Positions 1-64,000 of a DNA stretch of 64,000 nucleotides are shown piece after piece. The DNA lies in assembly GCF_988243305.1 (NCBI RefSeq), contig NZ_OZ547136.1. The stretch is one strand, 5' to 3'. Each line of letters begins with the position of its first letter. Positions within the stretch are counted from its first letter, which is position 1. The translations under genes and the position numbers were made by a program. Under the pieces are notes generated by a model. That model did not search any database, was not told the DNA's origin, and saw only the letters and a list, made by a program, of their open reading frames with translations.

Positions 1-279
1 GAAGTGATGGATATTGACGAAGCCCGGGAAAAATATGCTCGCGGGCTTGCTATCTCGCTGACGGACAGGCAAATTGATGACCAGCTTTTAAACCGACTCC
101 GTCAGTCTCTGGAACCCCACCGCTCTGGGACAATTCCAGTACATCTCTACTATCAGAGGGCGGATGCACGCGCGCGGTTGCGTTTTGGCGCGACGTGGCG
201 TGTCTCTCCGAGCGATCGTTTATTAAACGATCTCCGTGGCCTCATTGGTTCGGAGCAGGTGGAACTGGAGTTTGACTAA
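1..279 (+). CDS. dnaE: DNA polymerase III alpha subunit, C-terminal fragment (gene begins upstream of window)
   Basis: ORF 4..279 is open to the window edge; its position immediately upstream of accA matches the conserved E. coli dnaE-accA arrangement. Confidence 0.7.
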
Positions 280-291
280 TACAGGAATACT

Positions 292-1251
292 ATGAGTCTG
301 AATTTCCTTGATTTTGAACAGCCGATTGCAGAGCTGGAAGCGAAAATCGATTCTCTGACTGCGGTTAGCCGTCAGGATGAGAAACTGGATATTAACATCG
401 ATGAAGAAGTGCATCGTCTGCGTGAAAAAAGCGTAGAACTGACGCGTAAAATCTTCGCCGATCTCGGTGCATGGCAGATTGCGCAACTGGCACGCCATCC
501 ACAGCGTCCTTATACCCTGGATTACGTTCGACTGGCATTTGATGAATTTGACGAACTGGCTGGCGACCGCGCGTATGCAGACGATAAAGCTATCGTCGGT
601 GGTATCGCCCGTCTCGATGGTCGTCCGGTGATGATCATTGGTCATCAAAAAGGTCGTGAAACCAAAGAAAAAATTCGCCGTAACTTTGGTATGCCAGCGC
701 CAGAAGGTTACCGTAAAGCACTGCGTCTGATGCAAATGGCTGAACGCTTTAAGATGCCTATCATCACCTTTATCGACACCCCGGGGGCTTATCCTGGCGT
801 GGGCGCAGAAGAGCGTGGTCAGTCTGAAGCCATTGCACGCAACCTGCGTGAAATGTCTCGCCTTAGCGTACCGGTAGTTTGTACGGTTATCGGTGAAGGT
901 GGTTCTGGCGGTGCGCTGGCGATTGGCGTGGGCGATAAAGTGAATATGCTGCAATACAGCACCTATTCCGTTATCTCGCCGGAAGGTTGTGCGTCCATTC
1001 TGTGGAAGAGCGCCGACAAAGCGCCGCTGGCGGCTGAAGCGATGGGTATCATTGCTCCGCGTCTGAAAGAGCTGAAACTGATCGACTCCATCATCCCGGA
1101 ACCGCTGGGCGGCGCTCATCGTAACCCGGAAGCGATGGCGGCATCGTTGAAAGCGCAACTGCTGGCGGATCTGGCCGATCTCGACGTGTTAAGCACTGAA
1201 GATTTAAAAAATCGTCGTTATCAGCGCCTGATGAGCTACGGTTACGCGTAA
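292..1251 (+). CDS. accA: Acetyl-CoA carboxylase carboxyltransferase alpha subunit
   Basis: 319 aa ORF beginning [19 protein letters not shown] with a GxGG motif region typical of AccA; expected length and neighbourhood. Confidence 0.93.
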
Positions 1252-1270
1252 TTCGCAAAAGTTCTGAAAA

Positions 1271-1296
1271 AGGGTCACTTCGGTGGCCCTTTTTTA
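1271..1296 (+). terminator. Putative rho-independent terminator after accA
   Basis: Imperfect GC-rich hairpin (agggtcac..gtggccct) followed by a T-run immediately after the accA stop. Confidence 0.45.
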
Positions 1297-1349
1297 TCGC
1301 CACGGTTTGAGCAGGCTATGATTAAGGAAGGATTTTCCAGGAGGAACAC

Positions 1350-3491
1350 ATGAACATCATTGCCATTATGGGACCGCATGGCGTCTTTTATAAAGATGAG
1401 CCCATCAAAGAACTGGAGTCGGCGCTGGTGGCGCAAGGCTTTCAGATTATCTGGCCACAAAACAGCGTTGATTTGCTGAAATTTATCGAACATAACCCTC
1501 GAATTTGCGGCGTGATTTTTGACTGGGATGAGTACAGTCTCGATTTATGTAGCGATATCAATCAGCTTAATGAATATCTCCCGCTTTATGCCTTCATCAA
1601 CACCCACTCGACGATGGATGTCAGCGTGCAGGATATGCGGATGGCGCTCTGGTTTTTTGAATATGCGCTGGGGCAGGCGGAAGATATCGCCATTCGTATG
1701 CGTCAGTACACCAACGAATATCTTGATAACATTACACCGCCGTTCACGAAAGCCTTGTTTACCTACGTCAAAGAGCGGAAGTACACCTTTTGTACGCCGG
1801 GTCATATGGGCGGCACCGCATATCAAAAAAGCCCGGTTGGCTGTCTGTTTTATGATTTTTTCGGCGGGAATACTCTTAAGGCTGATGTCTCTATTTCGGT
1901 TACCGAGCTTGGTTCGTTGCTCGACCACACCGGGCCACACCTGGAAGCAGAAGAGTACATCGCGCGGACTTTTGACGCGGAACAGAGTTATATCGTTACC
2001 AACGGAACATCGACGTCGAACAAAATTGTGGGTATGTACGCCGCGCCATCCGGCAGTACGCTGTTGATCGACCGCAATTGTCATAAATCGCTGGCGCATC
2101 TGTTGATGATGAACGATGTAGTGCCAGTCTGGCTGAAACCGACGCGTAATGCGTTAGGGATTCTGGGTGGGATCCCGCGCCGTGAATTTACTCGCGACAG
2201 CATCGAAGAGAAAGTCGCTGCCACCACGCAGGCACAATGGCCGGTTCATGCGGTGATCACCAACTCAACCTATGATGGCTTGCTCTACAACACCGACTGG
2301 ATCAAACAGACGCTGGATGTCCCCTCGATCCACTTCGATTCCGCCTGGGTGCCGTACACCCATTTTCATCCGATCTACCAGGGTAAAAGTGGTATGAGCG
2401 GCGAGCGTGTTGCGGGAAAAGTGATCTTCGAAACGCAATCGACCCACAAAATGCTGGCGGCGTTATCGCAGGCTTCGCTGATCCACATTAAAGGTGAGTA
2501 TGACGAAGAGGCGTTTAACGAAGCCTTTATGATGCATACCACCACCTCGCCCAGTTATCCCATTGTTGCTTCGGTTGAGACGGCGGCGGCGATGCTGCGT
2601 GGTAATCCAGGCAAACGGCTGATTAACCGTTCAGTAGAACGAGCTCTGCATTTTCGCAAAGAGGTCCAGCGGCTGCGGGAAGAGTCTGACGGCTGGTTTT
2701 TTGATATCTGGCAACCGCCGCAGGTGGATGAAGCCGAATGCTGGCCCGTTGCGCCAGGCGAACGGTGGCACGGCTTTAACGATGCGGATGCCGATCATAT
2801 GTTTCTCGATCCGGTTAAAGTCACTATTTTGACACCGGGGATGGACGAGCAGGGCAATATGAGCGAGGAGGGGATCCCGGCGGCGCTGGTGGCAAAATTC
2901 CTCGACGAACGTGGGATCGTAGTAGAGAAAACCGGCCCGTATAACCTGCTGTTTCTCTTTAGTATTGGAATCGATAAAACCAAAGCAATGGGATTATTGC
3001 GTGGGTTGACGGAATTTAAGCGCTCTTACGATCTCAACCTGCGGATCAAAAATATGCTACCCGATCTCTATGCTGAAGATCCCGATTTCTACCGCAATAT
3101 GCGTATTCAGGATCTGGCGCAAGGGATCCATAAGCTGATTCGTAAACACGATCTTCCCGGTTTGATGTTGCGGGCATTTGATACCTTGCCGGAGATGATC
3201 ATGACGCCACATCAGGCATGGCAGAGACAGATTAAAGGCGAAGTGGAAACCATTGCGCTGGAACAACTGGTCGGTAGAGTATCGGCAAATATGATCCTGC
3301 CTTATCCACCTGGCGTACCGCTGCTGATGCCAGGAGAAATGCTGACCAAAGAGAGCCGCACGGTACTCGATTTTCTACTGATGCTTTGTTCCGTAGGGCA
3401 ACATTACCCCGGTTTTGAAACGGATATTCACGGCGCGAAACAGGACGAAGACGGCGTTTACCGTGTACGAGTCCTAAAAATGGCGGGATAA
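1350..3491 (+). CDS. ldcC: Lysine decarboxylase, constitutive
   Basis: 713 aa ORF with good RBS (aggagg); large PLP-dependent decarboxylase in the accA-ldcC-yaeR context. Confidence 0.9.
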   Translation: MNIIAIMGPHGVFYKDEPIKELESALVAQGFQIIWPQNSVDLLKFIEHNPRICGVIFDWDEYSLDLCSDINQLNEYLPLYAFINTHSTMDVSVQDMRMALWFFEYALGQAEDIAIRMRQYTNEYLDNITPPFTKALFTYVKERKYTFCTPGHMGGTAYQKSPVGCLFYDFFGGNTLKADVSISVTELGSLLDHTGPHLEAEEYIARTFDAEQSYIVTNGTSTSNKIVGMYAAPSGSTLLIDRNCHKSLAHLLMMNDVVPVWLKPTRNALGILGGIPRREFTRDSIEEKVAATTQAQWPVHAVITNSTYDGLLYNTDWIKQTLDVPSIHFDSAWVPYTHFHPIYQGKSGMSGERVAGKVIFETQSTHKMLAALSQASLIHIKGEYDEEAFNEAFMMHTTTSPSYPIVASVETAAAMLRGNPGKRLINRSVERALHFRKEVQRLREESDGWFFDIWQPPQVDEAECWPVAPGERWHGFNDADADHMFLDPVKVTILTPGMDEQGNMSEEGIPAALVAKFLDERGIVVEKTGPYNLLFLFSIGIDKTKAMGLLRGLTEFKRSYDLNLRIKNMLPDLYAEDPDFYRNMRIQDLAQGIHKLIRKHDLPGLMLRAFDTLPEMIMTPHQAWQRQIKGEVETIALEQLVGRVSANMILPYPPGVPLLMPGEMLTKESRTVLDFLLMLCSVGQHYPGFETDIHGAKQDEDGVYRVRVLKMAG

Positions 3492-3547
3492 CTTGCCAGA
3501 GCAGCTTCCGGGCGAGTAACGTGCTGTTAACAAATAAAGGAGACGTT

Positions 3548-3937
3548 ATGCTGGGTTTAAAACAGGTTCACCATATTGCGATTATTGCGACGGATTATGC
3601 GGTGAGCAAAGCGTTTTACTGCGATATTCTTGGTTTCACGCTGCAAAGCGAAGTCTATCGCGAAGCGCGCGATTCGTGGAAAGGGGATTTGGCGCTTAAT
3701 GGGCAATATGTGATTGAGCTTTTCTCATTTCCGTTCCCGCCGGAGCGCCCCAGCCGACCGGAAGCTTGCGGCCTGCGTCATCTGGCTTTTAGCGTTGATG
3801 ATATCGATGCGGCAGTGGCGCACCTTGAAAGCCATAACGTGAAGTGTGAAGCCATCCGTGTCGATCCATACACGCAAAAACGCTTCACGTTCTTTAACGA
3901 TCCGGACGGGCTGCCGCTGGAACTGTATGAGCAGTAA
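3548..3937 (+). CDS. yaeR: Glyoxalase/VOC family protein
   Basis: ORF 3521..3937; the internal ATG at 3548 gives about 129 aa (MLGLKQVHHIAIIATDYAVSKAFY), matching the remembered YaeR length. Confidence 0.8.
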   Translation: MLGLKQVHHIAIIATDYAVSKAFYCDILGFTLQSEVYREARDSWKGDLALNGQYVIELFSFPFPPERPSRPEACGLRHLAFSVDDIDAAVAHLESHNVKCEAIRVDPYTQKRFTFFNDPDGLPLELYEQ

Positions 3938-4001
3938 GGCTTGTCATCGCCACATTTGCCCGGTAACGTGCCGGGCATTGCTACTGTAAAATCGCATCAT
4001 C

Positions 4002-5300
4002 ATGACACTCACGCTCAATAGACAACTTCTCACCTCACGCCAGATTCTGGTGGCCTTTAGCGGCGGGCTTGACTCTACCGTACTGCTGCATCAGTTGGTG
4101 CAGTGGCGGGCGGAAAATCCGGGCGTCACTCTGCGCGCTATCCATGTGCATCACGGTTTAAGTGCCAATGCCGATGCCTGGGTTAGGCATTGCGAGAACA
4201 TCTGCCAACAGTGGCAGGTGCCGCTGGTGGTCGAGCGCGTGCAACTTGCGCAAGAAGGACTGGGTATTGAGGCCCAGGCGCGGCAGGCGCGTTATCAGGC
4301 ATTTGCCCGCACCTTGTTGCCCGGTGAAGTGCTGGTCACCGCGCAACATCTCGACGATCAATGCGAAACCTTTCTGCTGGCGCTAAAACGCGGTAGCGGC
4401 CCTGCCGGGCTTTCGGCTATGGGGGAAGTTTCGGAGTTTGCCGGAACACGGCTTATCCGCCCGTTGCTCGCCCGCACGCGGGGAGAACTGGTGCAGTGGG
4501 CGCGTCAGTATGATTTACGCTGGATTGAAGACGAAAGTAATCAGGATGATAGCTACGATCGTAACTTCCTGCGCCTGCGCGTGGTGCCGTTATTGCAGCA
4601 GCGTTGGCCGCATTTTGCCGAAGCAACGGCCCGCAGCGCTGCGCTTTGCGCTGAACAAGAGAGCCTGTTAGATGAACTGCTGGCGGATGATATAGCGCAC
4701 TGTCAAAAGCCGCAGGGGACGCTGCAGATTGCGCCAATGCTGGCGATGAGTGATGCCCGCCGCGCGGCGATTATCCGCCGCTGGCTGGCAGGGAAGAATG
4801 CACCGATGCCTTCCCGCGACGCGTTGGTGAGGATCTGGCAGGAAGTGGCGCTGGCGCGGGAAGATGCTTCCCCCTGTTTACGTCTGGGCGCGTTTGAAAT
4901 CCGCCGCTATCAGTCGCAACTGTGGTGGATTAAATCCGTTGCCGGGCAAAGCGAAACCATTGTGCCGTGGCAGACGTGGCTACAACCGCTGGAATTACCG
5001 GCGGGACTGGGAAGTGTACAGCTTACAGCGGGAGGCGATATTCGCCCTCCGCGTGCAGACGAAGCGGTCAGCGTGCGTTTCAAAGCGCCAGGATTGCTGC
5101 ATATTATCGGGCGCAACGGCGGACGTAAGCTGAAGAAAATCTGGCAAGAGCTGGGTGTGCCGCCGTGGCTACGTGACACCACGCCACTGCTGTTTTATGG
5201 CGAAACGTTGATTGCGGCGGCAGGGGTATTTGTGACGCAAGAAGGTGTGGCTGAAGGTGAGAAAGGCGTCAGTTTTGTCTGGCAGAAAACGCTTAGTTAA
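4002..5300 (+). CDS. tilS: tRNA(Ile)-lysidine synthetase
   Basis: 432 aa ORF with N-terminal PP-loop motif SGGLDS (ATP pyrophosphatase family); expected position. Confidence 0.9.
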
Positions 5301-5306
5301 GTGAAA

Positions 5307-5339
5307 GCCGGATAAGACGCTTCAAACGTCGCATCCGGC
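5307..5339. repeat. REP-like palindromic element
   Basis: gccggataagacgc...gcgtcgcatccggc imperfect palindrome in the tilS/rof convergent intergenic region, typical of enterobacterial REP units. Confidence 0.5.
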
Positions 5340-5348
5340 GAAAGTCAA

Positions 5349-5603
5349 TCAGGACTCGCTCACCACCACCGTACCGATTTCCGGGTGGCTAAAGCTGGTA
5401 ATTTTATCCAGACGCAGCTCGCGGGTTGCACCAGCGGCCTCGACGACCAGATACTCCACATTTTTGCGGGAGACTAAATCGCTGGCCTTCGCCTGCAATT
5501 TTTCGCCATCTTTCAGCTCAAGTGTCAGCATTAAATGATGCTGGCAGGCGAGCTCAAGATTATCGTAATCATCACAATTGATTGGTTGATACGTATCATT
5601 CAT
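5349..5603 (-). CDS. rof: Rho-binding antiterminator
   Basis: Small ORF 5349..5609; the second ATG gives about 84 aa; conserved neighbourhood with yaeP. Confidence 0.75.
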
Positions 5604-5796
5604 TGACATAATCGCTCACCAGTAAGTTTGCCGCAGCGTATGCTGCTTTTTCCCTGACAGCCTCAGAAAGGGCGTCGTCGGCAGCCATTTCATTCAGCAC
5701 TTTCAAAACGCAGCCCAGCGCGTCCGGAACGTATCCTAAGTCTCCGCTGGCGATTTCCGCGTACCGCTTGCGTATTAACTCACAATATTTTTCCAC
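5596..5796 (-). CDS. yaeP: Small conserved protein YaeP
   Basis: ORF 5596..5814; the GTG inside the tracked ORF gives about 66 aa ([15 protein letters not shown]...); overlaps the rof start as in E. coli. Confidence 0.7.
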
Positions 5797-5961
5797 ATGC
5801 CCTCCTGTCAGCACTCTGACTTAACCGTGGATGCAAGTCTAAGCCTACGAAGATAAACTCTGTTTCGCAAGGTGACTATACCACACTCATTTCTGCAATA
5901 TCAGCGCCGCAACTGCACGTATTCCGTTACAATGGCCTCCTGATTCAAAAGGAGTTTTCTT

Positions 5962-6507
5962 ATGGCGCTTAAAGCGACAATTTATAAAGCGACGGTTAAT
6001 GTGGCCGATCTCGACCGCAACCAGTTTCTCGATGCCTCTCTGACGCTGGCGCGCCACCCTTCAGAAACCCAGGAGCGCATGATGCTGCGCCTGCTGGCGT
6101 GGCTGAAATATGCTGATGAACGTCTGCAATTTACCCGTGGTTTGTGTGCCGATGATGAGCCGGAAGCGTGGCTGCGTAACGATCACCTGGGCATTGATTT
6201 GTGGATTGAGCTGGGGCTGCCGGATGAGCGGCGGATTAAGAAAGCCTGCACCCAGGCCGCAGAAGTTGCGCTGTTTACCTATAATAGTCGGGCGGCGCAA
6301 ATCTGGTGGCAGCAAAATCAGAGCAAATGTGTGCAGTTTGCCAATCTTTCCATCTGGTATCTGGACGATGAACAACTGGCGAAAGTAAGCGCCTTTGCCG
6401 ATCGTACCATGACGCTGCAGGCAACGATTCAGGATGGCGTGATCTGGTTATCGGATGATAAGAATAATCTGGAAGTGAACTTAACCGTCTGGCAACAACC
6501 TTCATGA
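5962..6507 (+). CDS. yaeQ: YaeQ family protein
   Basis: 181 aa ORF whose stop overlaps the arfB start (operon coupling). Confidence 0.85.
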
Positions 6508-6926
6508 TTGTGATTTCCCGACATGTTGCTATCCCCGATGGTGAGCTTGAGATCACCGCCATTCGTGCGCAGGGCGCGGGCGGGCAGCATGTTAATAAGA
6601 CCTCAACGGCTATTCATCTGCGTTTTGACATTCGGGCGTCCAGCCTGCCAGAGTATTACAAAGAGCGTCTGCTCGCCGCCAGCCATCATTTGATCAGCAG
6701 TGATGGCGTGATTGTCATTAAGGCACAGGAATACCGCAATCAGGAGCTCAACCGCGAAGCGGCGCTGGCCCGGCTGGTAGCAGTGATTAAAGATTTAACA
6801 ACAGAACAAAAAGCCCGACGACCCACGCGGCCCACCCGCGCATCAAAAGAGCGCAGACTGGCATCGAAAGCACAAAAATCAAGCGTGAAGGCGATGCGCG
6901 GCAAAGTGCGCAGCGGTCGGGAATAA
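6504..6926 (+). CDS. arfB: Peptidyl-tRNA hydrolase / alternative ribosome-rescue factor B
   Basis: 140 aa ORF containing the GGQ motif ([10 protein letters not shown]) and a basic C-terminal tail, as in ArfB/YaeJ. Confidence 0.88.
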
Positions 6927-6939
6927 AAAGAAGGAATGG

Positions 6940-7650
6940 ATGGTGAAAAAAGCGATAGTGACAGCGATGGCTGTAATCAGCCTCTTTACTCTGATGGGAT
7001 GTAATAATCGGGCCGAAGTCGATACGCTTTCTCCGGCGCAGGCTGCCGAACTGAAACCGATGCCGCAAAGTTGGCGCGGCGTGCTGCCGTGTGCCGATTG
7101 CGAAGGGATCGAAACCTCTTTGTTCCTCGAAAAAGATGGAACCTGGGTGATGAATGAACGCTATCTTGGTGCGCGTGAAGAGCCTTCCTCTTTCGCTTCC
7201 TACGGTACATGGGCGCGAACCGCTGACAAGCTGGTATTAACCGACAGCAAAGGTGAAAAGTCATATTATCGGGCGAAAGGCGATGCGCTGGAGATGCTCG
7301 ATCGTGAAGGTAATCCGATTGAATCGCAGTTCAACTATACGCTGGAACCGGCGCAATCCAGTTTACCTATGACGCCGATGACCCTGCGGGGCATGTATTT
7401 TTATATGGCTGATGCGGCGACCTTCACTGATTGCGCGACCGGAAAACGTTTCATGGTAGCGAATAACGCAGAGCTGGAGCGTGGCTACCTGACTGCGCGC
7501 GGTCATAGTGAAAAACCGATGTTACTGTCATTAGAAGGGCACTTTACGCTTGAGGCTAATCCGGATACCGGTGCGCCAACCAAAGTATTAGCGCCCGATA
7601 CGGCAGGTAAATTTTACCCGAACCAGGATTGCAGTAGTTTGGGGCAGTAA
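6940..7650 (+). CDS. nlpE: Outer-membrane lipoprotein, envelope stress sensor
   Basis: 236 aa ORF with lipoprotein signal peptide (LFTLMGC lipobox) and CxxC motif. Confidence 0.9.
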   Translation: MVKKAIVTAMAVISLFTLMGCNNRAEVDTLSPAQAAELKPMPQSWRGVLPCADCEGIETSLFLEKDGTWVMNERYLGAREEPSSFASYGTWARTADKLVLTDSKGEKSYYRAKGDALEMLDREGNPIESQFNYTLEPAQSSLPMTPMTLRGMYFYMADAATFTDCATGKRFMVANNAELERGYLTARGHSEKPMLLSLEGHFTLEANPDTGAPTKVLAPDTAGKFYPNQDCSSLGQ

Positions 7651-7680
7651 ATTGAAAGCCGGAGCATTCTCCGGCTTTCA

Positions 7681-8505
7681 TCACTGAGTCAGCCCAACAA
7701 AGCGGCCCGCCTTGATATAAATCCCAGGCTTCAGGTGCCCAACATACTGTAACTGCGTTTCTGGCTTAAACGCAGAGACATCGCCAGTACGCATATGCAT
7801 CAGATCGGCAGGGCTAATCCAGCCCGATTGCGCCAGTGTAAGTGGATGCCCGGCTTTGGCAAATGCATCAGTGACAAATTCCGAACAAAACCACGACTTT
7901 TTGTCTCCTTCGCCCACACTGCTTAACTGCGCTTTCGCCAGGCCGCTGACGCACTGTTGACGAAAATCCTCGGAGAACGGATTCAGTGAGCACATCTGGC
8001 GAGTTACCATAAAGGGAATAAATTCGACAATGCCGCGATAGTTGTAACCGCTATCTTTAATTTTGTTGGCGAACGCGGTGATTTCTGTGGCTTGTTGCGG
8101 GGTAAGATCCGGGACTCGTAGGACGAAAAGCTTATCGCTATGCTTCATCGCTTTTTTGAGGGAAACAATCTGGACGCCAGCGCCTGTCGCTTCTGCAACG
8201 TTATTTTCACCCAGATAGATTGCAACGTGACTCACAGAGGAAGTGCTGAAGACGCGGATTCCAAATGAGGTTACCCCATGGCTTGAGGAGAACAGCAAAT
8301 CGCCGGGTTTGAGATCAGGTTCCGTTATTTCTTTTATTGATTGTTCGGTAAAAGAGCTTTGATGCTGGAATTTGACTGCCCATGTTTTCGCCCCGGCATC
8401 TACCGCTGTGGCTGATGAGTCCGGCTGGCTGATATCTACGGTACAGGCCGAAAGGAAAAGAAAGCAGGGGAGAAGCAGGCGGCAATGCACCTTTGGTTTA
8501 TCCAT
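7681..8505 (-). CDS. yaeF: NlpC/P60-family lipoprotein
   Basis: 274 aa ORF with signal peptide and lipobox (FLSAC); expected position between nlpE and proS. Confidence 0.8.
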   Translation of the reverse strand: MDKPKVHCRLLLPCFLFLSACTVDISQPDSSATAVDAGAKTWAVKFQHQSSFTEQSIKEITEPDLKPGDLLFSSSHGVTSFGIRVFSTSSVSHVAIYLGENNVAEATGAGVQIVSLKKAMKHSDKLFVLRVPDLTPQQATEITAFANKIKDSGYNYRGIVEFIPFMVTRQMCSLNPFSEDFRQQCVSGLAKAQLSSVGEGDKKSWFCSEFVTDAFAKAGHPLTLAQSGWISPADLMHMRTGDVSAFKPETQLQYVGHLKPGIYIKAGRFVGLTQ

Positions 8506-8557
8506 TTTATACAGTCCATGTAAAAAAGGGCCCTGAAATTCAGGACCCTTTCTGGCA

Positions 8558-10276
8558 TCAGCCTTTAATCTGTTTCACCAGATATTCGACGATGTCACCA
8601 GTCTTAATTAACTGTTTCTCGCCGTTGCGACGATATTTATATTCGATATCGTCGTTGTCGAGGTTACGGTCGCCCAGCACAATAGTGTGCGGAATACCGA
8701 TCAGTTCCATATCAGCAAACATCACGCCCGGACGCTCTTTGCGGTCATCCAGCAGCACTTCGATACCCTGCGCGCGCAGTTCGCTGTACAGTTTCTCAGC
8801 AAGCTCCTGTACGCGGAAGGATTTGTGCATGTTCATCGGCAGAATCGCCACCTGGAACGGTGCGATAGCGTCAGGCCATACGATGCCGCGTTCGTCGTAG
8901 TTCTGCTCAATCGCCGCAGCTACTACACGCGTTACTCCGATACCGTAGCAACCCATCGTCAGGATTTGATTACGGCCATCTTCACCCTGTACGGAGGCTT
9001 TCAGTGCTTCGGAGTACTTGGTACCCAGCTGGAAGATGTGACCAACTTCGATACCACGTTTGATCAGCAGTGTACCCTGGCCATCCGGGCTTGGATCGCC
9101 CGCCACCACGTTACGGATATCAGCAATTTCCGGGGTAGCGACATCGCGATCCCAGTTGATACCGAAGTAGTGTTTACCATCGATGTTAGCACCAGCAGCG
9201 AAATCACTCATCGCTGCAACGGTACGGTCAATCACCACCGGAATCGGCATGTTTACCGGACCCAGTGAACCCGGACCGGCTTTAACCACGGCACGAATTT
9301 CTTCTTCGGTCGCGAAAGTCAGCGGGCTTGCAACCTGCGGCAGTTTTTCTGCTTTAACTTCGTTCAGCTCGTGGTCACCGCGCACCAGCAGCGCAACCAG
9401 CGGGAAGCTACTGCCTTCAACCGCTTTAACCAGCAGAGTCTTAACCGTTTTCTCAATCGGCAGATTGAACTGTTCAACCAGTTCCGCGATGGTCTTCGCG
9501 TTCGGCGTATCAACCAGCGTCATTTCCTGGGTAGCAGCAGCGCGCGGTTCTTTCGGCGCGATAGCTTCTGCCAGTTCAATGTTCGCTGCATAGTCAGAGG
9601 TGTCGGAGAAGACCACATCGTCTTCACCGCTCTGCGCCAGCACCTGGAATTCGTGAGAGGCGCTACCGCCGATAGAACCGGTGTCGGCCTGTACGGCGCG
9701 GAAATCCAGCCCCATGCGGCTGAAGATTTTGCTGTAGGCCGCATACATTGCATCGTAGGTTTCCTGCAGGGATTCCTGAGAAGTATGGAAAGAGTAAGCA
9801 TCTTTCATCAGGAATTCGCGGGAACGCATGACGCCGAAACGCGGACGCACTTCGTCGCGGAACTTGGTCTGGATCTGATAGAAGTTCAGCGGCAGCTGTT
9901 TGTAAGAGCTAAGCTCGTTACGAATCAGGTCTGTAATAACTTCTTCATGAGTTGGGCCGAGTACGAACGGACGCTCGCCACGGTCAACAAAACGCAGCAG
10001 TTCCGGACCGTACTGTTCCCAACGACCACTCTCTTGCCACAAATCGGCTGGCTGAACCACCGGCATCGACACCTCGATCGCACCGGCGTTGTTCATCTCT
10101 TCACGCACGATGTTTTCGACTTTTTTCAGAACGCGCACGCCGGTCGGCAGCCAGGTATATAACCCGGAGGCCAGCTTGCGGATCATCCCGGCGCGCAGCA
10201 TCAGCTGATGGCTGATCACCTCGGCGTCGGCAGGTGTCTCCTTGAGAGTGGAGAGCAGGTATTGGCTAGTACGCAT
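8558..10276 (-). CDS. proS: Prolyl-tRNA synthetase
   Basis: ORF 8558..10330; the internal start [20 protein letters not shown] gives about 572 aa; class II aaRS. Confidence 0.93.
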
Positions 10277-10386
10277 GTTGTTACGGTTCCAGTTGGAAGG
10301 TAGAACAGGCTCAAGGTGAGCCTGGGACAAAAAAAGTGATTTAGTTTACCAGTGCAAAAGAAATGTCAAAAGAGAAGGGCGTGAAT

Positions 10387-11094
10387 TTAACGCGGTTCCA
10401 GCGCAAAGACTTCAAAACCTGCGTCGGTGACGCGCCAGCGAACGTTAAAATCATGCAGCCAGACGGCATAGGTTTTGCCCGTTTCCTCACCTTTACGATA
10501 GGCCGGGCGCGGGTCCTGCGCCAGTACTTCGCGGATAAACAGCGTTAACTGCGGATAACGCTTCTCCAGCGTCAAAAGCTGCTTTTCGACCTCTGCGGTA
10601 AAACTCACCGCCATCTCTGCAGCTGGCGCACTTTGCGCATAGCTGGCACTGGCATCGGGAAGCGATTCGGCAAAGGGGAGATACGGTTTGATATCCACCA
10701 CCGGCGTCCCATCTACCAGATCCAGACTGCCGAGCTTCAGAATCACGCTGTCTTTATGGCAAACAACCTCTTTCAGCTCTACCAGCGACATACCAATCGG
10801 GTTAGGGCGGAAAGTGGAGCGCGTAGCGAAAACACCCATTCTGGTATTACCGCCGAGGCGCGGTGGACGCACAGTCGGACGCCAGCCGCCTTCCATCGTT
10901 TGATGAAAGACGAAAAGGATCCATAAATGGCTGAACGCTTCCAGGCCGCGAACGGCGTCGGCCTGGTTGTAGGGAGCAATGAGATGCAGTTCGCCGTTGG
11001 CGCTTTTTACCAGACCTGGCTGGCGCGGAACGGCGAATTTTTCTTTATAGGGCGAGCGAATAACGCCTATTTGCTCGAATTGGAAACTGCTCAT
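10387..11094 (-). CDS. tsaA: tRNA (adenine37-N6)-methyltransferase
   Basis: 235 aa ORF; conserved yaeB/tsaA-rcsF arrangement. Confidence 0.85.
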   Translation of the reverse strand: MSSFQFEQIGVIRSPYKEKFAVPRQPGLVKSANGELHLIAPYNQADAVRGLEAFSHLWILFVFHQTMEGGWRPTVRPPRLGGNTRMGVFATRSTFRPNPIGMSLVELKEVVCHKDSVILKLGSLDLVDGTPVVDIKPYLPFAESLPDASASYAQSAPAAEMAVSFTAEVEKQLLTLEKRYPQLTLFIREVLAQDPRPAYRKGEETGKTYAVWLHDFNVRWRVTDAGFEVFALEPR

Positions 11095-11495
11095 TTCGCC
11101 GTGATGTTAAGCGCAGAACCGATACATACAGCCTGACGATAGCAACCTGGCGTACCGCTGGTGACTTCGCAGCTATGCAGTAATACCGCATTGGCTTTCA
11201 TTTTAGAGGCGTTGATTTGCATCCGCTTACGTGCGGTTGGAATGCTCGGCGGAGAGTCCTGATTAGAGGCCTGGCAAGAGTCGCCACTGACTTCACCGAG
11301 ATCGCGGAACGGTTTGCCGACTAATTCTTCTGCATTGGTATAAATTCGGACCGGCGTGGCGCGCGGCGCTTTCGGTTTTGCAGGCTCCGCTTTCGGCTGG
11401 GGTGCAGTGCTTTGAACGGGTTCGACAGGGGATCTGCTTAACATGGAACAGCCGCTTAGCATGAGTGCTACTAAACAGATCGGTAAAGCACGCAT
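11091..11495 (-). CDS. rcsF: Outer-membrane lipoprotein of the Rcs phosphorelay
   Basis: 134 aa ORF with lipoprotein signal (LMLSGC) and proline-rich linker. Confidence 0.88.
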   Translation of the reverse strand: MRALPICLVALMLSGCSMLSRSPVEPVQSTAPQPKAEPAKPKAPRATPVRIYTNAEELVGKPFRDLGEVSGDSCQASNQDSPPSIPTARKRMQINASKMKANAVLLHSCEVTSGTPGCYRQAVCIGSALNITAK

Positions 11496-11612
11496 AGTAT
11501 TTCCTCAATGTATGATCAAAACGTCAATATTGAATCAGGAGCTTGTAGAAATGACAAGACGGGCAAGCGCCCGTCCTGAATGATATTACAAATTGTGGAA
11601 ACAGCCTAAAAA

Positions 11613-12428
11613 TTACCAGCCTTTAACAGCGCCGCCGTTAAACACTTTGTTTGCTGCTTCGTAAACTTCGTCAGACTGATAAGCCTGGACGAATTTCTTC
11701 ACGTTCTCGGCGTCTTTGTTATCTTCACGCGTTACGATCAGGTTTACGTACGGGGACTCTTTATCTTCGACAAAGATACCGTCTTTCGCCGGAGTCAGGC
11801 CAATCTGGCTGGCATAGGTGGTATTGATAACTGCCAGAGCGATTTGCGCGTCGTCCAGAGAACGCGGCAGCTGCGGTGCTTCCAGCTCAACAATTTTCAG
11901 ATTTTTGGGGTTCTCAACAACATCAAGAACGGTCGGCAGCAGGCCAACGCCATCTTTCAGTTTGATCAAGCCCACTTTTTGCAGCAGCAGCAGTGAACGA
12001 CCAAGGTTAGTTGGGTCGTTTGGCACGGCAACCTGCGAACCATCCTGCAGTTCATCCAGTGATTTGATTTTCTTGGAGTAACCTGCAATCGGATAAACAA
12101 AAGTGTTGCCTACTGCGACCAGTTTGTAGCCACGATCTTTCAGTTGCTGATCAAGGTACGGTTTATGCTGGAAGGCGTTGGCGTCGATATCGCCTTTGCT
12201 CAATGCTTCGTTTGGCAGAACATAGTCGTTGAAGGTTACCAGCTCAACGTCCAGGCCATATTTGTCTTTCGCAACTTTCTGCGCGACTTCTGCAACCTGC
12301 TGTTCGGCACCAACAATCACGCCGACTTTAATGTGGTTTGGATCTTTTTCATCCTGACCGCAGCCTACCAGTGCCAGTGATCCAATCAGGGCTCCCACTG
12401 CCGCAAAGGTTTTGAATTTGAACGCCAT
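11613..12428 (-). CDS. metQ: D-methionine ABC transporter substrate-binding lipoprotein
   Basis: 271 aa ORF with lipobox (LALVGC); metNIQ operon order. Confidence 0.9.
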   Translation of the reverse strand: MAFKFKTFAAVGALIGSLALVGCGQDEKDPNHIKVGVIVGAEQQVAEVAQKVAKDKYGLDVELVTFNDYVLPNEALSKGDIDANAFQHKPYLDQQLKDRGYKLVAVGNTFVYPIAGYSKKIKSLDELQDGSQVAVPNDPTNLGRSLLLLQKVGLIKLKDGVGLLPTVLDVVENPKNLKIVELEAPQLPRSLDDAQIALAVINTTYASQIGLTPAKDGIFVEDKESPYVNLIVTREDNKDAENVKKFVQAYQSDEVYEAANKVFNGGAVKGW

Positions 12429-12467
12429 ACCTTATTCCTTCTTCAATTATTTATGTTGTGTTGAACG

Positions 12468-13121
12468 TTACTTGCGAGTGACAGCCCGGACGATGCGGTC
12501 GCCTGCGAACTGAATTAAATAAACCAGAATGACCAGCAATACCAGTACCGTATTCATCACCGTCGCGTTGTAGCCGATGTAGCCATACTGATAGCCAATC
12601 TGACCTAAACCACCGGCACCGACTGCACCACCCATCGCGGAATAACCGACCAGGGTAATCAGGGTGATAGTCGCAGCATTCACCAGACCCGGCAATGCTT
12701 CCGGTAACAGCACTTTACGGACGATCTGCATCGGCGTGGCACCCATTGCGCGGGAAGCTTCAATTAGCCCGGTTGGGATCTCCAGCAGAGCGTTCTCGAC
12801 CATACGGGCAATAAACGGTGCTGCACCAACGGTTAACGGAACAATCGCTGCCTGCAAACCAATCGATGTACCGACAATAACGCGGGTAAACGGAATCATC
12901 CATACCAGCAAGATAATGAACGGGATAGAACGGAAAATGTTCACAATCGCAGAAACGGTACGATACAGCTTCGCGTTAGCAATAATTTGCCCCGGGCGCG
13001 TAACATAAAGCAGGACGCCGACCGGCAGACCAATCACAAACCCAAAAAATCCGGATACGAAGGTCATTGCCAGCGTTTCCCATACGCCACGAACCAGCAG
13101 CCACATCATCGGCTCAGACAT
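12468..13121 (-). CDS. metI: D-methionine ABC transporter permease
   Basis: 217 aa hydrophobic ORF overlapping the metN stop. Confidence 0.9.
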
Positions 13122-14145
13122 AACCCAGTACCTCTACTTTTACATGGTGTTCCTGCAGCCAGGCAATGGCGGCTTGCGTATCTTGTTGTGTGCCGTGCAT
13201 TTCAGTCAGCATGATGCCGAACTTAACGCCACCGGCGTAATCCATCTGCGCGCTAATAATGTTGTTGTTGACGTTGAAACGACGCGCGGTTTCAGAAAGC
13301 AGTGGGGCATCGACCGATTGACCGGTAAACTCCAGACGCAGCATCGGCACGCAGTCAGTGAATGGCTCCGCTTGCAGACGCTCCTGATAATCTTCCGGGA
13401 TATCCAGATGCAGGGTCGACTGAATAAACTTCTGCGCCAGCGGCGTTTTCGGATGCGAGAACACTTCACTTACCGTGTCCTGCTCGATCAGTTCGCCATT
13501 ACTGATGACCGCCACGCAATCACAAATGCGCTTCACAACGTCCATTTCGTGGGTGATCAACAGAATCGTCAAACCCAGACGGCGGTTAATGTCTTTCAAC
13601 AGTTCGAGAATAGAACGTGTCGTTGCCGGGTCCAGCGCGCTGGTGGCTTCATCACACAGCAATACTTTGGGATTGCTGGCTAATGCACGGGCAATCGCCA
13701 CACGTTGTTTCTGCCCACCGGAAAGATTCGACGGGTAGCTATCATGCTTATCGCCAAGACCAACCAATGACAGCAATTCCGTCACGCGACGTTTGATCTC
13801 GTCTTTCGGTGTATTGTCCAGCTCCAGCGGCAGAGCCACGTTGCCAAAAACAGTACGCGAAGAGAGCAGGTTAAAATGCTGGAAAATCATACCAATCTGG
13901 CGGCGAGCTTTGGTCAACTCGGATTCTGACAGCGTGGTCAGTTCCTGTCCATCGACCAGCACGCTACCCTCGGTTGGGCGCTCCAGCAGGTTTACACAAC
14001 GTATAAGCGTACTCTTACCCGCGCCTGAGGCACCGATAACGCCATAAATTTGTCCAGCTGGCACATGCAGGCTGACGTTGTTCAATGCCTGGATGGTGCG
14101 GGTGCCCTGGTGGAACACTTTGGTGATATTCGAAAGTTTTATCAT
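13114..14145 (-). CDS. metN: D-methionine ABC transporter ATP-binding protein
   Basis: 343 aa ORF with Walker A (GASGAGKST) and ABC signature (LSGGQKQR). Confidence 0.92.
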
Positions 14146-14331
14146 TGATTATTTATTATCGTCATTAAGTTAGTCGTGGCATTTCGAATGCCTGGAACGG
14201 GCAACGCCGTCAATGAAATGGATGTTAAGGCATCCAGACGTCTAAATCAATCAGGTTTATGCGAAGAGCACTTTCTTGCTGGTCGAAACATGCGATACTA
14301 GCGTCACATGCCTTATTAAGGAGCTATAAAG

Positions 14332-14904
14332 GTGGCGAAGAGCGTACCCGCAATTTTTCTTGACCGTGATGGCACCATTAATGTCGATCACGGCTATGTC
14401 CATGAGATCGACAACTTTGAATTTATCGACGGTGTTATTGACGCCATGCGCGAGCTAAAAAAAATGGGCTTTGCGCTGGTGGTAGTAACCAACCAGTCTG
14501 GCATTGCTCGCGGTAAATTTACTGAAGCACAGTTTGAAACGCTGACCGAGTGGATGGACTGGTCGCTGGCGGACCGCGATGTCGATCTGGATGGTATCTA
14601 TTATTGCCCGCATCATCCGCAGGGTAGTGTTGAAGAGTTTCGCCAGGTCTGCGACTGCCGCAAACCACATCCGGGGATGCTTTTATCGGCACGCGATTAT
14701 TTGCATATTGATATGGCCGCTTCTTATATGGTGGGCGATAAATTAGAAGATATGCAGGCAGCGGCTGCGGCGAACGTGGGAACAAAAGTGCTGGTGCGTA
14801 CGGGTAAACCTGTTACGCCTGAAGCAGAAAACGCGGCGGATTGGGTGTTAAATAGCCTGGCAGACCTGCCGCAAGCGATAAAAAAGCAGCAAAAACCGGC
14901 GTAA
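14332..14904 (+). CDS. gmhB: D,D-heptose 1,7-bisphosphate phosphatase
   Basis: 190 aa ORF with HAD motif FLDRDGT near the N-terminus; GTG start. Confidence 0.88.
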
Positions 14905-14946
14905 TGATTAAAAGATGAGCGGTTGAAATAAAAATGCATTTTTCCG

Positions 14947-14974
14947 CTTGTCTTCCTGAGCCGACTCCCTATAA
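14947..14974 (+). promoter_or_regulatory. rRNA operon promoter P1 (-35 TTGTCT, 16 bp spacer, -10 TATAAT, GC-rich discriminator)
   Basis: ttgtcttcctgagccgactccctataatgcgcc closely resembles the canonical E. coli rrn P1 core promoter. Confidence 0.8.
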
Positions 14975-15057
14975 TGCGCCTCCATCGACACGGCGGATGT
15001 GAATCACTTCACACAAACAGCCGGTTCGGTTGAAGAGAAAAATCCTGAAATTCAGGG

Positions 15058-15085
15058 TTGACTCTGAAAGAGGAAAGCGTAATAT
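15058..15085 (+). promoter_or_regulatory. rRNA operon promoter P2 (-35 TTGACT, -10 TAATAT)
   Basis: ttgactctgaaagaggaaagcgtaatatacgcc about 110 bp downstream of P1, the typical rrn P2 arrangement. Confidence 0.75.
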
Positions 15086-15269
15086 ACGCCACCTCGCGAC
15101 AGCAAGCTGAAAGCCGCGTCGCAACTGCTCTTTAACAATTTATCAGACAATCTGTGTGGGCACTCGAAGATACGGATTCTTAACGTCGCAAGACGAAAAA
15201 TGAATACCAAGTCTCAAGAGTGAACACGTAATTCATTACGAAGTTTAATTCTTTGAGCATCAAACTTTT

Positions 15270-16811
<1,542 letters not shown>

Positions 16812-16879
16812 CCTTAAAGAAGCGTACTTTGCAGTGCTCACACAGATTGTCTGATGAAAATGAGCAGTAAAACCTCTAC

Positions 16880-16956
<77 letters not shown>

Positions 16957-16998
16957 AATTTGCACGGCAAATTTGAAGAGGTTTTAACTACATGTTAT

Positions 16999-17074
16999 GG
17001 GGCTATAGCTCAGCTGGGAGAGCGCCTGCTTTGCACGCAGGAGGTCTGCGGTTCGATCCCGCATAGCTCCACCA
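16999..17074 (+). tRNA. alaV: tRNA-Ala (TGC anticodon) in the 16S-23S spacer
   Basis: GGGGCTATAGCTCAGCTGGGAGAGCGCCTGCTTTGCACGCAGGAGGTCTGCGGTTCGATCCCGCATAGCTCCACCA. Confidence 0.95.
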
Positions 17075-17257
17075 TCTCTGTAGTGATTAAATAAAAAATA
17101 CTTCAGAGTGTACCTGCAAAGGTTCACTGCGAAGTTTTGCTCTTTAAAAATCTGGATCAAGCTGAAAATTGAAACACTGAACAACGAAAGTTGTTCGTGA
17201 GTCTCTCAAATTTTCGCAACACGATGATGAGTCGAAAGAAACATCTTCGGGTTGTGA

Positions 17258-20166
<2,909 letters not shown>

Positions 20167-20259
20167 ACAACGCCGAAGATGTTTTGGCGGATTGAGAGAA
20201 GATTTTCAGCCTGATACAGATTAACTCAGAACGCAGAAGCGGTCTGATGAAACAGAATT

Positions 20260-20379
20260 TGCCTGGCGGCCGTAGCGCGGTGGTCCCACCTGACCCCATG
20301 CCGAACTCAGAAGTGAAACGCCGTAGCGCCGATGGTAGTGTGGGGTCTCCCCATGCGAGAGTAGGGAACTGCCAGGCAT
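20260..20379 (+). rRNA. rrfH: 5S ribosomal RNA
   Basis: TGCCTGGCGGCCGTAGCGCGGTGGTCCCACCTGACCCCATGCCGAACTCAG...GGAACTGCCAGGCAT; 120 nt. Confidence 0.97.
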
Positions 20380-20431
20380 CAAATTAAGCAGTAAGCCGGT
20401 CATAAAACCGGTGGTTGTAAAAGAATTCGGT

Positions 20432-20508
20432 GGAGCGGTAGTTCAGTCGGTTAGAATACCTGCCTGTCACGCAGGGGGTCGCGGGTTCGAGTCCCGTCCG
20501 TTCCGCCA
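20432..20508 (+). tRNA. aspU: tRNA-Asp (GTC anticodon), distal gene of the rRNA operon
   Basis: GGAGCGGTAGTTCAGTCGGTTAGAATACCTGCCTGTCACGCAGGGGGTCGCGGGTTCGAGTCCCGTCCGTTCCGCCA. Confidence 0.95.
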
Positions 20509-20518
20509 CTTATTAAGA

Positions 20519-20548
20519 AGCCTCGAGTTAACGCTCGAGGTTTTTTTT
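20519..20548 (+). terminator. Rho-independent terminator of the rRNA operon
   Basis: Hairpin cctcgagttaacgctcgagg followed by TTTTTTTT directly after the tRNA-Asp. Confidence 0.8.
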
Positions 20549-20670
20549 CGTCTGTATATCTATTATTGCCAGAATCGCAAAAATCCTCTGCATTTTACGC
20601 TCTTTTTCCGCAACAGTCTGAAGCCCATAATCACCTCAGTTAACGAAAATAGCATTAAAAGAGGCATATT

Positions 20671-21474
20671 ATGGCTATCCCTGCATTTGGTTTAGGTACT
20701 TTCCGTCTCAAAGACGACGTTGTTATTTCATCTGTGAAAACGGCGCTTGAACTTGGTTATCGCGCAATTGATACCGCACAAATCTATGATAACGAAGCTG
20801 CCGTAGGTCAGGCGATTGCAGAAAGTGGCGTGCCACGTCATGAACTCTACATCACCACTAAAATCTGGATTGAAAATCTCAGCAAAGACAAATTGATCCC
20901 GAGTCTGCAAGAGAGCCTGCAAAAATTGCGTACTGATTATGTTGATCTGACGCTAATCCACTGGCCGTCACCAAACGATGAAGTCTCTGTTGAAGAGTTT
21001 ATGCAGGCGCTGCTGGAAGCCAAAAAACAAGGGCTGACGCGTGAGATCGGTATTTCCAACTTCACGATCCCATTGATGGAAAAAGCGATTGCTGCTGTTG
21101 GTGCTGAAAACATCGCTACTAACCAGATTGAACTCTCTCCTTATCTGCAAAACCGTAAAGTGGTTGCCTGGGCTAAACAGCACGGCATCCATATTACTTC
21201 CTATATGACGCTGGCGTATGGTAAGGCCCTGAAAGATGAGGTTATTGCTCGTATCGCAGCTAAACACAATGCGACTCCGGCACAAGTGATTCTGGCGTGG
21301 GCTATGGGGGAAGGTTACTCAGTAATTCCTTCTTCTACTAAACGTAAAAACCTGGAAAGTAATCTTAAGGCACAAAATTTACAGCTTGATGCCGAAGATA
21401 AAAAAGCGATCGCCGCACTGGATTGCAACGACCGCCTGGTTAGCCCGGAAGGTCTGGCTCCTGAATGGGATTAA
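20671..21474 (+). CDS. dkgB: 2,5-diketo-D-gluconate reductase B (aldo-keto reductase)
   Basis: 267 aa ORF with aldo-keto reductase features ([15 protein letters not shown]). Confidence 0.88.
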
Positions 21475-22385
21475 GCCTCTCTGACAGCTCCTCCGGGAGC
21501 TGTTTTTACATGCTCGCTAAGGAAATCGATAAAAGCCCGGATGCGCGTACTTACCGCACGGTCGCTGTAATAGACTGCACTGAATGGCATTTCCACTGGC
21601 AACACTTTATCTGCCATTAGCTCCACCAATTCTCCGCGAGCGATTTCTCTGTCGATCATGTAGTCGGACAAACACGCAATCCCGTTGCCACTCAGGCAAA
21701 GCTGTTTCAGTGTTTCCCCACTATTGGATGACAAACCGTACTTCACCTCATGTAATTGTCCATCGCTACAGGCTATCGGCCAGGTATTGAGGGAAGCGGG
21801 TTCAGTGAATCCCAGGCAAACATGTTGCTTTAAATCGTCGATCGTTTCTGGCTTCCCATAGCGGGAAATATAATCGGGGGAGGCTATAATTTTTCGATAA
21901 CTGTTAAATAACGGCCTGGCACGTAAGCTGGAATCCGTTAACGTACCGGCGCGTATCGCGACATCCACTTTTCTTTCGATCAAATTAATAATCGTTTCGG
22001 AGGAGACTAGTGATAAAGTGACTTCCGGATAGCGTTCACGGAAAGGCTTAATCAATGGCATCAGAAAGTGCAGCACCACTGGAGTTGCGGCATCGATCCG
22101 TAACAGTCCACGCGGTGTATTACGCGTCTCCATAATTTCTGATTCTGCCGCTGCCATCTCCTGCAAAATTGACTGTATGCGACGAAAATAACGCTCGCCT
22201 TCTTCCGTCAGGCTAAGTTGCCGCGTGGTCCGATTAAGCAGGCTAACGCCAAGTTTCATCTCCAGCTTCTTCACCGCCCGGCTTACCGCTGAGTTTGCTT
22301 GCCCTAATTGTTCCGCTGCCCGGCTAAAGCTGCCGCTTTCGACGACCGAAACAAAAATGGCGAGTTCTTCCGACGTGGCTTTCAT
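21471..22385 (-). CDS. yafC: LysR-family transcriptional regulator
   Basis: 304 aa ORF with N-terminal HTH ([23 protein letters not shown]) and LysR substrate-binding region. Confidence 0.85.
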
Positions 22386-22574
22386 TTTTGCTCCTGTTGC
22401 AAAATAGATGAGATATTTTGAATTTATTTGTCATTAAACCATCAGGATGCGTGATATGTCATCCGATTTAATGTTCTCAATAATGAGCAAATTTCTGACC
22501 GGTGTAAGCACTTGCTTACATAACAATATACAATTGCTCGTTGAAAGAGTGAGCTAAAATCCCTATAACAGTAG

Positions 22575-23426
<852 letters not shown>

Positions 23427-23502
23427 GGTATGTCAGGTCTGCCACAGGGCAGACCAACGTTTGGCGCTGCCCTTTTTAATCAAACAATAAAAGGACAGCG
23501 CA

Positions 23503-24273
23503 ATGACAACACAATCCCACCATGACCACGTAGAAAAGCAGTTTAGCTCGCAGGCCAGTGAGTATTTAACCAGTACCGTACATGCATCCGGGCGAGATTT
23601 ACAGCGCCTGGCGGTGCGTCTGGCTGATTATCCTGATGCAAGTGTACTTGATATGGGCTGCGGAGCAGGGCATGCCAGCTTTGTCGCTGCGCAAAACGTG
23701 AGCGCGGTGGTGGCGTATGACTTATCTGCCCAAATGCTGGATGTCGTGGCACAAGCTGCCGAAGCCCGGCAACTGAAAAATATCACCACCCGCCAGGGTT
23801 ATGCCGAAAGTCTGCCATTTGCCGATAACGCATTTGATATTGTTATCAGCCGTTATTCTGCCCATCACTGGCATGATGTTGGTGCAGCACTGCGAGAAGT
23901 GAATAGGATATTGAAACCTGGCGGTAGGCTGATTGTGATGGACGTAATGTCTCCGGGTCACCCAGTGCGCGACGTCTGGTTACAGACGGTAGAAGCATTA
24001 CGCGATACCTCTCACGTACGAAACTACGCCAGCGGTGAGTGGTTGACGTTAATCAATGAAGCCAATCTGATAGTTGATAATTTAATTACAGATAAGTTAC
24101 CGCTGGAATTTTCTTCATGGGTCGCGAGAATGCGTACGCCAGAAGCGTTAGTAGACGCTATTCGCATTTACCAACAGAGCGCATCGACAGAGGTGAACAC
24201 GTATTTTGCCTTGCAGAATGATGGCTCTTTCACCAGTGATATCATCATGGTAGAAGCACATAAAGCAGCATAA
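23503..24273 (+). CDS. yafE: SAM-dependent methyltransferase
   Basis: 256 aa ORF with the methyltransferase glycine-rich motif (VLDMGCGAGH). Confidence 0.8.
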   Translation: MTTQSHHDHVEKQFSSQASEYLTSTVHASGRDLQRLAVRLADYPDASVLDMGCGAGHASFVAAQNVSAVVAYDLSAQMLDVVAQAAEARQLKNITTRQGYAESLPFADNAFDIVISRYSAHHWHDVGAALREVNRILKPGGRLIVMDVMSPGHPVRDVWLQTVEALRDTSHVRNYASGEWLTLINEANLIVDNLITDKLPLEFSSWVARMRTPEALVDAIRIYQQSASTEVNTYFALQNDGSFTSDIIMVEAHKAA

Positions 24274-24281
24274 ATAAAAAA

Positions 24282-24312
24282 GGCACCGGGGGAATCGGTG
24301 CCTTTCATTATC
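24282..24312. terminator. Bidirectional terminator hairpin between convergent yafE and mltD
   Basis: aaaaaggcaccgggggaatcggtgcctttcatta: GC hairpin flanked by A-run and T-rich sequence. Confidence 0.6.
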
Positions 24313-24319
24313 TGGTTTG

Positions 24320-25678
24320 TCAGGAATCTGGCATGTTGTTGTTTTTCACAAACAACGTCAGCTTATCGCCTGGTTGCAGATTCGCAGTATCGCTGTTCCA
24401 GCGCATCACATCTTTGATGTTCACGCCGTGGCGTTTAGCAATGCTTGAAAGCGAATCGCCTTTGCGCACACGATACGTAATGCTATCGCTGTTGTTTGCC
24501 AACCGCTGTGCGCTACTACCTGCGCCAATCGTCAAGCTTTGGCCTGGCTTCAGCTTAGATCCGCGCAGTTTGTTCCACTGCTGCAAATCTTTGGTGCTAA
24601 CGCCGAGACGTGAAGCGATGCTTGAAAGCGTGTCGCCAGAGCGTACGGTGTAAACACGGCTGTTAAGCGGCGTATTGTCGGCAACCAGCGTCGACTGTAC
24701 AGCAGCAATTTCGCCCGAAGCCAGAGATTCACGCAGTTGATCTGCATGCTTCTTTGGCACCATCACGTACTGCGGACCACTTGCGCCCAGCGTGGAGCCT
24801 TTCACGCCAGCGTTGAATGTCTTCAGCTTGCTGACGGAAATCCCCGCCATATCTGCAACCTTTGCCATTTCAACCGGGCTGCTCAGGTGCACACGCGCCA
24901 GAGCACGGCTTTCATCGGTCGTTGGCAGACGTACGCCATAACGCTTGCTGTTTTTGAGAATATCACTCAATGCCAGCATTTTAGGCACGTACTGCTTCGT
25001 TTCCTGCGGCAACGGTAACGACCAGAAGTCCGTGGATTTCCCACGCGCTTTGTTCGTTTTAATTGCCTTCATGACTCGACCTTCGCCGCTGTTATAAGCC
25101 GCTACGGTCAGAAGCCAGTCGCCGTCAAACATCTTGTTCAGACGCTGCATCATGTTCAGCGCGGCAGTTGTTGAAGCAACAACATCGCGACGCGCGTCAT
25201 AATTGCGGGTCTGTTTCAAACCATAATTGCGCCCCGTGCTCGGAATGATCTGCCAGATGCCTGCTGCATTGGCGCCAGACGTTGCGTGAGGATCAAAAGC
25301 GCTCTCCACTATGGGTAGTAGTACCAGTTCCATAGGCATGTTACGTTTTTTAACTTGCCCGGCTATCCAGTACATATACGGCTCTGCCCGTAAAGTTACA
25401 TCGTGGAGATAGCTCTTATTGCGTAAATATTTCTGTTTCTGTTCGCGAATCCGGTCATTTTCCGGAATTCCCATCTTTAGCTCGTCGCCAATGAAAGCCC
25501 ACAAGTCACCATCTGGCGCGATAGACGTCCCATCGTCCATCCATCGTGCCTGACTTGTAAACTTTGCTGCTTCCCCTTGACCAGCTGCAGAAAGGCTCTG
25601 TGCGTGCTGTTGAACGTTGCCGGTACTCTGGCAACCCACGAGCAGGACAGAGGCGAGTAATATCGCTTTTGCCTTCAT
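24320..25678 (-). CDS. mltD: Membrane-bound lytic murein transglycosylase D
   Basis: 452 aa ORF with lipoprotein signal (LLVGC), transglycosylase core and C-terminal LysM repeats (YTVRSGDTLSSIA / YRVRKGDSLSSIA). Confidence 0.9.
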   Translation of the reverse strand: MKAKAILLASVLLVGCQSTGNVQQHAQSLSAAGQGEAAKFTSQARWMDDGTSIAPDGDLWAFIGDELKMGIPENDRIREQKQKYLRNKSYLHDVTLRAEPYMYWIAGQVKKRNMPMELVLLPIVESAFDPHATSGANAAGIWQIIPSTGRNYGLKQTRNYDARRDVVASTTAALNMMQRLNKMFDGDWLLTVAAYNSGEGRVMKAIKTNKARGKSTDFWSLPLPQETKQYVPKMLALSDILKNSKRYGVRLPTTDESRALARVHLSSPVEMAKVADMAGISVSKLKTFNAGVKGSTLGASGPQYVMVPKKHADQLRESLASGEIAAVQSTLVADNTPLNSRVYTVRSGDTLSSIASRLGVSTKDLQQWNKLRGSKLKPGQSLTIGAGSSAQRLANNSDSITYRVRKGDSLSSIAKRHGVNIKDVMRWNSDTANLQPGDKLTLFVKNNNMPDS

Positions 25679-25749
25679 GTGTGTGTCAATAGTTGCTTAA
25701 AAGACGACCGATCATAACGGCGAACGGAGCCGATGACAAGAAAGTTTTA

Positions 25750-26508
<759 letters not shown>

Positions 26509-26538
26509 TTACCTCTCAGTGTGAAACGGAAGGTTGTG

Positions 26539-27261
26539 ATGAAACCAGCAAGAGTCCCTCAAACTGTCGTGGCTCCTGATTGCTGGGGCGATTTGCCCTG
26601 GGGAGAGCTTTATCGCAAGGCGCTGGAGCGCCAGCTCAACCCGTGGTTCACTAAAATGTATGGTTTTCATCTGCTTAAGATTGGCAATTTAAGCGCAGAA
26701 ATCAATTGCGAAGCGTGCGCGGTTTCTCATCAAGTGAATGTTTCTGCGCAAGGACTGCCCGTCCAGGTGCAGGCGGACCCACTTCATCTTCCTTTTGCCG
26801 ATAAATCCGTTGATGTTTGTCTACTGGCACATACATTGCCGTGGTGCACCGATCCGCATCGTTTATTGCGTGAAGCCGATCGGGTATTGATTGATGATGG
26901 CTGGCTGGTGATTAGTGGCTTCAATCCCATAAGTTTAATGGGATTACGCAAACTTGTGCCGGTATTGCGCAAAACCTCGCCCTATAACAGCCGGATGTTT
27001 ACTCTGATGCGGCAGCTGGACTGGCTCTCTTTGTTGAATTTTGAAGTGCTACACGCCAGCCGTTTCCACGTTCTCCCGTGGAACAAACACGGTGGAAAAC
27101 TATTGAATGCGCATATTCCTGCGCTTGGTTGCTTACAACTTATTGTCGCCCGGAAACGGACTATTCCTTTAACGCTAAATCCGATGAAACAGAGTAAAAA
27201 CAAGCCACGAATTCGCCAGGCGGTTGGAGCCACCCGGCAATGTCGTAAACCACAGGCTTAA
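26539..27261 (+). CDS. yafS: SAM-dependent methyltransferase-like protein
   Basis: ORF 26521..27261; the first ATG at 26539 gives about 240 aa; conserved position before rnhA. Confidence 0.75.
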
Positions 27262-27725
27262 ACTTCGACTTGATAGCCCGTATCTTCCAGTGTGGGATTC
27301 ATCGCTGCGGCACGAGCCAGTTCATCGCAACGTTCGTTTTCTGGATGACCGGCATGGCCTTTAACCCATTCCCATTTGATTTGATGCTGCCCCAGCGCAG
27401 CATCAAGACGTTGCCAGAGATCGACATTTTTTACTGGTTTTTTGTCTGCTGTTTTCCAGCCACGTTTTTTCCAGTTATGGATCCACTGGGTGATACCCTG
27501 GCGGACATACTGGCTGTCGGTACTCAAAATAACTTCGCAATGTTCTTTTAACGCCTCCAGCGCGACAATAGCGGCCATCAACTCCATACGGTTGTTGGTG
27601 GTGCGGGTGTAGCCTGCGCTAAAGGTTTTCTCGCGTCCGCGATAGCGTAAAATAGCACCGTATCCCCCCGGTCCTGGATTACCCAGACACGAACCGTCGG
27701 TGAAAATTTCTACCTGTTTAAGCAT
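27258..27725 (-). CDS. rnhA: Ribonuclease HI
   Basis: ORF 27258..27797; the internal start [23 protein letters not shown] gives 155 aa, the canonical RNase H. Confidence 0.93.
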
Positions 27726-27789
27726 CTCTGGTAGACTTCCTGTAATTGAATCGAACTGTAAAACGACAAGTCTGACATAAATGACCGCT

Positions 27790-28521
27790 ATGAGCACTGC
27801 AATTACACGCCAGATCGTTCTCGATACCGAAACTACCGGTATGAACCAGATTGGTGCGCACTATGAAGGCCACAAGATCATTGAGATTGGTGCCGTTGAA
27901 GTGGTGAACCGTCGCCTGACGGGCAATAACTTCCATGTTTATCTCAAACCCGATCGGCTGGTGGATCCGGAAGCCTTTGGCGTACATGGTATTGCCGATG
28001 AGTTTTTGCTCGATAAGCCCTCGTTTGCCGAGGTTGCCGATGAGTTCATGGACTATATCCGCGGCGCGGAGCTGGTGATCCATAACGCAGCGTTCGATAT
28101 CGGCTTTATGGACTACGAGTTTTCGTTGCTTAAGCGCGATATTCCGAAGACCAATACCTTCTGTAAGGTCACCGATAGCCTTGCGGTGGCGAGGAAAATG
28201 TTTCCCGGTAAGCGCAACAGCCTCGATGCGTTATGTGCCCGCTACGAAATAGATAACAGTAAACGAACGCTGCACGGGGCATTACTCGATGCCCAGATCC
28301 TTGCGGAAGTTTATCTGGCGATGACTGGTGGGCAAACGTCGATGGCTTTTGCGATGGAAGGAGAGACACAACAGCAACAAGATGAAACAACAATTCAGCG
28401 CATTGTGCGTCAGGCAAGTAAGTTACGCGTTGTTTTTGCGACAGATGAAGAGCTTGCAGCACATGAAGCCCGTCTCGATCTGGTGCAGAAGAAGGGGGGA
28501 AGCTGCCTCTGGCGGGCATAA
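27790..28521 (+). CDS. dnaQ: DNA polymerase III epsilon subunit (3'-5' proofreading exonuclease)
   Basis: 243 aa from [17 protein letters not shown] (Exo I motif); divergent from rnhA as in E. coli. Confidence 0.93.
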
Positions 28522-28653
28522 ATACCTGTAAAAGGCGCTAAAAATAGCGACTTGGGCGATTTTTGCAGCAAACGATTCAAAAGATGAGAAAAACCGTTGA
28601 CGAAGGGTGAGGCAATCCGTAATATTCGCCTCGTTCCCAACGGAACACAACGC

Positions 28654-28730
28654 GGAGCGGTAGTTCAGTCGGTTAGAATACCTGCCTGTCACGCAGGGGG
28701 TCGCGGGTTCGAGTCCCGTCCGTTCCGCCA
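28654..28730 (+). tRNA. aspV: tRNA-Asp (GTC), the island-associated copy
   Basis: Sequence identical to the tRNA-Asp at 20432..20508; followed by a hairpin and T-run at about 28758..28790. Confidence 0.95.
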
Positions 28731-28757
28731 AATTCACTCATGAAAATGAGTTCAGAG

Positions 28758-28790
28758 AACCGCAAGATTTTTAATTTTGCGGTTTTTTTT
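28758..28790 (+). terminator. Rho-independent terminator after the tRNA-Asp
   Basis: agaaccgcaagatttttaattttgcggttttttttgc: stem ccgcaa/ttgcgg followed by T8. Confidence 0.7.
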
Positions 28791-29060
28791 GCATTTAAAT
28801 CCCGCTATTTCTTCGGTCTATGATTTTGTTATGCTGTAAATGTGTTAATCACATATGGTAGACCATATCATTAATATTTAATCATACTATCGAATCATTC
28901 AATTTAAATATATTTGCATGTTATGATTTTCATTTTTCTATTGATTTAATGAATTTATATTTGCTGTTATTTTTGTTTGTTCTGATTCAAGTGGAGTATA
29001 TAATTAAAAATCGTTAGCTAAACATTACCATGATTATGACAGGCGAGGGAGTGTCCGATT

Positions 29061-29846
29061 ATGAATTTAAGAAGGGTTTGTTGTATATGTGTATTATTCT
29101 CGCTGCTTGCAGGATGTGCCTCTGAATCTCCTATTGATGAAAAAAAGAAAAAAACTCAAACCGCACAAAGTTCTATTAATAAAAACGTTCCCCAGCAACT
29201 AACAGACAAAGATTTATATGGTAATGAAACCACACTGGCTGTATCCGAGGAGGATATTCAAGCTGCGCTTGAAGGAGATGAGTTTCGTGTGCCTCTTAAT
29301 TCTCCCGTTATACTTGTTCAGTCTGGCAGTCGCGCACCGGAAACCATTATGCAGGAGGAGATGAGAAAATATTATACAGTTGCCACATTTTCTGGCATTC
29401 CTGACAGGCAAAAACCTGTAACTTGTAATAAAGACAAAAACAAAGATGAAAGTCTGGATGTTGTAGATGCCGAAAATATGAACTGGATGCAGGCATTACG
29501 TTTTGTTGCGGCAAAAGGCCATCAGAAAGCGATTATTGTTTTCCAGGATACGTTGCAGACAGGAAAATATGACTCTGGATTGAAATCAATAGTTTGGTCA
29601 GATTATAAAAATCAAAAATTGACTGACACGATGTCACTGCGTTATTTGGTTCGATTCACGCTGGTGGATGTGGCTACAGGTGAGTGGGCTACCTGGTCGC
29701 CTGTGAATTATGAATCGAAAGTGATTTTTCCGCAGATAGGGAATAAAAATTCTGACAGCCTTGATGTGGCAGAACAGCAGATTTCACAACTTAAGCAGAA
29801 AACGTACGCAGCAGTGGTTAAAGATCTGGTGAATCGCTATCAGTAG
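29061..29846 (+). CDS. yafT: Lipoprotein YafT
   Basis: 261 aa ORF with lipoprotein signal peptide ([12 protein letters not shown]); AT-rich gene immediately after the tRNA-Asp. Confidence 0.75.
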
Positions 29847-30070
29847 TAAGGTTTTATACCAGACGTTTTAATGGTACTTAGCAAGAAAGAGCATTTTCTT
29901 TTCTATTTATACTCTGGTTCAAGTCTGCTAATTAATTCTACATATATATTTTTTTAGGAGTAGTAAAAAACTTTACTAAAGTTATTTATTGTTCTCTCAA
30001 CATATAAGCTGTAGTTCGAGTTTTCGGTTGAACTGTCAAAAATACATCATACACATCTATAAAACAGCAG

Positions 30071-30110
30071 GTACGGTTAATTAAGAATTTTTATTCGTGA
30101 TTAACCGTAC
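30071..30110. terminator. Hairpin terminator at the distal end of the minus-strand T6SS operon
   Basis: gtacggttaat...attaaccgtac: 11 bp perfect inverted repeat, with a U-run on the minus strand (ctgctgtttt) about 70 nt downstream of the hcp stop. Confidence 0.55.
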
Positions 30111-30182
30111 TTTATCATTTTATAATGTTAAATTGCCTTTTTAAAATATAACAATAATGCAGATGAAAAACGCCCAGGTAAC

Positions 30183-30662
30183 TTAGAAAATCCGTTCACT
30201 CCAAAGGCTGTACGCACTGGTTCCGGCGACGCTGTGCTCCCAGTTGATACTCTCATAGGTAAATGACACAGACTCTTCCGGCTGTCCTGGGCTGTCGTTA
30301 ATGGTATGGGGAACGGTAAGGCCGATGTTTGAGATCCGGGCGTTAGTCAGTTTCACCTTGTAGTACGGTTCATTAACACCAAAGCGGTTGGTGCGATAGA
30401 ATACAAAATCACAGGTCAGACATTCATTCTCCGAAATTGCCTTGCCCAGCAGGGGGGAAGATTTGTCCACCGGTTTCGTGATGGTCAGCTCCTGGTGGTT
30501 GACATTCTGCGCCCGGCTCAGACCATGGGACAGTGACGTCACCATGATCTGATCCTGATGTGCAATCTGGGCTTTGTTACCGATGGACGGCATTGACGAG
30601 CATCCGGATGAAATCAGCCCCTGAAGTTCTCCGTTCAGTGTCAGATAGACGGGATTTGCCAT
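30183..30662 (-). CDS. hcp: T6SS tube protein Hcp (TssD), distal divergent copy
   Basis: 159 aa from MANPVYLTLNGELQG with RBS AAGGAGAATAACA upstream; Hcp-like sequence. The upstream 129 codons of tracked ORF 30183..31049 overlap vasL out of frame and are not part of the gene. Confidence 0.8.
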   Translation of the reverse strand: MANPVYLTLNGELQGLISSGCSSMPSIGNKAQIAHQDQIMVTSLSHGLSRAQNVNHQELTITKPVDKSSPLLGKAISENECLTCDFVFYRTNRFGVNEPYYKVKLTNARISNIGLTVPHTINDSPGQPEESVSFTYESINWEHSVAGTSAYSLWSERIF

Positions 30663-30679
30663 TGTTATTCTCCTTAAAC

Positions 30680-32041
30680 TCAATGGGTCGGAGGGACTGG
30701 CACGGTGCTGTTGTCCGTTGCCATATCCTGTCCGGTATTTTTCAGCAACAGCCAGCGGCTTAACAGCCCATCCAGCCGTTGGTTGATCTCTTTTGCTAGC
30801 GCTTGTGTGTCCTGATTCTGCGTGCGGGTCTCCTGGTACTGCGTCAGCATGTACTCCAGTGGAGTTTCCTGATTCAGTAACCGTTCGGCCTGCCAGGTCA
30901 CCGTTTTGATATACGAGAGGGTGAAACCCTGTTTCTCCGTCTCCTTTTTCATCATCAGATCCGCAAAATCCCGCAAATTCTGCCGCGCCTGTTGCCAGCC
31001 CTTCATCTGCGGACTGGCTTGCGCCCGGTTTCTCAGCGTGGTGCTCCACATCCGGCTGGCTTCCTGCTGTTGCAGGCTTTCCGGCCAGAGGGTGTCTGCG
31101 GTGCGCATCATCTGCATTCCGGTTTCCAGCGGCTGTAGCGGTGGGGTATTCAGAAGCTGTTGCAGGTTCTGTTCATATTCTTTCAGTACCGGTGATGCCA
31201 GCCAGACGGTGGCTGCTCCCTGTGTGGTATCCCTGACCTTTGTAAGCTGCCGCTGCATCGGGTACGTCTGCCACCACCAGAGTGCAGCAGCGATAACGGC
31301 AGTACAGGCGGCACCGGCAACAAAACCTTTTACCGTGTCGCCCTGTTTTGCTTTGTCGGCGTTATCTGCCACTCCGCGCACCTCCACCCGCATTTCCGGC
31401 AGGTCGGGTAGGGGGGGCATGGTTTCCGCTGTGGCGGAAGCCGTGCCTTTAGGCGCATAGACCAGCGTTCTGACCATGGTCTGTACCGCCGTAGCAGTAC
31501 GGTTTCTGGGCTGCGGCTCAAACCGCTTGCGTGTGTTCTGCACAAAATAAAGCAGATTTTCCACGCGCGGTTGGCGCTTCAGTTCCACCTGCTGGAGTTT
31601 GTCGCAGATAAGCTGCAAAGCCCGTTCCGTGCGGTAGAGCAACGAAAGATCATTTTCGGAAAAGGAAACCTGCTGGCGCAGGATATTCCCGGTGCGGGTG
31701 TTGAACCAGTCCAGCATCTCAGTCCTCGCCGGGCCACTTTGCGGCCAGAATTTATCCCATTCGTGGGTGATCATCGCAGCTAGCAGTTCCGCGCCTTCAC
31801 AGAACCCTGCCAGTCCCTGATTACGTGTACGTGCCAGCGTATAGTAGGTGGCGGTATGCAAATCCACCCCGTTGGCCTTAAAAATTGACAGCGCCAGCGA
31901 TTCCACTAGTTTCCAGTTCAGCTCCGGCTGTGACGGGTGGTTAGCTTTGTTAATTTCTTCGCGGATGGCGCTGAACTCCGGCAGGGTACGCGGATCGCTG
32001 CCGGTAACGATAGTTTGTGTCAGTACATTGTTGCTCATCAC
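30680..32041 (-). CDS. vasL: T6SS accessory membrane protein with ImpA-N-like domain (VasL/TagA-like)
   Basis: 453 aa; N-terminal region resembles the ImpA_N domain; single predicted TM helix (GFVAGAACTAVIAAALWWW); sits directly after tssM as vasL does in the V. cholerae cluster. Confidence 0.6.
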   Translation of the reverse strand: MMSNNVLTQTIVTGSDPRTLPEFSAIREEINKANHPSQPELNWKLVESLALSIFKANGVDLHTATYYTLARTRNQGLAGFCEGAELLAAMITHEWDKFWPQSGPARTEMLDWFNTRTGNILRQQVSFSENDLSLLYRTERALQLICDKLQQVELKRQPRVENLLYFVQNTRKRFEPQPRNRTATAVQTMVRTLVYAPKGTASATAETMPPLPDLPEMRVEVRGVADNADKAKQGDTVKGFVAGAACTAVIAAALWWWQTYPMQRQLTKVRDTTQGAATVWLASPVLKEYEQNLQQLLNTPPLQPLETGMQMMRTADTLWPESLQQQEASRMWSTTLRNRAQASPQMKGWQQARQNLRDFADLMMKKETEKQGFTLSYIKTVTWQAERLLNQETPLEYMLTQYQETRTQNQDTQALAKEINQRLDGLLSRWLLLKNTGQDMATDNSTVPVPPTH

Positions 32042-32049
32042 TAACCCCC

Positions 32050-35000
32050 TTAATACAACGTATCCGGTAAACGGAATTGGCTGAACAGACCACCGGTGAA
32101 CGGGTTATCTTCGGTATCCACATGCACCCGATAAACCATCGCGCCGCCGTCCACGTTAAAGCGCACGTTAAAGGTGTCACTGGTCACGTTGGTCAACTGG
32201 CCCGCGCCGAACAGGCGGAACTGCGCCCACGGTCCACTGAAAGCGATACTGCGCGGTGCTCCACCGCTGGTGCCAACCAGCGTCAGCTTGCTTTCATTGC
32301 CTTCACGCATGTTGTTTGGCCAGACCAGATGGGCGGTATAGTTGCGTCCCTGGCTGTAGTCCACTAACTGGCCGTCCAGGTTAAGTACGCTGCGCCGTTT
32401 ATTGCCGGAAAGCGACACCGTTTCCACGGCAAATTGTGTGCCCAGCCCGTTCTGCTGGCTGAAGAAGATGTCGCGGATTTTTTGCGCGGTATCCAGTTGT
32501 TGTCGGATATCTTCACGGATCAGCACTCTGCCGTCGTCGCCAAAGGTCAGATCGTTTTCAAGGAACAGTCGCAGGTTGTCCTTATAGAAATTGTCCAGAA
32601 TGCCATCCGGTTTAAAGAAACGTTCAAACGCATCCAGTGAGGCATCCTGTGAGGCGCGTGGATTAAACGGATAGTTACCGGCAAGCTGTTCGTTGAAGGG
32701 TTTCACTACATTGTCGCGCCAGTCCACTTCCATGTAATGAACAGCTTCCACCATCACCACGTGCCAGGCCTGATCCGCCAGCTTGCCCACCCAGCGGTTA
32801 AGCGGTGCAGGCAGGGTTTTTGCCATCTGGCGGGTGGCGAAGATTGGATCGCTGCTGTTTTGATCCAGGCGTAGCTGCACTGCTTTCAGCGCCGATTTTC
32901 CCGGCACTGGCGAGTTCTGGATCGCCAGCAGGTAACGGTGCAGCTCGGTCAGTTGCTGGTACACGGCCTGTAGCGTACTCGCCTTGTCCTTTTGCTCCTC
33001 CAGTGCGCTGTTTTCCGGTGCGAACTCATGCCCCAGCCGGGACAACAGGCGGTAATCCATCTCATTTATCACCGCTTCCCGCGCCTTATCGTCCAGTTTG
33101 CCGGAGAGCGTCAGCGCGTGTGTATTATCGCGCAGCGCCGTCAGCGCACGCTGGAATGGCTGATCGCCGCTGATAATCTGCTCCAGCGCGTCGGTCAGCG
33201 CCGGCATGGCCTCATAGTCACGGACGTTGAGATTATCCATTCCGGCACGCCATGTAGCGGTATAGTCACTGAGGTACTGTTCAGTGATATGGCGCTGGAT
33301 CTCTTCACGGTCGGCCTCGCTGTAGGCGACGCTTTGCGTCAGGTTCAGCACCCACGAATCCAGCGCGGTCAACTCAACGAGACCGTCGTGTTGTTTGATA
33401 AAATAGCTTTGCAGGCCATAGCGGGTGAGAAACTGCGGGATCACCAGTTTTTCATCATTACCGGCGACGAACACGTTGTCGAAGGTGGGACCAACCTGGT
33501 CGCGCAAATTCAAATCGGCGGGCAACACGCTTAATGCTTTGGTGCGTAGGGTCTGGTAGACACGCTGGTATATCGGCAGTTTGCTCAGTTCATGTTGCGC
33601 ATTAATGACCGGTTTATCATAGGGTGTCCAGCGGCTGATGGCGTCGCTGTCGCCGCTCTGGCGCTGCGCGTGCCAGTCGGTGTGTTCCAGCGCATAGTCC
33701 AGATGTGCCATCAGTTGCGCCTGAATATCACGCTGGCCGTGAAATTCATTGCTCCAGCGCCGCGCCATGTACTGTTTTACCGCCTCGTTGTTGCGCCCAC
33801 TTTTGTCTTCCATCATGCGCACTACGCGCAGCACGGCGAGTTTTTCTTCACTCTCAGGCGGGGCATTGTTCAGATCCCGGATCAGGCCGTTCATTAACGA
33901 GGGGAGATAACGCTGCTCAAGAAGCTGAATGTAGGTTTGTTCCACATATGGCCCTACGCGGACGCCCTGGTACAATCCCATATCCGCCAGAAAACCGTGA
34001 TCGCGGTAATCGCCGTAGGCGAGGGTGGCATCGCGTACCGGGTTGAGTAACGGCAGTTGCAGATTGCCGAATTCATCCTTTCCCTGCGGTGGTGGTACGT
34101 CCATAAAGGCTTTAGCCTGTGCCAGTACGTTAACGCCGGACTGCCAGTTCTGGTTGTAATAATGGTGCCAGCTTCCGACCAGCAATGCCGCCAGTGCCGC
34201 GCCACAGGCGGAAAAGGCGGTCAGCCTGCGCCGGGAGCTGTTCAGCCAGACGCTGTTTTCACCTGCAAGGTTTGGCTCGGCTAGCAGGACTTCCGGGAAG
34301 AGGCGGCGGGTGAAATACGGCGTTGTTTCCACCAGGGGCCAGGTCGCCAGCGAGCTGTTGCCCAGCCCGTACTGGCGGGCGGCGGACTGCGTGAAAATAT
34401 CATCCACCTGGCCGCGCTGTAGCGAGGATGTGAGCCAGACGCCGCGCAGCATCACATCCATATTCTCGCCGTCCAGCAATGCGGCGAGCAGTGAAGTGAC
34501 GATTTCTCCCGTTCCCTGCATCTGACGGGAGAAGCTGAACACGGCGCTGCGTAGCGCAGCACCGGTCTGCACGAGCATCAGGTCTGACAGGGCCAGGTTC
34601 ATCTGTTGTCCCCAGGTCTGCCAGAAGGTGCTCAGCTCGCTGCGCCAGTCATCGTTTTCATGAGCGCGGCGGGTAAACGTGACGCCGAGGATCGCGTCGC
34701 GGTCTTTTTTATCCAGTGAATGGAACAGCGCGGCAAAGCCGGTCAGTAGATCCAGCCGGGTCAGCACCACATAAACGGGCAACCGGCAGTGCAGGCACTG
34801 GCGAATTTCCTGAAGTTGCTGACGCAGATTTTGTACCAGTGCTTCGCGACGGAGTTTATCCGCCGTCAGCAGTTCGGGAAGATCGAGCGTCAGGATCAGA
34901 CCATTGAGCGGCTGGCGTGCGCGCGTTTCCATCAGCCAGCCCAGCCAGTGTTCGCGCAGGCGGCGGTGGAGCAGATCATCCCCGCCGGGGGAGGTCAGTA

Positions 35001-35577
35001 CGCCGTCAACATCGAAAATTACTGCCTGGTTGCCCACTCGCGGTGTGATCAGCGGATGATATTCCACACCCCGGATGCTTTCCGGCATGTAAATAATGTC
35101 AGACGGAAAGCCCTCGCGCAGCAGCGTGCTTTTGCCGCTACCCGCAGGACCAATGACCATATACCACGGCAACTGCCACAGATAACTGCGGTTATCCAGA
35201 TGGCGGCGCAGGCGCAGCAGCCAGTGATCCAAATATTGCTGCTGGTGGTGGAGTTCCACGGTCAACGGATCTTTTTCTTCCTCCCGCTGCTGTTTCTGCT
35301 GTTTTTCCAGCTTTTGCAGACGCTTCATTACCCGCCAGGTGAGCCAGACCAGAGCGATAAGCCCCCAGACGGCGGTCGCCAGCCAGCGGTTTGCCAGCGG
35401 AGCCAGCCAGTGCTGCTCATAGAGCGTCCATTTTGGACCCTGCCACCAGATCCACACCAGCAGAAAAATCCATGCCAGCGCCAGCAGCCAGGCGGCGGAT
35501 ACCTTGAATCGCGGCATCGCTGGCCTGAGCGCAGATCTCAACGAGCTGAACAGTCGGGATGTGGGAAATTTGAACAC
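32050..35577 (-). CDS. tssM: T6SS membrane-complex protein TssM (IcmF/VasK)
   Basis: 1175 aa; N-terminal TM helices and Walker A motif GPAGSGKST; size and position match TssM. Exact start uncertain. Confidence 0.9.
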   Translation of the reverse strand: MFKFPTSRLFSSLRSALRPAMPRFKVSAAWLLALAWIFLLVWIWWQGPKWTLYEQHWLAPLANRWLATAVWGLIALVWLTWRVMKRLQKLEKQQKQQREEEKDPLTVELHHQQQYLDHWLLRLRRHLDNRSYLWQLPWYMVIGPAGSGKSTLLREGFPSDIIYMPESIRGVEYHPLITPRVGNQAVIFDVDGVLTSPGGDDLLHRRLREHWLGWLMETRARQPLNGLILTLDLPELLTADKLRREALVQNLRQQLQEIRQCLHCRLPVYVVLTRLDLLTGFAALFHSLDKKDRDAILGVTFTRRAHENDDWRSELSTFWQTWGQQMNLALSDLMLVQTGAALRSAVFSFSRQMQGTGEIVTSLLAALLDGENMDVMLRGVWLTSSLQRGQVDDIFTQSAARQYGLGNSSLATWPLVETTPYFTRRLFPEVLLAEPNLAGENSVWLNSSRRRLTAFSACGAALAALLVGSWHHYYNQNWQSGVNVLAQAKAFMDVPPPQGKDEFGNLQLPLLNPVRDATLAYGDYRDHGFLADMGLYQGVRVGPYVEQTYIQLLEQRYLPSLMNGLIRDLNNAPPESEEKLAVLRVVRMMEDKSGRNNEAVKQYMARRWSNEFHGQRDIQAQLMAHLDYALEHTDWHAQRQSGDSDAISRWTPYDKPVINAQHELSKLPIYQRVYQTLRTKALSVLPADLNLRDQVGPTFDNVFVAGNDEKLVIPQFLTRYGLQSYFIKQHDGLVELTALDSWVLNLTQSVAYSEADREEIQRHITEQYLSDYTATWRAGMDNLNVRDYEAMPALTDALEQIISGDQPFQRALTALRDNTHALTLSGKLDDKAREAVINEMDYRLLSRLGHEFAPENSALEEQKDKASTLQAVYQQLTELHRYLLAIQNSPVPGKSALKAVQLRLDQNSSDPIFATRQMAKTLPAPLNRWVGKLADQAWHVVMVEAVHYMEVDWRDNVVKPFNEQLAGNYPFNPRASQDASLDAFERFFKPDGILDNFYKDNLRLFLENDLTFGDDGRVLIREDIRQQLDTAQKIRDIFFSQQNGLGTQFAVETVSLSGNKRRSVLNLDGQLVDYSQGRNYTAHLVWPNNMREGNESKLTLVGTSGGAPRSIAFSGPWAQFRLFGAGQLTNVTSDTFNVRFNVDGGAMVYRVHVDTEDNPFTGGLFSQFRLPDTLY

Positions 35578-35596
35578 AGTAACTCCTTGTTATCTT

Positions 35597-37039
35597 TTAC
35601 TGTTCTGCCGTGAATTTTTGTTCCAGTGCTTTCAGCAGGGAAGGCTCCCATTCGGGTAGCATCATGTGTAAGCCTGTTTTGAAGAGCATCCGGTACTGCT
35701 GTTGTGCAAGCTGAACCATACCGGCTTCTTCCAGTAACTGCGCGCCGAAAAATTGGCGATGAAACTGGTTACGGGGATCACCTTCGGGCAGGTTTTCCAG
35801 ATACCGCAGCGCGGTTTCCAGCCCGTTCTCATCGAAGCACGCCCTGGCCGCCTGTAATTCTTCATCGGTCTGTACAGCTGCTGCGGTTTGGTTGCCTGAG
35901 CCCGATGGTGCCAGCCACTGTTTCGTCTGTTCGGACACAAACGGAGTGCGGTCGTTAAACAACAGGTTGATCAGTGCGGGCAGGCGAGCAAGAAAACTGG
36001 TAACTTCATCACGGATAGCATCCGCCACCTGTATATAACCAAGGCGCAACGCGGTCTGTGCTGAGAGGTAATGGCCGTCCAGCCAGTACGGGGCCAGCAG
36101 CAGGCTTTTTTCCACCTGCTGCCAAAGCGCCATGTCGGCATTGTTCAGTCGCGCCAGATAGTCATCCATCATATCTACAGGGAAAGCAGCCAGAGGGGTC
36201 CGGCCATCGCTTTCTGCCTGCGGGGTACTGGTGATGGTCTGCCACAGCGCATGGCGGCGCAGGCGGTAACCCAGCGGTGACTCCGGCTGACGTTCACAGA
36301 GAATGGCGGCTACCTTCAACAGGGTGTCGCGCCATGCTTTATCATCGTGGCTGTCCACGGTGACCTGCGGGATTGGAGTGGCTGCAACAGGAGGCTGAGC
36401 GGAAACTGTGTGCGGTAACATATCCGGTGCAGATCCGGTCGTGGCCTGCGGCGCAATGGCGGCGGTTCGTGCAGATGATGGCATTTCAGGCGCTACATCA
36501 CGAAACGCGCGCTGAAACAGAGTAAATAAATCGTCTGTCGCCTTAGCCAGCTCAGGCGCGTTGTGCGCCTGCCAGCACAGTGCCAGTTTTGCCAGCTCTC
36601 CCAGCAAAGCATCGCGCTGTGTTGTCACAGCATTCCCGGCAAAGTCATGAATGGCCGACTCAAAGCGTTTTATCACTTGGGTGGCGAAGCGTTTTTTGTG
36701 GGCCATGTTCTGCGGCGCGGCGCATGTCCAGTAGTGCTCTGTATATTGTGTCAGTATCCTGGAGGCCAGCAGAATATCACCGGCATGTTGCAGGGTACGC
36801 AGCAGGTGGGCCAGCAGGCGAAAATCTTTGGTTTCTGAGGCCAGAAGCATCAGGCCCCGGCGCTGAAGTTCGGGGATATCAAGCTGGCTGTGCGCCAGTG
36901 AACCGAGCTTGACGATTTCGCTGTCGATAAACTCCCAGTCTGCATTGCCATCATCAAGCGCGGCGGACAGCTTATCTTCCGGCAGGTTTTCCAGCAGGTG
37001 TGCAAGCCATATATCAGGATTACGTAAGTCCATTGCCAT
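35597..37039 (-). CDS. tssA: T6SS protein TssA (VasJ; ImpA N-terminal domain)
   Basis: About 480 aa from MAMDLRNPDIWL with RBS AGGAGA; start lies 5 nt from the vasI stop. Confidence 0.8.
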   Translation of the reverse strand: MAMDLRNPDIWLAHLLENLPEDKLSAALDDGNADWEFIDSEIVKLGSLAHSQLDIPELQRRGLMLLASETKDFRLLAHLLRTLQHAGDILLASRILTQYTEHYWTCAAPQNMAHKKRFATQVIKRFESAIHDFAGNAVTTQRDALLGELAKLALCWQAHNAPELAKATDDLFTLFQRAFRDVAPEMPSSARTAAIAPQATTGSAPDMLPHTVSAQPPVAATPIPQVTVDSHDDKAWRDTLLKVAAILCERQPESPLGYRLRRHALWQTITSTPQAESDGRTPLAAFPVDMMDDYLARLNNADMALWQQVEKSLLLAPYWLDGHYLSAQTALRLGYIQVADAIRDEVTSFLARLPALINLLFNDRTPFVSEQTKQWLAPSGSGNQTAAAVQTDEELQAARACFDENGLETALRYLENLPEGDPRNQFHRQFFGAQLLEEAGMVQLAQQQYRMLFKTGLHMMLPEWEPSLLKALEQKFTAEQ

Positions 37040-37043
37040 ATTT

Positions 37044-37787
37044 TTATTCTCCTGCCCAGTGGCAGGCGTCGCGTAGCGGCGCAATAACCCGCGCCAGCCC
37101 GTCAATGTTAAAGGTCAGCTTTCCGGCAGCATTGTCTGTGCCGGTATCAACCGTCAGTGTTTTAGCAGCGAATAGTTGCTTAATTTCATCAATACCGGAT
37201 AACCCCCGGCTGGACTCCAGCAGGGTGCCGTTCTCGCGCACAAACCAGTGGCTGCGCAATGCCCGGCTGTCGGCATTCAGGGTGACGGCGATATCATGGA
37301 CATCCAGAGGATGCATCAGCGCCACCTGCATCCGGGTGATATTGTCCACGCAACTGAACATCAGCACCGGGCGCGGCGGAACATGACCGATAGCCGGGGT
37401 GGTTATCACTACCGTCGGGCGTTCACCCGGCACCTGCGTCACCAGCAGCTCTGTGGTGCTGCCCTGGCGGCGTTTTTCCTGCTCTGTGGCGCGGGTCCAG
37501 GCTTCGCCCACAAAGCTGGCTTTGACCAGTGCGGCGTTGCCGAAGCCGGGCTGTTCCGGTGCAAGAATGCGGTCATAACAGTCAAGCCGCTCCAGCGCCG
37601 CAGATTCCCGCCGACAGGACTGCATGGCCTGTAACGTGGCTGTCGCATCCGGCGGGGGCGTGGTGGCGACGGCGACCGCCGCACCGGCCATTGACGATGT
37701 TTCTGCGGGCGCGGCACTGGCGGGTAAGCCCGCCATCAGGCCCGCGATAAACCATCCTGCCTGCCGGAAAACGCGCAACCTGCTCAT
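37044..37787 (-). CDS. vasI: T6SS-associated protein VasI family (signal-peptide protein)
   Basis: 247 aa; N-terminal signal-like segment (AGLMAGLPASAAPA); lies between clpV and tssA, the position of vasI in V. cholerae. Confidence 0.6.
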   Translation of the reverse strand: MSRLRVFRQAGWFIAGLMAGLPASAAPAETSSMAGAAVAVATTPPPDATATLQAMQSCRRESAALERLDCYDRILAPEQPGFGNAALVKASFVGEAWTRATEQEKRRQGSTTELLVTQVPGERPTVVITTPAIGHVPPRPVLMFSCVDNITRMQVALMHPLDVHDIAVTLNADSRALRSHWFVRENGTLLESSRGLSGIDEIKQLFAAKTLTVDTGTDNAAGKLTFNIDGLARVIAPLRDACHWAGE

Positions 37788-47760: not shown

Positions 47761-49245
47761 TTATTCCTTATCCAGTCGTCCGACCAGGCTCAGGTCGAAA
47801 CTGGCACCCATGTATTTAAAATGCGGTCTGACAGAAATCGCGACCTGGTACCAGCCCGGCTCACCATCCACATCCAGTACCTCGATCTTAGCCTGACGCA
47901 AAGGCCGGTGGCTGCGGACTTCGGCAGGCGGATTTTCCTGGTCAGCAACATACTGGCGAATCCAGGTGTTCAGCTCACGCTCCAGGTCACTACGTTCTTT
48001 CCATGAGCCAAGCTGTTCGCGCTGAATTACCTTGATGTAATGCGCTAACCTGCTGATAACAAACAAGTATGGCAGCTGGGTGCCGAGTTTATAGTTGGTC
48101 TCCGCAGCCTTGCCTTCGGGGGTTTTGGGGAATGTTTTGGGTTTCTGCACCGAGTTGGCCGAGAAAAAGCACGCATTATCAGACCCTTTACGCATGGTCA
48201 GTGTGATAAAGCCCTCTTCCGCCAGCTCATACTCTCTCCGGTCAGTGATCAACACTTCAGTCGGAATTTTTGCCTGCATTTGCCCCATGGATTCATACAG
48301 ATGCACCGGGAGGTCTTTGACTGCGCCGCCGCTGGAAGGGCCAATAATATTTGGGCACCAGCGATACTTAGCAAAACTTTCCGCCAGGTTGGCGGCCAGT
48401 AAAAACGAGGTATTCCCCCACAGATAAGACTCATGACTCTGGCTGACATCTTCATGGTAACGGAAGGTTTTGACAGGGTTTTCATCCGGTGAGTAAGGGT
48501 GGCGCAGCAGGAACCGGGGGGCGGTCAGGCCCAGGTAACGGGAATCTTCCGATTCACGCAGGGCGCGCCAGCGGGAGTAGGCCGGGCCTTCAAAGATGGC
48601 ACCCGGTTCTTTGATCCCCGGTAACTCTGTCCATGAATCCAGACCGAAAAATTCGGATGATACTGACGACAGGAACGGGCTGTGCGCCATCGCGCTGACC
48701 TGGCTGATATATTTCAGCAACTTCATATCCGGCGTGGTGTTCTTAAAGGCAAAGTTGCCGATTACCGCCGCCACTGGCTCACCGCCAAATTGTCCGTAAC
48801 CGCTTGAATATACATGCTTGTAATACGCAGACTGCGTGATTTCAGGTGCAAATTCGAAATCATCCAGCAGTTCTTCCTGAGTGACATTCAGGAAATGGAC
48901 TTTGATGTTTTCCCGTGTATCCGCGCGTTCAACCAGCAGCTTCAGCGAGCGCAGCAGGGATTCCAGTTCCTGAAACTCCGGGGCATGAATAATGGCATCC
49001 ATCTGCCTGCTGGTTCGGGCATCAATATCAGCAATCATGGCGTCAACGGCCAGGATATTGATAGGTTCAGCGCTACTGTCGCCCTGTAACATGGCGGCAA
49101 TAAAGGCGCTCACGCCCTGGCGGGTGATATCGTAGCTTTCTGATTTAGGCTGGACGCGGGTTTGCGCCATGATTTCATCAAGCAGAGATGGGGGCGCGGC
49201 GGTTTGAGACGCGCTGACGGGAGCAATTTCTTCCTTTACTGACAT
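47761..49245 (-). CDS. tssC: T6SS contractile sheath large subunit TssC (VipB)
   Basis: 494 aa; highly conserved sheath protein length and position. Confidence 0.93.
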   Translation of the reverse strand: MSVKEEIAPVSASQTAAPPSLLDEIMAQTRVQPKSESYDITRQGVSAFIAAMLQGDSSAEPINILAVDAMIADIDARTSRQMDAIIHAPEFQELESLLRSLKLLVERADTRENIKVHFLNVTQEELLDDFEFAPEITQSAYYKHVYSSGYGQFGGEPVAAVIGNFAFKNTTPDMKLLKYISQVSAMAHSPFLSSVSSEFFGLDSWTELPGIKEPGAIFEGPAYSRWRALRESEDSRYLGLTAPRFLLRHPYSPDENPVKTFRYHEDVSQSHESYLWGNTSFLLAANLAESFAKYRWCPNIIGPSSGGAVKDLPVHLYESMGQMQAKIPTEVLITDRREYELAEEGFITLTMRKGSDNACFFSANSVQKPKTFPKTPEGKAAETNYKLGTQLPYLFVISRLAHYIKVIQREQLGSWKERSDLERELNTWIRQYVADQENPPAEVRSHRPLRQAKIEVLDVDGEPGWYQVAISVRPHFKYMGASFDLSLVGRLDKE

Positions 49246-49267
49246 ACTGAAAATCCTTCTGTGAAAA

Positions 49268-49771
49268 TTATTTCTGAACGGCGATACCCAGTTCCTGGAT
49301 CAGCTGCTCGCGGCTGTCTTCGTTTTCCAGTAGCGCCTGAAGTTGTGCGCGGAAGGCCGGAATATTGCCTAGTGGAGACTTAAGTGCGACCAGTGCCTCA
49401 CGCAGCTCCAGCAGGCGCTTTATTTCCGGCACCTGACTGGCAATATGGTCAGGAGAAAGGTCATCCATAGATTTGACTTTCAGGTTGACGTACATTTGCT
49501 CATTGGGAGCGTCACTGAGTTCAGCCGGAACAACAAACTCCCGTTCAATGTCAGCTTCTGAAATGACTGCGTTGAGGTTATAGCGGTTGATAGCAATGGC
49601 AGTTCGCTCATCCAACGGCGTGTTATCTGGTTTCCCTTTCAGATTGCCGGTGATCAATAAATTCAGCGGCAATTCGATATCAGCAGCCACCCCATCAACT
49701 TTTGGTGTATACCGAACGCTGATTCTTTCTTTCGGCGCGACACTGCCGCCATTGTTGTTCATTTTGCTCAT
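49268..49771 (-). CDS. tssB: T6SS contractile sheath small subunit TssB (VipA)
   Basis: About 167 aa from MSKMNNNGGSVAPKERISVRYTPK; first gene of the minus-strand operon. Confidence 0.9.
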   Translation of the reverse strand: MSKMNNNGGSVAPKERISVRYTPKVDGVAADIELPLNLLITGNLKGKPDNTPLDERTAIAINRYNLNAVISEADIEREFVVPAELSDAPNEQMYVNLKVKSMDDLSPDHIASQVPEIKRLLELREALVALKSPLGNIPAFRAQLQALLENEDSREQLIQELGIAVQK

Positions 49772-49822
49772 AAAAATGTTCCCGTTCAGGCCATGAGCAC
49801 AGCATTTTCGTACTGCATACAA

Positions 49823-50474
49823 ATACCGACAATACCGTTTCAGTGGCAGTTAGATAATGTAACCTTCTTTCTGTTGTGATCGGTATTCTACTCATGAAAT
49901 AAAATATTAAAAGAACTATTTATATTTTTGAAAGAGATGTATCCTTCATTATTAATACATGATAGTGAAATCAATTTTGGTATTTATAGACTTGGTGAAT
50001 ATAATTTTACGGCCAATAAAGTGCAATAACACATTGATTTATATGTGTTTATTAAATTGATTAATAAGTTTTGTGTATGGTTTTATAAATTAGTTAATTG
50101 CTAGCAATACATCATAAGAAATTCCTTTAAGGAATATCTTAATTGCGTGCAGGAACGATGGTGAAGTAAGTGTTGTAATAATTTATTTTTGACGAAACTG
50201 TAGGTTTTTATGGGGATAAGGATACGTTATGGATAATTCTACTGTTGATGTTGATATATTTTTAGCTTATGTGACCGTGTTCTGAAATTGACTAAAAATA
50301 TATTTAAACACCATAAAAGAGTTTTTCGGTAGGTGCTAATTACGTGTGCCTGTAACTCGAATAAAGAAAAGGGTGTGGTTCCTGATGTGAGCCGCATCAC
50401 ACTCTAACCTGTCGGGGATTAACGACGGGTTGTTCGTAAAAACAGCAGTTGATAATTTCACAAGGAGTTCACAA
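49823..50474. promoter_or_regulatory. AT-rich divergent control region between tssB (minus) and hcp-vgrG (plus)
   Basis: About 650-700 bp strongly AT-rich non-coding spacer between the two divergently transcribed T6SS units; contains a GATC at 49878..49881 and AT-rich tracts; no individual promoter elements confidently assigned. Confidence 0.6.
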
Positions 50475-50993
50475 ATGCCAACCCCATGTTACATTTCTAT
50501 TACGGGCCAGACCCAGGGGAACATCACTGCCGGTGCTTTCACCGCGGATTCTGTCGGCAATATCTACGTGCAGGGGCACGAAGATGAAATGCTGGTGCAG
50601 GAGTTTTTGCACAACGTTACTGTTCCAACCGATCCGCAGTCTGGCCAGCCTTCCGGCCAGCGCGCGCACAAACCGTTCATTTTCACCGTGGCGCTGAACA
50701 AAGCCGTTCCGCTGCTGTACAACGCGCTGGCCTCCGGTGAAATGCTGCCGAAAGTGGAGCTGCACTGGTGGCGTACTTCAGTTGAAGGCAAGCAGGAGCA
50801 CTACTTCACCACACGTCTTACTGACGCGACGATTGTGGACATGAACCTGCACATGCCGCACTGCCAGGACCCTGCACAGCGTGAGTTTACGCAATTGCTC
50901 GCAGTATCACTGGCATACCGTAAGGTTGAGTGGGAGCACATCAAATCCGGTACTTCTGGTGCCGATGACTGGCGTGCACCGCTGGAAGCATAA
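50475..50993 (+). CDS. hcp: T6SS tube protein Hcp (TssD), canonical copy
   Basis: 172 aa from MPTPCYISITGQTQGNITAGAF with RBS AAGGAG; strong resemblance to the canonical Hcp as remembered from V. cholerae. Confidence 0.92.
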   Translation: MPTPCYISITGQTQGNITAGAFTADSVGNIYVQGHEDEMLVQEFLHNVTVPTDPQSGQPSGQRAHKPFIFTVALNKAVPLLYNALASGEMLPKVELHWWRTSVEGKQEHYFTTRLTDATIVDMNLHMPHCQDPAQREFTQLLAVSLAYRKVEWEHIKSGTSGADDWRAPLEA

Positions 50994-51213
50994 ATCTGAG
51001 TCAACAACATCCTGCCTTCGTGCAGGATGTTGTTTTTGTACGTGTAAAAAATGAGTGTCAGTAAGGAGTTACGCTTTCATGAGGGAGATGGCGGATGCCG
51101 GAAACCCGGGCGGTAGCGTACCTGAAAATGTAAAGATGAGTGTAACGCTGCACTGGCACCCTTTGCTGCATGGTGAGAATCATTTGGTCCGTGAATAAAT
51201 CAGGGGGGTCATT

Positions 51214-53196
51214 ATGTCCTTAAAAGGTCTGCGCTTTACGCTGGAGGTTGACGGCCAGGAGCCGGACACCTTTGCAGTGGTGAATTTCAGGTTAATCCAG
51301 AACCAGTCATATCCGTTTGTGATGAGTGTGGATGTTGCCAGCGACTCTTTTATGCAGACGGCGGAGATGCTGCTGGAGAAGAAGGCGACACTGACCATCT
51401 GGCAGGGCGCAGTGGCGCAGCGTTATGTCACCGGCGTGGTGGCGGGTTTTGGCATGCAGGAGAATAACGGCTGGCAGATGCGTTATCACCTGCGTATTGA
51501 GCCGCCGTTATGGCGGTGCGGGCTGCGGCAGAACTTCCGTATCTTCCAGCAGCAGGATATCCGGACGATATCGGCCACGTTACTGAACGAGAACGGCGTC
51601 ACGGAGTGGACGCCGCTGTTTTATGAGGACCATCCGGCGCGGGAGTTCTGTGTCCAGTACGGGGAGTCGGACCTGGCGTTTCTGTCCCGGCTGTGGGCGG
51701 AGGAGGGAATTTTCTTCTTTGAGCGGTTTGCGGCGGACAGTCCGGAGCAGAAGCTGACGCTGTGCGACGATGTGGCGGGGCTGTCACAGGCGGGAGAGCT
51801 TCCGTTTAACCCGGACACATCGACAGGAGCGGAGACGGAGTGTGTCAGTATGTTCCGTTATGAGGCGCATGTCCGCCCGTCGTCGGTGCAGAGCCAGGAT
51901 TACACGTTTAAGGTGCCGGACTGGCCGGGGATGTATGAGCAGCAGGGTGAGAACCTGAACGGACAGCTGGCGCAGTATGAGATATTTGATTATCCGGGAA
52001 GGTTCAAGGACGAGCAGCACGGCAAGGATTTCACGCTGTACCAGATGGGCAGCCTGCGCAGTGATGCGGAAAAGGCCACAGGGCAGAGTAATTCACCGAA
52101 GCTGTGGCCGGGAACGCAGTTTACGCTGACGGGGCATCCGCAGAAGATGCTGAACCGTGAATGGCAGGTGGTACAGAGCATACTGTCAGGAAGCCAGCCG
52201 CAGGCGCTGCACGGCAGCCAGGGGAGAGGAACCACGCTGGGAAATCAGTTAGAGGTGATACCGGCAGACCGGACGTGGCGTCCACGGCTGCAAAGCAAAC
52301 CGAAGGTGGACGGGCCACAGAGCGCCATTGTCACCGGGCCTGCGGGAGAGGAAATCTTCTGCGACGAACATGGCCGGGTACGGGTGAAGTTCCACTGGGA
52401 CCGTTATCACGGGATGACGGAGGCGAGTTCATGCTGGGTGCGGGTATCGCAGGCGTGGGCGGGGCCGGGTTTCGGCAATCTGGCGATACCGCGGGTGGGT
52501 CAGGAGGTGATTGTTGATTTCCTGAACGGCGACCCGGACCAGCCGATAATCATGGGACGGACATACCATGAGGACAACCGTTCGCCGGGGAGTCTGCCGG
52601 GGACGAAGACGCAGATGACGATACGGTCGAAGACCTATAAAGGAAGCGGATTTAACGAACTGCGCTTTGAGGACGCCACAGATAAGGAACAGGTCTATAT
52701 TCACGCGCAGAAGAACATGGATACGGAAGTGCTGAATGACCGGACGACGGACGTGAAGCATGACCACACGGAAACCATTGGTAACGACCAGAAGATAACG
52801 GTGGGGTTGGGCCAGACGGTGAATGTGGGGAGCAAAAAGGAAGGTGGTCATGACCAGAAAGTGACGGTAGCGAACGATCAGCATCTCACGATAAAAAATG
52901 ACCGGCACAAGGTTGTAAATAACAACCAGACAAGCAAGGTGACGGGAACTGATACCGAAGAAGTCGTCAAAAAACAGAGTATTAAAATAGGTGATAATTA
53001 CGAACTGAAAGTTGAGCATGGTACAAAAATCATATCTGGGGACAGTATTGAGCTAATTTGTGGGCAGGGAGAGAGCGGGACTTGTTCCATAAAACTGGAG
53101 AAAACAGGAAAGATAATAATACGGGGGACGGAGTTTCTATTTGAGGCTACCGGTCCTGTAGATATTAAAGGAAAAGATATTCATCTGAACGGATAG
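51214..53196 (+). CDS. vgrG: T6SS spike protein VgrG (TssI), no C-terminal toxin extension
   Basis: 660 aa; gp27/gp5-like VgrG; C-terminal repeats (HDQKVTVANDQHLTIKNDRHKV); the 3' about 350 nt are visibly AT-richer than the rest. Confidence 0.92.
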   Translation: MSLKGLRFTLEVDGQEPDTFAVVNFRLIQNQSYPFVMSVDVASDSFMQTAEMLLEKKATLTIWQGAVAQRYVTGVVAGFGMQENNGWQMRYHLRIEPPLWRCGLRQNFRIFQQQDIRTISATLLNENGVTEWTPLFYEDHPAREFCVQYGESDLAFLSRLWAEEGIFFFERFAADSPEQKLTLCDDVAGLSQAGELPFNPDTSTGAETECVSMFRYEAHVRPSSVQSQDYTFKVPDWPGMYEQQGENLNGQLAQYEIFDYPGRFKDEQHGKDFTLYQMGSLRSDAEKATGQSNSPKLWPGTQFTLTGHPQKMLNREWQVVQSILSGSQPQALHGSQGRGTTLGNQLEVIPADRTWRPRLQSKPKVDGPQSAIVTGPAGEEIFCDEHGRVRVKFHWDRYHGMTEASSCWVRVSQAWAGPGFGNLAIPRVGQEVIVDFLNGDPDQPIIMGRTYHEDNRSPGSLPGTKTQMTIRSKTYKGSGFNELRFEDATDKEQVYIHAQKNMDTEVLNDRTTDVKHDHTETIGNDQKITVGLGQTVNVGSKKEGGHDQKVTVANDQHLTIKNDRHKVVNNNQTSKVTGTDTEEVVKKQSIKIGDNYELKVEHGTKIISGDSIELICGQGESGTCSIKLEKTGKIIIRGTEFLFEATGPVDIKGKDIHLNG

Positions 53197-53302
53197 TGCA
53201 GGATATAAAACATGGTGATTGTATTTGCTTTATACGCCTGTGAATCACCATTTGTGATTGTTTAAATTAATCATAGCATGACTTATTCAGGAATCAATAA
53301 GC

Positions 53303-54349
53303 ATGATAGAAATGAAAAATAACACACCATTTCCTTTGTTGTCATTTGAAAAATATGGTCGTTATGGTCTTTTGTTTGATGTTATTGCTATTAAAATGTC
53401 ATTGCGAATTAAAAATGGATTTTATGCTGATCTTGCTGAGTTTCAAAAAGAATTGTCCATGTCTGATGAATACTATGGGGAGTCTGAAACAAGTAGTCTA
53501 AAATCTGAAACAGACTTAGTTCTTTGTAAAAGAAATACAGATATTCACGTGACAGGTAGTGCTCATGCCCCTCCAGGGGATAAGTCTAAGTGGAAGGCTT
53601 GTGTGAGGGTTAATAGTTTTTCTAAAGAACTGAGTTTATCTGGTGTCCGCTACTTACAATATGAGCGAAATCGTTGGCAGATGAGCTTACCAGATAAAAT
53701 TATTAATGTTCCTCTACGCTATGAGCTTGCTTACGGTGGTATTTGGCAACCAGATGGTATGGAGAAATTGGTTTTTTCAGCAAACCCTGTAGGTTGTGGA
53801 TATTATCCTGATATTTCTCAACTTAATACAAGTTGTCAATATAAACTCCCACAAATAACCAGCTCTGCTTTGTCAGAAAACGCTACCATTTTTAATGGGG
53901 AATCTGACTTTTTTCAAGGTGTTGGCCCTGTATCTCGATGGTGGAAAAGTCGCCTCCAGTATGCAGGAACCTACAATGAAGTATGGCGTGAAAAGCGCTA
54001 TCCCTATTTGCCGGATGATTTTGATGAGCGGTTCTACAATAGTGCTCATCCGGATATGATATACACGGGGTTTCTCTCTGGCGATGAAAACATCTCTCTT
54101 GAAGGTTTTTTTAAATTTGAACAGGTTGTTAAGACAAAATTGCCAGGTATACGACCTGTACTTATATTAAAAACCAAGCATAATACATCACATATGTTCT
54201 TACCTGTTGCGGATACAATGGTTATCGATTTAAGTCGACAGGAAATATACCTTACCTGGAGATTAACAATACCTGATTTTTTTGGAATGAAAGAAGGAGT
54301 GCTGAGTTGTATTATTCCTGAATGTATAGGGAAAAAATATTATGGGTAA
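53303..54349 (+). CDS. Putative T6SS adaptor protein (DUF2169-like)
   Basis: 348 aa AT-rich gene immediately downstream of vgrG and translationally coupled (8 nt overlap) to a PAAR-like effector gene, the canonical DUF2169 context; assignment is by context and size, not verified by search. Confidence 0.5.
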   Translation: MIEMKNNTPFPLLSFEKYGRYGLLFDVIAIKMSLRIKNGFYADLAEFQKELSMSDEYYGESETSSLKSETDLVLCKRNTDIHVTGSAHAPPGDKSKWKACVRVNSFSKELSLSGVRYLQYERNRWQMSLPDKIINVPLRYELAYGGIWQPDGMEKLVFSANPVGCGYYPDISQLNTSCQYKLPQITSSALSENATIFNGESDFFQGVGPVSRWWKSRLQYAGTYNEVWREKRYPYLPDDFDERFYNSAHPDMIYTGFLSGDENISLEGFFKFEQVVKTKLPGIRPVLILKTKHNTSHMFLPVADTMVIDLSRQEIYLTWRLTIPDFFGMKEGVLSCIIPECIGKKYYG

Positions 54350-55382
54350 CTATCATATCGGGGATGGTGAATGTAGATTTAGAGTCGTGTGTTCTTCACC
54401 AGATGTATGTGAAGTAGGAGGTTACAAGGTTCCTTTTGACAGTTACCAGACTTTAGATAGTGAAAGACAGTACAGTTCAACGGTATGGGCGCGTGGATGC
54501 AGAGCTTTAAATGTTGGTTCAGTGATTGCTGGAACTCAAAGTAATGCCGGTAAAGGTGTCATATCCGGTACATCTCAAGGAACGGGTGACTGTGTTATTT
54601 TAACGGGAAGTCCGACTGTAACAATAGAAGGGAAACCTGTTGCTTATCATGGTTCAGTTGTTGGGATTAATAACCATAACTGCCTTGGTAAATTGTATAC
54701 CAAAATAAAATCACCAATGATTTCTGTCATTGATAAAACTTTTAGTTATGAAAGGACTGCTGAAGTAATACACGATTTACTGCTTCTGAAGGATCTCCTT
54801 TCTGTTGGGAATATTTTGGGCGGAGATATTTCACCTGAGGTTAAAAATGATTTATTTCAAATAAAAGATCCTGACCAATCATGGGGGGAGTTTTTTTCAA
54901 TAAAGAATATCAGAGAATCTCTCAGGAATGGTATTGAAGGAGATAAATCTCAGATCAGAGAATGGTTTGGAGAGAACACACTTACTCAAATGGGCAATGG
55001 AGCAATCACCACTTTACATGGTGTGGCGGATTTAGCCTTAGTTACATTCGATGCTCTGTTAGATACGGCAACGGCAACGGTTGCTTGCCCGATAGGCGAA
55101 GATGGGTTATGTGAACAGGCAAATATAAATTTAAATGAAAAAGAACAGGCTTTATTTAATATTAGTAATTCATTGATAAATGGGCAAGCATGGGATGCAC
55201 TTAAAAAAATGATAATGGATACAAATAATGGTGATCAGATTGCTCTGGAGCATTTTGCCAGCTTTTTATGGGGCTTTATGATACCCGCAAAAATACCAGA
55301 AGAAAATATCTCTGGGAAAGTATTTGTAGAGCCAGTAGTTTTAGAAGGTGGTGCTGGTGGCAATTGGACAGTATTTGATTAG
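54342..55382 (+). CDS. PAAR-like (DUF4150-type) T6SS effector, N-terminal and linker portion; ends at an in-frame TAG
   Basis: 346 aa; N-terminal about 125 aa with the DUF4150-like pattern (GTGDCVILTGSPTVTIEGKPVAYHGSVVGINNHNCLG); helical central region; the stop TAG at 55380..55382 is in frame with the following toxin-like ORF. Confidence 0.6.
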   Translation: MGNYHIGDGECRFRVVCSSPDVCEVGGYKVPFDSYQTLDSERQYSSTVWARGCRALNVGSVIAGTQSNAGKGVISGTSQGTGDCVILTGSPTVTIEGKPVAYHGSVVGINNHNCLGKLYTKIKSPMISVIDKTFSYERTAEVIHDLLLLKDLLSVGNILGGDISPEVKNDLFQIKDPDQSWGEFFSIKNIRESLRNGIEGDKSQIREWFGENTLTQMGNGAITTLHGVADLALVTFDALLDTATATVACPIGEDGLCEQANINLNEKEQALFNISNSLINGQAWDALKKMIMDTNNGDQIALEHFASFLWGFMIPAKIPEENISGKVFVEPVVLEGGAGGNWTVFD

Positions 55383-55409
55383 GTTTTAGATTCAAATGTA
55401 ATAAAGCAA

Positions 55410-55781
55410 TTGACTTTAACAGGCTGTGGAGCGGCCTGTGGGGAAATGTTGCTTAGGGATAGGTATATTTTTGTCACGCAAAATGTAATTGGAACAGAAT
55501 TAACATCTATGACGTCGCTGGCAAACAAGCTTAATAAATTTGATGTCGGCTGGGAAGGGAATGAAGTGAGCGAATCTAGTTTATATGCCCTCAGTAATAC
55601 TGGTTCATGGGGAGCAATGATGTGGGATTCTGGAAGTAAAGTAGGGCATTGGGTACTTGTTAAGGGTGTTGATGATGCTGGGAATGTGATAATATATGAT
55701 CCATATCAAGGGAGTCGATATCTGATGACTGAACAGGAATTTAAGGAGGTATGGAATGGGCATAGTGTTTACAAACCATAA
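55410..55781 (+). pseudogene. Papain/C39-like cysteine-peptidase toxin domain, in frame with the upstream PAAR ORF (split by one TAG codon)
   Basis: 123 codons with no ATG or RBS before the putative catalytic Cys (GCGAACGEMLL); His (GHWVLVKG) and Asp (DDAGNVIIYDP) complete a papain-like Cys-His-Asp order reminiscent of peptidase C39; continuous with ORF 54342..55382 except for one TAG. Confidence 0.45.
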
Positions 55782-56046
55782 TATTGATTTGTTATCGGTT
55801 GAATTTGATGAGATTACAAAAAATTGTAATTACACTTTTAGTGTAGATGGAGAGACGGCTATCTTTACTGCTAGAATATCAATAATAAGAAATATAAAGG
55901 GAATTAAATATAGCGAAGAACTTGATAAATTTATAATGTCAATAATGCCATTGCAGCCTAAAGTATCAAAAATTTTGGGAGGTGTTACTTGGGATTGTAT
56001 TTGTGGTAAGGAAGTTGGATTTCCTGTGAGATTAATTGGTAAGTGA
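55756..56046 (+). CDS. Candidate cognate immunity protein (cytoplasmic)
   Basis: 96 aa; strong RBS AAGGAGG 7 nt before the ATG; overlaps the last 26 nt of the toxin-domain ORF; no signal peptide. Confidence 0.5.
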   Translation: MGIVFTNHNIDLLSVEFDEITKNCNYTFSVDGETAIFTARISIIRNIKGIKYSEELDKFIMSIMPLQPKVSKILGGVTWDCICGKEVGFPVRLIGK

Positions 56047-56284
56047 AGGGTGGTGAGGTATTTCTATATTTTTTTTCGTGAAAGTCTTTAAAACTAAAAT
56101 TATCTTGTTGGGAGCCCAAGGTGAGATCATAAAACGTATTATTTTATAAATATTGTTATGCAGGGAAAGGTCAAGTAATGCTGCTTTTTTGTACTAAATA
56201 ATTCGCATTTTATGTTCAATAATTGAGGTGTTCCTTATTACCTAAAGCTGTTTTTCATTGCTTATACATGATCAAATACTCATT

Positions 56285-57130
56285 GCATAATTAAGGGGGC
56301 AAAATGGAACTTAAAAAATTGATGGAACATATTTCTGTTATCCCCGATTACAGGCAAGCCTGGAAAGTGGAACATAAATTGCCAGATATTCTATCTGTTA
56401 ACTATTTGCGCCGTTATTTCTGGTGCATAAGGCTGGGAAGATATAGAGGATTTGGGGAAACACATCTCGATTTTTTGAAGTGATATGGTGATTTTGAAAA
56501 TGGTATTCCTGTTCACGATATCATTGCCAGAGTTGTATCCTGTATCAGTCCTGCAAAATTTTACGAGTGCTTTATTAACTGGATGCGTGACTGTCATTCT
56601 TCAGATGATAAAGACATCATCGCAATTGATGGAAAAACGCTCCGGCACTCTTATGATAAAAGTCGTCAAAAGGGAGCAATTTATGTCATTAAAATCCGTC
56701 TTCATATTGTTTGCATGTCTCTGATGAATTTATTGATTTTACGTTTGAATGGAAAGGGCTGAAGAAATTATGCATGGCAGTCTCATTTCGCTCAATAATA
56801 GCAGAACAAAAGAAAAATCCCGAAATGACGGTCAGATATTATAGCATTTCTGCTGATTTAACCGCAGAGAAGTTCGCCACAGCGAACCGAAATCACTGGC
56901 AAGTGGAGAATAAATTGCACTGGCATCTGGACGTGGTAATGAATAAAGACGACTTCAAAATAAGAAGAGGAAATGCAGCAGAATTATTTTCAGGGATACG
57001 GAAGATCGCTATTAATATTTTAACGAAAGATAAGATAATCAAGGCAGGGGCAAGATGTAAGATGTGAAAAGCAGCTGCGGACAGAGACTACCTCGCGTCA
57101 GTCCTTGCGGGGGCGGGCTTTCGTAATCTT
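56285..57130 (+). pseudogene. ISAs1-family (H-repeat-associated) transposase, degenerate: frameshifts plus internal deletion
   Basis: Segments matching the N-terminus ([26 protein letters not shown]...GETHLDFLK), middle ([10 protein letters not shown]...[19 protein letters not shown]) and C-terminus ([12 protein letters not shown]...[18 protein letters not shown]...[20 protein letters not shown]) of H-repeat transposases in different frames, with about 120 codons missing from the middle. Confidence 0.75.
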
Positions 57131-57295
57131 GTTCTGCAAGGGATGATAAAAAGTGCAACTTTATTCCACGCAGCTATTTAGACAGCGTACAGTAAACAAA
57201 CGAAAGTTGTTATTTCAATGGTCAGGGCAAGAGCATGAAGTGTTTACTACACACTATGCTCTTGTCCTGGAGTCAGGTCTTGTCTGGAGGGATAA

Positions 57296-57799
57296 ATGGT
57301 AGATATTGTCGAGGCCGATAAAACGGATATTTATTTCATTCAGGAGAGTGTTTATGGCAAAATCGGGTTGCCAGCTTTGGGTAATACAATAGGACCATCC
57401 GCACAGCAAGTTGTTAAAAAGGTATTCGCTGTCGTTAAAGAACGAGATAAGACACATGCAAAACAGAGATTATTGTTGGAATATAATGGTAACAAACTCT
57501 GGATGAATGCTATTGATGGCAGTGAAGCTATCCTACCAACAGAATTTTCTAAGCGGTACGAACTTTCATTATTCAATACTACTAATTTTGGAGAAGATCC
57601 TTTTCCTGATGTTAATTTATATAATAATATGAAATCAAGTTTTTTTGTAAGGTTTGGTGGAACATCCCATCCCGAGGCTTGGGCTATTTATAATGCAAGT
57701 ACGAAAGAGGTTAAATATATAGAAACTGCAAGAGAAATTGATAAAATATTCAGTGATTTTAACTTGAGTGGTACATTGCCAATTCACATTGGTCAATGA
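57296..57799 (+). CDS. Hypothetical protein (cysteine-free, no signal peptide)
   Basis: 167 aa ORF with strong RBS (GGAGGG) 6 nt upstream; AT-rich; between the two ISAs1 fragments; no recognisable family. Confidence 0.45.
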   Translation: MVDIVEADKTDIYFIQESVYGKIGLPALGNTIGPSAQQVVKKVFAVVKERDKTHAKQRLLLEYNGNKLWMNAIDGSEAILPTEFSKRYELSLFNTTNFGEDPFPDVNLYNNMKSSFFVRFGGTSHPEAWAIYNASTKEVKYIETAREIDKIFSDFNLSGTLPIHIGQ

Positions 57800-57864
57800 T
57801 TTTTAAATTGTGTGATTAAATAATTGAACATTAATGATGATTTATAGCATCATTATTCTATAAC

Positions 57865-58377
57865 ATGAATAAACGGATTGAATGTGTTATGTTAAAAATG
57901 AGTTTATACGTAATAATATTGTTATTTTCCTTTCAGATTAGTGCAGCCATTACTAGCAAGGAAAGTGAGGTTGTTTCACCATTATTAATGGATGTTAATT
58001 CTTCACTAACAATGGAAAATATATCTGAATTATCCACATCATCGGAACCATCGCAACAGGGGGTATTTCCTGTAATATGTACTCGACTTCATCCTGGCTC
58101 CGTAATGAAACGCCAGTTATTAACCGGCTGGGGGCCTGTTTTTATAATTGGTGATGATCCTTTTTCTCTGCGCTGGATGAGTGAACATCTGGAGATCCTT
58201 AAATCGCTAAATGCCCTTGGTTTGGTTGTTAATGTTGAATCAGTAGAACGAATGGAGGTATTACAGCAGCGGGCTGATGGGTTATTGTTATTGCCAGTTA
58301 TCTGCGATAATTTCGTGCAAACTCTGCAATTAAATGCTTATCCGGTATTAATCACAGAGATGGAAATATCACAATGA
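57865..58377 (+). CDS. Hypothetical exported protein (signal peptide)
   Basis: 170 aa ORF with N-terminal signal-like segment (MLKMSLYVIILLFSFQISAAITS); AT-rich; no recognisable family. Confidence 0.45.
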   Translation: MNKRIECVMLKMSLYVIILLFSFQISAAITSKESEVVSPLLMDVNSSLTMENISELSTSSEPSQQGVFPVICTRLHPGSVMKRQLLTGWGPVFIIGDDPFSLRWMSEHLEILKSLNALGLVVNVESVERMEVLQQRADGLLLLPVICDNFVQTLQLNAYPVLITEMEISQ

Positions 58378-58394
58378 TTAATAACATAATTACT

Positions 58395-58640
58395 GCAAAT
58401 AATATCGTAATTTTGAAAATGGTAATCCTGTTCACGACACCATAATTAGAGTTATGTCTTGTATCCGTTCAGTATAATTTCACGAATGCTTTATTAACTG
58501 GATGCGAGATTGCCATTCATCAAATGATAAAGACGTCATCGCAATTGATGGAAAAGCGCTTCCACACTCCTATGATAAAAGTGGTCGCAGGAGAGCGGGC
58601 TTTCGTAGTCATACCCCGACTCTCCCCAGCCCTAAACACA
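58395..58640 (+). pseudogene. yafF: ISAs1-family (H-repeat) transposase fragment, second copy (yafF-like remnant)
   Basis: About 220 bp direct repeat of 56490..56700 encoding FENGNPVHDTI...[35 protein letters not shown], adjacent to yafV. Confidence 0.7.
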
Positions 58641-58648
58641 ACCCCCAC

Positions 58649-59428
58649 TCACCACAACCTAAACTCATCCGCATCCCGCCATGCCGGAAACTTTTCTCTA
58701 TACTCCCGCAACGCCATCATCGACAGCTCCGCATCAATGCGCGTTGCCTGATGCGCGTCGGCAGTAGCGATAATCTCGCCTTGCGGATTAATCACCCGGC
58801 TGTCACCACGATAATGGCAGCCGTTGCCATCGCTGCCGACGCGATTGCATCCCGCCACATACGCCTGATTCTCAATCGCGCGGGCTGTCAGCAATGCCTG
58901 CCAGTGCAGAGAGCGCGGAGCAGGCCAGTTGGCGACGTACAGGGCGAGGTCATAATCGTTGAGATTGCGCGACCACACCGGAAAACGTAAGTCGTAGCAC
59001 ACCAGCGGCAAAATACGCCAGCCGCGCCATTCCACAATCACTCGCGCATTGCCCGCTTTATAATGTAGATGCTCATCTGCCATGCGGAACAGATGACGCT
59101 TATCATAAAAATGTACCGTGCCGCCCGGCTCAACCAGCAAAAAGCGGTTAACCGAACCAGACTCCGTTTGTAATGCAACACTGCCTGCAATCAGCGCATT
59201 GCACTGCTGCGCTTTGGCTGTCATCCAGTTCACTACGTCATCTTGTGCTAGCGACGAAGCTGCCGCTTCCATGGCAAAGCCGCTGGTAAACATCTCCGGT
59301 AGAACGATCACATCGCGTCCGGTAATACCTTCCAGTTGACGATCAAAATGACGCAGGTTGGCAGGACCATCCATCCACACCAGTGGTTGCTGCAAAAGCG
59401 TAATCTTCAAACCAGGCACGGTGTACAA
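58649..59428 (-). CDS. yafV: Omega-amidase (nitrilase/CN-hydrolase family)
   Basis: 259 aa ORF with carbon-nitrogen hydrolase features (catalytic-Cys region LVCYDLRFP); core-genome position before ivy. Confidence 0.85.
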
Positions 59429-59572
59429 CTCCTTTATGCGAAGGGTTTTATAACTTTAACACCTTATCAGGCAGTTGCCTTAGCGCAGAATAAATTGATA
59501 ACAAATGCTGATATTGGAAATATCTGATTTGCAAATTATCGTGTTATCGCCAGGCTTTAGGAGGTTAATAAC

Positions 59573-60046
59573 ATGGGCAGGATAAGCTCGGGAGGAATGA
59601 TGTTTAAGGCAATAACGACAGTCGCCGCTCTGGTCATCGCCACCAGTGCAATGGCGCAGGATGATTTAACCATTAGCAGCCTTGCAAAGGGCGAAACCAC
59701 CAAAGCTGCGTTTAATCAGATGGTGCAAGGGCATAAGCTACCTGCATGGGTGATGAAAGGCGGTACTTATACTCCCGCACAAACCGTAACGTTGGGAGAT
59801 GAGACGTATCAGGTGATGAGCGCGTGCAAACCGCATGACTGTGGCTCGCAACGTATCGCTGTGATGTGGTCCGAGAAATCTAATCAGATGACGGGGCTGT
59901 TCTCGACTATTGATGAGAAAACGTCGCAAGAGAAACTCACCTGGTTGAATGTGAACGATGCGCTTTCGATTGATGGTAAAACGGTGCTGTTCGCGGCGTT
60001 GACCGGCAGCCTGGAAAACCATCCGGATGGCTTTAATTTTAAATAA
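59573..60046 (+). CDS. ivy: Inhibitor of vertebrate lysozyme (periplasmic)
   Basis: 157 aa ORF with signal peptide (VAALVIATSAMAQDD) and CKPHDC loop motif. Confidence 0.88.
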   Translation: MGRISSGGMMFKAITTVAALVIATSAMAQDDLTISSLAKGETTKAAFNQMVQGHKLPAWVMKGGTYTPAQTVTLGDETYQVMSACKPHDCGSQRIAVMWSEKSNQMTGLFSTIDEKTSQEKLTWLNVNDALSIDGKTVLFAALTGSLENHPDGFNFK

Positions 60047-60057
60047 TTAGCGGATAA

Positions 60058-60088
60058 AGAAACGGAGCCTTTCGGCTCCGTTATTCAA
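60058..60088. terminator. Bidirectional terminator between convergent ivy and fadE
   Basis: aaacggagcctttcggctccgtt hairpin with flanking A/T runs. Confidence 0.65.
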
Positions 60089-62533
60089 TTACGCGGCTTC
60101 AACTTTCCGCACTTTCTCCGGCAACTTTACCGGCTTCGTCGCCAGCTCTTCCGGATCAAAGTCATCAACGTTAATACTGCGCAGACGGCTTTCTTCAGCT
60201 TTCACCAGAATAGCGGCTTCATCTTTATCAATCAGCCCCTTCGCCAGCGCGTTATGCGCCAGTTCATCCAGACGGGTAAACGGCAGGTTTTTACCCAGCT
60301 CTTTACAGATCCGCTGATGAATTGGGTCGGCGGCAATCACATCCACCAGCGCCTCTTCCAGTAAGCCAACCGGGTTATGCTCGCTCGGCGTCAGGTACTG
60401 ACCGCGACCAATACGTGAACGGGTGGCGTTCGGCACTTGTAAAATCTTCGCCACCTTATGATCCAGCTTGTCAGAAGGTGCCAGATAATGACGTCCGGTC
60501 GGGAAGATCACCACATTCAGCAGCCCGGCAACCACGCGGTTCGGGAAGTTTTGCAGTAAATCATCCATCGCCTGTTCAGCCTGATACAGCGCATCCTGTA
60601 CGCCCCAGTGCACCAGCGGCAGGTCGGCTTCATTACGGCCTTCGTCGTCATAACGCTTCAGAACGGCAGAGGCGAGGTAAAGCTGGCTTAAAATATCCCC
60701 CAGACGTGCCGAGATACGCTCACGACGTTTCAGGCTGCCGCCCAGCACAGCCATCGAGACATCAGAAAGCAGGGCGAGGTTGGCGCTCAGGCGGTTCAGG
60801 TGCTGATAGTAGCGTTTAGTGGCATCGCCGGTTGGCGTGCTGCTGGTTAAACCGCGCGTCAGGCCCAGCCAGAAGCTGCGAACTTTGTTGCTACCGACGT
60901 GACCGATATGTTTAAACAGGAGTTTATCGAACGCGTTGACGTCATTGTTCTTCGCCGCTTCCATCTCTTCCAGCACGTACGGATGGCAACGAATCGCTCC
61001 TTGTCCGAAGATCATCATGCTGCGGGTCAGAATGTTAGCCCCTTCAACGGTGATGGCAATCGGCGCGCCCTGGTAAGCACGCGCCAGGAAGTTGCTCTGC
61101 CCGAGCATAATGCCTTTGCCACCAGTGATATCCATCGCATCAATAATCGACTGCTGCCCGCGGTGGGTACAGTGATACTTAACGATAGCCGACAGCACGG
61201 CAGGTTTTTCACCGAGCATAATGCCGTAGGTAATCAGCGATGCCGCAGCATCCATTACATAAGCGTTTCCGGCAATACGCGCCAGCGGCTCTTCAATCCC
61301 TTCCATCTTACCAATAGAGATTTTGAACTGACGGCGGATGTGCGCATACGCACCCGTTGCCAGCGCTACCGATTTCACGCCGCCGGTTGAGTTGGAAGGC
61401 AGGGTGATACCGCGGCCTACCGAGAGGCACTCCACCAGCATCCGCCAGCCTTGCCCGGCCATTTTTGGTCCGCCGATAATGTAATCGATCGGTACGAAGA
61501 CATCTTTACCGCGCGTCGGTCCGTTCTGGAACGGCACGTTCAGCGGGAAGTGGCGACGACCAATTTCCACGCCCGGCGTGGTAGTCGGGATCAGCGCACA
61601 GGTAATACCTAAATCTTCTGCACCGCCGAGTAATTTCTCCGGGTCGGAGAGTTTAAACGCCAGCCCAAGCACGGTCGCAATCGGTGCGAGCGTAATGTAA
61701 CGTTTGTTCCAGGTCAGACGCATCCCCAGCACCTGCTGGCCCTGCCATTCCCCCATGCAGACAATCCCGGTGTCCGGAATCGCGCCCGCATCGGAACCCG
61801 CTTCCGGGCTGGTCAGTGCAAAGCAAGGGATTTCCTGACCACGCGCCAGACGCGGCAGATAGTGATCTTTCTGCTCGTCAGTGCCGTAATGTTGCAGTAG
61901 CTCACCCGGGCCTAATGAGTTTGGCACGCCGACGGTAATCGCCAGGATCCCGCTCACGCCGGAGAGTTTTTGCAGCACGCGAGACTGGGCATAAGCCGAG
62001 AACTCCAGCCCGCCGTACTCTTTTTTGATGATCATCGCGAAGAAACGATGCTCTTTAAGGTACGCCCACAACTCCGGCGGCAAATCAGCCAGCTCATGAG
62101 TAATCTGGAAATCATTCGCCATCCGGCAGGCTTCTTCTACCGGGCCGTCGAGAAACGCTTGCTCTTCTGCGGTCAGGCGCGGCTGCGGATAGTTATGCAG
62201 CTTTTTCCAGTCCGGCTTGCCCTGGAACAAGTCGCCCTCCCACCATGTGGTGCCTGCGTCGATCGCTTCTTTCTCAGTGCGCGACATCGGCGGCATCACC
62301 TTACGGAAGCCGCGAAATACCGGCGCGGAAATCATCGACTTACGCATAGGCGCAAAGTTAAATGGCACGAGGATAATGGCCAGAGGCACCAGTACCCACG
62401 CCGACCACAGACCAGCAACGCCGAGGGCGGCTGTCCAGGCGAGCAAAATCAGACTGCTGATAAATAAGCTCACGCGGTGATAGAACAACGCGCCGAGCAG
62501 GACAACCGTAGCGAGAATACTCAAAATCATCAT
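60089..62533 (-). CDS. fadE: Acyl-CoA dehydrogenase
   Basis: ORF 60089..62611; the internal start [18 protein letters not shown] gives 814 aa; acyl-CoA dehydrogenase domains. Confidence 0.92.
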
Positions 62534-62772
62534 AACGAAAAGCCCCTTACTTGTAGGAGGTCTGACCACTTGTGATGATATGGTTGTAGTGGATGTAAAA
62601 ACATTTAGCAATGTGTTTACAATATAATTACAACAAAGCTCACATTGTTGCTGTTTTTATCCGCACTTCAGGTCAAAAAGTCCTGGTCATAGCACCTGCC
62701 CGTACTTCTCGCTTTTGGCGGTATCCGGTACACTGCATTTTGTCTATTACATTTATGCTGAAGGATATCCTC

Positions 62773-63351
62773 ATGTACCAGGATCTTATTCGTAACGAAC
62801 TGAACGAAGCGGCGGAAACGCTGGCTAACTTTTTAAAAGATGACGCCAATATTCACGCCATTCAGCGCGCGGCGGTCCTGTTAGCAGACAGCTTTAAAGC
62901 CGGTGGCAAAGTGCTTTCCTGCGGCAACGGCGGCTCCCATTGCGACGCTATGCACTTTGCCGAAGAGTTGACCGGTCGCTACCGTGAAAACCGTCCGGGC
63001 TACCCGGCGATTGCCATTTCTGACGTTAGTCATATTTCCTGCGTCGGTAACGATTTTGGTTTCAATGATATTTTCTCCCGTTACGTTGAAGCGGTAGGTC
63101 GCGAAGGCGATGTACTGCTGGGGATCTCCACCTCCGGTAACTCTGCAAACGTGATCAAAGCGATCGCGGCGGCGCGTGAGAAGGGGATGAAAGTGATCAC
63201 CCTGACCGGTAAAGACGGCGGTAAAATGGCTGGCACAGCGGATATCGAAATTCGCGTACCGCACTTTGGTTATGCCGACCGCATTCAGGAGATCCACATT
63301 AAAGTTATCCATATCCTGATCCAGTTAATTGAAAAAGAGATGGTTAAGTAA
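62773..63351 (+). CDS. gmhA: Sedoheptulose 7-phosphate isomerase
   Basis: 192 aa from [20 protein letters not shown] domain ([15 protein letters not shown]); the tracked ORF start at 62611 is an upstream extension. Confidence 0.92.
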
Positions 63352-63360
63352 GTCTGGCGT

Positions 63361-63400
63361 AGGCCGAATAATGCGTTTACGCCGCATCCGACCTGAAAAT
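63361..63400. repeat. REP-like palindromic element after gmhA
   Basis: taggccgaataa..gcgtttacgccgcatccgac: imperfect palindrome of REP type. Confidence 0.4.
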
Positions 63401-63454
63401 ACTTAAATCAATCTTCGCCGGGGGCCATGCGCTCCCGCTGTTGTGGAGGTTACC

Positions 63455-64000
63455 CATGTGCGAATTGCTCGGGATGAGCGCCAACGTCCCTACCGATATC
63501 TGCTTTAGTTTCACCGGTCTGGTGCAGCGTGGTGGTGGAACCGGGCCACATAAAGATGGCTGGGGCATTACCTTTTACGAAGGTAAAGGCTGTCGCACAT
63601 TTAAAGATCCGCAACCCAGCTTTAATTCCCCCATCGCCAAACTTGTCCAGGACTACCCGATAAAATCCTGTTCGGTGGTGGCTCATATTCGCCAGGCGAA
63701 TCGGGGCGAGGTGGCGCTGGAAAATACTCACCCGTTTACCCGCGAGTTATGGGGGCGTAACTGGACTTATGCCCATAACGGACAACTGACGGGGTACAAA
63801 TCACTGGAAACCGGCAACTTCCGCCCGGTCGGTGAAACCGACAGCGAAAAAGCCTTCTGCTGGCTCCTGCATAAATTAACGCAGCGTTACCCGCGCACAC
63901 CGGGCAACATGGCGGCAGTGTTTAAATATATCGCCTCACTGGCGGATGAACTGCGGCAGAAGGGCGTTTTCAACATGCTGCTTTCTGACGGGCGCTATGT
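63455..64000 (+). CDS. yafJ: Class II glutamine amidotransferase-like protein, 5' part (runs off window)
   Basis: Begins [15 protein letters not shown] with the catalytic Cys at position 2 as in Ntn-type amidotransferases; open to the window end. Confidence 0.8.

What the first reader, a model, noticed from the sequence alone, without database searches (positions are those of the whole stretch)
30071..30110. Perfect 11 bp inverted repeat likely terminating the 19.6 kb T6SS operon
gtacggttaat(N18)attaaccgtac lies about 70 nt past the distal hcp stop and is followed on the minus strand by a U-run, consistent with an intrinsic terminator closing the tssB-to-hcp transcript. On the plus strand it is also followed by T-rich sequence, so it may insulate the convergent yafT as well.
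Basis: seen in the sequence. Interest (0 to 1): 0.3.

Follow-up and report, generated by a model that had tools for sequence, protein, structure and literature searches.

The report
Hairpin between T6SS operon and yafT
A real, strongly conserved DNA/RNA hairpin sits between the last gene of an E. coli type VI secretion operon and a gene facing it, and it looks like an ordinary transcription stop signal that fits the facing gene's strand better than the secretion operon's strand.

Summary
The inverted repeat is real: GTACGGTTAAT (30071-30081) and ATTAACCGTAC (30100-30110), 72 nt past the stop of the distal hcp. It is not an 11-bp stem with an 18-nt loop. It is a 40-44-nt hairpin with an inner 4-bp stem and a UUUU tetraloop.

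It is the only strong hairpin in the 336-nt, 28% GC spacer between a yafT-like gene (+) and the 19.6-kb tssB-to-hcp operon (-). It occurs once per genome in 579 of 5426 complete E. coli genomes. It is invariant across haplotypes whose spacers otherwise vary at about 30% of alignment columns.

Terminator features are asymmetric:
- **Plus strand:** -18.6 to -21.4 kcal/mol, two extra G·U pairs, and an immediate U-rich tail (UUUAUCAUUUUAU).
- **Minus strand (T6SS operon):** -14.4 kcal/mol, followed by CUGCUG before only four U's, which is marginal by TransTermHP criteria and common as background in this window.

My reading: a shared 3'-end hairpin. It is a canonical terminator for plus-strand transcription, shielding hcp from antisense read-through, and a weak terminator or 3' stabiliser for the operon.

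No 3'-end data exist and there is no covariation. This is an ordinary element of low interest.

The parts
30071..30081 (.). Left arm of the perfect inverted repeat, GTACGGTTAAT
   Evidence: Read directly from the sequence. Exact match confirmed by pattern search and the repeat finder.
30100..30110 (.). Right arm of the perfect inverted repeat, ATTAACCGTAC
30069..30112 (+). Full plus-strand RNA hairpin of 19 pairs. It comprises A-U and G·U at the base, the 11 perfect pairs, U·G, A-U, a 1x1 internal loop (A30084/G30097), and the inner stem GAAU/AUUC (30085-30088 / 30093-30096) closed by a UUUU loop (30089-30092).
   Evidence: Minimum free energy -21.4 kcal/mol, z = -6.3. The consensus fold of 4 haplotypes is -21.7 kcal/mol.
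30111..30123 (+). Plus-strand U-rich tail TTTATCATTTTAT, starting directly after the stem. It is polymorphic between haplotypes, including a 5-nt indel after 30120.
   Evidence: Tail score -4.24. Haplotype variants are shown.
30057..30070 (-). Minus-strand sequence following the stem, CUGCUGUUUUAUAG. The U4 run corresponds to 30061-30064 and starts 6 nt after the stem.
   Evidence: Tail score -2.39.
30016..30051 (.). Invariant block TCGAGTTTTCGGTTGAACTGTCAAAAATACATCATA just left of the hairpin. It is conserved between E. coli haplotypes and E. whittamii, and its function is unknown.
   Evidence: Alignment A2 and the column-variability count.
30183..30662 (-). Distal hcp (tssD), the last gene of the T6SS operon
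   Evidence: NCBIfam TIGR03344, E = 9e-61. RefSeq annotation of identical loci agrees.
30183..49822 (-). The 19.6-kb T6SS gene block: tssB, tssC, tssE, tssF, tssG, tagH, tssJ, tssK, tssL, tssH, vasI, tssA, tssM, vasL-like, hcp.
   Evidence: ORF packing and NCBIfam hits. tssG, tssJ and tssL are assigned by position and size only and were not scanned.
29061..29846 (+). Convergent yafT-like lipoprotein gene. Its stop codon is 224 nt upstream of the hairpin.
   Evidence: 82% amino-acid identity to K-12 YafT. Annotated as a hypothetical protein in RefSeq.

Best explanation
The inverted repeat encodes one shared RNA hairpin at the junction of two convergent transcription units, and it works asymmetrically.

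**Plus strand.** Here it has the anatomy of a canonical Rho-independent terminator: a 17-19-bp stem, a UUUU tetraloop, and UUUAUCAUUUUAU directly after the stem. It most likely stops transcription coming from the yafT-like gene, or from anywhere in the AT-rich spacer, before that transcription runs antisense into hcp and the T6SS operon.

**Minus strand.** The same sequence folds into a weaker hairpin at the 3' end of the tssB-to-hcp transcript. Its U-run is short and displaced by 6 nt, so I expect it to terminate only weakly. It would act mainly as a 3' stem-loop that stops 3'-to-5' exonucleases and so defines and stabilises the hcp 3' end. Any residual read-through would be ended further on, for example by Rho in the AT-rich spacer.

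**Shown versus inferred.** The sequence, the fold energies, the tails, the gene context and the conservation are shown. Termination, insulation and stabilisation are inferred.
For: **Sole candidate.** It is the only hairpin of -10 kcal/mol or better in the 336-nt spacer on either strand.

**Fold energies.** The plus-strand fold is -18.6 kcal/mol (40 nt) to -21.4 kcal/mol, z = -6.3. The minus-strand fold is -14.4 to -15.4 kcal/mol, z = -4.5.

**Terminator scores, TransTermHP parameters.**
- Plus strand: hairpin -14.6, tail -4.24.
- Minus strand: hairpin -12.4, tail -2.39 (cut-off -2.5), or hairpin -8.9 and tail about -2.9 with a mismatched closing pair.

**Background rate in this window.** Across both strands, 9 hairpin clusters match the plus-strand version and 434 match the minus-strand version.

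**Strand-specific pairing.** Both non-Watson-Crick positions that abut the perfect stem (G30070/T30111 and T30082/G30099) are G·U pairs in plus-strand RNA and A·C mismatches in minus-strand RNA.

**The only substitution seen.** T30082 to C in E. whittamii turns U·G into C-G, so the pair is kept.

**Conservation.**
- The hairpin is invariant in all E. coli haplotypes: 579 genomes at 92-100% identity, plus 23 metagenome contigs.
- It has 1 variable column in 40, against 75 in 250 for the rest of the spacer, p = 6e-5.

**Internal comparison.** The island's other hcp (50430-50993, +) and tRNA-Asp both carry canonical terminators with immediate T-runs and tail scores of -4.9 and -4.37.

**Relatives.** The same convergent junction in relatives carries strong but non-homologous hairpins: Pseudocitrobacter L005, Citrobacter L008 and K-12.
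Against: - There are no transcript 3'-end data for any strain that carries the element.
- There is no compensatory covariation: the stem is simply invariant, so the structure is supported by conservation and energy, not by covariation.
- The hairpin lies 224 nt from the yafT-like stop but only 72 nt from the hcp stop, so by position it looks more like hcp's element.
- The plus-strand U-tract is interrupted (UUUAUCAUUUU), and the stem is AT-rich: 4 G-C pairs among the 11 perfect pairs.
- Sequence-level invariance of the loop and of the adjacent 36-nt block (30016-30051) goes beyond what a plain terminator needs.
- The G·U strand argument rests on two positions (chance about 0.03).
Confidence: 0.55

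Rival explanations
1. The hairpin is primarily an efficient intrinsic terminator that closes the tssB-to-hcp transcript on the minus strand, and any plus-strand effect is incidental.
For: - It is 72 nt downstream of the last gene of the operon, and it is the only strong minus-strand hairpin in the spacer.
- The minus-strand fold is -14.4 to -15.4 kcal/mol, z = -4.5.
- A UUUU run follows within 6 nt.
- In O145 strains that have lost most of the island, hcp and the hairpin stay together.
- The Pseudocitrobacter homologue (L005) also has a hairpin after hcp followed by a displaced U-run, ACUGUAUUUUU.
Against: - The U-run is short and separated from the stem by CUGCUG. Established knowledge of intrinsic termination requires the U-tract directly after the stem.
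- The tail score is -2.39, below the TransTermHP retention threshold of -2.5, and -1.82 in E. whittamii.
- In this window, 434 hairpin clusters score as well or better.
- The wobble positions favour the plus-strand fold.
Confidence: 0.2
2. The hairpin is the terminator of an unannotated plus-strand small RNA of about 60-110 nt. This RNA would be either processed from a long yafT 3' UTR or transcribed from within the spacer. The invariant block 30016-30051 would be its functional (seed) region.
For: - An invariant 36-nt block lies directly upstream of a plus-strand terminator-like hairpin, while the flanking spacer varies at 24-33% of columns.
- The layout (weak 5' stem, A/C-rich single strand, terminator hairpin) resembles enterobacterial sRNAs. 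This is a resemblance, not a test.
Against: - The promoter scan found no plus-strand promoter-like site between 29847 and 30070. The best -10-like hexamer (30050-30055) is the most variable part of the block.
- There is no Rfam match.
- The U-tail is interrupted.
- Duplex prediction against 53 translation-initiation regions in the window was no better than shuffled controls: 93% of shuffles did as well.
- The only UTI89 Hfq co-IP study found reports two novel sRNAs whose probe sequences are not in this spacer.
Confidence: 0.1
3. The repeat acts at the DNA level as a protein-binding palindrome. One example would be a pair of half-sites for an AtaR/KacA-type ribbon-helix-helix antitoxin, whose operators share the core GTACGG.
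For: - The symmetrised KacAT crystallisation duplex contains GTACGGTTA / TAACCGTAC, identical to the outer 9 nt of both arms. All base-specific contacts described fall within GTACGG.
- The natural operators are ATGTACGG-N7-CCGTACAT in K. pneumoniae and in E. coli ataRT.
- ataRT is present in 1845 of 5426 E. coli genomes.
- The extra 21 bp between the cores equals two helical turns.
Against: - The cores are 28 bp apart instead of 7, which the compact antitoxin-toxin hexamer described could not span without looping.
- The shared part of the natural sites is only a 6-mer, plus TTA in one half-site. It was found through a literature-wide string search, so there is a large look-elsewhere effect.
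- There is no RHH or GNAT gene in the window, and no kacAT-type operator in E. coli by BLAST.
- The region between the arms is itself self-complementary (inner 4-bp stem), which two separated half-sites would not need.
Confidence: 0.03
4. The hairpin has no function of its own. It is a chance palindrome in AT-rich, horizontally acquired spacer DNA, and it is conserved only because the carrier lineages are closely related.
For: - A perfect 11-bp inverted repeat occurs somewhere in 36% of shuffled 64-kb windows.
- There is no covariation.
- Phylogenetic depth is shallow: E. coli plus E. whittamii only.
Against: - The local chance of such a repeat in the spacer is 0.9%.
- The extended pairing gives z = -6.3.
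- The hairpin is significantly less variable than the spacer around it in the same set of genomes, so shared ancestry alone does not explain it (p = 6e-5).
Confidence: 0.07

Closest known systems
Rho-independent (intrinsic) transcription terminators of Enterobacteriaceae, including bidirectional terminators shared by convergent genes
   Same: - It is a stable stem-loop in a short spacer between convergent genes.
- A U-rich tract follows directly on the plus strand, and an A-containing tract lies on the other side.
- It is conserved relative to its flanks.
- It is positionally equivalent to hairpins at the same junction in K-12, Citrobacter and Pseudocitrobacter.
   Different: - The stem is long and AT-rich, with an internal loop, rather than short and GC-rich.
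- The U-tract is interrupted.
- The flanks are asymmetric: the minus-strand U-run is only 4 nt and is displaced by 6 nt. It is therefore not the symmetric A-tract/hairpin/U-tract form described for bidirectional terminators (text).
- It lies 224 nt from the stop of the gene it fits best.
The canonical terminator after the island's proximal hcp (window 51005-51032, + strand)
   Same: It is a hairpin immediately downstream of an hcp gene in the same T6SS island, with an 11-bp perfect stem.
   Different: - The proximal one is GC-richer (CAACATCCTGC/GCAGGATGTTG) and has a 6-nt loop.
- It is followed at once by TTTTT (tail -4.9), and it starts about 10 nt after the stop codon.
- The distal hairpin, on its own hcp's strand, lacks the adjacent U-run (tail -2.39).
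AtaR/KacA (DUF1778 ribbon-helix-helix antitoxin) operators of GNAT-type toxin-antitoxin modules
   Same: Both contain inverted copies of the core GTACGG. One KacA half-site, GTACGGTTA, is identical to 9 nt of each arm.
   Different: - The spacing is 28 bp instead of 7 bp.
- The flanking T of TGTACGG is G here.
- The site is not at a promoter.
- No toxin-antitoxin genes are nearby.
- The central region is self-complementary, which points to a hairpin.
REP/BIME repetitive extragenic palindromes
   Same: It is an extragenic palindrome between convergent genes that could stabilise an upstream mRNA.
   Different: It is single-copy: 1 place per genome in all 579 carrier genomes, with no other copy in the window. 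It has no REP sequence and is AT-rich.

Membership tests
Intrinsic terminator acting on the plus strand (yafT-like side) | Stable RNA stem-loop | tested here: met
   -18.6 kcal/mol (40 nt) to -21.4 kcal/mol (44 nt), z = -6.3, 0 of 200 shuffles as good. TransTermHP-style hairpin score -14.6.
Intrinsic terminator acting on the plus strand (yafT-like side) | U-rich tract immediately 3' of the stem | tested here: met
   UUUAUCAUUUUAU, tail score -4.24 against a cut-off of -2.5. The score is -4.24 in the B2 haplotype and -3.42 in O145. The tract is interrupted and is not a clean U-run.
Intrinsic terminator acting on the plus strand (yafT-like side) | Lies downstream of a same-strand transcription unit | tested here: met
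   The yafT-like ORF ends at 29846 and the hairpin starts at 30069-30071, implying a 3' UTR of about 225-275 nt. There is no stronger hairpin in between.
Intrinsic terminator acting on the plus strand (yafT-like side) | RNA 3' ends map to the U-tract; termination in vitro without Rho | not testable with these tools
   No Term-seq, RNA-seq or biochemical data were available. Published E. coli 3'-end maps that I know of are for K-12, which lacks this spacer.
   -14.4 to -15.4 kcal/mol, z = -4.5. It lies 72 nt after the hcp stop.
   The stem is followed by CUGCUG, then UUUU. The tail is -2.39 (cut-off -2.5), and passes only if a mismatched closing pair is accepted (hairpin -8.9, tail about -2.9). 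It is -1.82 in E. whittamii. In this window 434 clusters do at least as well.
Bidirectional terminator | Hairpin between convergent genes, flanked directly by an A-tract on one side and a T-tract on the other | tested here: inconclusive
   Convergent position is met. The T-tract side is met. The A-tract (AAAA, 30061-30064) is separated from the stem by 6 nt.
REP/BIME repeated extragenic palindromes | Many dispersed copies per genome | tested here: not met
   Exactly one place per genome in 579 genomes. The only exact copies of the arm in the window are the two arms themselves.
AtaR/KacA RHH-antitoxin operator | Inverted (T)GTACGG half-sites separated by about 7 bp, overlapping the promoter of a DUF1778-GNAT gene pair | tested here: not met
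   The GTACGG core is present twice, but 28 bp apart. tblastn with KacA and KacT finds nothing in the window at E < 0.9.
Any curated RNA family (Rfam 15) | Covariance-model match | tested here: not met
   In 28400-31000, only tRNA-Asp passes. Nothing overlaps the hairpin even at E <= 10.
Hfq-type or 3'-UTR-derived small RNA | Own promoter or processing site, conserved seed, terminator hairpin, detectable transcript | tested here: inconclusive
   A conserved block upstream of the hairpin is present. No promoter-like site was found, and no target signal. A transcript is not testable here.

The most novel reading that the evidence does not exclude
The hairpin and the invariant 36-nt block beside it (30016-30112) together form an unannotated plus-strand RNA. 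It would be either a yafT 3'-UTR-derived RNA or an independently transcribed one. It is restricted to Escherichia strains that carry the aspV T6SS island, and it is encoded antisense to the 3' end of the T6SS transcript, so it could couple yafT expression to hcp/T6SS mRNA fate. A still less likely variant is that the GTACGG-bearing arms are secondary binding sites for the AtaR antitoxin.
Probability: 0.1. Interest if true: 0.4.

Novelty: new member of a known kind. Interest (0 to 1): 0.13.

Why it matters
The practical value is modest.

- **Annotation.** It marks the likely 3' boundary of the aspV-island T6SS operon found in ExPEC, AIEC and APEC strains. It also shows that the element is a better plus-strand terminator than a minus-strand one. 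That matters for anyone building hcp or T6SS reporter fusions or deletions, or interpreting antisense transcription at this locus.
- **Method.** An inverted repeat downstream of an operon is not automatically that operon's terminator. Tail adjacency and G·U asymmetry can tell the strands apart.
- **If the novel reading were true.** If the adjacent invariant block proved to be part of a small RNA, that RNA would be a lineage-specific regulator linked to a virulence-associated secretion system.

Tried and rejected
**Searches that found nothing**
- Rfam scan of 28400-31000 at E <= 10: nothing at the hairpin.
- BLAST of 29990-30135 against plasmids and phages: the only full-length hit is an E. coli chromosome held in the plasmid collection, and there was nothing in phages. 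There is no link to a mobile element.
- Search for an sRNA target: duplex prediction of 30019-30070 against 53 start regions in the window was no better than shuffled controls.
- UTI89 Hfq co-IP paper: its two novel sRNAs (PapR, C271) use probes that do not match this spacer, and its supplements do not mention the locus.

**Searches for covariation**
- An Hcp-based scan of one genome per species gave 15 loci. Only E. whittamii and a probable mis-binned E. coli contig share the spacer.
- A metagenome scan with a flanking 23-mer gave 23 contigs, all with the identical hairpin.
- The result is no compensatory changes.

**The KacAT/AtaRT operator lead**
- The 11-mer match was to a symmetrised crystallisation oligo.
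- The natural operators share only GTACGG (+TTA) and have 7-bp spacing.
- There are no toxin-antitoxin genes in the window.
- I rejected membership and kept it as a 3% rival.

**Other ideas rejected**
- Small ORFs in the spacer (29871-29957, 29989-30084, 29986-30054): their reading frames are not conserved between haplotypes.
- K-12 as a reference: its yafT is followed by a different hairpin, and by ykfM, which is unrelated to Hcp.
- The built-in terminator scan misses this hairpin because of its internal loop, so I used my own hairpin and tail scan instead.

Full report
**1. Observation**

The sequence at 30071-30110 reads GTACGGTTAAT TAAGAATTTTTATTCGTG ATTAACCGTAC, a perfect 11-bp inverted repeat with an 18-nt spacer, as reported.

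The repeat finder shows that complementarity continues inward. The arms are 30071-30088 and 30093-30110, 89% complementary, with 4 nt between them. The structure is therefore a 40-nt hairpin made of:
- the 11 perfect pairs;
- a small internal loop;
- a 4-bp inner stem (GAAU/AUUC);
- a UUUU tetraloop.

How unlikely is it?
- A perfect 11-bp repeat with a 3-30 nt spacer turns up in 36% of dinucleotide shuffles of the whole 64-kb window, so on that scale it is not remarkable.
- It turns up in only 0.9% of shuffles of the 336-nt spacer it sits in.
- The extended fold is far outside the shuffle distribution: z = -6.3 on the plus strand and -4.5 on the minus strand.

**2. Context**

The window is the E. 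coli rnhA-dnaQ-aspV region carrying the aspV T6SS island.
- tRNA-Asp lies at 28654-28727.
- A yafT-like lipoprotein gene lies at 29061-29846 on the plus strand, 82% identical to K-12 YafT.
- A 28% GC spacer occupies 29847-30182.
- On the minus strand follow hcp (30183-30662), a VasL/TssA-like gene, tssM, tssA, vasI, tssH, then tssK, tagH, tssF, tssE, tssC and tssB, ending at 49822. ORFs at 40526-41299, 42653-43177 and 44471-45520 sit where tssL, tssJ and tssG are expected, but they were not scanned.
- Gaps between these genes are 22 nt or less, or the genes overlap. One 19.6-kb transcription unit is therefore a reasonable reading, although internal promoters were not excluded.
- RefSeq records with the identical or near-identical locus annotate the same genes and annotate nothing in the spacer.
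- The island is the one described as PAI I (aspV, T6SS, two hcp genes) in LF82, UTI89, 536, S88 and APEC O1 (PMC2941450).

**3. Distribution and conservation**

The spacer occurs exactly once per genome in 579 of 5426 complete E. coli genomes. Most are B2-type haplotypes at 90-95% identity to the window. K-12 lacks it. There, yafT is followed by a different GC-rich hairpin and by ykfM, which is unrelated to Hcp.

I looked for more distant homologues in two ways.
- An Hcp-based scan of one genome per species returned 15 loci. Only Escherichia whittamii, and a 'Citrobacter' MAG contig identical to the B2 haplotype (probably mis-binned E. coli), share the spacer.
- A metagenome scan with a flanking 23-mer returned 23 contigs, all carrying the identical hairpin.

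Across 10 distinct haplotypes:
- The hairpin has 1 credible variable column in 40. A second comes from a contig at 1.4x coverage.
- The spacer outside 30013-30110 has 75 variable columns in 250 (Fisher p = 6e-5).
- A 36-nt block immediately to the left (30016-30051) is also invariant, including in genomes that were not selected with the 23-mer.

No pair shows a compensatory double change. The structure is therefore supported by energy and purifying selection, not by covariation.

**4. Which strand?**

I scored both strands with TransTermHP parameters (read).

| Property | Plus strand | Minus strand (T6SS operon) |
|---|---|---|
| Fold energy | -18.6 kcal/mol (40 nt), -21.4 with two extra base pairs | -14.4 to -15.4 kcal/mol, 3x3 internal loop |
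| Sequence after the stem | UUUAUCAUUUUAU, directly adjacent | CUGCUG, then only UUUU |
| Hairpin score | -14.6 | -12.4 |
| Tail score (cut-off -2.5) | -4.24 | -2.39 |
| Hairpin clusters in the window at least as good | 9 | 434 |

The minus strand passes the TransTermHP cut-off only if a mismatched closing pair is accepted (hairpin -8.9, tail about -2.9).

Two further points favour the plus strand.
- The two non-Watson-Crick positions abutting the perfect stem (G30070/T30111 and T30082/G30099) are both G·U wobbles in plus-strand RNA and A·C mismatches in minus-strand RNA. The chance of that is about 0.03.
- The single substitution seen, T30082 to C in E. whittamii, converts U·G to C-G.

For comparison, the island's other hcp (50430-50993, +) is followed about 10 nt later by a textbook terminator: an 11-bp GC-richer stem, a 6-nt loop, TTTTT and a tail score of -4.9. 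tRNA-Asp also has one (tail -4.37).

One point favours the minus strand: position. The hairpin is 72 nt from the hcp stop but 224 nt from the yafT-like stop. It is also the only strong hairpin in the spacer on either strand.

**5. Most likely mechanism**

My best reading is a shared but asymmetric 3'-end hairpin (confidence about 0.55).
- **Plus strand.** It works as a canonical Rho-independent terminator. It ends transcripts from the yafT-like gene, or from spurious initiation in the AT-rich spacer, before they run antisense into hcp.
- **Minus strand.** It forms at the end of the T6SS transcript, where the poor U-tract predicts weak termination. It would act mainly as a 3' stem-loop that blocks exonucleases and defines the hcp 3' end. 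Read-through would be dealt with further on.
- **Analogous junctions.** The same junction in Pseudocitrobacter, Citrobacter and K-12 carries strong but non-homologous hairpins. This fits a generic need for a 3'-end structure at this convergent site.

All functional statements are inference. Nothing here measures RNA.

**6. Rivals**

This is disfavoured by the displaced, short U-run and by the background rate in the window.
- **Terminator of an unannotated plus-strand small RNA (0.1).**
  - For it: the invariant upstream block.
  - Against it: no promoter-like site, no Rfam hit and no target signal. The -10-like hexamer is the most variable part of the block.
- **DNA-level binding site (0.03).**
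  - A literature string search found both 11-mers in the KacAT operator paper.
  - That oligo was symmetrised. The natural KacA and AtaR operators are ATGTACGG-N7-CCGTACAT.
  - Only the GTACGG core is shared, the spacing here is 28 bp, and there is no RHH or GNAT gene in the window.
- **Chance palindrome (0.07).** This is disfavoured by the local statistics and by the difference in conservation between hairpin and flanks.
- **REP-type element.** This is excluded because the element is single-copy.

**7. Novelty and verdict**

This is an unannotated but ordinary terminator-type hairpin, a new member of a known kind.

Interest is low (about 0.13). The residual interest lies in the sequence-level invariance of the hairpin plus the adjacent 36-nt block. 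That goes beyond what a plain terminator needs, and a simple strand-specific Northern blot or 3'-end map in UTI89 or LF82 could resolve it.

Noticed in passing
window 51003-51034: A textbook intrinsic terminator sits about 10 nt after the proximal hcp (50430-50993, +) and about 180 nt before vgrG (51214-53196). It has the stem CAACATCCTGC/GCAGGATGTTG, a 6-nt loop, then TTTTT. It may act as an attenuator that gives more Hcp than VgrG.
   Followed up: partly
window 50254-50303: A perfect 12-bp AT-rich inverted repeat (ATATATTTTTAG ... CTAAAAATATAT, 26-nt spacer) lies inside the divergent region between tssB (ends at 49822) and the proximal hcp (starts at 50430). It is a possible regulatory site for both T6SS promoters.
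   Followed up: no
window 30016-30051: A 36-nt block (TCGAGTTTTCGGTTGAACTGTCAAAAATACATCATA) is invariant between E. coli haplotypes and E. whittamii, while the surrounding spacer varies at 24-33% of columns. No promoter, ORF or RNA family explains it.
   Followed up: partly
window 30071-30110 versus L043 1500-1530 and L044 2440-2470: Each hairpin arm contains GTACGG, the core half-site of the KacA and AtaR antitoxin operators (ATGTACGG-N7-CCGTACAT). Here the two cores are 21 bp (two helical turns) further apart. This is probably coincidence.
   Followed up: yes
window 30363-30373 (also 2622, 9222, 12156): One-mismatch copies of the arm GTACGGTTAAT are over-represented: 6 matches including the two arms, against 0.74 expected. 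One of them (GTACGGTTCAT) lies inside hcp, 250 nt away, where it encodes NEPY on the minus strand.
   Followed up: no
window 29871-29957: A small plus-strand ORF (28 aa, MVLSKKEHF...) starts in a conserved block just after the yafT-like stop. The first six codons are conserved, but indels change the frame and the length (20 aa) in the B2 and E. whittamii haplotypes. It is probably not a gene.
   Followed up: partly
window 30111-30125: The plus-strand tail is the most polymorphic part near the hairpin. It has a 5-nt indel (the window lacks it; other haplotypes carry TATCC or TATTT) and substitutions at 30113 and 30114. All variants remain T-rich.
   Followed up: partly
L003 (E. coli O145 RM8995-C1) 3342-4796: O145 strains carry a collapsed island. 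The distal hcp and a 153-nt vasL remnant are joined almost directly to yafV, yet the spacer and hairpin are intact.
   Followed up: no
L006 (DXKH01000042.1, labelled Citrobacter sp. MAG): The hcp-spacer-yafT segment of this contig is identical to the E. coli B2 haplotype. The contig is probably E. coli DNA mis-binned into a Citrobacter MAG.
   Followed up: no
window 57865-58377: An ORF near the yafV end of the island matches the PFL_4695 family of integrating-conjugative-element proteins (E = 2e-35). This hints at the island's mobile ancestry.
   Followed up: no
L004 (K-12) 2122-2160: In K-12 the yafT stop is followed within 10 nt by a GC-rich hairpin (CTGCCGCCAG-GAATTT-CTGGCGGCA) that lacks a good U-tail on either strand. 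ykfM, in the position of hcp and of the same length (159 aa), shows no similarity to Hcp.
   Followed up: partly

Follow-up and report, generated by a model that had tools for sequence, protein, structure and literature searches.

The stretch of DNA analyzed here (64,000 nucleotides, hereafter the window) contains at positions 30183-53196 a real and complete type VI secretion system (T6SS) gene cluster, far beyond what chance could produce, and this cluster is the already known Escherichia coli T6SS2 (T6SSi1) aspV island, PAI I in LF82, which makes it real but ordinary. Very probably, positions 29850-58589 as a whole represent the strain-variable aspV-yafV island of E. coli, composed of the 'T6SS2' cluster (T6SSi1, the V. 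cholerae-like type) and a cargo module, with the apparatus intact and the island's own toxin most likely undelivered. The names T6SS2 and T6SSi1 denote the same system (PMC12282107) and were applied here, after PMC12981562 and PMC12282107, to a cluster that is collinear with and homologous to those located at aspV in E. coli 536 and Sakai.

The site and the borders of the island are marked by the following features.

28654..28730, plus strand: tRNA-Asp(GTC) gene aspV, the chromosomal landmark of the island (ARAGORN, Rfam tRNA)
29061..29846, plus strand: yafT, a lipoprotein gene between aspV and the T6SS cluster
56300..58589, plus strand: tail of the variable segment, with ISAs1 (H-repeat) pseudogene fragments and two ORFs (536/NY1601 annotation, Pfam, K-12 comparison)
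57889-58377: DUF2859 'ICE protein' gene in the island tail (Pfam, 536/NY1601 annotation)

By genome comparison, aspV occupies the equivalent position in K-12, 536 and NY1601. It lies 1.45 kb from the T6SS cluster with yafT in between, in agreement with the sequence-only reading of this DNA, which had placed the system next to tRNA-Asp. Since K-12 also has yafT, this gene falls outside the variable segment. Homology to K-12 stops at position 29849 and restarts at 58590 (yafV), and where the window has 29850-58589, K-12 has 1.2 kb of unrelated DNA. The earlier view that the region is strain-variable relative to K-12 was therefore right, whereas its suggestion that K-12 retains remnants here fails for the T6SS, of which K-12 has none: between yafT and yafV, K-12 holds ykfM and yafU, neither of them similar to the window, and an ISAs1 fragment, yafF, common to both. 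The GC content is 56% in the T6SS core and 37% in the cargo, compared with 51% in the whole window; thus the segment adjoins a tRNA gene, is missing from the reference strain K-12 and deviates in composition, as expected of a tRNA-associated island. No integrase is present among the annotations of the identical or near-identical loci (536, NY1601), and the far border has no copy of the tRNA 3' end as a direct repeat: 16-24-mers from that end are found only in the two tRNA-Asp genes. In the tail, a Pfam search with the 167-aa ORF at 57296-57799 gave no match.

The T6SS cluster comprises the features below (bracketed are the NCBIfam model and its score against the curated cut-off, in bits).

30183..30662, minus strand: hcp (tssD) copy A, 159 aa, last gene of the operon (TIGR03344, 202 against 58.9)
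30680..32038, minus strand: vasL/evfB-like accessory gene of the TagA class, with ImpA_N, a hydrophobic segment and a VasL domain
32050..35577, minus strand: tssM (icmF/vasK), inner-membrane subunit of the membrane complex (TIGR03348, 946 against 388, profile 2-1168 of 1168)
35597..37039, minus strand: tssA (vasJ) (TIGR03362, 452 against 230, full profile)
37044..37787, minus strand: vasI accessory gene (TIGR03360, 263 against 124)
37784..40516, minus strand: tssH/clpV, sheath-recycling AAA+ ATPase (TIGR03345, 1122 against 885)
40526..41281, minus strand: tssL (dotU/vasF) (TIGR03349, 216 against 90, profile 1-211 of 211)
41304..42650, minus strand: tssK (vasE), baseplate (TIGR03353, 417 against 100)
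42653..43177, minus strand: tssJ (vasD), outer-membrane lipoprotein (TIGR03352, 142 against 31.6)
43174..44454, minus strand: tagH (fha/vasC), FHA-domain accessory protein (TIGR03354, 423 against 120)
44471..45520, minus strand: tssG (vasB), baseplate (TIGR03347, 350 against 143)
45484..47325, minus strand: tssF (vasA), baseplate (TIGR03359, 547 against 260)
47331..47756, minus strand: tssE, baseplate, gp25-like (TIGR03357, 133 against 53)
47761..49245, minus strand: tssC (vipB), large sheath subunit (TIGR03355, 676 against 271)
49268..49771, minus strand: tssB (vipA), small sheath subunit, first gene of the operon (TIGR03358, 172 against 97)
49772..50474, no strand: divergent spacer, 703 bp, 32% GC, with probable promoters in both directions
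50475..50993, plus strand: hcp (tssD) copy B, 172 aa (TIGR03344, 209 against 58.9)
51214..53196, plus strand: vgrG (tssI), 660-aa spike protein (TIGR03361, 606 against 186)

The ORF listing and the NCBIfam scans agree with the arrangement originally described, in which fifteen close-packed or overlapping minus-strand genes fill 49771 to 30183, namely tssB, tssC, tssE, tssF, tssG, tagH, tssJ, tssK, tssL, clpV, vasI, tssA, tssM, vasL and hcp (intergenic gaps of -37 to +22 bp), followed by hcp and vgrG on the plus strand. All 13 core families (TssA-TssM) as well as TagH and VasI scored above the curated cut-offs with essentially the whole profile covered; the models are of the equivalog type for TssA, B, C, E, F, G, H, J, K and M, subfamily for D and subfamily_domain for I and L. 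The vasL product gave Pfam matches to ImpA_N (1e-19) and VasL (3.4e-25) but stayed under the cut-off of the NCBIfam TssA model, and its orthologue in 536 is annotated as 'VasL domain-containing protein'. The 17 T6SS ORFs contain no internal stops or frameshifts, so that the core genes are as intact as first claimed. Gene lengths equal those of the E. coli 536 orthologues except for tssM (1175 aa here, 1155 aa in 536, a matter of start-codon choice) and clpV (910 and 920 aa, respectively). The translation of TssM has a Walker A motif, GPAGSGKS, and TssL consists of the DotU domain alone, without an OmpA-like extension. In a PDB search, TssC matched the solved VipB structure (3J9G_B) with an E value of 7e-219, and its top two matches, 5MXN and 5OJQ (E about 1e-234), titled only 'Type VI secretion protein', are V. 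cholerae sheath entries.

The two hcp genes share only about 30% identity, and copy A is 95.6% identical to its 536 orthologue. Copy B is preceded by an AAGGAG ribosome-binding site at 50462-50467. VgrG has no C-terminal effector domain, and its gene is intact in the window but disrupted by ISEc31 in the closest relative, NY1601. A promoter scan of the 703-bp spacer gave sigma-70-like sites not above chance expectation. This AT-rich divergent promoter region is probably silenced by H-NS, as suggested by the use of a delta-hns donor to switch on or up-regulate the T6SS of ATCC 11775 (Song et al. 2025, PMC12136450).

Beyond 53196, the coordinate at which the sequence-only reading had ended the system, the island continues with a cargo module.

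53303..54349, plus strand: DUF2169 adaptor gene for a PAAR-like effector, its product 99.1% identical to the 536 protein
54342..55781, plus strand: cpe1, interrupted; PAAR-like carrier in codons 1-346, cysteine-protease toxin in codons 348-479
55756..56046, plus strand: cpi1, the Cpe1 immunity gene, intact, its product 96/96 identical to PDB 9L5U chain C 'Cpi1'

The 536 counterpart of the adaptor is annotated as 'DUF2169 family type VI secretion system accessory protein', and the name cpe1 is given to the homologous gene in the S88 and N1 annotations. Cpe1 has been described as a fusion of a PAAR-like carrier with a GyrB/ParE-cleaving cysteine protease, with Cpi1 as its immunity protein, and the pair encoded at the homologous locus in ATCC 11775 mediates competition between bacteria (PMC12136450). 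In the window, cpe1 is colinear with the 479-aa gene of 536 and differs from it at 11 nucleotides, one of which, a G to T change at 55380, turns codon 347 from GAG into the stop codon TAG (55380-55382). The carrier matched Pfam Tox-PAAR-like (8e-12, residues 15-115), i.e. it is PAAR-like (DUF4150), and the papain-like cysteine-protease domain with the catalytic Cys362, 131/132 identical to PDB 9L5U_A (residues 348-479), is encoded 3' of the stop, so that carrier and toxin do not share one polypeptide. Both its identity and its position, directly 3' of cpe1 and overlapping the cpe1 3' end, mark cpi1 as the immunity gene. The identical 346-aa cpe1 product is annotated in two further genomes, and the allele occurs on 185 public contigs.

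In a T6SS, the envelope is spanned by a complex of TssJ, TssL and TssM, the baseplate is built from TssE, F, G and K with VgrG, and TssA primes polymerization of the Hcp tube within the TssB/TssC sheath, the contraction of which propels the Hcp/VgrG/PAAR spike and a bound toxin into a neighbour cell; ClpV then takes the contracted sheath apart, and TagH, VasI and VasL (TagA-like) play accessory roles. The intended cargo here would be Cpe1, its PAAR-like tip loaded by the DUF2169 adaptor and its protease cleaving GyrB and ParE of the target cell, with Cpi1 protecting the producer. In this strain the apparatus, the tip and the immunity gene are intact, and the toxin domain is uncoupled by the amber codon. 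Judged by gene content and integrity, the machine looks functional, as had been proposed, and may well assemble and fire; functionality does not extend to the effector, owing to the nonsense mutation in cpe1. Because amber codon 347 uncouples the toxin from its carrier, the toxin encoded by the cluster is most likely undelivered, and delivery of Cpe1 by this strain has probably been lost. The truncated Cpe1 might fail to fold or to mount on VgrG, which could reduce the efficiency of firing, and the system could still be armed by effectors encoded elsewhere in the genome, beyond the window.

It is very improbable that the split cpe1 still works, either with the toxin translated separately and loaded non-covalently or with Cpe1 delivered through readthrough of the amber codon. 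Papain-like cysteine-protease toxins do occur both fused to carriers (PAAR, VgrG, Rhs) and as separate downstream genes (Song et al., PMC12136450), and the stop lies exactly at the boundary before the crystallized toxin domain, which differs from 9L5U at a single residue and is still accompanied by cpi1 in an allele shared by those 185 contigs. Translation of the toxin domain could in principle start from TTG 55410, five codons ahead of Cys362. However, no Shine-Dalgarno sequence was seen upstream of this TTG, the downstream ORF annotated by NCBI begins only at Met370, past the catalytic cysteine, an adaptor for a free toxin is absent, and a single base change from the common fused gene makes the split. 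The same mutation would fit an unlikely alternative, in which the cluster is intact on paper yet a decaying, silent relic without a fitness role, the loss of the effector being the first step of pseudogenization. Insertion of ISEc31 into vgrG of NY1601, the tssA pseudogene in the homologous cluster of EHEC Sakai together with the reported degeneration of EHEC T6SS-2 (PMC12981562), the decay of the other E. coli subclass, T6SSi2, through ISEc12 in tssM of ST131 (PMC12282107), and the deletion of hns to raise T6SS activity in the donor of Song et al. (PMC12136450) all point in this direction. Against it, 17/17 T6SS ORFs are full length despite about 4% base divergence from E. coli 536, a pattern that purifying selection would produce, and the PAAR-like domain, the DUF2169 adaptor and cpi1 are intact too.

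As has been proposed for E. coli T6SS2, an intact apparatus might alternatively serve mainly in contacts with host cells, in adhesion, invasion and intramacrophage survival, and not in the killing of bacteria; for this island we regard that as possible but rather doubtful. Reviews assign T6SS2 to pathogenesis (PMC6730261), RS218 deleted for the cluster (evfB to hcp1) bound and invaded brain endothelial cells less well, Hcp1 and Hcp2 having distinct roles (PMC5363993), and EHEC T6SS-2 secretes the catalase KatN (PMC12981562); the window, like RS218, has two divergent hcp genes. Nevertheless, the only cargo encoded by the island is the antibacterial pair Cpe1/Cpi1, and no eukaryote-directed effector is visible within the window.

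Compared with known systems, the aspV islands of 536, NY1601 and Sakai are collinear with the cluster, and the originally noted likeness to the vas cluster of V. cholerae stood for gene order, apart from the missing vasH and the placement of hcp and vgrG inside the cluster. We take the large V. cholerae cluster (VCA0107-VCA0123: vipA, vipB, vasA-vasL, vgrG-3) and the present one to be both of subclass T6SSi1. From tssB through vasL the order vipA-vipB-tssE-vasA-vasB-fha-vasD-vasE-vasF-clpV-vasI-vasJ-vasK-vasL is common to the two (PMC4441509, Table 1). V. cholerae has vasH (VCA0117, a sigma-54 activator) between clpV and vasI, where a 4-bp overlap of these genes in the window leaves no space for it; the island annotations of 536 and NY1601 name no sigma-54 activator. 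The window also lacks vasM, has hcp after vasL and a second hcp with vgrG divergent from tssB, whereas V. cholerae hcp is in auxiliary clusters, and its effector is Cpe1 in place of VgrG-3, VasX and TseL.

The EHEC Sakai cluster (ECs_0217-0236/Z0250-Z0267), named T6SS-2 (PMC12981562), shares the aspV site and the collinear gene order. Its ClpV, VasI and Hcp-B are 90-94% identical to those of the window, but the baseplate and sheath proteins are far more divergent (TssE 43%, TssB 56%, TssG 57%, TssF 59%, TssK 61%). Sakai also differs from the window in an additional small ORF that separates tssC from tssB, a tssA pseudogene and Rhs elements as cargo instead of DUF2169-Cpe1, and the Sakai stretch retrieved showed no terminal hcp copy A.

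Such an aspV island with two tssD, tssH, tssI and two tssA-like genes was reported for LF82, UTI89, S88 and 536; its description dates back to about 2010 (PMC2941450), and hundreds to thousands of sequenced E. coli have it. Among 5426 complete E. coli genomes, 575 contain at least 80% of the cluster and 2647 contain its distal half; the aspV-yafV T6SS2 cluster is carried by about half of E. coli strains. NY1601 and Z1323HEC0462 have it at the same site with 99.9-100% identity. The ExPEC/AIEC strains 536, UTI89, S88 and LF82, NMEC RS218 and ATCC 11775 share the site (aspV-yafT ... yafV-ivy), the 17 T6SS genes in identical order and orientation, and the DUF2169-cpe1-cpi1-ISAs1 cargo tail. At the DNA level the core is 96.1% and the cargo 98.3% identical to 536, and the hcp-to-clpV half is more divergent from 536 (92-95% amino acid identity) than the tssK-to-tssB half (98-99.8%). 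A further difference between the window and the ExPEC/AIEC islands is the amber at codon 347 of cpe1: the window shares the locus of the Cpe1-Cpi1 pair of Song et al. 2025 with ATCC 11775 and keeps the Cys362 codon, but its frame is broken between carrier and toxin.

The six-frame ORF list showed an unbroken series of big ORFs on the minus strand from 49771 down to 30183, next to which two plus-strand ORFs followed at 50475-50993 and 51214-53196. These were scanned against NCBIfam, a protein being assigned to a family when its score passed the curated cut-off in bits with near-complete profile coverage.

T6SS families recovered in the window (NCBIfam score, with curated cut-off in brackets) and the neighbouring tRNA

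TssB, minus strand, 172 bits (97)
TssC, minus strand, 676 bits (271)
TssE, minus strand, 133 bits (53)
TssF, minus strand, 547 bits (260)
TssG, minus strand, 350 bits (143)
TagH, minus strand, 423 bits (120)
TssJ, minus strand, 142 bits (32)
TssK, minus strand, 417 bits (100)
TssL/DotU, minus strand, 216 bits (90)
ClpV, minus strand, 1122 bits (885)
VasI, minus strand, 263 bits (124)
TssA, minus strand, 452 bits (230)
TssM, minus strand, 946 bits (388)
Hcp, two proteins, 202 and 209 bits (59)
VgrG, plus strand, 606 bits (186)
28654-28730, tRNA-Asp(GTC)

The ORF after tssM contained ImpA_N and VasL domains in Pfam and is annotated in reference genomes as 'VasL domain-containing protein'. When start codons were taken from annotated orthologues, the intergenic distances on the minus strand ranged from −37 to +22 bp. 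No internal stops were found in the T6SS genes, and their lengths equalled those of the E. coli 536 counterparts except for tssM (1175 versus 1155 aa, a matter of start-codon choice) and clpV (910 versus 920 aa). The ORF run, the family matches, the intact frames and the location of tRNA-Asp thus confirmed a T6SS cluster at 30183-53196, as the sequence-only reading had placed it; the profile search which that reading had proposed recovered the T6SS families above their curated cut-offs over near-full profiles.

To estimate how widely the cluster is distributed, 30183-53196 was compared by megablast with 5426 complete E. coli genomes. Coverage of the query was 80% or more in 575 of them, including UPEC 536 (96.1% identity at 242.7-265.8 kb, adjoining aspV), F11 and numerous other human and animal isolates, and the distal half from hcp to clpV alone reached at least 80% coverage in 2647 genomes. 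The annotated 536 locus has the identical gene set and order, flanked by aspV-yafT and yafV-ivy, and the cluster found at this site in EHEC Sakai, likewise collinear, is named T6SS-2 (PMC12981562). E. coli 'T6SS2' belongs to subclass T6SSi1 (PMC12282107), the same T6SS2 type includes the cluster of RS218, 'from evfB to hcp1' (PMC6730261), and the island was described already in 2010 in the LF82 genome paper. A large proportion of the sequenced E. coli have the T6SS2 system, and the cluster, its site and gene order, the two Hcp paralogues and the effector-immunity pair have all been published; the sole strain-specific feature is an amber allele of cpe1, a minor variant. The island places the strain among the large fraction of E. 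coli with T6SS2/T6SSi1 at aspV, so that it may compete by contact or interact with a host, and the cluster has little importance beyond annotation.

The vgrG gene varied among close relatives. In NY1601, the closest relative, whose core is 100% identical, ISEc31 lies inside vgrG (31374-32587 of its locus, L002), the window vgrG being intact. The near-identical Z1323HEC0462 (28033-35678 of its locus, L003) has between two vgrG copies an additional 5.7-kb module composed of vgrG, DUF4123, two hypothetical proteins and PAAR, and the 5' 1.35 kb of the two copies are nearly identical to each other. The single vgrG of the window (51214-53196) matches this common 5' part and the 3' end of copy 2, which fits gain or loss of the module through recombination between the vgrG repeats.

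Three cargo ORFs lie 3' of vgrG, beyond the stretch marked by the sequence-only reading:

53303-54349, plus strand, DUF2169 adaptor gene
54342-55781, plus strand, cpe1
55756-56046, plus strand, cpi1

None of the three matched an NCBIfam profile, and they were identified via annotated E. coli genomes, PDB and Pfam. In 536, the products of the corresponding region are a DUF2169 accessory protein, a 'PAAR-like domain-containing protein' of 479 aa, whose gene is annotated cpe1 in S88 and N1, and a 96-aa protein; the cargo region of ATCC 11775 is 98.3% identical to that of the window. Cpe1 of ATCC 11775 is a T6SS-delivered papain-like cysteine protease (catalytic Cys362) that cleaves GyrB and ParE and is neutralised by Cpi1 (Song et al. 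2025, PMC12136450). The toxin-domain sequence of the window (codons 348-479) was identical to PDB 9L5U chain A at 131/132 residues and Cpi1 to chain C at 96/96. Between the window cpe1 and that of 536 there were 11 substitutions; one of them, G to T at 55380, turned Glu347 (GAG) into TAG (amber, 55380-55382), by which the PAAR-like carrier is cut off from the protease domain. The 346-aa product retains the Tox-PAAR-like domain (residues 15-115, Pfam), catalytic Cys362 lies downstream of the stop, and cpi1 is intact. An identical 346-aa product is annotated in two independent complete genomes, those of NY1601 and Z1323HEC0462, and the exact product was found on 185 public contigs, compared with at least 1000 for the full-length 536 allele; a sequencing error was therefore rejected, and the mutation is real and fixed in a lineage.

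Assembly and firing can be outlined from established T6SSi knowledge. TssJLM would form the membrane complex, TssEFGK with VgrG the baseplate, and TssA would prime polymerisation of the Hcp tube within the TssBC sheath, which would be recycled by ClpV after contraction; the DUF2169 protein would help to mount PAAR-like Cpe1 on VgrG. We read the apparatus as genetically competent, with a truncated Cpe1 that can probably still cap the spike. Most likely the cluster-encoded toxin would no longer be delivered while immunity is kept, and the nonsense mutation predicts a lineage without use of the GyrB/ParE-cleaving toxin, yet immune to Cpe1. The allele is useful for reading competition phenotypes and for comparisons of E. 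coli lineages by their T6SS effector repertoires.

Loss of the effector through the cpe1 stop, together with IS insertions and pseudogenes in the clusters of relatives, would also agree with a decaying, silent relic; we regard this as unlikely, and 17 ORFs that are intact in spite of about 4% DNA divergence from 536 speak against it. That the system acts mainly on the host, which has been put forward for T6SS2 in RS218, APEC and EHEC, is also unlikely, but slightly easier to entertain. That the split Cpe1 remains functional appears very improbable: toxins of the Cpe1 family do exist as separate genes in other species (PMC12136450), but TTG 55410, the sole in-frame start candidate 5' of Cys362, is preceded by no visible Shine-Dalgarno sequence, which makes independent translation of an active toxin domain unlikely. 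There is also a slim chance that the allele, which occurs alongside an intact T6SS2, PAAR-like tip, DUF2169 adaptor and Cpi1, reflects, as a 'disarmed but immune' lineage or as separately translated toxin cargo, uncoupling kept by selection and not simple decay. If disarmed but immune, the strain could go on firing its T6SS and withstand kin armed with Cpe1, without the cost or delivery of the toxin; either form would provide a case from nature in which selection maintains effector uncoupling.

A promoter scan of the tssB-hcp spacer gave 3 sigma-70-like sites versus 3.6 expected by chance. The GC content of this 703-bp spacer was 32%, that of the tss operon 56%, of the cargo region 37% and of the whole window 51%. 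In the Cpe1 competition assays with ATCC 11775, a delta-hns donor was used for T6SS up-regulation (PMC12136450), which, with the AT-richness of the divergent spacer, suggests that H-NS may silence the cluster.

Homology to K-12 stopped at window 29849, just beyond yafT, and restarted at 58590, before yafV. K-12 shares the region between aspV and the T6SS (28731-30182, yafT region, 35% GC), which places the start of the variable segment past yafT and not at the tRNA. At this site K-12 has 1.2 kb with ykfM, yafU and the ISAs1 fragment yafF, the last being the only common element (89.6% identity to window 56848-57125). As candidate T6SS remnants, ykfM (480 nt, a length equal to hcp) and yafU were considered; both were rejected because neither blastn nor tblastn gave similarity to the window, and K-12 thus carries no T6SS remnant. 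Both ykfM and yafU are small membrane-protein-like genes (4258-5085 of the K-12 locus, L004), unrelated to anything in the window, indicating that aspV-yafV is a hot spot with alternative cargo per strain. The annotations of the 536 and NY1601 loci list no integrase for the island, and a search for the aspV 3' end as a direct repeat found none in the island. The island tail (56300-58589) contains ISAs1 (H-repeat) pseudogene fragments. A complete rrn operon (16S, tRNA-Ile, tRNA-Ala, 23S, 5S), together with the tRNA-Asp that follows it, occupies 15270-20508. Rfam scanning of the whole window gave rRNA, tRNA and StyR-44 alone, with no family within the island.

Further features of the island tail and the rrn region

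57296-57799, 167-aa ORF in the island tail, no Pfam match
57889-58377, DUF2859 'integrating conjugative element protein' gene, signal-peptide-like N-terminus
20432-20508, second tRNA-Asp (aspU-like), after the rrn operon
17142-17250, StyR-44, Rfam match in the spacer ahead of 23S

In V. cholerae, the cluster runs VCA0107 vipA, 0108 vipB, 0109, 0110 vasA, 0111 vasB, 0112 fha, 0113 vasD, 0114 vasE, 0115 vasF, 0116 clpV, 0117 vasH, 0118 vasI, 0119 vasJ, 0120 vasK, 0121 vasL, 0122 vasM and 0123 vgrG-3 (PMC4441509 Table 1). The V. cholerae-like gene order claimed by the sequence-only reading held for the overall order, but vasH and vasM are absent and hcp/vgrG are placed differently. In place of vasH, clpV and vasI of the window overlap by 4 bp; where vasM follows vasL in V. 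cholerae, the window has hcp; and a second hcp and vgrG diverge from tssB, whereas the hcp genes of V. cholerae lie in auxiliary clusters. The window TssC matched solved VipB (3J9G) at E 7e-219, and its best two PDB matches were 5MXN and 5OJQ (E about 1e-234), titled only 'Type VI secretion protein', which we take to be V. cholerae sheath structures. Compared to EHEC Sakai, ClpV, VasI and Hcp (the copy at 50475-50993) were 90-94% identical, whereas TssE, F, G, K and B were just 43-61% identical. Compared to 536, the proteins from tssK to tssB were 98-99.8% identical and those from the operon-end hcp to clpV 92-95% (window 30183-49771). This mosaic of divergence across the cluster suggests recombination between T6SS2 alleles.

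Follow-up and report, generated by a model that had tools for sequence, protein, structure and literature searches.

Why should one type VI secretion system (T6SS) be encoded with two Hcp proteins as unlike as those of the E. coli aspV/yafT island? The question is raised by a stretch of 64,000 nucleotides (hereafter, the window), which covers the E. coli chromosome at dnaQ, tRNA-Asp(aspV) and yafT and carries this island. The main operon runs in the order tssB, tssC, tssE, tssF, tssG, tagH, tssJ, tssK, tssL, clpV, vasI, tssA, tssM, vasL, hcp. As shown in Table 1, a second hcp lies at the other end of the cluster on the opposite strand. Core-operon genes, whose ORFs are all intact, were named from the list of open reading frames and from the annotation of a genome (NZ_CP148331) that is 100% identical over 29000-32100. 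A preliminary description of this DNA had called the hcp at the vasL end (distal) much more divergent than the canonical one beside tssB (proximal), and had raised the possibility that such a distal paralogue acts as a carrier for particular effectors.

Table 1. Features of the T6SS island discussed in the text, in window coordinates.
Feature	Position	Strand	Remarks
yafT	29061..29846	+	lipoprotein (lipobox LLAGC), PF25851; convergent gene at the island end
Spacer from hcp stop to yafT stop ('cargo position', empty)	29847..30182		336 bp, 28% GC
Hairpin (possible terminator)	30061..30110	-	11-bp stem (GTACGGTTAAT...ATTAACCGTAC), then CTGCTGTTTT (T-run); RNA fold z = -2.6
Distal hcp (Hcp2A, type IIa short-loop Hcp)	30183..30662	-	159 aa; TIGR03344, PF05638
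Shine-Dalgarno of distal hcp	30670..30675	-	AAGGAG, 7 nt 5' of the ATG; read from the sequence
vasL	30680..32041	-	TssA-like, ImpA_N and VasL domains; directly upstream of distal hcp
tssM, tssA, vasI, tssH/clpV, tssL, tssK, tssJ, tagH, tssG, tssF, tssE, tssC, tssB	32050..49822	-	core operon
Proximal hcp (Hcp2B, canonical, long-loop)	50475..50993	+	172 aa; TIGR03344, 209.3 bits
vgrG, DUF2169 adaptor, PAAR-like and C39 peptidase genes	51214..55781	+	from ORFs and the NZ_CP148331 annotation

The distal ORF is a real and intact member of the Hcp tube family. Its product scores 204.6 bits against TIGR03344 (TssD/Hcp; cutoff 58.9), the profile spanning residues 1-156, and covers the full PF05638 model with an E value of 3.3e-24, so that its assignment to the Hcp family in the preliminary description holds. 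The ORF order likewise confirms the gene as the last of the tssB-to-vasL operon, within the T6SS cluster and closing the minus-strand unit. Its ATG at 30662 is separated by 17 nt from the stop of the preceding vasL, a gene that has weak TssA matches in NCBIfam, is named 'VasL domain-containing protein' in RefSeq, and carries PF06812 and PF12486 in its orthologues. An AlphaFold2 model of the distal protein (mean pLDDT 78.6) was used to search the PDB with Foldseek. The top matches were all Hcp proteins, with TM scores of 0.79-0.81 to 6a2v and 3he1, and the predicted structure has the Hcp beta-barrel fold. No toxin domain is attached to its Hcp domain, so it does not belong with the Hcp-ET proteins.

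The proximal hcp is transcribed divergently from tssB and is the first gene of an hcp-vgrG operon. Its product is WP_001142963.1 both in Z1323HEC0462, a strain identical to the window, and in strain XM. It was correctly described as canonical, since it scores 289 bits to the V. cholerae Hcp (5mxn). The distal protein reaches 83 bits at most with any solved Hcp, and in an alignment of 168 columns the two Hcps are 29% identical, which bears out the contrast between them. They also differ in the loop between beta2 and beta3 (L2,3 or Vs2). The segment H46..K63 has 16 residues in the distal Hcp versus 25 in Hcp2B and other canonical Hcps, a shortening of nine residues. The words 'much more divergent' thus apply to the loop loss and to the distance from solved Hcps; they do not apply to the fit to the Hcp profile, which is equal for the two proteins (204.6 versus 209.3 bits).

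Neither the distal gene nor the arrangement of two hcps is new. The gene is the E. coli Hcp2A, known together with Hcp2B from T6SS2 of the avian pathogenic E. coli TW-XM. Ma et al. 2018 (PMC5874247) cloned it with primers Hcp2A-F and Hcp2A-R, which coincide exactly with the ends of the distal ORF; their Hcp2B primers coincide with the ends of the proximal hcp. The distal product is identical at 154 of 159 residues (97%) to WP_000013181 of ExPEC strain XM, where the flanking genes and operon layout are also the same. Among 5,426 complete E. coli genomes, 610 have the gene, and RefSeq names its product an Hcp family protein. In the TW-XM study, Hcp2A was classed as 'type IIa', without the L2,3 loop ('Vs2'), and deletion of that loop from Hcp1 or Hcp2B stopped their secretion and effector delivery. 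Delivery of the toxin XmtU needed Hcp2B and VgrG2. Phagocytosis was inhibited by Hcp1 and Hcp2B but not by recombinant Hcp2A; antibodies to Hcp2A were found in infected ducks, and the two hcp genes differed in their response to duck serum. That study assigned no cargo to Hcp2A and did not discuss what lies downstream of the gene in other islands (PMC5874247). The comparative context is the potentially useful part of the present analysis.

The names given to E. coli Hcps are inconsistent across papers, and 'Hcp1' and 'Hcp2a' denote different genes, which affects how those virulence studies are read. In the AE17 papers (PMC9885592), the primers named 'Hcp2a' correspond to the proximal 172-aa hcp, the Hcp2B of Ma et al. 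In the DE205B meningitis paper (PMC9503490), the primers used for complementation of 'Hcp1' are an exact match to tssB (window 49268..49771, minus strand). RS218 'Hcp1' was reported to be more than 99% identical to Hcp2A (PMC5874247). This equivalence was not adopted, because a later paper with the RS218 naming amplifies tssB as 'Hcp1'.

The spacer that follows the distal hcp is empty. It contains no ORF longer than 42 aa, and tblastn searches of the spacer and the whole window with every downstream cargo gene of the sister islands found no remnant, in agreement with the earlier remark that no effector gene follows and that the next gene is the convergent yafT. The same contiguous hcp-yafT junction is present in 579 E. 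coli genomes. The hairpin in the spacer is a possible operon terminator judging from its stem and T-run, and was not called by a consensus terminator scan. Of the 27 loci compared, which span several genera, 23 have a YafT homologue (46-97% identity) as the convergent end gene next to this T6SS operon. The same is true of loci with hcp ahead of vasL, and of another E. coli copy of the island, located at tRNA-Asn and accompanied by an integrase. YafT therefore travels with the island, and appears to behave as island cargo or as a T6SS accessory gene rather than as a housekeeping neighbour.

The 27 loci (the window, strain XM and 25 others, a few of which duplicate one contig type) differ in what lies immediately 3' of the short-loop hcp. 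For example, C. youngae (L027/L029) has a 287-aa PF01832 glucosaminidase without a signal peptide, then a 117-aa protein with one, and the same pair is found in Lelliottia V86_10 (L024; 283 and 127 aa). In Buttiauxella A111 (L021/L030) a 265-aa protein with PG_binding_1 and Peptidase_M23 domains is followed by small signal-peptide proteins. B. brennerae (L017) has a 291-aa TM-rich protein with no Pfam match, then three paralogous membrane proteins of about 157 aa that resemble YkfM. The position is occupied in Citrobacter by an AcrVA2-like gene (PF26125; 339 aa at L006 8482-9501, 360 aa at L012 6429-7511) with no obvious immunity gene, and degenerate copies of an AcrVA2-like gene are present in L010, L015 and L018. 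Small ORFs occur there in Hafnia and E. coli E57, and the 233-aa downstream protein of Lelliottia WAP21 had an insignificant SLT match.

An effector-like gene linked with an immunity-like gene is thus found behind or beside hcp in L017, L021, L024, L027/L029 and the E. coli HS locus (L035), and is absent from the window. The peptidoglycan hydrolases among these products have no signal peptide. In the loci compared, neither their genes nor the other cargo-like genes adjoin a gene for PAAR, VgrG or an adaptor. This combination, as seen in the hydrolases, is what usually marks cargo of the Hcp type. The hcp gene itself adjoins vasL in nearly all of the loci; it comes after vasL, but before it in Trabulsiella and B. 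brennerae. In C. youngae a 172-aa hcp is accompanied by vgrG, DUF2169 and PAAR-Rhs genes and a 159-aa hcp by the small hydrolase. Since both hcps are kept in this organism, the two-hcp layout is conserved beyond E. coli.

A commoner variant of the island is found in about 2,547 of the 5,426 E. coli genomes, including strains HS, PCN033 and O26. Its distal short-loop Hcp has 160 aa and is 57% identical to that of the window, and the genes follow in the order hcp, 304-aa protein, YkfM, yafT (HS: L035 3278-4681). The 304-aa protein is TM-rich and of membrane type, with a glycine-rich hydrophobic C-terminal region, and YkfM is a polytopic membrane protein. The former is 36% identical to the 291-aa protein of B. 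brennerae (E 2e-57); the latter has weak similarity (E 4e-5) to the three proteins of about 157 aa in the same locus. With this variant, roughly one complete E. coli genome in two contains candidate effectors that are so far uncharacterised. Counted separately, ykfM occurs in about 3,000 genomes and the hcp-effector pair in about 2,550. The K-12 derivative J53 (L037 3501-4346) has kept yafT and ykfM, together with a partial ORF, abutting an ISAs1 fragment, in which residues 187-304 of the 304-aa protein recur with 100% identity. The partial ORF is presumably the yafU region. This arrangement suggests that K-12 ykfM may be an orphan immunity gene and the stump of the 304-aa gene an effector remnant. 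Functions can in this way be suggested for yafT, ykfM and yafU of K-12, genes with no known role; no paper in the literature library searched ties ykfM or yafT to T6SS function.

In E. coli PCN033 (L034 12061-13269, 29237-29695) the 304-aa gene is split by ISVsa5, and the RefSeq sequence has tssG split by IS200C. Both splits bear on the reading of the hcp-mutant phenotypes published for that strain. The competition result is uninformative for a carrier function of the distal Hcp, because the 304-aa gene is interrupted and the prey, W3110, as a K-12 derivative like J53, should presumably carry ykfM. In that work, the mutant in the distal hcp (the 160-aa sister type) was still competitive against W3110 and the proximal-hcp mutant was not; the distal-hcp mutant also replicated less in macrophages (PMC4882540).

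Homologues of the distal Hcp of the window with the same length of 159 aa, 70-97% identity and no indels are found in Salmonella, Citrobacter, Enterobacter, Kluyvera, Hafnia, Buttiauxella, Lelliottia, Trabulsiella and other genera. The gene is under strong purifying selection despite the empty position behind it, with dN/dS of 0.04-0.12 against orthologues and 0.04-0.10 against alleles from other islands where the position is empty. Such constraint means that the gene must do something in the window strain. The region equivalent to Vs1 of Ma et al. (loop L1,2, residues 19-32) is mostly invariant whatever cargo follows, and no co-variation with cargo is visible in this region in the orthologue alignment.

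Beyond the orthologous group, many of the nearest relatives are fusions of Hcp with a toxin, 335-663 aa in length. The closest relatives in a library of 1.84 billion proteins were aligned and their loops compared, a short loop being defined as 21 residues or fewer in the H46..K63 segment. All 16 of the Hcp-toxin fusions have a short loop, versus 19 of 51 unfused Hcps of similar identity (Fisher 4e-6, a value that ignores relatedness and comes from matches ranked against a short-loop query). One fusion is of particular relevance. The 421-aa protein P0130 (L036 1312-2577, on a metagenome contig of 3.5 kb without T6SS context) consists of a short-loop Hcp domain and, joined to it, a homologue of the E. 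coli 304-aa family. Its C-terminal part matches that family over 229 columns with an hhalign probability of 97.5% (E 6.7e-12), and the pairwise match to the Buttiauxella protein has E 2e-8. A small DUF1240 membrane protein is encoded after P0130; it has no similarity to YkfM, which itself has no Pfam match. A second apparent fusion of this kind, P0278, comes from a eukaryote gene set and was set aside as a likely gene-calling artefact. On the most economical reading, the members of the Hcp family that act as carriers would be those with the short loop.

These observations can be brought together by a division of labour. The long-loop Hcp2B would build the tube and serve the VgrG/PAAR spike route. 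Hcp2A would form rings that bind and enclose small effectors lacking signal sequences, and would co-assemble with Hcp2B so that the loaded rings ride inside the Hcp2B tube. The cognate cargo of Hcp2A would normally be encoded directly 3' of its gene, or be fused to a short-loop Hcp. In the island variant of the window this cargo would have been lost or was never present, and Hcp2A may there carry effectors encoded elsewhere or be an unloaded minor subunit of the tube. That Hcp2A is a cargo-carrier Hcp next to an empty cargo position is, in our judgment, about evenly balanced between right and wrong. We hold a broader version of the idea more tentatively, and somewhat doubt it as a whole: short-loop Hcps may be dedicated carriers that mark a swappable toxin/immunity position at the vasL/yafT end of enterobacterial islands of the V. 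cholerae type, with hydrolases or the 304-aa protein and YkfM as its contents and nothing in the present ExPEC-type island. In that case ykfM would be orphan immunity, yafU the stump of an effector and YafT an accessory lipoprotein. The division would give a testable reason for two unlike Hcps in one T6SS, one for the tube and one for cargo.

The cargo-like genes behind orthologous hcps in other genera, several of them effector- and immunity-like, and the joining of a short-loop Hcp to an effector-like family in P0130 indirectly favour the carrier function first proposed in the preliminary description. The short loop of all 16 fusions, the two-hcp layout of C. youngae, the TW-XM results on the long loop, on XmtU delivery and on antibodies to Hcp2A (PMC5874247), and the low dN/dS and constant length of the protein also fit it. 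The empty position in the window does not. Neither the window nor the 579 genomes like it have an adjacent effector, and selection is strong all the same; Hcp2A may have a role that is independent of cargo. Adjacency alone is no proof of Hcp-dependent export, and not everything encoded at the position is recognisable as a toxin (the AcrVA2-like gene; the small ORFs in Hafnia and E57). The candidates, at 26-34 kDa, are also large for one Hcp ring; enclosure of a cargo by two rings has been shown for Hcp3-Tce1 (PMC13323088). An attempt to map the Hcp3-Tce1 contacts S29, S31, E56, T60, G121 and K123 (PMC13323088) onto the 3he1 alignment met with a misfit in numbering. The Hcp3 chain of 9qpe, the Tce1 complex, matched the distal Hcp model far more weakly than 3he1 did, and the contact argument was dropped. 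On balance the carrier idea gains support from genome comparison and is now open to direct test.

If Hcp2A acts without cargo, it could be a minor structural component of the tube that always occupies one site, with its short loop adapted to the contact made there. This site might be the ring that sits first on the VgrG base, or the ring that lies last, beneath the TssA/VasL cap. Its position as a core-operon gene beside vasL in nearly all loci would fit such a role, as would strong purifying selection that persists where the cargo position is empty and the L1,2 region that stays mostly invariant whatever follows. We consider it unlikely, since V. cholerae, with the same gene order, has to our knowledge no such second Hcp, so there is no general requirement for one in this type of T6SS, and since the recurrent effector-like downstream genes and the fusions are left unexplained. 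The retained competitiveness of the PCN033 mutant in the 160-aa sister gene (PMC4882540) also counts against it. A spare or condition-specific tube protein, interchangeable with Hcp2B and expressed with the apparatus while hcp2B is regulated separately, would agree with the equal fit of both proteins to the Hcp profile and with their genes lying in separate transcription units that respond differently to duck serum. Interchangeability is nevertheless distinctly unlikely for two proteins that share 29% identity: loss of Hcp2B alone ends XmtU delivery even with hcp2A present (PMC5874247), and the long loop that Hcp2B requires for its secretion is naturally missing in Hcp2A.

The RefSeq name 'Hcp family T6SS effector', the antibodies to Hcp2A in ducks (PMC5874247) and the lower macrophage replication of the PCN033 mutant in the sister gene (PMC4882540) could instead point to a secreted effector acting on eukaryotic cells. 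Recombinant Hcp2A, on the other hand, failed to inhibit phagocytosis (PMC5874247), the clade is common in environmental and commensal Enterobacteriaceae, where it adjoins cargo of antibacterial type, and much of the literature on 'Hcp effectors' deals with other genes (AE17 'Hcp2a', DE205B 'Hcp1'). We judge an anti-host effector to be very unlikely. The empty position, and the degenerate downstream remnants in L010, L015 and L018, might suggest a paralogue decaying without function after its effector was lost. This is hardly credible for a gene with an intact ORF, a strong ribosome binding site, a length that is invariant across genera and dN/dS of 0.04-0.10 against the very alleles that also lack a neighbour.

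The carrier function proposed for Hcp2A has counterparts in known systems. In the large cluster of V. cholerae, vasL at the distal end is followed by vgrG3-tsiV3. The tssB-to-vasL order, with a peptidoglycan-hydrolase effector/immunity module at the vasL end, is thus common to that cluster and the enterobacterial islands; in V. cholerae the effector is part of a VgrG, whereas the enterobacterial islands have an Hcp gene there and separate small hydrolases. In P. aeruginosa, rings of Hcp1 with Tse2, and of Hcp3 with Tce1 or Tce2, enclose small effectors without PAAR or VgrG, which is the mode proposed for Hcp2A, and Tce2 is co-transcribed with hcp3 (PMC13323088), much as genes are found behind the distal hcps of sister islands. 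There, however, one Hcp per system is both tube and carrier, while the window has two dissimilar Hcps for one apparatus and the carrier role is proposed from sequence. The 'evolved' Hcps with C-terminal toxins, or Hcp-ETs (Ma et al. 2017, as summarised in the review PMC6730261), share 32-44% identity and the shortened loop with Hcp2A. They are among its nearest relatives beyond the orthologous group, and one carries the homologue of the 304-aa protein; the window protein, with an Hcp domain only, has no such extension. Bacteroides T6SSs, as cited in PMC13323088, have several Hcps, mixed rings and effector specificity. More than one Hcp is likewise present here, although the Bacteroides systems are of a different class.

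The genes beyond the proximal hcp form the spike-linked effector route that is paired with it; an XmtU/XmtV module of this kind has been described (PMC5874247). XmtU in that account is a single protein with PAAR-like and C39 peptidase domains. At 54342-55781 (plus strand) of the window, and likewise in NZ_CP148331, there are two ORFs, one PAAR-like (346 aa) and one for the C39 peptidase (123 aa), and an XmtU-type toxin may be split or truncated here. NZ_CP148331 also has an extra module past the proximal hcp, made up of vgrG, a DUF4123 gene, two hypothetical genes and a PAAR gene. It is absent from the window at 50993-53196, so that the spike-effector end varies among otherwise near-identical strains.

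What the first reader, a model, noticed from the sequence alone, without database searches (positions are those of the whole stretch)
49823..50474. Long AT-rich divergent promoter region controlling both T6SS transcription units
An untranslated, strongly AT-rich spacer of about 700 bp separates the tssB start (minus) from the hcp start (plus). Its length and composition are typical of nucleoid-protein-silenced horizontally acquired promoters. It contains a GATC (49878..49881) and degenerate Fur-box-like tracts (for example around 49850 and 49960), reminiscent of the Fur/Dam control described for an enteroaggregative E. coli T6SS promoter, but these matches are weak.
Basis: inference. Interest (0 to 1): 0.45.

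Follow-up and report, generated by a model that had tools for sequence, protein, structure and literature searches.

The report
Silenced two-way T6SS promoter spacer
This is the known AT-rich two-way promoter region between the tssB and hcp genes of an E. coli type VI secretion island, kept silent by the H-NS protein in related strains, and the suggested iron/methylation (Fur/Dam) control is not supported.

Summary
The spacer is real. It runs 49772-50474 (703 bp, 32% GC against 51% for the window) between tssB (minus, ATG 49771) and hcp (plus, ATG 50475). It holds no conserved ORF and no Rfam match.

It is the bidirectional promoter region of the E. coli aspV-island T6SS. Homologous regions in EHEC, APEC and Shigella sonnei have been studied. 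They are H-NS-repressed, and the APEC system is unaffected by fur deletion or iron limitation.

The Fur-like tracts (best 12/19) and the single GATC occur at chance frequency.

A long (374-1065 bp), AT-rich (28-38% GC) tssB-hcp spacer is conserved in 36 other loci across Enterobacterales. The spacer has three zones:
- A fast-evolving, unalignable centre, where only composition and length are kept.
- A conserved tssB promoter (-10 TAGAAT, 49890-49885) with a ~107-nt leader.
- A ~105-nt or longer hcp leader with a covarying hairpin (50406-50431). Its loop carries GGA in 15 of 17 species, ~46 nt upstream of the AAGGAG ribosome-binding site. This is a predicted CsrA site, in line with reported CsrA repression of hcp3 in EHEC.

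Verdict: the main finding is already known. The leader hairpin is a modest new detail.

The parts
49772..50474 (.). Whole tssB-hcp intergenic region (703 bp, 32.3% GC)
   Evidence: Unannotated in all 552 E. coli genomes that carry it at 90% identity or more.
49268..49771 (-). tssB coding sequence (start ATG 49771, not the upstream TTG at 49822)
   Evidence: PGAP annotation of a 99.7%-identical strain. The ATGAG start is invariant in 17 homologues.
50475..50993 (+). hcp coding sequence
   Evidence: The protein is 81-100% identical in the 80 retained loci.
49772..49878 (-). Predicted tssB 5' leader (~107 nt) with a conserved long-range helix (ACGGUA / UGCUGU, flanked by CCA / UGG)
   Evidence: RNAalifold on 14 species. 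94% of cells are paired against 25-42% when the partners are slid, but only 1 compensatory pair. The single-sequence fold is not significant (z -0.08). The transcription start is inferred from the -10, not mapped.
49878..49881 (.). The only GATC. It lies at the predicted tssB transcription start, 4 nt downstream of the -10
   Evidence: Conserved within the window-type E. coli allele. Absent from Sakai and most of the other species aligned.
49885..49890 (-). Predicted tssB promoter -10 hexamer, TAGAAT
   Evidence: A TAnnAT hexamer sits at the same aligned position in 17 of 17 species.
49907..49912 (-). -35-like hexamer TTTTAA, 16 bp upstream of the -10. It lies within a conserved A-rich/CTTtT block (49909-49923)
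   Evidence: The match to consensus is weak (3/6); the assignment is an inference.
49931..49944 (-). Conserved upstream block GGATACATCTCTTT (about -45 to -65 from the predicted start). Possible regulator site, factor unknown
   Evidence: The ATAC..CT.T.T columns are 85% or more conserved in 17 species.
49951..50340 (.). Central AT-rich variable spacer. Proposed H-NS nucleation and spreading platform
   Evidence: 45% identity to the Sakai allele, about the level of unrelated AT-rich DNA. It is 90-95% identical within window-type E. coli, against 96-99% for the flanking leaders. TpA steps and A/T tracts are 2.3-2.5 times the window average. Sites similar to the H-NS motif number 4, against 1.9 expected (P 0.12).
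50121..50139 (.). Perfect palindrome ATTCCTT-T-AAGGAAT (50121-50135), overlapping the conserved block TTTAAGGAATATCT (50126-50139)
   Evidence: I7. The block recurs about 320-350 nt upstream of hcp in the Sakai allele, C. sedlakii, E. albertii and Lelliottia. It is not an RcsAB box by ungapped match.
50288..50331 (+). Conserved block upstream of the hcp leader (TTGACT ... TAAA ... GTTTTT). Candidate region for the hcp core promoter, not resolved
   Evidence: Conservation rises here (0.46-0.53 against 0.28 just upstream). No convincing -35/-10 pair with correct spacing was found.
50372..50398 (+). hcp leader hairpin P1 (GGUGUGG / CCGCAUC)
   Evidence: 75-77% of cells are paired and 5 of 7 pairs have compensatory changes. 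Present in the window's minimum-energy fold. Support is moderate.
50406..50431 (+). hcp leader hairpin P2. The 9-bp stem is 50406-50414 / 50423-50431. The loop is GGGAUUAA (50415-50422) with GGA at 50416-50418. Predicted CsrA site
   Evidence: RNAalifold predicts it. 92% of cells are paired, against 31-52% when the partners are slid. 5 of 9 pairs have compensatory changes, and 0 of 500 shuffles reach the covariation score. With 32 distinct sequences, 90% are paired. The sense strand is 92% paired against 79% for the antisense, and GGA is in the loop in 15 of 17 species.
50462..50467 (+). Shine-Dalgarno AAGGAG of hcp. It carries a second GGA about 46 nt downstream of the loop GGA
   Evidence: GGA invariant. 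An A(N)GGA motif 8 nt from the hcp3 ATG is noted in PMC13141884.

Best explanation
The region is the bidirectional control region of the aspV-island type VI secretion system (the system the EHEC and APEC papers call 'T6SS-2'). It has three functional zones.

1. A central spacer of about 390 bp (~27% GC). Its sequence is free to vary, but its AT-richness and length are maintained. It most likely acts as a platform on which H-NS nucleates and spreads or bridges. That would keep both outward-facing promoters silent under laboratory conditions.

2. On the tssB side, a conserved sigma-70-type core promoter (-10 TAGAAT at 49890-49885, a weak -35, an A-rich upstream tract and a conserved upstream block). 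It would start a ~107-nt conserved leader.

3. On the hcp side, a promoter somewhere upstream of 50372. It feeds a leader of 105 nt or more that folds into two hairpins. The second hairpin presents GGA in its loop, about 46 nt upstream of the AAGGAG ribosome-binding site. This is the classic two-site arrangement bound by a CsrA dimer, so hcp is probably also held down after transcription.

Shown here: anatomy, composition, conservation pattern and hairpin covariation. Taken from published work on homologous loci: H-NS repression, Fur-independence and the CsrA effect. Inferred: the H-NS platform role of the centre, the transcription start positions and CsrA binding to the hairpin.
For: Anatomy and composition.

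The architecture is conserved. 36 other loci in Escherichia, Citrobacter, Lelliottia, Buttiauxella, Rahnella, Trabulsiella, Yersinia, Xenorhabdus and others have divergent tssB-hcp. Their spacers are 374-1065 bp (median 640 bp) at 28-38% GC, against ~51% in the flanking genes.

Three-zone conservation.

H-NS:
- hns deletion derepresses the EHEC cluster up to 60-fold (PMC5363993).
- H-NS is reported bound to the tssB-hcp3 spacer, with several transcription starts (PMC13141884).
- hns inactivation raises clpV2, hcp2A and hcp2B in APEC, while fur deletion and iron limitation have no effect (PMC5874247).
- The S. sonnei spacer was used as a two-way promoter reporter (PMC10924462).

tssB -10 conserved in 17 of 17 species.

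hcp leader hairpin. A within-E. coli polymorphism, T50410C, turns a U.G pair into C-G.

CsrA: tssC and hcp3 are reported to be negatively regulated by CsrA in EHEC (Wang et al. 2017, as cited in PMC13141884).
Against: - No experiment was done on this allele. The window's spacer is only ~45-62% identical, by zone, to the EHEC Sakai spacer that was studied. Transfer of the H-NS binding and start-site data therefore rests on homology and shared composition.
- Matches to the H-NS high-affinity motif are not significantly enriched over composition-matched shuffles (4 against 1.9, P 0.12).
- The hcp core promoter could not be located.
- The tssB -35 is weak.
- The tssB leader helix has only one compensatory pair, and the single-sequence fold is not significant.
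- The CsrA link is indirect. Two of 17 species lack GGA in the loop.
- I could not read the primary CsrA transcriptome paper, Kim et al. 2022 or Brunet et al. 2015.
Confidence: 0.75

Rival explanations
1. A Fur/Dam epigenetic switch like the EAEC sci1 promoter. Fur boxes overlapping GATC sites would make expression respond to iron and methylation.
For: One GATC (49878-81) lies at the predicted tssB transcription start. Fur-like 19-mers reach 11-12/19. Fur does regulate other E. coli T6SSs, namely EAEC sci1 and APEC T6SS1.
Against: The best Fur match (12/19) is equalled or beaten in 87% of shuffles, and the site counts equal expectation. One GATC is seen against 1.4 expected, and it overlaps no Fur-like site. 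The GATC is not conserved in the Sakai allele or in most of the other species aligned. In APEC TW-XM, iron limitation and fur deletion did not change clpV2 or hcp2B of this T6SS type.
Confidence: 0.04
2. A passive spacer. Two ordinary, independent promoters sit next to their genes, and the AT-rich centre is unconstrained DNA drifting towards AT with no regulatory role. H-NS effects would be indirect or incidental.
For: The centre is unalignable between alleles (45% identity) and evolves fastest within the allele. It has no significant motif enrichment. The weak promoter-like hexamers scattered through it are what AT-rich DNA gives by chance (3 found against 3.4 expected).
Against: Both length and low GC are maintained in 36 other loci across several genera, although bacterial genomes tend to delete unconstrained DNA (established knowledge). 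H-NS is reported to bind the EHEC spacer, and hns loss gives up to 60-fold derepression. One central block (50126-50139) is positionally conserved in at least five lineages.
Confidence: 0.15
3. The spacer hides an unannotated gene, either a small protein or a small RNA.
For: Four ORFs of 33-53 aa lie in it. The region is never annotated in any genome.
Against: None of the ORFs is conserved beyond E. whittamii, and one is frame-shifted there. There is no Rfam match at E<=1 inside the spacer. The conserved, structured parts adjoin the tssB and hcp start codons and fit mRNA leaders.
Confidence: 0.04
4. A sigma-54/enhancer-binding-protein promoter, as for hcp in Vibrio-, Aeromonas- and Pseudomonas-type T6SSs.
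For: Other hcp loci pulled from metagenomes carry textbook TGGCAC-N5-TTGC promoters roughly 50-70 nt upstream of hcp (L091, L116, L155).
Against: No GG-N10-GC site with flanking consensus exists in the spacer (best 4/11). No enhancer-binding-protein gene is annotated in the cluster.
Confidence: 0.02

Closest known systems
EHEC O157:H7 T6SS bidirectional promoter 't6sP' between tssB (z0264) and hcp3 (PMC13141884; Kim, Lee & Yoon 2022, J Microbiol 60:928; Wan et al. 2016/2017)
   Same: Same chromosomal site (aspV-yafV island), the same divergent tssB/hcp layout, a ~700-bp spacer (696 against 703 bp) and ~33% GC. It shares the tssB -10, the leader hairpins, the GGA loop and the AAGGAG site. It also has a terminator after hcp.
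   Different: It belongs to a deeply diverged allele. TssB is 56% identical at protein level, the tssB gene 60% and the spacer centre 45% at DNA level. The window-type allele is in 552 of 5426 complete E. coli genomes, against 2236 for the Sakai type. The window allele lacks 12 nt of the tssB leader that carry the usual GACGGA ribosome-binding site.
APEC TW-XM 'T6SS2' divergent vipA2-...-hcp2A and hcp2B-vgrG2 units (PMC5874247)
   Same: The same T6SS type, and the same hcp-vgrG-DUF2169-PAAR-like effector layout as the window. It is repressed by H-NS and unaffected by Fur or iron. A duck APEC isolate, DE17, carries the window-type spacer at 95.5% identity.
   Different: I could not confirm that TW-XM itself carries this allele. 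The paper did not map promoters or leaders.
EAEC sci1 (T6SS-1) Fur/Dam switch (Brunet et al. 2011, 2020, as cited in PMC10482370)
   Same: A T6SS promoter in E. coli that contains a GATC and AT-rich Fur-like sequence.
   Different: It is a different T6SS family with a different promoter. The overlapping Fur-box/GATC arrangement that defines it is absent here. The matching APEC system is Fur-independent.
H-NS silencing of Salmonella SPI-6 T6SS (Brunet et al. 2015, as cited)
   Same: A horizontally acquired enterobacterial T6SS island silenced by H-NS.
   Different: It is a different gene order and did not appear among the 80 best Hcp loci. The paper could not be read, so no detailed comparison was made.
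CsrA/RsmA-controlled mRNA leaders (E. coli glgC and pgaA; P. aeruginosa T6SS mRNAs bound by RsmA, as cited in PMC13141884 and PMC10482370)
   Same: One GGA sits in the loop of a short hairpin and a second GGA lies inside the Shine-Dalgarno sequence. They are about 46 nt apart, within the 10-63 nt range a CsrA dimer is known to bridge (from my own knowledge of Mercante et al. 2009). EHEC hcp3 is reported to be CsrA-repressed.
   Different: No binding data exist for this leader. The loop context (CGGGGAUUAAC) matches the SELEX consensus RUACARGGAUGU only in GGAU.

Membership tests
H-NS-silenced, horizontally acquired promoter region | AT content well above that of the host genome and flanking genes | tested here: met
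   32.3% GC, against 51.3% for the window and ~50-56% for flanking tssB and hcp. It holds the lowest-GC 300-bp and 500-bp stretches in 64 kb.
H-NS-silenced, horizontally acquired promoter region | High-affinity nucleation motifs (tCGATAAATT-like), TpA steps and A-tracts | tested here: inconclusive
   Four sites match at 8/10 or better, against 1.9 in shuffles (P 0.12). Density is 5.7 per kb, against 1.4 per kb across the window. TpA steps and A/T tracts are 2.3-2.5 times the window average.
H-NS-silenced, horizontally acquired promoter region | H-NS occupancy, and derepression when hns is deleted | not testable with these tools
   Reported for the homologous EHEC spacer and cluster and for APEC T6SS2. 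Not shown for this allele.
Bidirectional (divergent) promoter region | Two outward-facing first genes of operons, with promoter elements for each in the spacer | tested here: met
   tssB (minus) and hcp (plus) are divergent. The tssB -10 is conserved in 17 of 17 species. The hcp promoter is bounded to upstream of 50372 but not pinpointed. The EHEC and S. sonnei spacers have been treated or used as two-way promoters.
Fur/Dam switch of the EAEC sci1 type | Fur boxes matching the 19-bp consensus better than composition predicts | tested here: not met
   Best match 12/19, with P(shuffle>=12) = 0.87. Sites at 11/19 or better: 13 against 12.7 expected.
Fur/Dam switch of the EAEC sci1 type | GATC sites overlapping the Fur boxes and the -10 | tested here: not met
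   The single GATC (49878-81) overlaps no Fur-like site and lies 4 nt downstream of the -10. It is not conserved outside the allele.
Fur/Dam switch of the EAEC sci1 type | Derepression by iron limitation or fur deletion | not testable with these tools
   Reported negative for the same T6SS type in APEC TW-XM.
CsrA-regulated leader | At least two GGA motifs, one in a hairpin loop and one overlapping the Shine-Dalgarno, spaced within dimer reach | tested here: met
   GGA at 50416-18 lies in the P2 loop (15 of 17 species) and GGA at 50464-66 lies in AAGGAG (invariant). They are ~46 nt apart.
CsrA-regulated leader | Direct CsrA binding and CsrA-dependent translation or stability | not testable with these tools
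   The only evidence is a transcriptome report that hcp3 and tssC rise when CsrA is impaired in EHEC (cited in PMC13141884).
Conserved structured RNA element | Base pairs maintained by compensatory changes, and strand-specific | tested here: met
   For P2, 5 of 9 pairs have double changes. 90-92% of cells are paired, against 31-52% when the partners are slid, and 0 of 500 shuffles reach the covariation score. The sense strand is 92% paired against 79% for the antisense. P1 is weaker (75-77%). The tssB leader helix is weak (1 compensatory pair).
Sigma-54 dependent hcp promoter | TGGCAC-N5-TTGC at -24/-12 | tested here: not met
   The best candidate scores 4/11. True examples are seen in unrelated metagenomic hcp loci.
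RcsAB/RcsB box | A 14-bp TaAGaatatTCctA match above chance | tested here: not met
   Best match 10/14 in the window (P 0.77), with no consistent match across the other loci.

The most novel reading that the evidence does not exclude
The hcp mRNA of this widespread enterobacterial T6SS lineage carries a conserved two-hairpin leader. Its GGA-loop hairpin (50406-50431), together with the GGA-containing ribosome-binding site, would form a CsrA switch. Hcp, the tube subunit needed in largest amounts, would then be gated after transcription, independently of H-NS. This could help explain why relieving H-NS gives mRNA but poor or incomplete protein output in EHEC. The leader is not in Rfam, and I found no description of it in the papers I could search.
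Probability: 0.4. Interest if true: 0.45.

Novelty: already known. Interest (0 to 1): 0.22.

Why it matters
This T6SS type is carried by about half of complete E. coli genomes: 552 have the window-type spacer and 2236 the Sakai type, out of 5426. It is silent in the laboratory, which has blocked study of its role in EHEC, APEC/ExPEC and Shigella.

The main point, an H-NS-silenced two-way promoter, is already in the literature, so the finding itself adds little. Three things here may be useful:
- A clear negative for Fur/Dam control.
- A map of which parts of the spacer are under sequence constraint: the tssB core promoter, both leaders and one central block.
- A testable candidate for the post-transcriptional brake on hcp that recent EHEC work suspects but has not located.

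Tried and rejected
- Fur consensus scan with dinucleotide shuffles: chance level.
- GATC count: chance level.
- H-NS motif scan: enriched against the window, but not significantly against composition-matched shuffles.
- Sigma-70 consensus scans: 3 sites against 3.4 expected. A laxer scan gave 22 weak candidates. The best consensus match (TTGGTA-17-TATAAT, 49977-50005) lies in the least conserved part and is probably spurious.
- hcp core promoter: not resolved. TTGACT at 50288-93 has no correctly spaced -10.
- Sigma-54 scan: negative.
- RcsAB-box scan, prompted by the 50115-50141 palindrome and by reports of RcsB control of T6SS: negative.
- Rfam at E<=1: only two chance miRNA hits, both outside the spacer.
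- Small ORFs: not conserved.
- Repeat search: no mobile-element remnants, only short AT-rich repeats.
- tssB leader structure: a consistent helix but little covariation, and the single-sequence fold is not significant.
- Covariance model of the hcp leader: finds the motif only in this clade (18 of 82 sources strongly, 4 weakly). A metagenome scan added about 9 new variants.
- Papers I could not obtain: Kim et al. 2022, Brunet et al. 2015, and the supplementary start-site tables of Sy et al. 2020.

Full report
**What is there**

The window is E. coli chromosome. The spacer matches 552 of 5426 complete E. coli genomes at 90% identity or more, always on the chromosome and never annotated. In a 99.7%-identical strain the surrounding genes are a complete type VI secretion cluster. 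On the minus strand it runs tssB-tssC-tssE-tssF-tssG-tagH-tssJ-tssK-tssL-tssH-vasI-tssA-tssM-vasL-hcp. On the plus strand it runs hcp-vgrG-effector genes. The cluster ends at yafV. In the window, tRNA-Asp (aspV) lies at 28654-28730. O157:H7 Sakai has a T6SS island at the same aspV-yafV site.

**Checking the observation**

- tssB starts at ATG 49771, not at the upstream TTG 49822 that bounds the longest ORF. PGAP nt, and ATGAG is invariant in 17 homologues.
- hcp starts at ATG 50475, behind an AAGGAG site at 50462-67.
- The spacer is therefore 49772-50474, 703 bp.
- GC is 32.3%, against 51.3% for the window. The lowest-GC 300-bp and 500-bp stretches of the whole window lie inside it.
- There is exactly one GATC, at 49878-81.
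- Fur-like tracts near 49850 and 49960 exist (11/19 and 12/19). However, a 12/19 best match is reached in 87% of dinucleotide-preserving shuffles. Sites at 11/19 or better number 13, against 12.7 expected. One GATC is seen, against 1.4 expected.
- The four 33-53-aa ORFs inside the spacer are not conserved beyond E. whittamii, and one is frame-shifted there.
- Rfam gives nothing inside the spacer at E<=1.

**Published work on homologous loci**

- A 2026 paper on EHEC EDL933 calls the tssB-hcp3 spacer the 'bidirectional promoter' (t6sP). It states that H-NS is bound there and that a 2022 study found several transcription starts. The authors replaced it with Ptac/PBAD (PMC13141884).
- hns deletion raises EHEC T6SS transcripts, with z0264 up 60-fold (PMC5363993).
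- In S. sonnei the same spacer was cloned in both orientations as a promoter reporter, and was also replaced by inducible promoters (PMC10924462).
- In APEC TW-XM the 'T6SS2' cluster has divergent vipA2...hcp2A and hcp2B-vgrG2-DUF2169-effector units, the layout seen in the window. Inactivating H-NS raised clpV2, hcp2A and hcp2B. Iron limitation and fur deletion did not change clpV2 or hcp2B (PMC5874247).

Together with the chance-level scans, this removes the Fur/Dam idea. The Fur-regulated E. coli systems (EAEC sci1, APEC T6SS1) belong to a different T6SS family.

**This allele is not the one studied in EHEC**

The window and Sakai spacers align poorly. DNA identity by zone:

| Zone | Identity to Sakai |
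|---|---|
| tssB gene | 60% |
| tssB leader | 62% |
| Spacer centre | 45% |
| hcp leader | 59% |
| hcp gene | 83% |

At protein level TssB is 56% identical and Hcp 94%. So E. coli holds two old lineages of this island at one site. The Sakai type is in 2236 genomes and the window type in 552. The window type includes UPEC, bloodstream and duck APEC isolates. Transferring the EHEC binding data to this allele is an inference from homology and shared composition.

**The architecture is conserved**

A scan of one genome per species with Hcp kept 80 loci. In 36 other loci tssB lies divergently upstream of hcp. These span Escherichia, Citrobacter, Lelliottia, Buttiauxella, Rahnella, Trabulsiella, Yersinia, Xenorhabdus and other genera. 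Their spacers are 374-1065 bp (median 640 bp) at 28-38% GC, while the flanking genes average ~51%. Length and AT-richness are therefore maintained features of this T6SS lineage. They are not a leftover of recent transfer into E. coli.

**Three zones in the spacer**

Conservation across 17 alignable species is high next to both genes and low in the middle. Within window-type E. coli the centre (49951-50340) is 90-95% identical. The two flanks are 96-99% identical and the genes about 97%.

*tssB side.* In the tssB sense, every one of the 17 species has a TAnnAT hexamer at the same aligned position; in the window it is TAGAAT, 49890-49885. It is preceded by:
- a weak -35 (TTTTAA, 49912-49907, 16-bp spacer);
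- a conserved A-rich/CTTtT block (49923-49909);
- a conserved block GGATACATCTCTTT (49944-49931).

This predicts a start near 49878, inside the GATC, and a ~107-nt leader. The leader has a conserved helix that is 94% paired, against 25-42% in slid controls. It has only one compensatory pair, and the single-sequence fold is not significant. I rate that structure as weakly supported.

*hcp side.* RNAalifold predicts a hairpin at 50406-50431. On 17 species:
- the 9-bp stem is 92% paired, against 31-52% when the partners are slid;
- 5 of 9 pairs show changes on both sides;
- no shuffle out of 500 reaches the covariation score.

It holds up with 32 distinct sequences, including metagenomic variants (90% paired). 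Pairing is better on the hcp-sense strand than on the antisense (92% against 79%), because of 23 G.U pairs. This argues for an RNA element rather than a DNA operator. A polymorphism within E. coli, T50410C, converts a U.G pair to C-G. The loop carries GGA in 15 of 17 species.

A second, upstream hairpin (50372-50398) is moderately supported (75-77% paired, 5 of 7 pairs compensatory). The window's leader folds into both hairpins at -38.1 kcal/mol, z -2.2.

The hcp start must therefore lie upstream of 50372. A conserved block at 50288-50331 is the likely promoter region, but I could not assign a convincing -35/-10 pair.

**How it most likely works**

The centre, constrained only in composition and length, fits a platform for H-NS nucleation and spreading or bridging over two weak outward promoters. 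TpA steps and A/T tracts are 2.3-2.5 times the window average. H-NS-motif matches are 4 times denser than in the window, but not significantly above composition-matched shuffles.

A GGA in a hairpin loop, plus a GGA inside the ribosome-binding site about 46 nt away, is the standard arrangement for a CsrA dimer. The EHEC paper cites a transcriptome study in which tssC and hcp3 are negatively regulated by CsrA. It notes A(N)GGA motifs 8 nt from the start codons, but it does not describe the hairpin. I therefore propose CsrA-dependent translational repression of hcp as a second layer. This step is inferred.

hcp is followed at once by a 13-bp perfect-stem hairpin and a short U run (51003-51037; z -3.0). 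This matches the terminator of the EHEC 'h3R' region, where hcp3 and vgrG3 are separate operons. So this spacer probably controls the tssB operon and hcp. vgrG and the effector genes have further control of their own. In APEC, by contrast, RT-PCR linked hcp2B through xmtV as one operon.

**Rejected rivals**

- Fur/Dam switch: see above.
- Sigma-54 promoter: no -24/-12 site. True TGGCAC-N5-TTGC promoters do sit upstream of hcp in unrelated metagenomic loci.
- RcsAB box: the palindrome at 50115-50141 suggested it, but ungapped matches are at chance level.
- Hidden gene.
- Passive spacer: the conserved length and composition across genera, and the reported H-NS binding, argue against it. It is not excluded for this allele.

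**Verdict**

The general interpretation is right and already published for homologous loci. The Fur/Dam part is wrong. The covarying GGA-loop hairpin in the hcp leader and the mapped constraint pattern are modest additions.

Noticed in passing
window 47761-53196 against L002 29237-35004: E. coli carries two deeply diverged lineages of the T6SS island at the same aspV-yafV site. TssB is 56% identical at protein level, and tssB, tssC and vgrG are 57-67% identical at DNA level. Hcp stays 94% identical (83% DNA). The Sakai type is in 2236 and the window type in 552 of 5426 complete genomes.
   Followed up: partly
window 51003-51037 (+): A perfect 13-bp-stem hairpin followed by a U run lies immediately after the hcp stop codon (z -3.0). 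It is very likely an intrinsic terminator and matches 'region I' of the EHEC h3R element. The simple terminator scan missed it.
   Followed up: partly
window 49772-49790 (-): The window-type tssB leader lacks 12 nt that are present in the Sakai allele. Most of the other species aligned carry a longer segment here. The missing stretch carries the usual GACGGA/GATGGA ribosome-binding site, leaving ACGGGAAC instead. E. whittamii and a Pseudocitrobacter MAG share the deletion.
   Followed up: no
window 50121-50139: The perfect palindrome ATTCCTT-T-AAGGAAT overlaps a block, TTTAAGGAATATCT. The block is positionally conserved (~320-350 nt upstream of hcp) in the Sakai allele, C. sedlakii, E. albertii and Lelliottia, within an otherwise unalignable centre. 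It may be a site for an unknown regulator. It is not an RcsAB box by ungapped match.
   Followed up: partly
L091, L116, L155, L158 (metagenome contigs), roughly 50-70 nt upstream of hcp: Other hcp genes with the same N-terminal sequence are preceded by textbook sigma-54 promoters (for example CTGGCACGCAAATTGCT) and lack the hairpin leader. The same highly conserved Hcp is thus wired to quite different control regions in different lineages.
   Followed up: no
L005, L006, L007, L015, L017, about 115-150 nt upstream of hcp: Citrobacter- and Buttiauxella-type leaders seem to have a further hairpin (for example ATCCG...CGGAT or GTATTTGG...CCGAATAC) upstream of P1. The two E. coli alleles lack it. 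This suggests that the hcp transcript starts further upstream than 50372. Seen by eye only.
   Followed up: no
L083 (tssC), L084 (hcp, vgrG), L085 (vgrG): Three of the four window-type E. coli sampled have frameshifted or truncated T6SS genes next to the spacer. This hints at frequent decay of the silent system.
   Followed up: no
window 28700-30400 and 53200-58400: Two further low-GC tracts (32-41% GC). One lies next to aspV at the island's edge. The other covers the DUF2169/PAAR-like effector and downstream genes. Both are typical of acquired cargo and are likely further H-NS targets.
   Followed up: no

Follow-up and report, generated by a model that had tools for sequence, protein, structure and literature searches.

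The window, i.e. the whole stretch of 64,000 nucleotides that we analysed, contains an effector cassette of the E. coli T6SS-1, formed by hcp, vgrG, a DUF2169 gene, cpe1 and cpi1. The module is already characterised and consists of VgrG, a DUF2169 chaperone, the protease toxin Cpe1 and the immunity protein Cpi1. It lies between the aspV-side T6SS-1 cluster and yafV-ivy-fadE, which is the chromosomal locus of Cpe1-Cpi1, and RefSeq labels cpe1 and cpi1 at this same locus in S88 and in other strains. Over DUF2169-cpe1-cpi1 the DNA is 99.5% identical to Cpe1-Cpi1 of E. coli ATCC 11775—the same as Tsap of ExPEC RS218 and cpe1/cpi1 of S88 (PMC12136450; PDB 9L5U). The run begins with the tube protein gene hcp (tssD, 50475..50993, + strand; TIGR03344, E=4.6e-62), whose product is identical to Hcp of S88. 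The 13 T6SS core genes are all intact in the window; tssA-M, hcp and vgrG are each an open frame, so that VgrG is encoded with a complete T6SS core. PADLOC gave no match for any protein of the module and a reading of it as a defence system was dropped; nor did Pfam match the 167-aa ORF found at 57296-57799.

The three ORFs delimited in a preliminary description of this DNA, 51214-53196 (+, 660 aa), 53303-54349 (+, 348 aa) and 54342-55382 (+, 346 aa), are real: they have profile matches and are not chance ORFs. The first is vgrG (tssI), which matches TIGR03361 with E=5.7e-182 and 605.8 bits (cut-off 186). Pfam detects in this spike protein Phage_GPD, Phage_base_V and Gp5_trimer_C (the Gp5 beta-helix) only, all ending by residue 603, and no toxin domain, in agreement with the early statement that this VgrG has none at its C-terminus. 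The 3' end of the gene, about its last 105 codons (52878..53196, +), is specific to the module by comparison with other vgrGs: those of E. coli match the query 52700-53300 only as far as about 52877, GC drops at this end from about 0.60 to about 0.36, and the paralogue carried by a sister genome, Z1323HEC0462, has the identical protein sequence as far as about residue 492, with divergence from near residue 493. We counted 300 genomes with the full vgrG 3' end and 299 with the downstream module.

The second gene (53303..54349, +) encodes a DUF2169 accessory protein of 348 aa, a chaperone of the TvpA/Tap2 type. Its match to PF09937 (E=2.7e-71) is full-length (model positions 7-294 of 294) and is the sole domain of the protein, which also matches PDB 8VTH, a DUF2169 protein, at E=2.3e-14 and is named in RefSeq 'DUF2169 family type VI secretion system accessory protein'. 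NCBIfam returned no family at E<=0.01 for this protein or for the PAAR-like protein encoded next, which is a limit of that library: Pfam did find both, the latter as DUF4150/Tox-PAAR-like (PF13665, E=8e-12), and assigned neither to an unrelated family. Read directly from the sequence, the DUF2169 stop overlaps the ATG of the next gene by 8 nt (ATGGGTAA at 54342..54349, +, within the string TATTATGGGTAA at 54338-54349), and Cpe1-Cpi1 of ATCC 11775 has the same DUF2169 gene and the same overlap. This overlap, reported from the start, fits the translational coupling that had been deduced from it; on the fixed stoichiometry that had been deduced as well, it shows nothing. As the corresponding junctions in distant relatives are -11, +1 and +3 nt, the close juxtaposition of the two genes is conserved, not the particular 8-nt overlap. 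A promoter and terminator scan detected nothing resembling a terminator between the genes; its promoter-like matches are inflated by AT-rich sequence, and the scan says little on operon structure.

The DUF2169 gene lies directly between vgrG and the DUF4150 gene, an arrangement published as DUF2169 synteny type B (PMC11883445) and as Tvp Class I (PMC13373197). The system belongs to this class, and module and mechanism are otherwise published. Pentapeptide-repeat, thiolase-like and DUF6484 partner genes are absent from the vgrG-DUF2169-DUF4150 set, and the order vgrG, single-domain DUF2169, DUF4150 is also found in three distant relatives. The likeness to the Tde2 system of Agrobacterium, proposed at the outset, is correct for the domain matches and the gene order, which is that of VgrG2-Atu3641/Tap2 (DUF2169)-Tde2 (a DNase fused to DUF4150)-Tdi2 of A. 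tumefaciens. Both systems combine a single-domain DUF2169 protein with a PAAR-like domain fused to a toxin (Tvp Class I, type B), and in both the VgrG C-terminus is module-specific. However, the toxin of Agrobacterium is a DNase, whereas that of the window is a C39 peptidase—cut off by a stop codon—and the window adds a CDI-type cytoplasm-entry domain between tip and toxin. Another relative is the set VP1398 (DUF2169), VP1415 (a PIPY effector) and VgrG1 of Vibrio parahaemolyticus, with the same DUF2169 fold family (crystal structure 8VTH) and a DUF4150 partner (PMC11883445); for VP1398 and for the DUF2169 protein of the window the proposed chaperone role is to shield the hydrophobic PIPY surface. 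The Vibrio system is nevertheless of synteny type A and comes with further accessory genes, whereas that of the window is limited to the minimal set of type B; the motif of the window reads KVPF, not P(I/V)P(Y/F).

The third gene (54342..55382, +) is, from PF13665 and the alignment to the intact cpe1 of S88, a 5' fragment of cpe1 made of 346 codons and a premature TAG. Its PAAR-like/PIPY domain covers residues 15-115 (54384-54686, +; PF13665 model positions 2-107 of 108). At the position of the PIPY motif we read K29-V30-P31-F32, of which the last three positions fit P(I/V)P(Y/F), unlike the first. The motif columns of 145 family representatives are mostly V/I, V/I, P/A/G and F, with P at the first position in only 16; this analysis rests on an exhaustive HMMER search, a word-indexed homologue search having given only 10 matches. 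The AlphaFold2 model of residues 1-126 is all-beta and of low confidence (pLDDT 60, pTM 0.53), and the top three PDB matches of Foldseek are the PAAR proteins 4JIV, 4JIW and 6P1Z, all weak (best E-value 0.025). The model and the matches are consistent with a PAAR-like fold and are not a proof of it. The missing first proline (KVPF) and the low-confidence tip model are also points that we counted against the explanation favored below.

Residues 189-346 (54906-55379, +) are homologous to the cytoplasm-entry domain of StbD-CT (PDB 8SSK, E=2.4e-32), one of the StbD-CT/CdiA-CT C39 toxins of Citrobacter rodentium (PDB 8SSK, 8SSM; bioRxiv 10.64898/2026.05.07.723447). The likeness extends to the C39 peptidase (E=3e-44) and to a GG|A auto-processing site, predicted in the window at codons G336-G337-A338 (55347..55355, +), which align with G157-G158|A159 of StbD-CT. 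StbD-CT differs in its route of delivery, which is the CDI pathway in place of a T6SS spike tip, and it lacks both a PAAR-like domain and a DUF2169 partner. Cpe1 is stated to share the GG auto-processing site with StbD-CT (preprint 10.64898/2026.05.07.723447), and cleavage at GG|A would accordingly be expected in Cpe1 itself. The stop falls 9 residues past this predicted site.

The stop itself is an amber codon, TAG for GAG (Glu347), created by a G to T change at 55380 with respect to S88 (55380..55382, +). E. coli S88 carries an intact cpe1 of 479 aa, with GAG at codon 347; the frame of the window is otherwise open for 479 codons and runs after the TAG without stop to 55781. Position 55382, first given as the end of a gene, is thus a premature TAG inside a longer one, and E347* leaves carrier and toxin outside a single uninterrupted polypeptide. 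The allele is rare: with the exact 73-nt context of the stop, it occurs in 2 of the 332 complete E. coli genomes that have the locus. It is nevertheless a real lineage allele, since the exact 346-aa protein is present on 185 public contigs, versus at least 1000 for intact Cpe1. RefSeq calls two separate CDS in both sister genomes, one of which, NY1601, has ISEc31 inside this vgrG, and the other, Z1323HEC0462, an extra vgrG-DUF4123-PAAR module. Compared with S88 the window has four further substitutions in residues 132-160. E347*, A408E (see below) and the cluster of variants in residues 153-160 occur in the same two of the complete genomes and in no other, so that the allele distribution gives no order of these changes.

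Downstream, in the same frame, comes the 3' fragment of cpe1 (55383..55781, +), the C39/papain-like peptidase toxin domain (Peptidase_C39, PF03412, E=2.7e-07), identical at 131 of 132 positions to Cpe1tox of PDB 9L5U. It retains the catalytic Cys362 (55425-55427, +), has no further stop and only one amino-acid change; relative to S88, A408E (55563-55565, +) changes one of the residues that make up the published hydrophobic exosite and, with the TAG that splits carrier from toxin, distinguishes the window from Cpe1-Cpi1. Cpe1 is a T6SS toxin which cleaves GyrB and ParE, C362 being catalytic, and ATCC 11775 kills in a T6SS-dependent manner (PMC12136450). For the same gene in RS218 (Tsap), toxicity comes only from the C-terminal part, bp 1041-1437 (PMC10434152); the stop of the window is at bp 1039-1041. 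The immunity gene cpi1 (55756..56046, +; 96 aa; PDB 9L5U chain C, E=3.6e-62) overlaps the 3' end of cpe1 by 26 nt; it is intact and its protein is identical to Cpi1 of S88. The limits first given to the module were too narrow, as the toxin fragment and cpi1 both fall outside them.

For the biochemistry of DUF2169, PIPY and Cpe1/Cpi1 we rely on the literature: the DUF2169/PIPY mechanism is described in PMC11883445, PMC6945064 and PMC13373197, and for DUF2169 homologues the chaperone binding and the role in secretion were shown by assay (PMC11883445, PMC6945064). An intact Cpe1 would cap the VgrG trimer with its PAAR-like (DUF4150/PIPY) N-terminus. DUF2169 would act as a non-secreted chaperone shielding the hydrophobic face of this domain, and would be needed for a secretion-competent VgrG tip. 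Upon firing, entry domain and C39 peptidase would travel with the tip into the neighbouring cell, where the peptidase would cut GyrB and ParE at a Gly-Gly motif, the producer being protected by Cpi1.

In the window the G-to-T change puts the amber stop at Glu347, precisely where the carrier half gives way to the peptidase. The gene is then likely to yield a toxin-less tip of 346 aa, which may still pair with DUF2169 and VgrG, and the peptidase fragment is probably untranslated or undeliverable. We infer a stable 346-aa protein that remains able to load on VgrG, and no delivery of the toxin. With the immunity retained, the module would be disarmed and the strain still protected. Because E347* cuts the carrier from the C39 peptidase, the chain of spike, adaptor and cargo would be without covalent cargo in this genome. 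We thus consider it very probable that this is the known cassette, disarmed by a stop at codon 347 between its carrier half and its peptidase while keeping its immunity. Against this reading, the peptidase frame is barely changed; as it has a single change and no further stop, either its decay began only recently or some constraint still acts on it. A further point against is that the allele, present on 185 contigs, is not strongly counter-selected.

The truncation might even be more than simple decay, and E347* a maintained state of blunt tip plus shield, although we hold this to be unlikely. The lineage would keep DUF2169 and the toxin-less tip/entry protein because the only VgrG of the cluster needs both for a T6SS that assembles and fires on behalf of other effectors. 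Cpi1 would be kept against Cpe1-armed relatives, and the toxin dropped. With its end 9 residues past the auto-processing site, the truncated product would closely resemble the carrier fragment left by wild-type Cpe1.

Quite improbable is a functional split effector, in which re-initiation downstream of the amber—TTG 55410 (Leu357) being one candidate start—yields a free C39 peptidase with Cys362, carried non-covalently on the truncated carrier or on the spike, and delivered. This TTG is in frame, 27 nt past the stop, the peptidase frame is otherwise intact and cpi1 is kept. But no Shine-Dalgarno-like sequence lies upstream of TTG 55410, and the sole in-frame ATG past the stop (55446), where PGAP starts the fragment, comes after Cys362 and so omits the catalytic residue. 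Moreover, a free C39 domain would be without the entry domain proposed to be needed for reaching the target cytoplasm, and A408E alters the exosite.

Among its stop codons, E. coli terminates least efficiently at UAG. A low level of read-through, giving little full-length Cpe1 and an attenuated rather than dead effector, would agree with a frame whose only lesion is one UAG. This is very unlikely in our view, as basal read-through would make the full-length tip protein much scarcer than the truncated form, with which it would compete for the same VgrG. It is still harder to maintain that the 346-aa ORF is by itself a complete PAAR-type effector cargo, as the preliminary description had it. The ORF does contain a PAAR-like domain followed by an extension of 230 residues; this extension, however, matches the cytoplasm-entry domain, not a toxin, and in RS218 the PAAR and middle parts are non-toxic, only the C39 part being toxic (PMC10434152), which also led us to reject a toxic role for the middle region. 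Besides, 330 of the 332 genomes differ from the window inside the 73-nt context of the stop, and those inspected have the 479-aa form. The ORF is the carrier half of cpe1, from which E347* cuts off the C39 peptidase. Finally, a sequencing or assembly error, conceivable for a difference of one base only, is rejected as effectively refuted by the identical allele in two independent complete genomes (one from chicken, China; one from human, South Korea) and the exact 346-aa protein on 185 contigs.

Returning to the disarmed cassette, the main value of these data is a corrected annotation: the "PAAR effector" as first delimited is half a gene. The locus also offers a natural example of how one base change uncouples a T6SS toxin from its tip, the chaperone, tip and immunity genes being left intact. 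Provided that its T6SS still fires, the lineage would offer a ready-made genetic test of the structural need for a DUF2169/PIPY tip, independently of the toxin.

The 346-aa ORF at 54342-55382 (+), taken in the preliminary description for a PAAR effector, is not a whole gene. It is closed by the TAG at 55380-55382, after which the frame stays free of stops up to 55781, and the 132 codons past the TAG form a Peptidase_C39 domain (PF03412, E=2.7e-07), identical at 131 of 132 residues to the crystallised toxin domain of Cpe1 (PDB 9L5U). In E. coli strain S88, cpe1 is a single gene of 479 codons; compared with it base by base, the window shows ten differences, among them the change of codon 347 from GAG (Glu) to TAG. 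As the S88 gene is intact and the window carries this change, the 346-aa product is, judged from the sequence, only the carrier half of a cpe1 gene broken by a nonsense codon, with the C39 toxin past the premature stop. One defining feature of the Cpe1 family, the uninterrupted carrier-toxin polypeptide, is therefore missing from the window.

Cpe1 is known from strain ATCC 11775, whose DNA is 99.5% identical to the window over the 53200-56100 query: this papain-like cysteine protease (catalytic Cys362) is delivered by the T6SS, has GyrB and ParE as substrates, each cut at a Gly-Gly motif, and is neutralised by Cpi1 through a hydrophobic exosite including A408 (PMC12136450). Tsap of the ExPEC strain RS218, described earlier, is the same gene; its toxicity resides only in the C-terminal stretch (bp 1041-1437), and neither the PAAR segment (bp 1-324) nor the middle one (bp 324-1041) was toxic (PMC10434152). 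The stop, bp 1039-1041 of cpe1, falls exactly at the boundary between middle and toxic parts (bp 1041). What is left upstream includes residues 189-346, matching the YajC-dependent cytoplasm-entry domain of StbD-CT, a CDI toxin of Citrobacter rodentium (PDB 8SSK, E=2.4e-32). A 2026 preprint reports that Cpe1 shares with StbD-CT this entry domain and a Gly-Gly auto-processing site (10.64898/2026.05.07.723447). In the window, G336-G337|A338 aligns with G157-G158|A159 of StbD-CT, so that the truncated product ends nine residues past the predicted self-cleavage point of the wild-type protein.

As for the orphaned toxin fragment, the sole in-frame ATG after the TAG stands at 55446, downstream of Cys362, and is the start used by PGAP in two complete E. 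coli genomes sharing the allele, NY1601 and Z1323HEC0462. A TTG at 55410 would keep Cys362; no Shine-Dalgarno-like sequence was found upstream of it. The fragment also differs from S88 by A408E (55563-55565), which puts a charge into the published exosite: A408 belongs to a set of six hydrophobic residues there that are reported to bind Cpi1 and contribute to toxicity (PMC12136450).

By megablast (query 53200-56100), 335 out of the 5426 complete E. coli genomes contain the locus, chromosomal in every match and nearly always at ≥99% identity. Newer RefSeq annotation names intact copies "cpe1: cysteine protease effector protein Cpe1", with "cpi1" as the next gene. When the 332 complete genomes with the locus were searched for exact matches to a 73-nt query that has the TAG at its centre, only two carried it: NY1601, from chicken faeces in China, and Z1323HEC0462, from a human in South Korea. 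Each of the remaining 330 differed by at least one base; the exact 346-aa protein occurs on 185 public contigs, versus at least 1000 for intact Cpe1. A sequencing error as the origin of the TAG is ruled out by these two complete genomes and 185 contigs: E347* is a genuine, though rare, lineage allele. A408E and a cluster of variants at residues 153-160 are restricted to the same two complete genomes, so that the order of the mutations is not recoverable. Further truncated or split products of the same protein cluster (277, 299, 301, 354 and 379 aa, in E. coli), and the separate C39 fragment annotated in O145 strains (e.g. RM9872), suggest that the decay of cpe1 is recurrent, by repeated independent inactivation.

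The genes upstream have the identities first proposed. All three ORFs of 51214-55382 run in the same direction. The first (51214-53196, +, 660 aa) is a canonical VgrG (TIGR03361, 606 bits for a cut-off of 186) with Phage_GPD, Phage_base_V and Gp5 beta-helix repeats reaching residue 603, and the Pfam search found no toxin domain in it, as had been stated for its C-terminus. The second (53303-54349, +, 348 aa) is a single DUF2169 domain over its full length (PF09937, E=2.7e-71), matching the only solved DUF2169 structure, PDB 8VTH, at E=2.3e-14. The cpe1 part starts with Tox-PAAR-like PF13665, the former DUF4150 (residues 15-115, E=8e-12). Pfam searches thus confirm the DUF2169 and DUF4150 assignments and place no ORF in an unrelated family. 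An AlphaFold2 model of cpe1 residues 1-126 is all-beta at low confidence (pLDDT 60); PAAR proteins take the first three places among its PDB matches, with weak E-values.

The analogy drawn with Agrobacterium Tde2 is apt, and now has direct literature on DUF2169 systems behind it. DUF2169 genes strictly co-occur with vgrG and DUF4150 ("PIPY") genes, the minimal vgrG-DUF2169-DUF4150 layout being named "synteny type B"; in V. parahaemolyticus, DUF2169 binds a hydrophobic patch of the PIPY domain and is required for VgrG secretion and sheath assembly (PMC11883445). Secretion of Agrobacterium VgrG2 requires Atu3641 (PMC6945064), and a 2026 study places systems of this kind, with a single DUF2169, in Tvp Class I (PMC13373197). 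The motif P(I/V)P(Y/F) reads KVPF in the window, three of four positions fitting; position 1 is mostly V or I in the family, P occurring in only 16 of 145 representatives. The 8-nt overlap between the DUF2169 stop codon and the ATG of the cpe1 part (54342-54349) is indeed read, within TATTATGGGTAA at 54338-54349. The gene order vgrG, DUF2169, PAAR-like, small downstream gene is retained in three distant relatives—one with an Ntox50 toxin in place of the peptidase—and their DUF2169/PAAR-like junctions measure -11, +1 and +3 nt; by this comparison the close juxtaposition is conserved but the particular overlap is not. Translational coupling, as proposed from the overlap, is compatible with this juxtaposition, whereas the fixed stoichiometry proposed along with it is not demonstrated.

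The cassette seems to begin inside vgrG. A VgrG paralogue of Z1323HEC0462 is identical to that of the window up to about residue 492 and divergent beyond; 22 of the 23 substitutions relative to S88 VgrG lie in residues 1-516, one after; and in other E. coli vgrGs the alignment with the query 52700-53300 breaks off at about 52877. The complete vgrG 3' end is present in 300 genomes, the downstream module in 299. GC drops from ~0.60 to ~0.36 at this 3' end, within a sharp fall to 0.30-0.42 over 52900-58400 that ends at the yafV boundary, as would be expected of a cassette that came in by horizontal transfer and was fused to vgrG inside its coding sequence. Together with the gene order of the relatives, these data support a putative cassette that combines the VgrG C-terminus with chaperone, effector and immunity gene. 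In NY1601, ISEc31 interrupts the vgrG of this module (NY1601 locus 2096-3309), and Z1323HEC0462 has an extra module of vgrG, DUF4123, two hypothetical genes and PAAR inserted between hcp and this vgrG (locus 12352-17996); effector cassettes appear to turn over here through recombination in the conserved vgrG core.

Downstream, two ISAs1 (H-repeat) transposase remnants (56478-56677 and 58397-58596; 200 nt each, 82% identical, direct orientation) bracket two low-GC ORFs at 57296-58377, an arrangement also present in S88. The 170-aa ORF is a PFL_4695-family ICE protein (TIGR03765, E=2e-35); the 167-aa ORF gave no match in Pfam, NCBIfam or PADLOC. A second hcp (159 aa, 30183-30662, -) adjoins a VasL-domain gene (30680-32038, -) at the distal end of the T6SS cluster, and the island boundary is marked by a tRNA-Asp together with a hypothetical gene of 261 aa (29061-29846).

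The immunity gene cpi1 (55756-56046, +) encodes a protein identical to S88 Cpi1 and matching chain C of 9L5U, and all 13 T6SS core genes of the window (29-51 kb) are open frames. The most likely state of the module would be a T6SS that works, or potentially works, with a VgrG tip protein stripped of its peptidase and the immunity retained. The module as such—Cpe1-Cpi1, a DUF2169 chaperone and a dedicated VgrG—is known and published; what is added is that the copy of this lineage is probably disarmed by the E347* nonsense mutation. What interest remains lies in a possible, though unlikely, structural reason for keeping the toxin-less tip.

What the first reader, a model, noticed from the sequence alone, without database searches (positions are those of the whole stretch)
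52800..53196. Compositional break inside vgrG: the 3' end shares the low GC of the effector cargo
The first about 1.6 kb of vgrG is GC-rich like the T6SS core, while roughly the last 350 nt (encoding ...KNDRHKVVNNNQTSKVTGTDTEEVVKKQSIKIGDNYELKVEHGTKIISG...) are conspicuously AT-rich, matching the downstream adaptor, effector and immunity genes (53.3 to 56.0 kb). This suggests a recombination junction within vgrG, with the VgrG C-terminal tip swapped as a unit together with its cognate adaptor and effector.
Basis: seen in the sequence. Interest (0 to 1): 0.55.

Follow-up and report, generated by a model that had tools for sequence, protein, structure and literature searches.

The report
Chimeric vgrG: cargo-linked AT-rich tip
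The last ~100 codons of this E. coli type VI secretion spike gene (vgrG) really are foreign, AT-rich DNA that travels as one unit with the downstream adaptor, toxin and immunity genes, but this is an ordinary example of a way of swapping toxin cassettes already described in other bacteria.

Summary
Observation confirmed. vgrG (51214-53196) has a sharp composition step. The maximum-likelihood change point is 52891 (support 52820-52917). GC falls from 0.58 to 0.40 and GC3 from 0.72 to 0.34. None of 5000 codon shuffles reach this step, and no other long ORF in the window comes close. The tip matches the downstream cargo (GC 0.37).

Interpretation supported and refined. E. coli vgrG alleles with other cargo (DUF4123, M35, M23) are 93-96% identical to this one up to 52679-52719 or 52877-52903, and homology then collapses. 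Six other carriers of the same cargo differ by 4-11% across vgrG up to 52773. From 52774 to about 56280 they differ by only 0-0.8%, which is less than the flanking backbone (2.3-3.2%). The exchanged unit is therefore vgrG codons ~521-660, the DUF2169 adaptor, the PAAR-like (PIPY)-Cpe1 toxin and Cpi1. It is bounded on the right by an ISAs1 remnant.

The tip belongs to a family that, in every informative context examined, sits upstream of DUF2169 and, where the contig reaches far enough, a DUF4150 gene. That explains the linkage.

The phenomenon is already published for Pantoea/Erwinia (2011), Agrobacterium (2021) and P. aeruginosa (2025). Cpe1/Cpi1 is characterised (2025). Low novelty.

The parts
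50475..50993 (+). hcp (tssD), last conserved gene before vgrG
   Evidence: The ORF is. It is 519 nt, like the annotated Hcp in L003/L015. GC is 0.557. It shows 2.9% divergence from other carriers.
51214..53196 (+). vgrG (tssI), 660 aa, chimeric
   Evidence: TIGR03361 scores 605.8 bits (cut-off 186) over residues 8-519. Pfam finds Phage_GPD 34-328, Phage_base_V 385-451, and Gp5_trimer_C 468-542 and 545-603.
51214..52773 (+). Conserved GC-rich vgrG core (gp27-like hub, gp5 OB fold, first beta-helix turns). It is shared at 93-98% with alleles carrying other cargo, and is the left homology arm.
   Evidence: Searches give the identity profiles. There are 4-11 differences per 100 nt against same-cargo carriers, and the last difference is at 52773. 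The core is a mosaic in which successive bins each best match a different paralogue.
52774..52890 (+). GC-rich beta-helix segment that already belongs to the invariant cargo module
   Evidence: There are 0 differences among 7 carriers. Identity to M35/M23 alleles is only 63-77% from 52804 (97/93/93% in the 52774-52803 bin). GC is 0.53.
52891..53196 (+). AT-rich VgrG tip (codons 560-660), ending in the ...IELxCG...GTEFxFxAxGPVxIKGKxIxLN motif. It is the presumed docking end for the PIPY cone.
   Evidence: GC is 0.40 and GC3 0.34. There is no homology to the tips of DUF4123/M35/M23 alleles. The conserved motif is shared with VgrGs that precede DUF2169 genes in other taxa. No solved VgrG structure matches beyond residues ~535-555, apart from one weak match (9jg8, E = 1.7e-07) reaching residue 609.
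53303..54349 (+). DUF2169 accessory/chaperone gene
   Evidence: Pfam DUF2169, E = 2.7e-71, residues 27-320. GC is 0.37 and GC3 0.28. RefSeq names near-identical proteins 'DUF2169 family T6SS accessory protein'.
54342..55781 (+). PAAR-like (DUF4150/PIPY)-Cpe1 cysteine-protease effector. In this strain it is interrupted by an in-frame TAG at 55380-55382.
   Evidence: Pfam finds Tox-PAAR-like 15-115 (1.4e-11) and Peptidase_C39 352-474 (7.9e-6) on the read-through translation. The codon is GAG in L003/L015 and TAG in the window and NY1601. Other strains have an intact 479-aa ORF.
55756..56046 (+). cpi1 immunity gene
   Evidence: It shows 0 differences from carriers whose identical protein WP_000513317.1 is annotated 'cysteine protease immunity protein Cpi1'. 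Cpe1/Cpi1 are described in PMC12136450.
56161..57131 (+). ISAs1-family transposase remnant. It forms the right border of the cassette and is a candidate right homology arm.
   Evidence: Homology with loci carrying other cargo resumes here: L001 at 56161-56933, L006/L007/L008 at 56692-57131, and L022 at 56176-56656. SNP density rises again from ~56280.

Best explanation
vgrG in this E. coli T6SS-1 island is a chimera. Codons 1 to ~520 encode the conserved spike body (gp27-like hub, gp5 OB fold, first beta-helix turns). This part must fit the one Hcp tube and baseplate, and it is shared at 93-98% nucleotide identity by all vgrG paralogues and alleles of this system. Codons ~521-660 encode the distal beta-helix and its blunt end. 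This segment is cargo-specific and is inherited as one block of about 3.5 kb together with the DUF2169 chaperone, the PIPY (PAAR-like)-Cpe1 toxin and the Cpi1 immunity gene. The last 306 nt of vgrG and all of the cargo have the same low GC, which marks them as DNA from an AT-richer donor that was fused to an E. coli-type core near 52891. Present-day exchange happens by homologous recombination or gene conversion. One crossover lies in the conserved core; in this strain it is at 52773/52774. The other lies downstream of the immunity gene, plausibly in the ISAs1 remnant found to the right of every cassette examined. The linkage is functional: the PIPY cone and its DUF2169 chaperone need a matching VgrG end, so only recombinants that carry tip, chaperone and effector together remain able to fire. 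Shown here: the composition step, the allele breakpoints, the invariance of the block, and the co-occurrence of this tip family with DUF2169/DUF4150. Inferred: the direction and mechanism of transfer, the physical tip-PIPY-DUF2169 fit, and the role of ISAs1.
For: The composition step is significant and is present at synonymous sites. Alleles with other cargo lose homology at 52679-52719 or 52877-52903. Among 7 carriers, vgrG nt 1-1560 carry 27-107 differences in all but two near-identical strain pairs (0-1), while nt 1561-5066 carry 0-20. The backbone differs by 3.2% (tssBC) and 2.3% (yafV-ivy) between the window and the carriers, against ~0.5% for the block. The block is >=99% identical in about 300 of 5426 complete E. 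coli genomes. It occurs in two contexts: directly after hcp, and after a PAAR gene inside a tandem vgrG array. The same GC3 step near the 3' end is seen in the M35 allele (codon 694 of 801, 0.74 to 0.37) and the M23 allele. VgrGs with related tips are followed by DUF2169, plus Tox-PAAR-like wherever the contig reaches, in L011, L012-14, L020, L021, L022 and L023. The Hafnia paralvei homologue is collinear, has the same tip family and shows no GC step. There is no terminator and no convincing promoter between vgrG and the adaptor gene. Literature: DUF2169 is needed for the VgrG-PIPY spike (PMC11883445); vgrG has an internal recombination hot spot and its 3' end moves with downstream genes (PMC8546570, PMC11751169); vgrG 3' ends share the low G+C of vgrG islands (PMC3235180).
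Against: Only 11 alleles from 9 genomes were aligned base by base. The endpoint classes in the other ~400 genomes come from a 60-row sample of BLAST hits. The GC step (52891) and the SNP-defined junction (52774) do not coincide, so at least two events of different age must be assumed. No donor was found: the nearest non-E. coli adaptors are only 55-59% identical, and a species-level genome scan found nothing. The DUF4123 allele class has a variable tip with almost no GC step (GC3 0.75 to 0.61), so 'tip composition equals cargo composition' is not universal. Binding of this tip to PIPY/DUF2169 was not tested.
Confidence: 0.85

Rival explanations
1. The tip and cargo are resident and did not move. 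What moves is the core: the vgrG 5' 1.5 kb is repeatedly overwritten by gene conversion from paralogous vgrG copies, and conversion tracts simply stop where homology ends. On this view the junction is the edge of homogenisation, not the edge of an imported cassette.
For: The window's core is a patchwork in which successive 120-nt bins are each nearly identical to a different paralogue (L008, L001, L007, L006). The core is more divergent between carriers (up to 6.9%) than the backbone (2.3-3.2%). Genomes carry a median of 2 and up to 7 matching vgrG copies.
Against: The block is 4-6 times less diverged than the flanking backbone genes. It occurs in two different gene contexts. Relics of it lie at a second chromosomal locus, yncG-yddH, in O145:H28. 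The block itself has therefore spread. The two processes are not exclusive, and both place a recombination junction inside vgrG.
Confidence: 0.25
2. The low GC of the tip is an intrinsic property of this protein segment, caused by its Ile/Lys/Asn-rich beta-helix end or by selection for particular codons. It is not a mark of foreign origin.
For: The tip is enriched in Ile (12.9%) and Lys (12.9%). Related tips in other Enterobacterales are also the lowest-GC part of their vgrG (L012 GC3 0.35-0.54, L022 0.36-0.58).
Against: The drop is present within synonymous codon families. Tip relatives occur in genomes from 38% to 64% GC and follow the host's composition (L011 GC3 ~0.28 throughout; L010 locus GC 0.635). 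Hafnia shows no step. Sequence homology between allele classes also collapses there.
Confidence: 0.05
3. The cassette is mobilised by the adjacent ISAs1 element, through transposition or one-ended events, rather than by homologous recombination.
For: ISAs1 fragments lie to the right of every cassette class seen, and also to the left of the yncG-locus vgrG island.
Against: All the ISAs1 copies here are fragments or pseudogenes. The left boundary lies inside an open reading frame and keeps the frame. It also differs between allele classes, as expected for homologous or homology-facilitated exchange and not for IS ends. No terminal inverted repeats or target duplications were found at 52.7-52.9 kb.
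Confidence: 0.07

Closest known systems
vgrG islands of Pantoea/Erwinia T6SS-1 (De Maayer et al. 2011, PMC3235180)
   Same: The 5' part of vgrG has the G+C of the conserved T6SS core (63.7%). The 3' part has the low G+C of the variable island downstream (46.6%). The authors concluded that the 3' end belongs to the island.
   Different: In those species the low-GC part is mostly a C-terminal extension of 'evolved' VgrGs. Here it is the end of the beta-helix itself, with no extra domain. No allele-level breakpoints were mapped in that study.
Recombination hot spot within the COG3501/TIGR03361 region of Agrobacterium vgrG (PMC8546570)
   Same: The N-terminal core is conserved and the C-terminal portion is polymorphic and confers effector specificity. 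A fragment comprising the vgrG 3' portion and all downstream genes displaces the resident one. tap2 (DUF2169) loci always carry DUF4150.
   Different: The genus is different. Here the junction lies at the very end of TIGR03361 (codon ~521), there is a strong GC contrast, and an ISAs1 remnant is a constant right border.
Effector swapping in P. aeruginosa T6SS islands (PMC11751169)
   Same: The 3' end of vgrG6, the effector and the immunity gene are replaced together. The new 3' end is presumed to mediate loading of the new effector.
   Different: That study proposed homology-facilitated illegitimate recombination. No GC step was reported for that case.
Chimeric Tap-1 (DUF4123) adaptors of Vibrio cholerae (PMC4557670)
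   Same: There is a junction inside a loading-machinery gene. The 3' end shares the GC of the effector gene and co-segregates with it.
   Different: The junction is in the adaptor gene rather than in vgrG, and the GC difference is only ~3%.
VgrG-DUF2169-PIPY spike complexes, synteny type B (PMC11883445)
   Same: The gene order is vgrG, DUF2169, then an effector with an N-terminal DUF4150 domain.
   Different: That work did not address the VgrG tip as a separately inherited segment. The window effector has KVPF where the P(I/V)P(Y/F) motif is expected.
Cpe1/Cpi1 of E. coli (PMC12136450)
   Same: The window carries the same effector/immunity pair. The identical Cpi1 protein is annotated as such in RefSeq.
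   Different: In this strain cpe1 has a premature TAG between the carrier domain and the protease domain.

Membership tests
VgrG/TssI spike protein (TIGR03361) | Full-length match to the VgrG core model above the curated cut-off, with gp27-like and gp5 OB domains | tested here: met
   605.8 bits against a cut-off of 186, residues 8-519. Pfam finds Phage_GPD, Phage_base_V and Gp5_trimer_C. PDB VgrG1 4mtk matches at E = 2.9e-87 over residues 37-535.
Chimeric vgrG with cargo-linked 3' end (vgrG-internal recombination hot spot) | Core conserved across alleles that carry different cargo | tested here: met
   Identity is 93-96% over 1.47-1.69 kb with the DUF4123, M35 and M23 alleles at two loci.
Chimeric vgrG with cargo-linked 3' end (vgrG-internal recombination hot spot) | Homology between alleles collapses inside the gene, downstream of the core | tested here: met
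   Breakpoints lie at 52679-52719 and at 52877-52903.
Chimeric vgrG with cargo-linked 3' end (vgrG-internal recombination hot spot) | The 3' end co-segregates with the downstream adaptor, effector and immunity genes | tested here: met
   There are 0-0.8 differences per 100 nt from 52774 to ~56280 in 6 other carriers, against 4-11 upstream. About 300 genomes hold the block at >=99% identity.
Chimeric vgrG with cargo-linked 3' end (vgrG-internal recombination hot spot) | Tip required for loading of the cognate effector | not testable with these tools
   This needs secretion and competition assays with tip-swapped VgrGs.
DUF2169-PIPY spike module, synteny type B | DUF2169 gene immediately downstream of vgrG | tested here: met
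   Pfam DUF2169, E = 2.7e-71.
DUF2169-PIPY spike module, synteny type B | Next gene begins with a DUF4150/Tox-PAAR-like domain | tested here: met
   Tox-PAAR-like, residues 15-115, E = 1.4e-11.
DUF2169-PIPY spike module, synteny type B | Conserved P(I/V)P(Y/F) motif in the cone domain | tested here: inconclusive
   The sequence reads Y-K-V-P-F at residues 28-32, so the first Pro is replaced by Lys. It was not aligned to the published family.
Cpe1/Cpi1 papain-like protease effector-immunity pair | C-terminal papain-like/C39 protease domain followed by the Cpi1 gene | tested here: met
   Peptidase_C39, residues 352-474, E = 7.9e-6. cpi1 is identical to WP_000513317.1, which is annotated Cpi1.
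Cpe1/Cpi1 papain-like protease effector-immunity pair | Intact effector reading frame | tested here: not met
   There is a TAG at 55380-55382 where other strains have GAG. The toxin is probably not delivered in this strain.
Evolved VgrG (C-terminal effector domain) | An additional enzymatic or toxin domain after the beta-helix | tested here: not met
   The protein ends at residue 660 with Gp5_trimer_C-type repeats only.

The most novel reading that the evidence does not exclude
In E. coli, the conserved vgrG core on the left and an ISAs1 remnant on the right may work as the two fixed homology arms of a cassette-exchange site. This site would be used at both the T6SS-1 island and the yncG-yddH vgrG island. 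It would let any tip-adaptor-toxin-immunity block be swapped, stacked in tandem or deleted to leave orphan immunity genes. The C-terminal ~60-residue motif (IELxCG...GTEFxFxAxGPVxIKGKxIxLN) would be a sequence signature that predicts PIPY/DUF2169-type rather than PAAR-type spike capping.
Probability: 0.3. Interest if true: 0.4.

Novelty: already known. Interest (0 to 1): 0.22.

Why it matters
The finding shows, for a well-sampled species, where the swappable part of the T6SS spike begins: codon ~521 for exchange and codon 560 for composition. It also shows that the spike tip, the chaperone, the toxin and the immunity gene are one inheritance unit. This is useful for annotating T6SS cargo modules, for predicting which VgrG loads which effector, and for engineering chimeric spikes. 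It does not change the current picture of T6SS effector evolution. It adds a clean E. coli example with base-level junctions.

Tried and rejected
- A word-indexed protein search with the 102-aa tip returned only five E. coli fragments and no full-length VgrGs, so it was uninformative. The exhaustive representative search gave 26 relatives.
- The contigs for two tip relatives (P0009, P0018) ended at the vgrG stop, so their context is unknown.
- A species-level genome scan with the DUF2169 protein found nothing. The nearest non-E. coli adaptors are 55-59% identical, so the donor remains unidentified.
- No Rfam family was found in 49.8-58.6 kb.
- There is no terminator and no above-chance promoter signal around the vgrG stop.
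- The only repeats are a weak 24-nt beta-helix repeat and a 16-nt imperfect inverted repeat in the spacer. These give no support for a site-specific or IS-end mechanism.
- Solved VgrG structures match only to residues ~535-555, apart from one weak match (9jg8, E = 1.7e-07) that reaches residue 609. No template for the tip's terminal ~50 residues was found, and I did not attempt a monomer AlphaFold model of a trimeric beta-helix.
- An early MAFFT count overstated divergence downstream of cpi1 because of indels. BLAST gives ~2.4% (versus 52, 54).
- The antisense ORF 52429-53019 (196 aa) inside vgrG was treated as spurious and not pursued.
Full report
**Context**

The window is an Escherichia coli chromosome segment. 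tRNA-Asp (aspV) lies at 28654-28730. It is followed by a T6SS-1-type cluster: tssB/tssC on the minus strand at 47.8-49.8 kb, hcp at 50475-50993 and vgrG at 51214-53196. The island ends at yafV, ivy and fadE from 58.6 kb. This is confirmed by near-identical annotated genomes.

Downstream of vgrG lie four features:
- a DUF2169 gene at 53303-54349 (Pfam E = 2.7e-71);
- an effector at 54342-55781 with an N-terminal Tox-PAAR-like/DUF4150 domain and a C-terminal C39/papain-like protease domain;
- a 96-codon gene at 55756-56046, identical to the protein that RefSeq names Cpi1;
- ISAs1 remnants.

The effector/immunity pair is Cpe1/Cpi1, a T6SS toxin that cleaves GyrB and ParE (PMC12136450).

**1.

| Region | GC |
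|---|---|
| vgrG 51214-52799 | 0.582 |
| T6SS core 30183-49822 | 0.562 |
| Cargo 53303-56046 | 0.374 |

- A one-split likelihood scan places the step at 52891 (2-lnL support about 52820-52917) when cargo is included. With vgrG alone it falls at 52834.
- At third codon positions the step is 0.72 to 0.34, at codon 577 (support codons 535-581).
- The log-likelihood ratio of 23.1 was not reached in any of 5000 codon-order shuffles (maximum 9.4). The largest value among 28 other long ORFs of the window is 6.9.
- The drop is seen within synonymous families (Lys 0.78 to 0.23, Thr 0.85 to 0.44, Val 0.81 to 0.43, Gly 0.57 to 0.33). It is therefore not just the Ile/Lys-rich composition of the tip.

**2. 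Alleles with other cargo are not collinear**

In 5426 complete E. coli genomes, 296 hold vgrG plus the adaptor over at least 80% of the query. In a 60-row sample spread across the ranking, other genomes match only the 5' part at 93-96% identity, with matches ending at query positions 1475, 1664 or 1690. These correspond to window 52688, 52877 and 52903.

Inspection of representative genomes showed four other arrangements:
- vgrG + DUF4123 adaptor + unknown effector, at the same T6SS-1 locus and at the yncG-yddH island;
- an 801-aa VgrG + M35 peptidase;
- a 715-aa VgrG + M23 peptidase;
- a truncated vgrG in O145:H28.

Base-level alignments show 93-98% identity through the core. Identity then collapses at 52679-52719 for the DUF4123 class. 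For the M35 and M23 classes there is an intermediate 63-77% zone from 52804, and homology is lost at ~52894. That last point coincides with the GC step.

**3. Alleles with the same cargo show the reverse pattern**

The comparison used six other carriers: APEC O2:K1, ST95, two UPEC strains, and two strains in which the module sits behind a PAAR gene in a tandem vgrG array.

| Interval | Differences from the window |
|---|---|
| vgrG 51214-52773 | 4-11 per 100 nt; last difference at 52773 |
| 52774-52890 | 0 |
| 52891 to ~56280 | 0.3-0.8 per 100 nt |
| ISAs1 remnant, 56280-57000 | density rises again |

- Between the other carriers, apart from two near-identical strain pairs (0-1 differences), the core carries 27-49 differences and the 3.5-kb block 0-6. 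The last core differences fall at vgrG nt 1379-1464.
- Flanking backbone genes differ by 3.2% (tssBC) and 2.3% (yafV-ivy) between the window and these strains, against ~0.5% for the block.
- The block is at least 99% identical in roughly 300 genomes.
- The block is therefore younger than the strains that carry it. Its left edge lies inside vgrG at codon ~490-521, which is the end of the TIGR03361 VgrG core model (residues 8-519).

**4. The core is itself a recombination substrate**

Successive 120-nt bins of the window's core are each nearly identical to a different paralogue: L008, then L001, L007 and L006. The core is more polymorphic among carriers than the backbone is. This fits frequent gene conversion among the 2-7 vgrG copies per genome.

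**5. Why the tip travels with the cargo**

An exhaustive search of 1.84 billion representative proteins found only 26 relatives of the 102-aa tip. In every context where downstream sequence was available, the VgrG carrying such a tip is followed by DUF2169. Wherever the contig reaches far enough, a Tox-PAAR-like/DUF4150 gene follows as well. The contexts were:
- L011, a 38%-GC organism;
- L012-L014, with EndoU cargo;
- L020, with Tle1-like cargo;
- L021, with GHH2 cargo;
- L022, Escherichia sp. HH26CH, with Ntox15 cargo;
- L023, Hafnia paralvei, with Rhs cargo.

The tips share a C-terminal motif, IELxCG...GTEFxFxAxGPVxIKGKxIxLN. By contrast, E. coli alleles with DUF4123 or M35 cargo have unrelated ends, and at the yncG-yddH island and in tandem arrays they are preceded by a canonical PAAR gene.

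Sachar et al. (PMC11883445) showed that DUF4150 ('PIPY') cones need a cognate DUF2169 chaperone to form a spike with VgrG. The obvious inference is that this tip family is the VgrG end adapted to PIPY/DUF2169. I did not test it. If it holds, only recombinants that keep tip, chaperone and effector together stay functional.

In Hafnia the collinear vgrG has the same tip type and no GC step. In the 38%-GC organism the whole gene is uniformly AT-rich. The step in E. coli therefore reflects fusion of an E. coli-type GC-rich core to a tip of AT-richer origin. The donor was not found: the nearest adaptors outside this clonal E. coli block are 55-59% identical (Salmonella salamae, Escherichia sp., Hafnia).

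**6. Generality and limits**

A similar 3'-terminal GC3 step exists in the M35 allele (codon 694 of 801, 0.74 to 0.37) and the M23 allele. In the DUF4123 allele it is weak (0.75 to 0.61).

Every cassette examined has an ISAs1 fragment on its right. This makes a two-arm homologous exchange plausible, with the vgrG core on the left and ISAs1 on the right, but it is not proven.

The O145:H28 locus shows a vgrG cut at the junction zone and joined to the last 913 nt of cpe1-cpi1, followed by M35 relics. That is the kind of orphan-immunity array expected from successive displacement.

The GC step (52891) and the SNP-defined junction (52774) differ by 117 nt. The intervening segment is GC-rich but specific to the block. 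At least two events of different age must be assumed.

**7. Comparison with what is known**

- De Maayer et al. 2011 reported for Pantoea/Erwinia that the vgrG 5' regions have the G+C of the T6SS core and the 3' parts the low G+C of the vgrG island. They concluded that the 3' parts belong to the islands (PMC3235180).
- In P. aeruginosa, the 3' end of vgrG6 was found to be swapped together with the effector and immunity genes (PMC11751169).
- Unterweger et al. made the equivalent argument for tap-1 in V. cholerae (PMC4557670).
- A 2019 review noted that no such study had been done in E. coli (PMC6730261). I found none either. The E. coli junction map is therefore an incremental addition, not a new principle.

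**Verdict**

It is a textbook-type example of a known mechanism, involving an already characterised effector. Interest is low.

Noticed in passing
window 55380-55382: cpe1 carries an in-frame TAG where other strains have GAG (G to T at 55380). This separates the PIPY carrier part (346 aa) from the C39 protease domain. The mutation is shared with strain NY1601, while other carriers have an intact 479-aa ORF. The toxin is probably not delivered in this strain, although cpi1 is intact.
   Followed up: yes
L007 6001-8386 (E. coli O145:H28 RM12761, yncG-yddH locus): vgrG is truncated at the window-equivalent position 52679 and joined directly to window 55280-56192 (99.2% identity). This leaves an orphan cpe1 3' end plus cpi1, followed by M35 peptidase fragments. 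It looks like a relic of successive cassette displacement.
   Followed up: partly
window 56161-57131 and 58397-58597: ISAs1-family transposase remnants lie to the right of the cassette. An ISAs1 fragment lies to the right of every other cargo class examined, including Escherichia sp. HH26CH, and also to the left of the yncG-locus vgrG island. They could serve as a right-hand homology arm.
   Followed up: partly
window 51214-52773: The vgrG core is a fine-scale mosaic. Successive 120-nt bins are each nearly identical (0-1 differences) to a different paralogue or allele. Overall the core is more polymorphic between strains than the neighbouring backbone genes.
   Followed up: partly
L009 (strain NY1601), locus 4343-5556: The only genome that is 99.9-100% identical to the window across this region has an ISEc31 (IS3 family) element inserted in vgrG. 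This splits off a tip-only ORF, which RefSeq annotates as a 'T4 gp5 trimerisation domain' protein.
   Followed up: no
L012 1372-1629, also L013 and L014: A related vgrG (72% nt identity, with DUF2169 + PAAR-like + EndoU cargo) has an in-frame TAG just upstream of the tip in three independent metagenome contigs. This leaves an 81-aa tip ORF. Whether it is a pseudogene or a deliberately split gene is unknown.
   Followed up: no
L004 165-10835 and L018: In some strains the Cpe1 module is the second unit of a tandem array: vgrG-DUF4123 cargo, then PAAR, then vgrG-DUF2169-Cpe1. A canonical PAAR gene therefore sits directly upstream of a VgrG whose tip is of the PIPY-associated type.
   Followed up: no
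window 49800-50400: The intergenic region between the divergent tssB and hcp genes is very AT-rich (GC 0.20-0.35). It is presumably the divergent promoter/regulatory region of the cluster.
   Followed up: no
window 57865-58377: An ORF matching the PFL_4695 family integrating-conjugative-element protein (TIGR03765, E = 2.2e-35) lies stranded between ISAs1 fragments, just inside the yafV border of the island.
   Followed up: no
window 53205-53258: An imperfect 16-nt inverted repeat (81% complementary, 22-nt spacer) lies in the vgrG-DUF2169 spacer. It has no T-tract and there is no terminator call.
   Followed up: no
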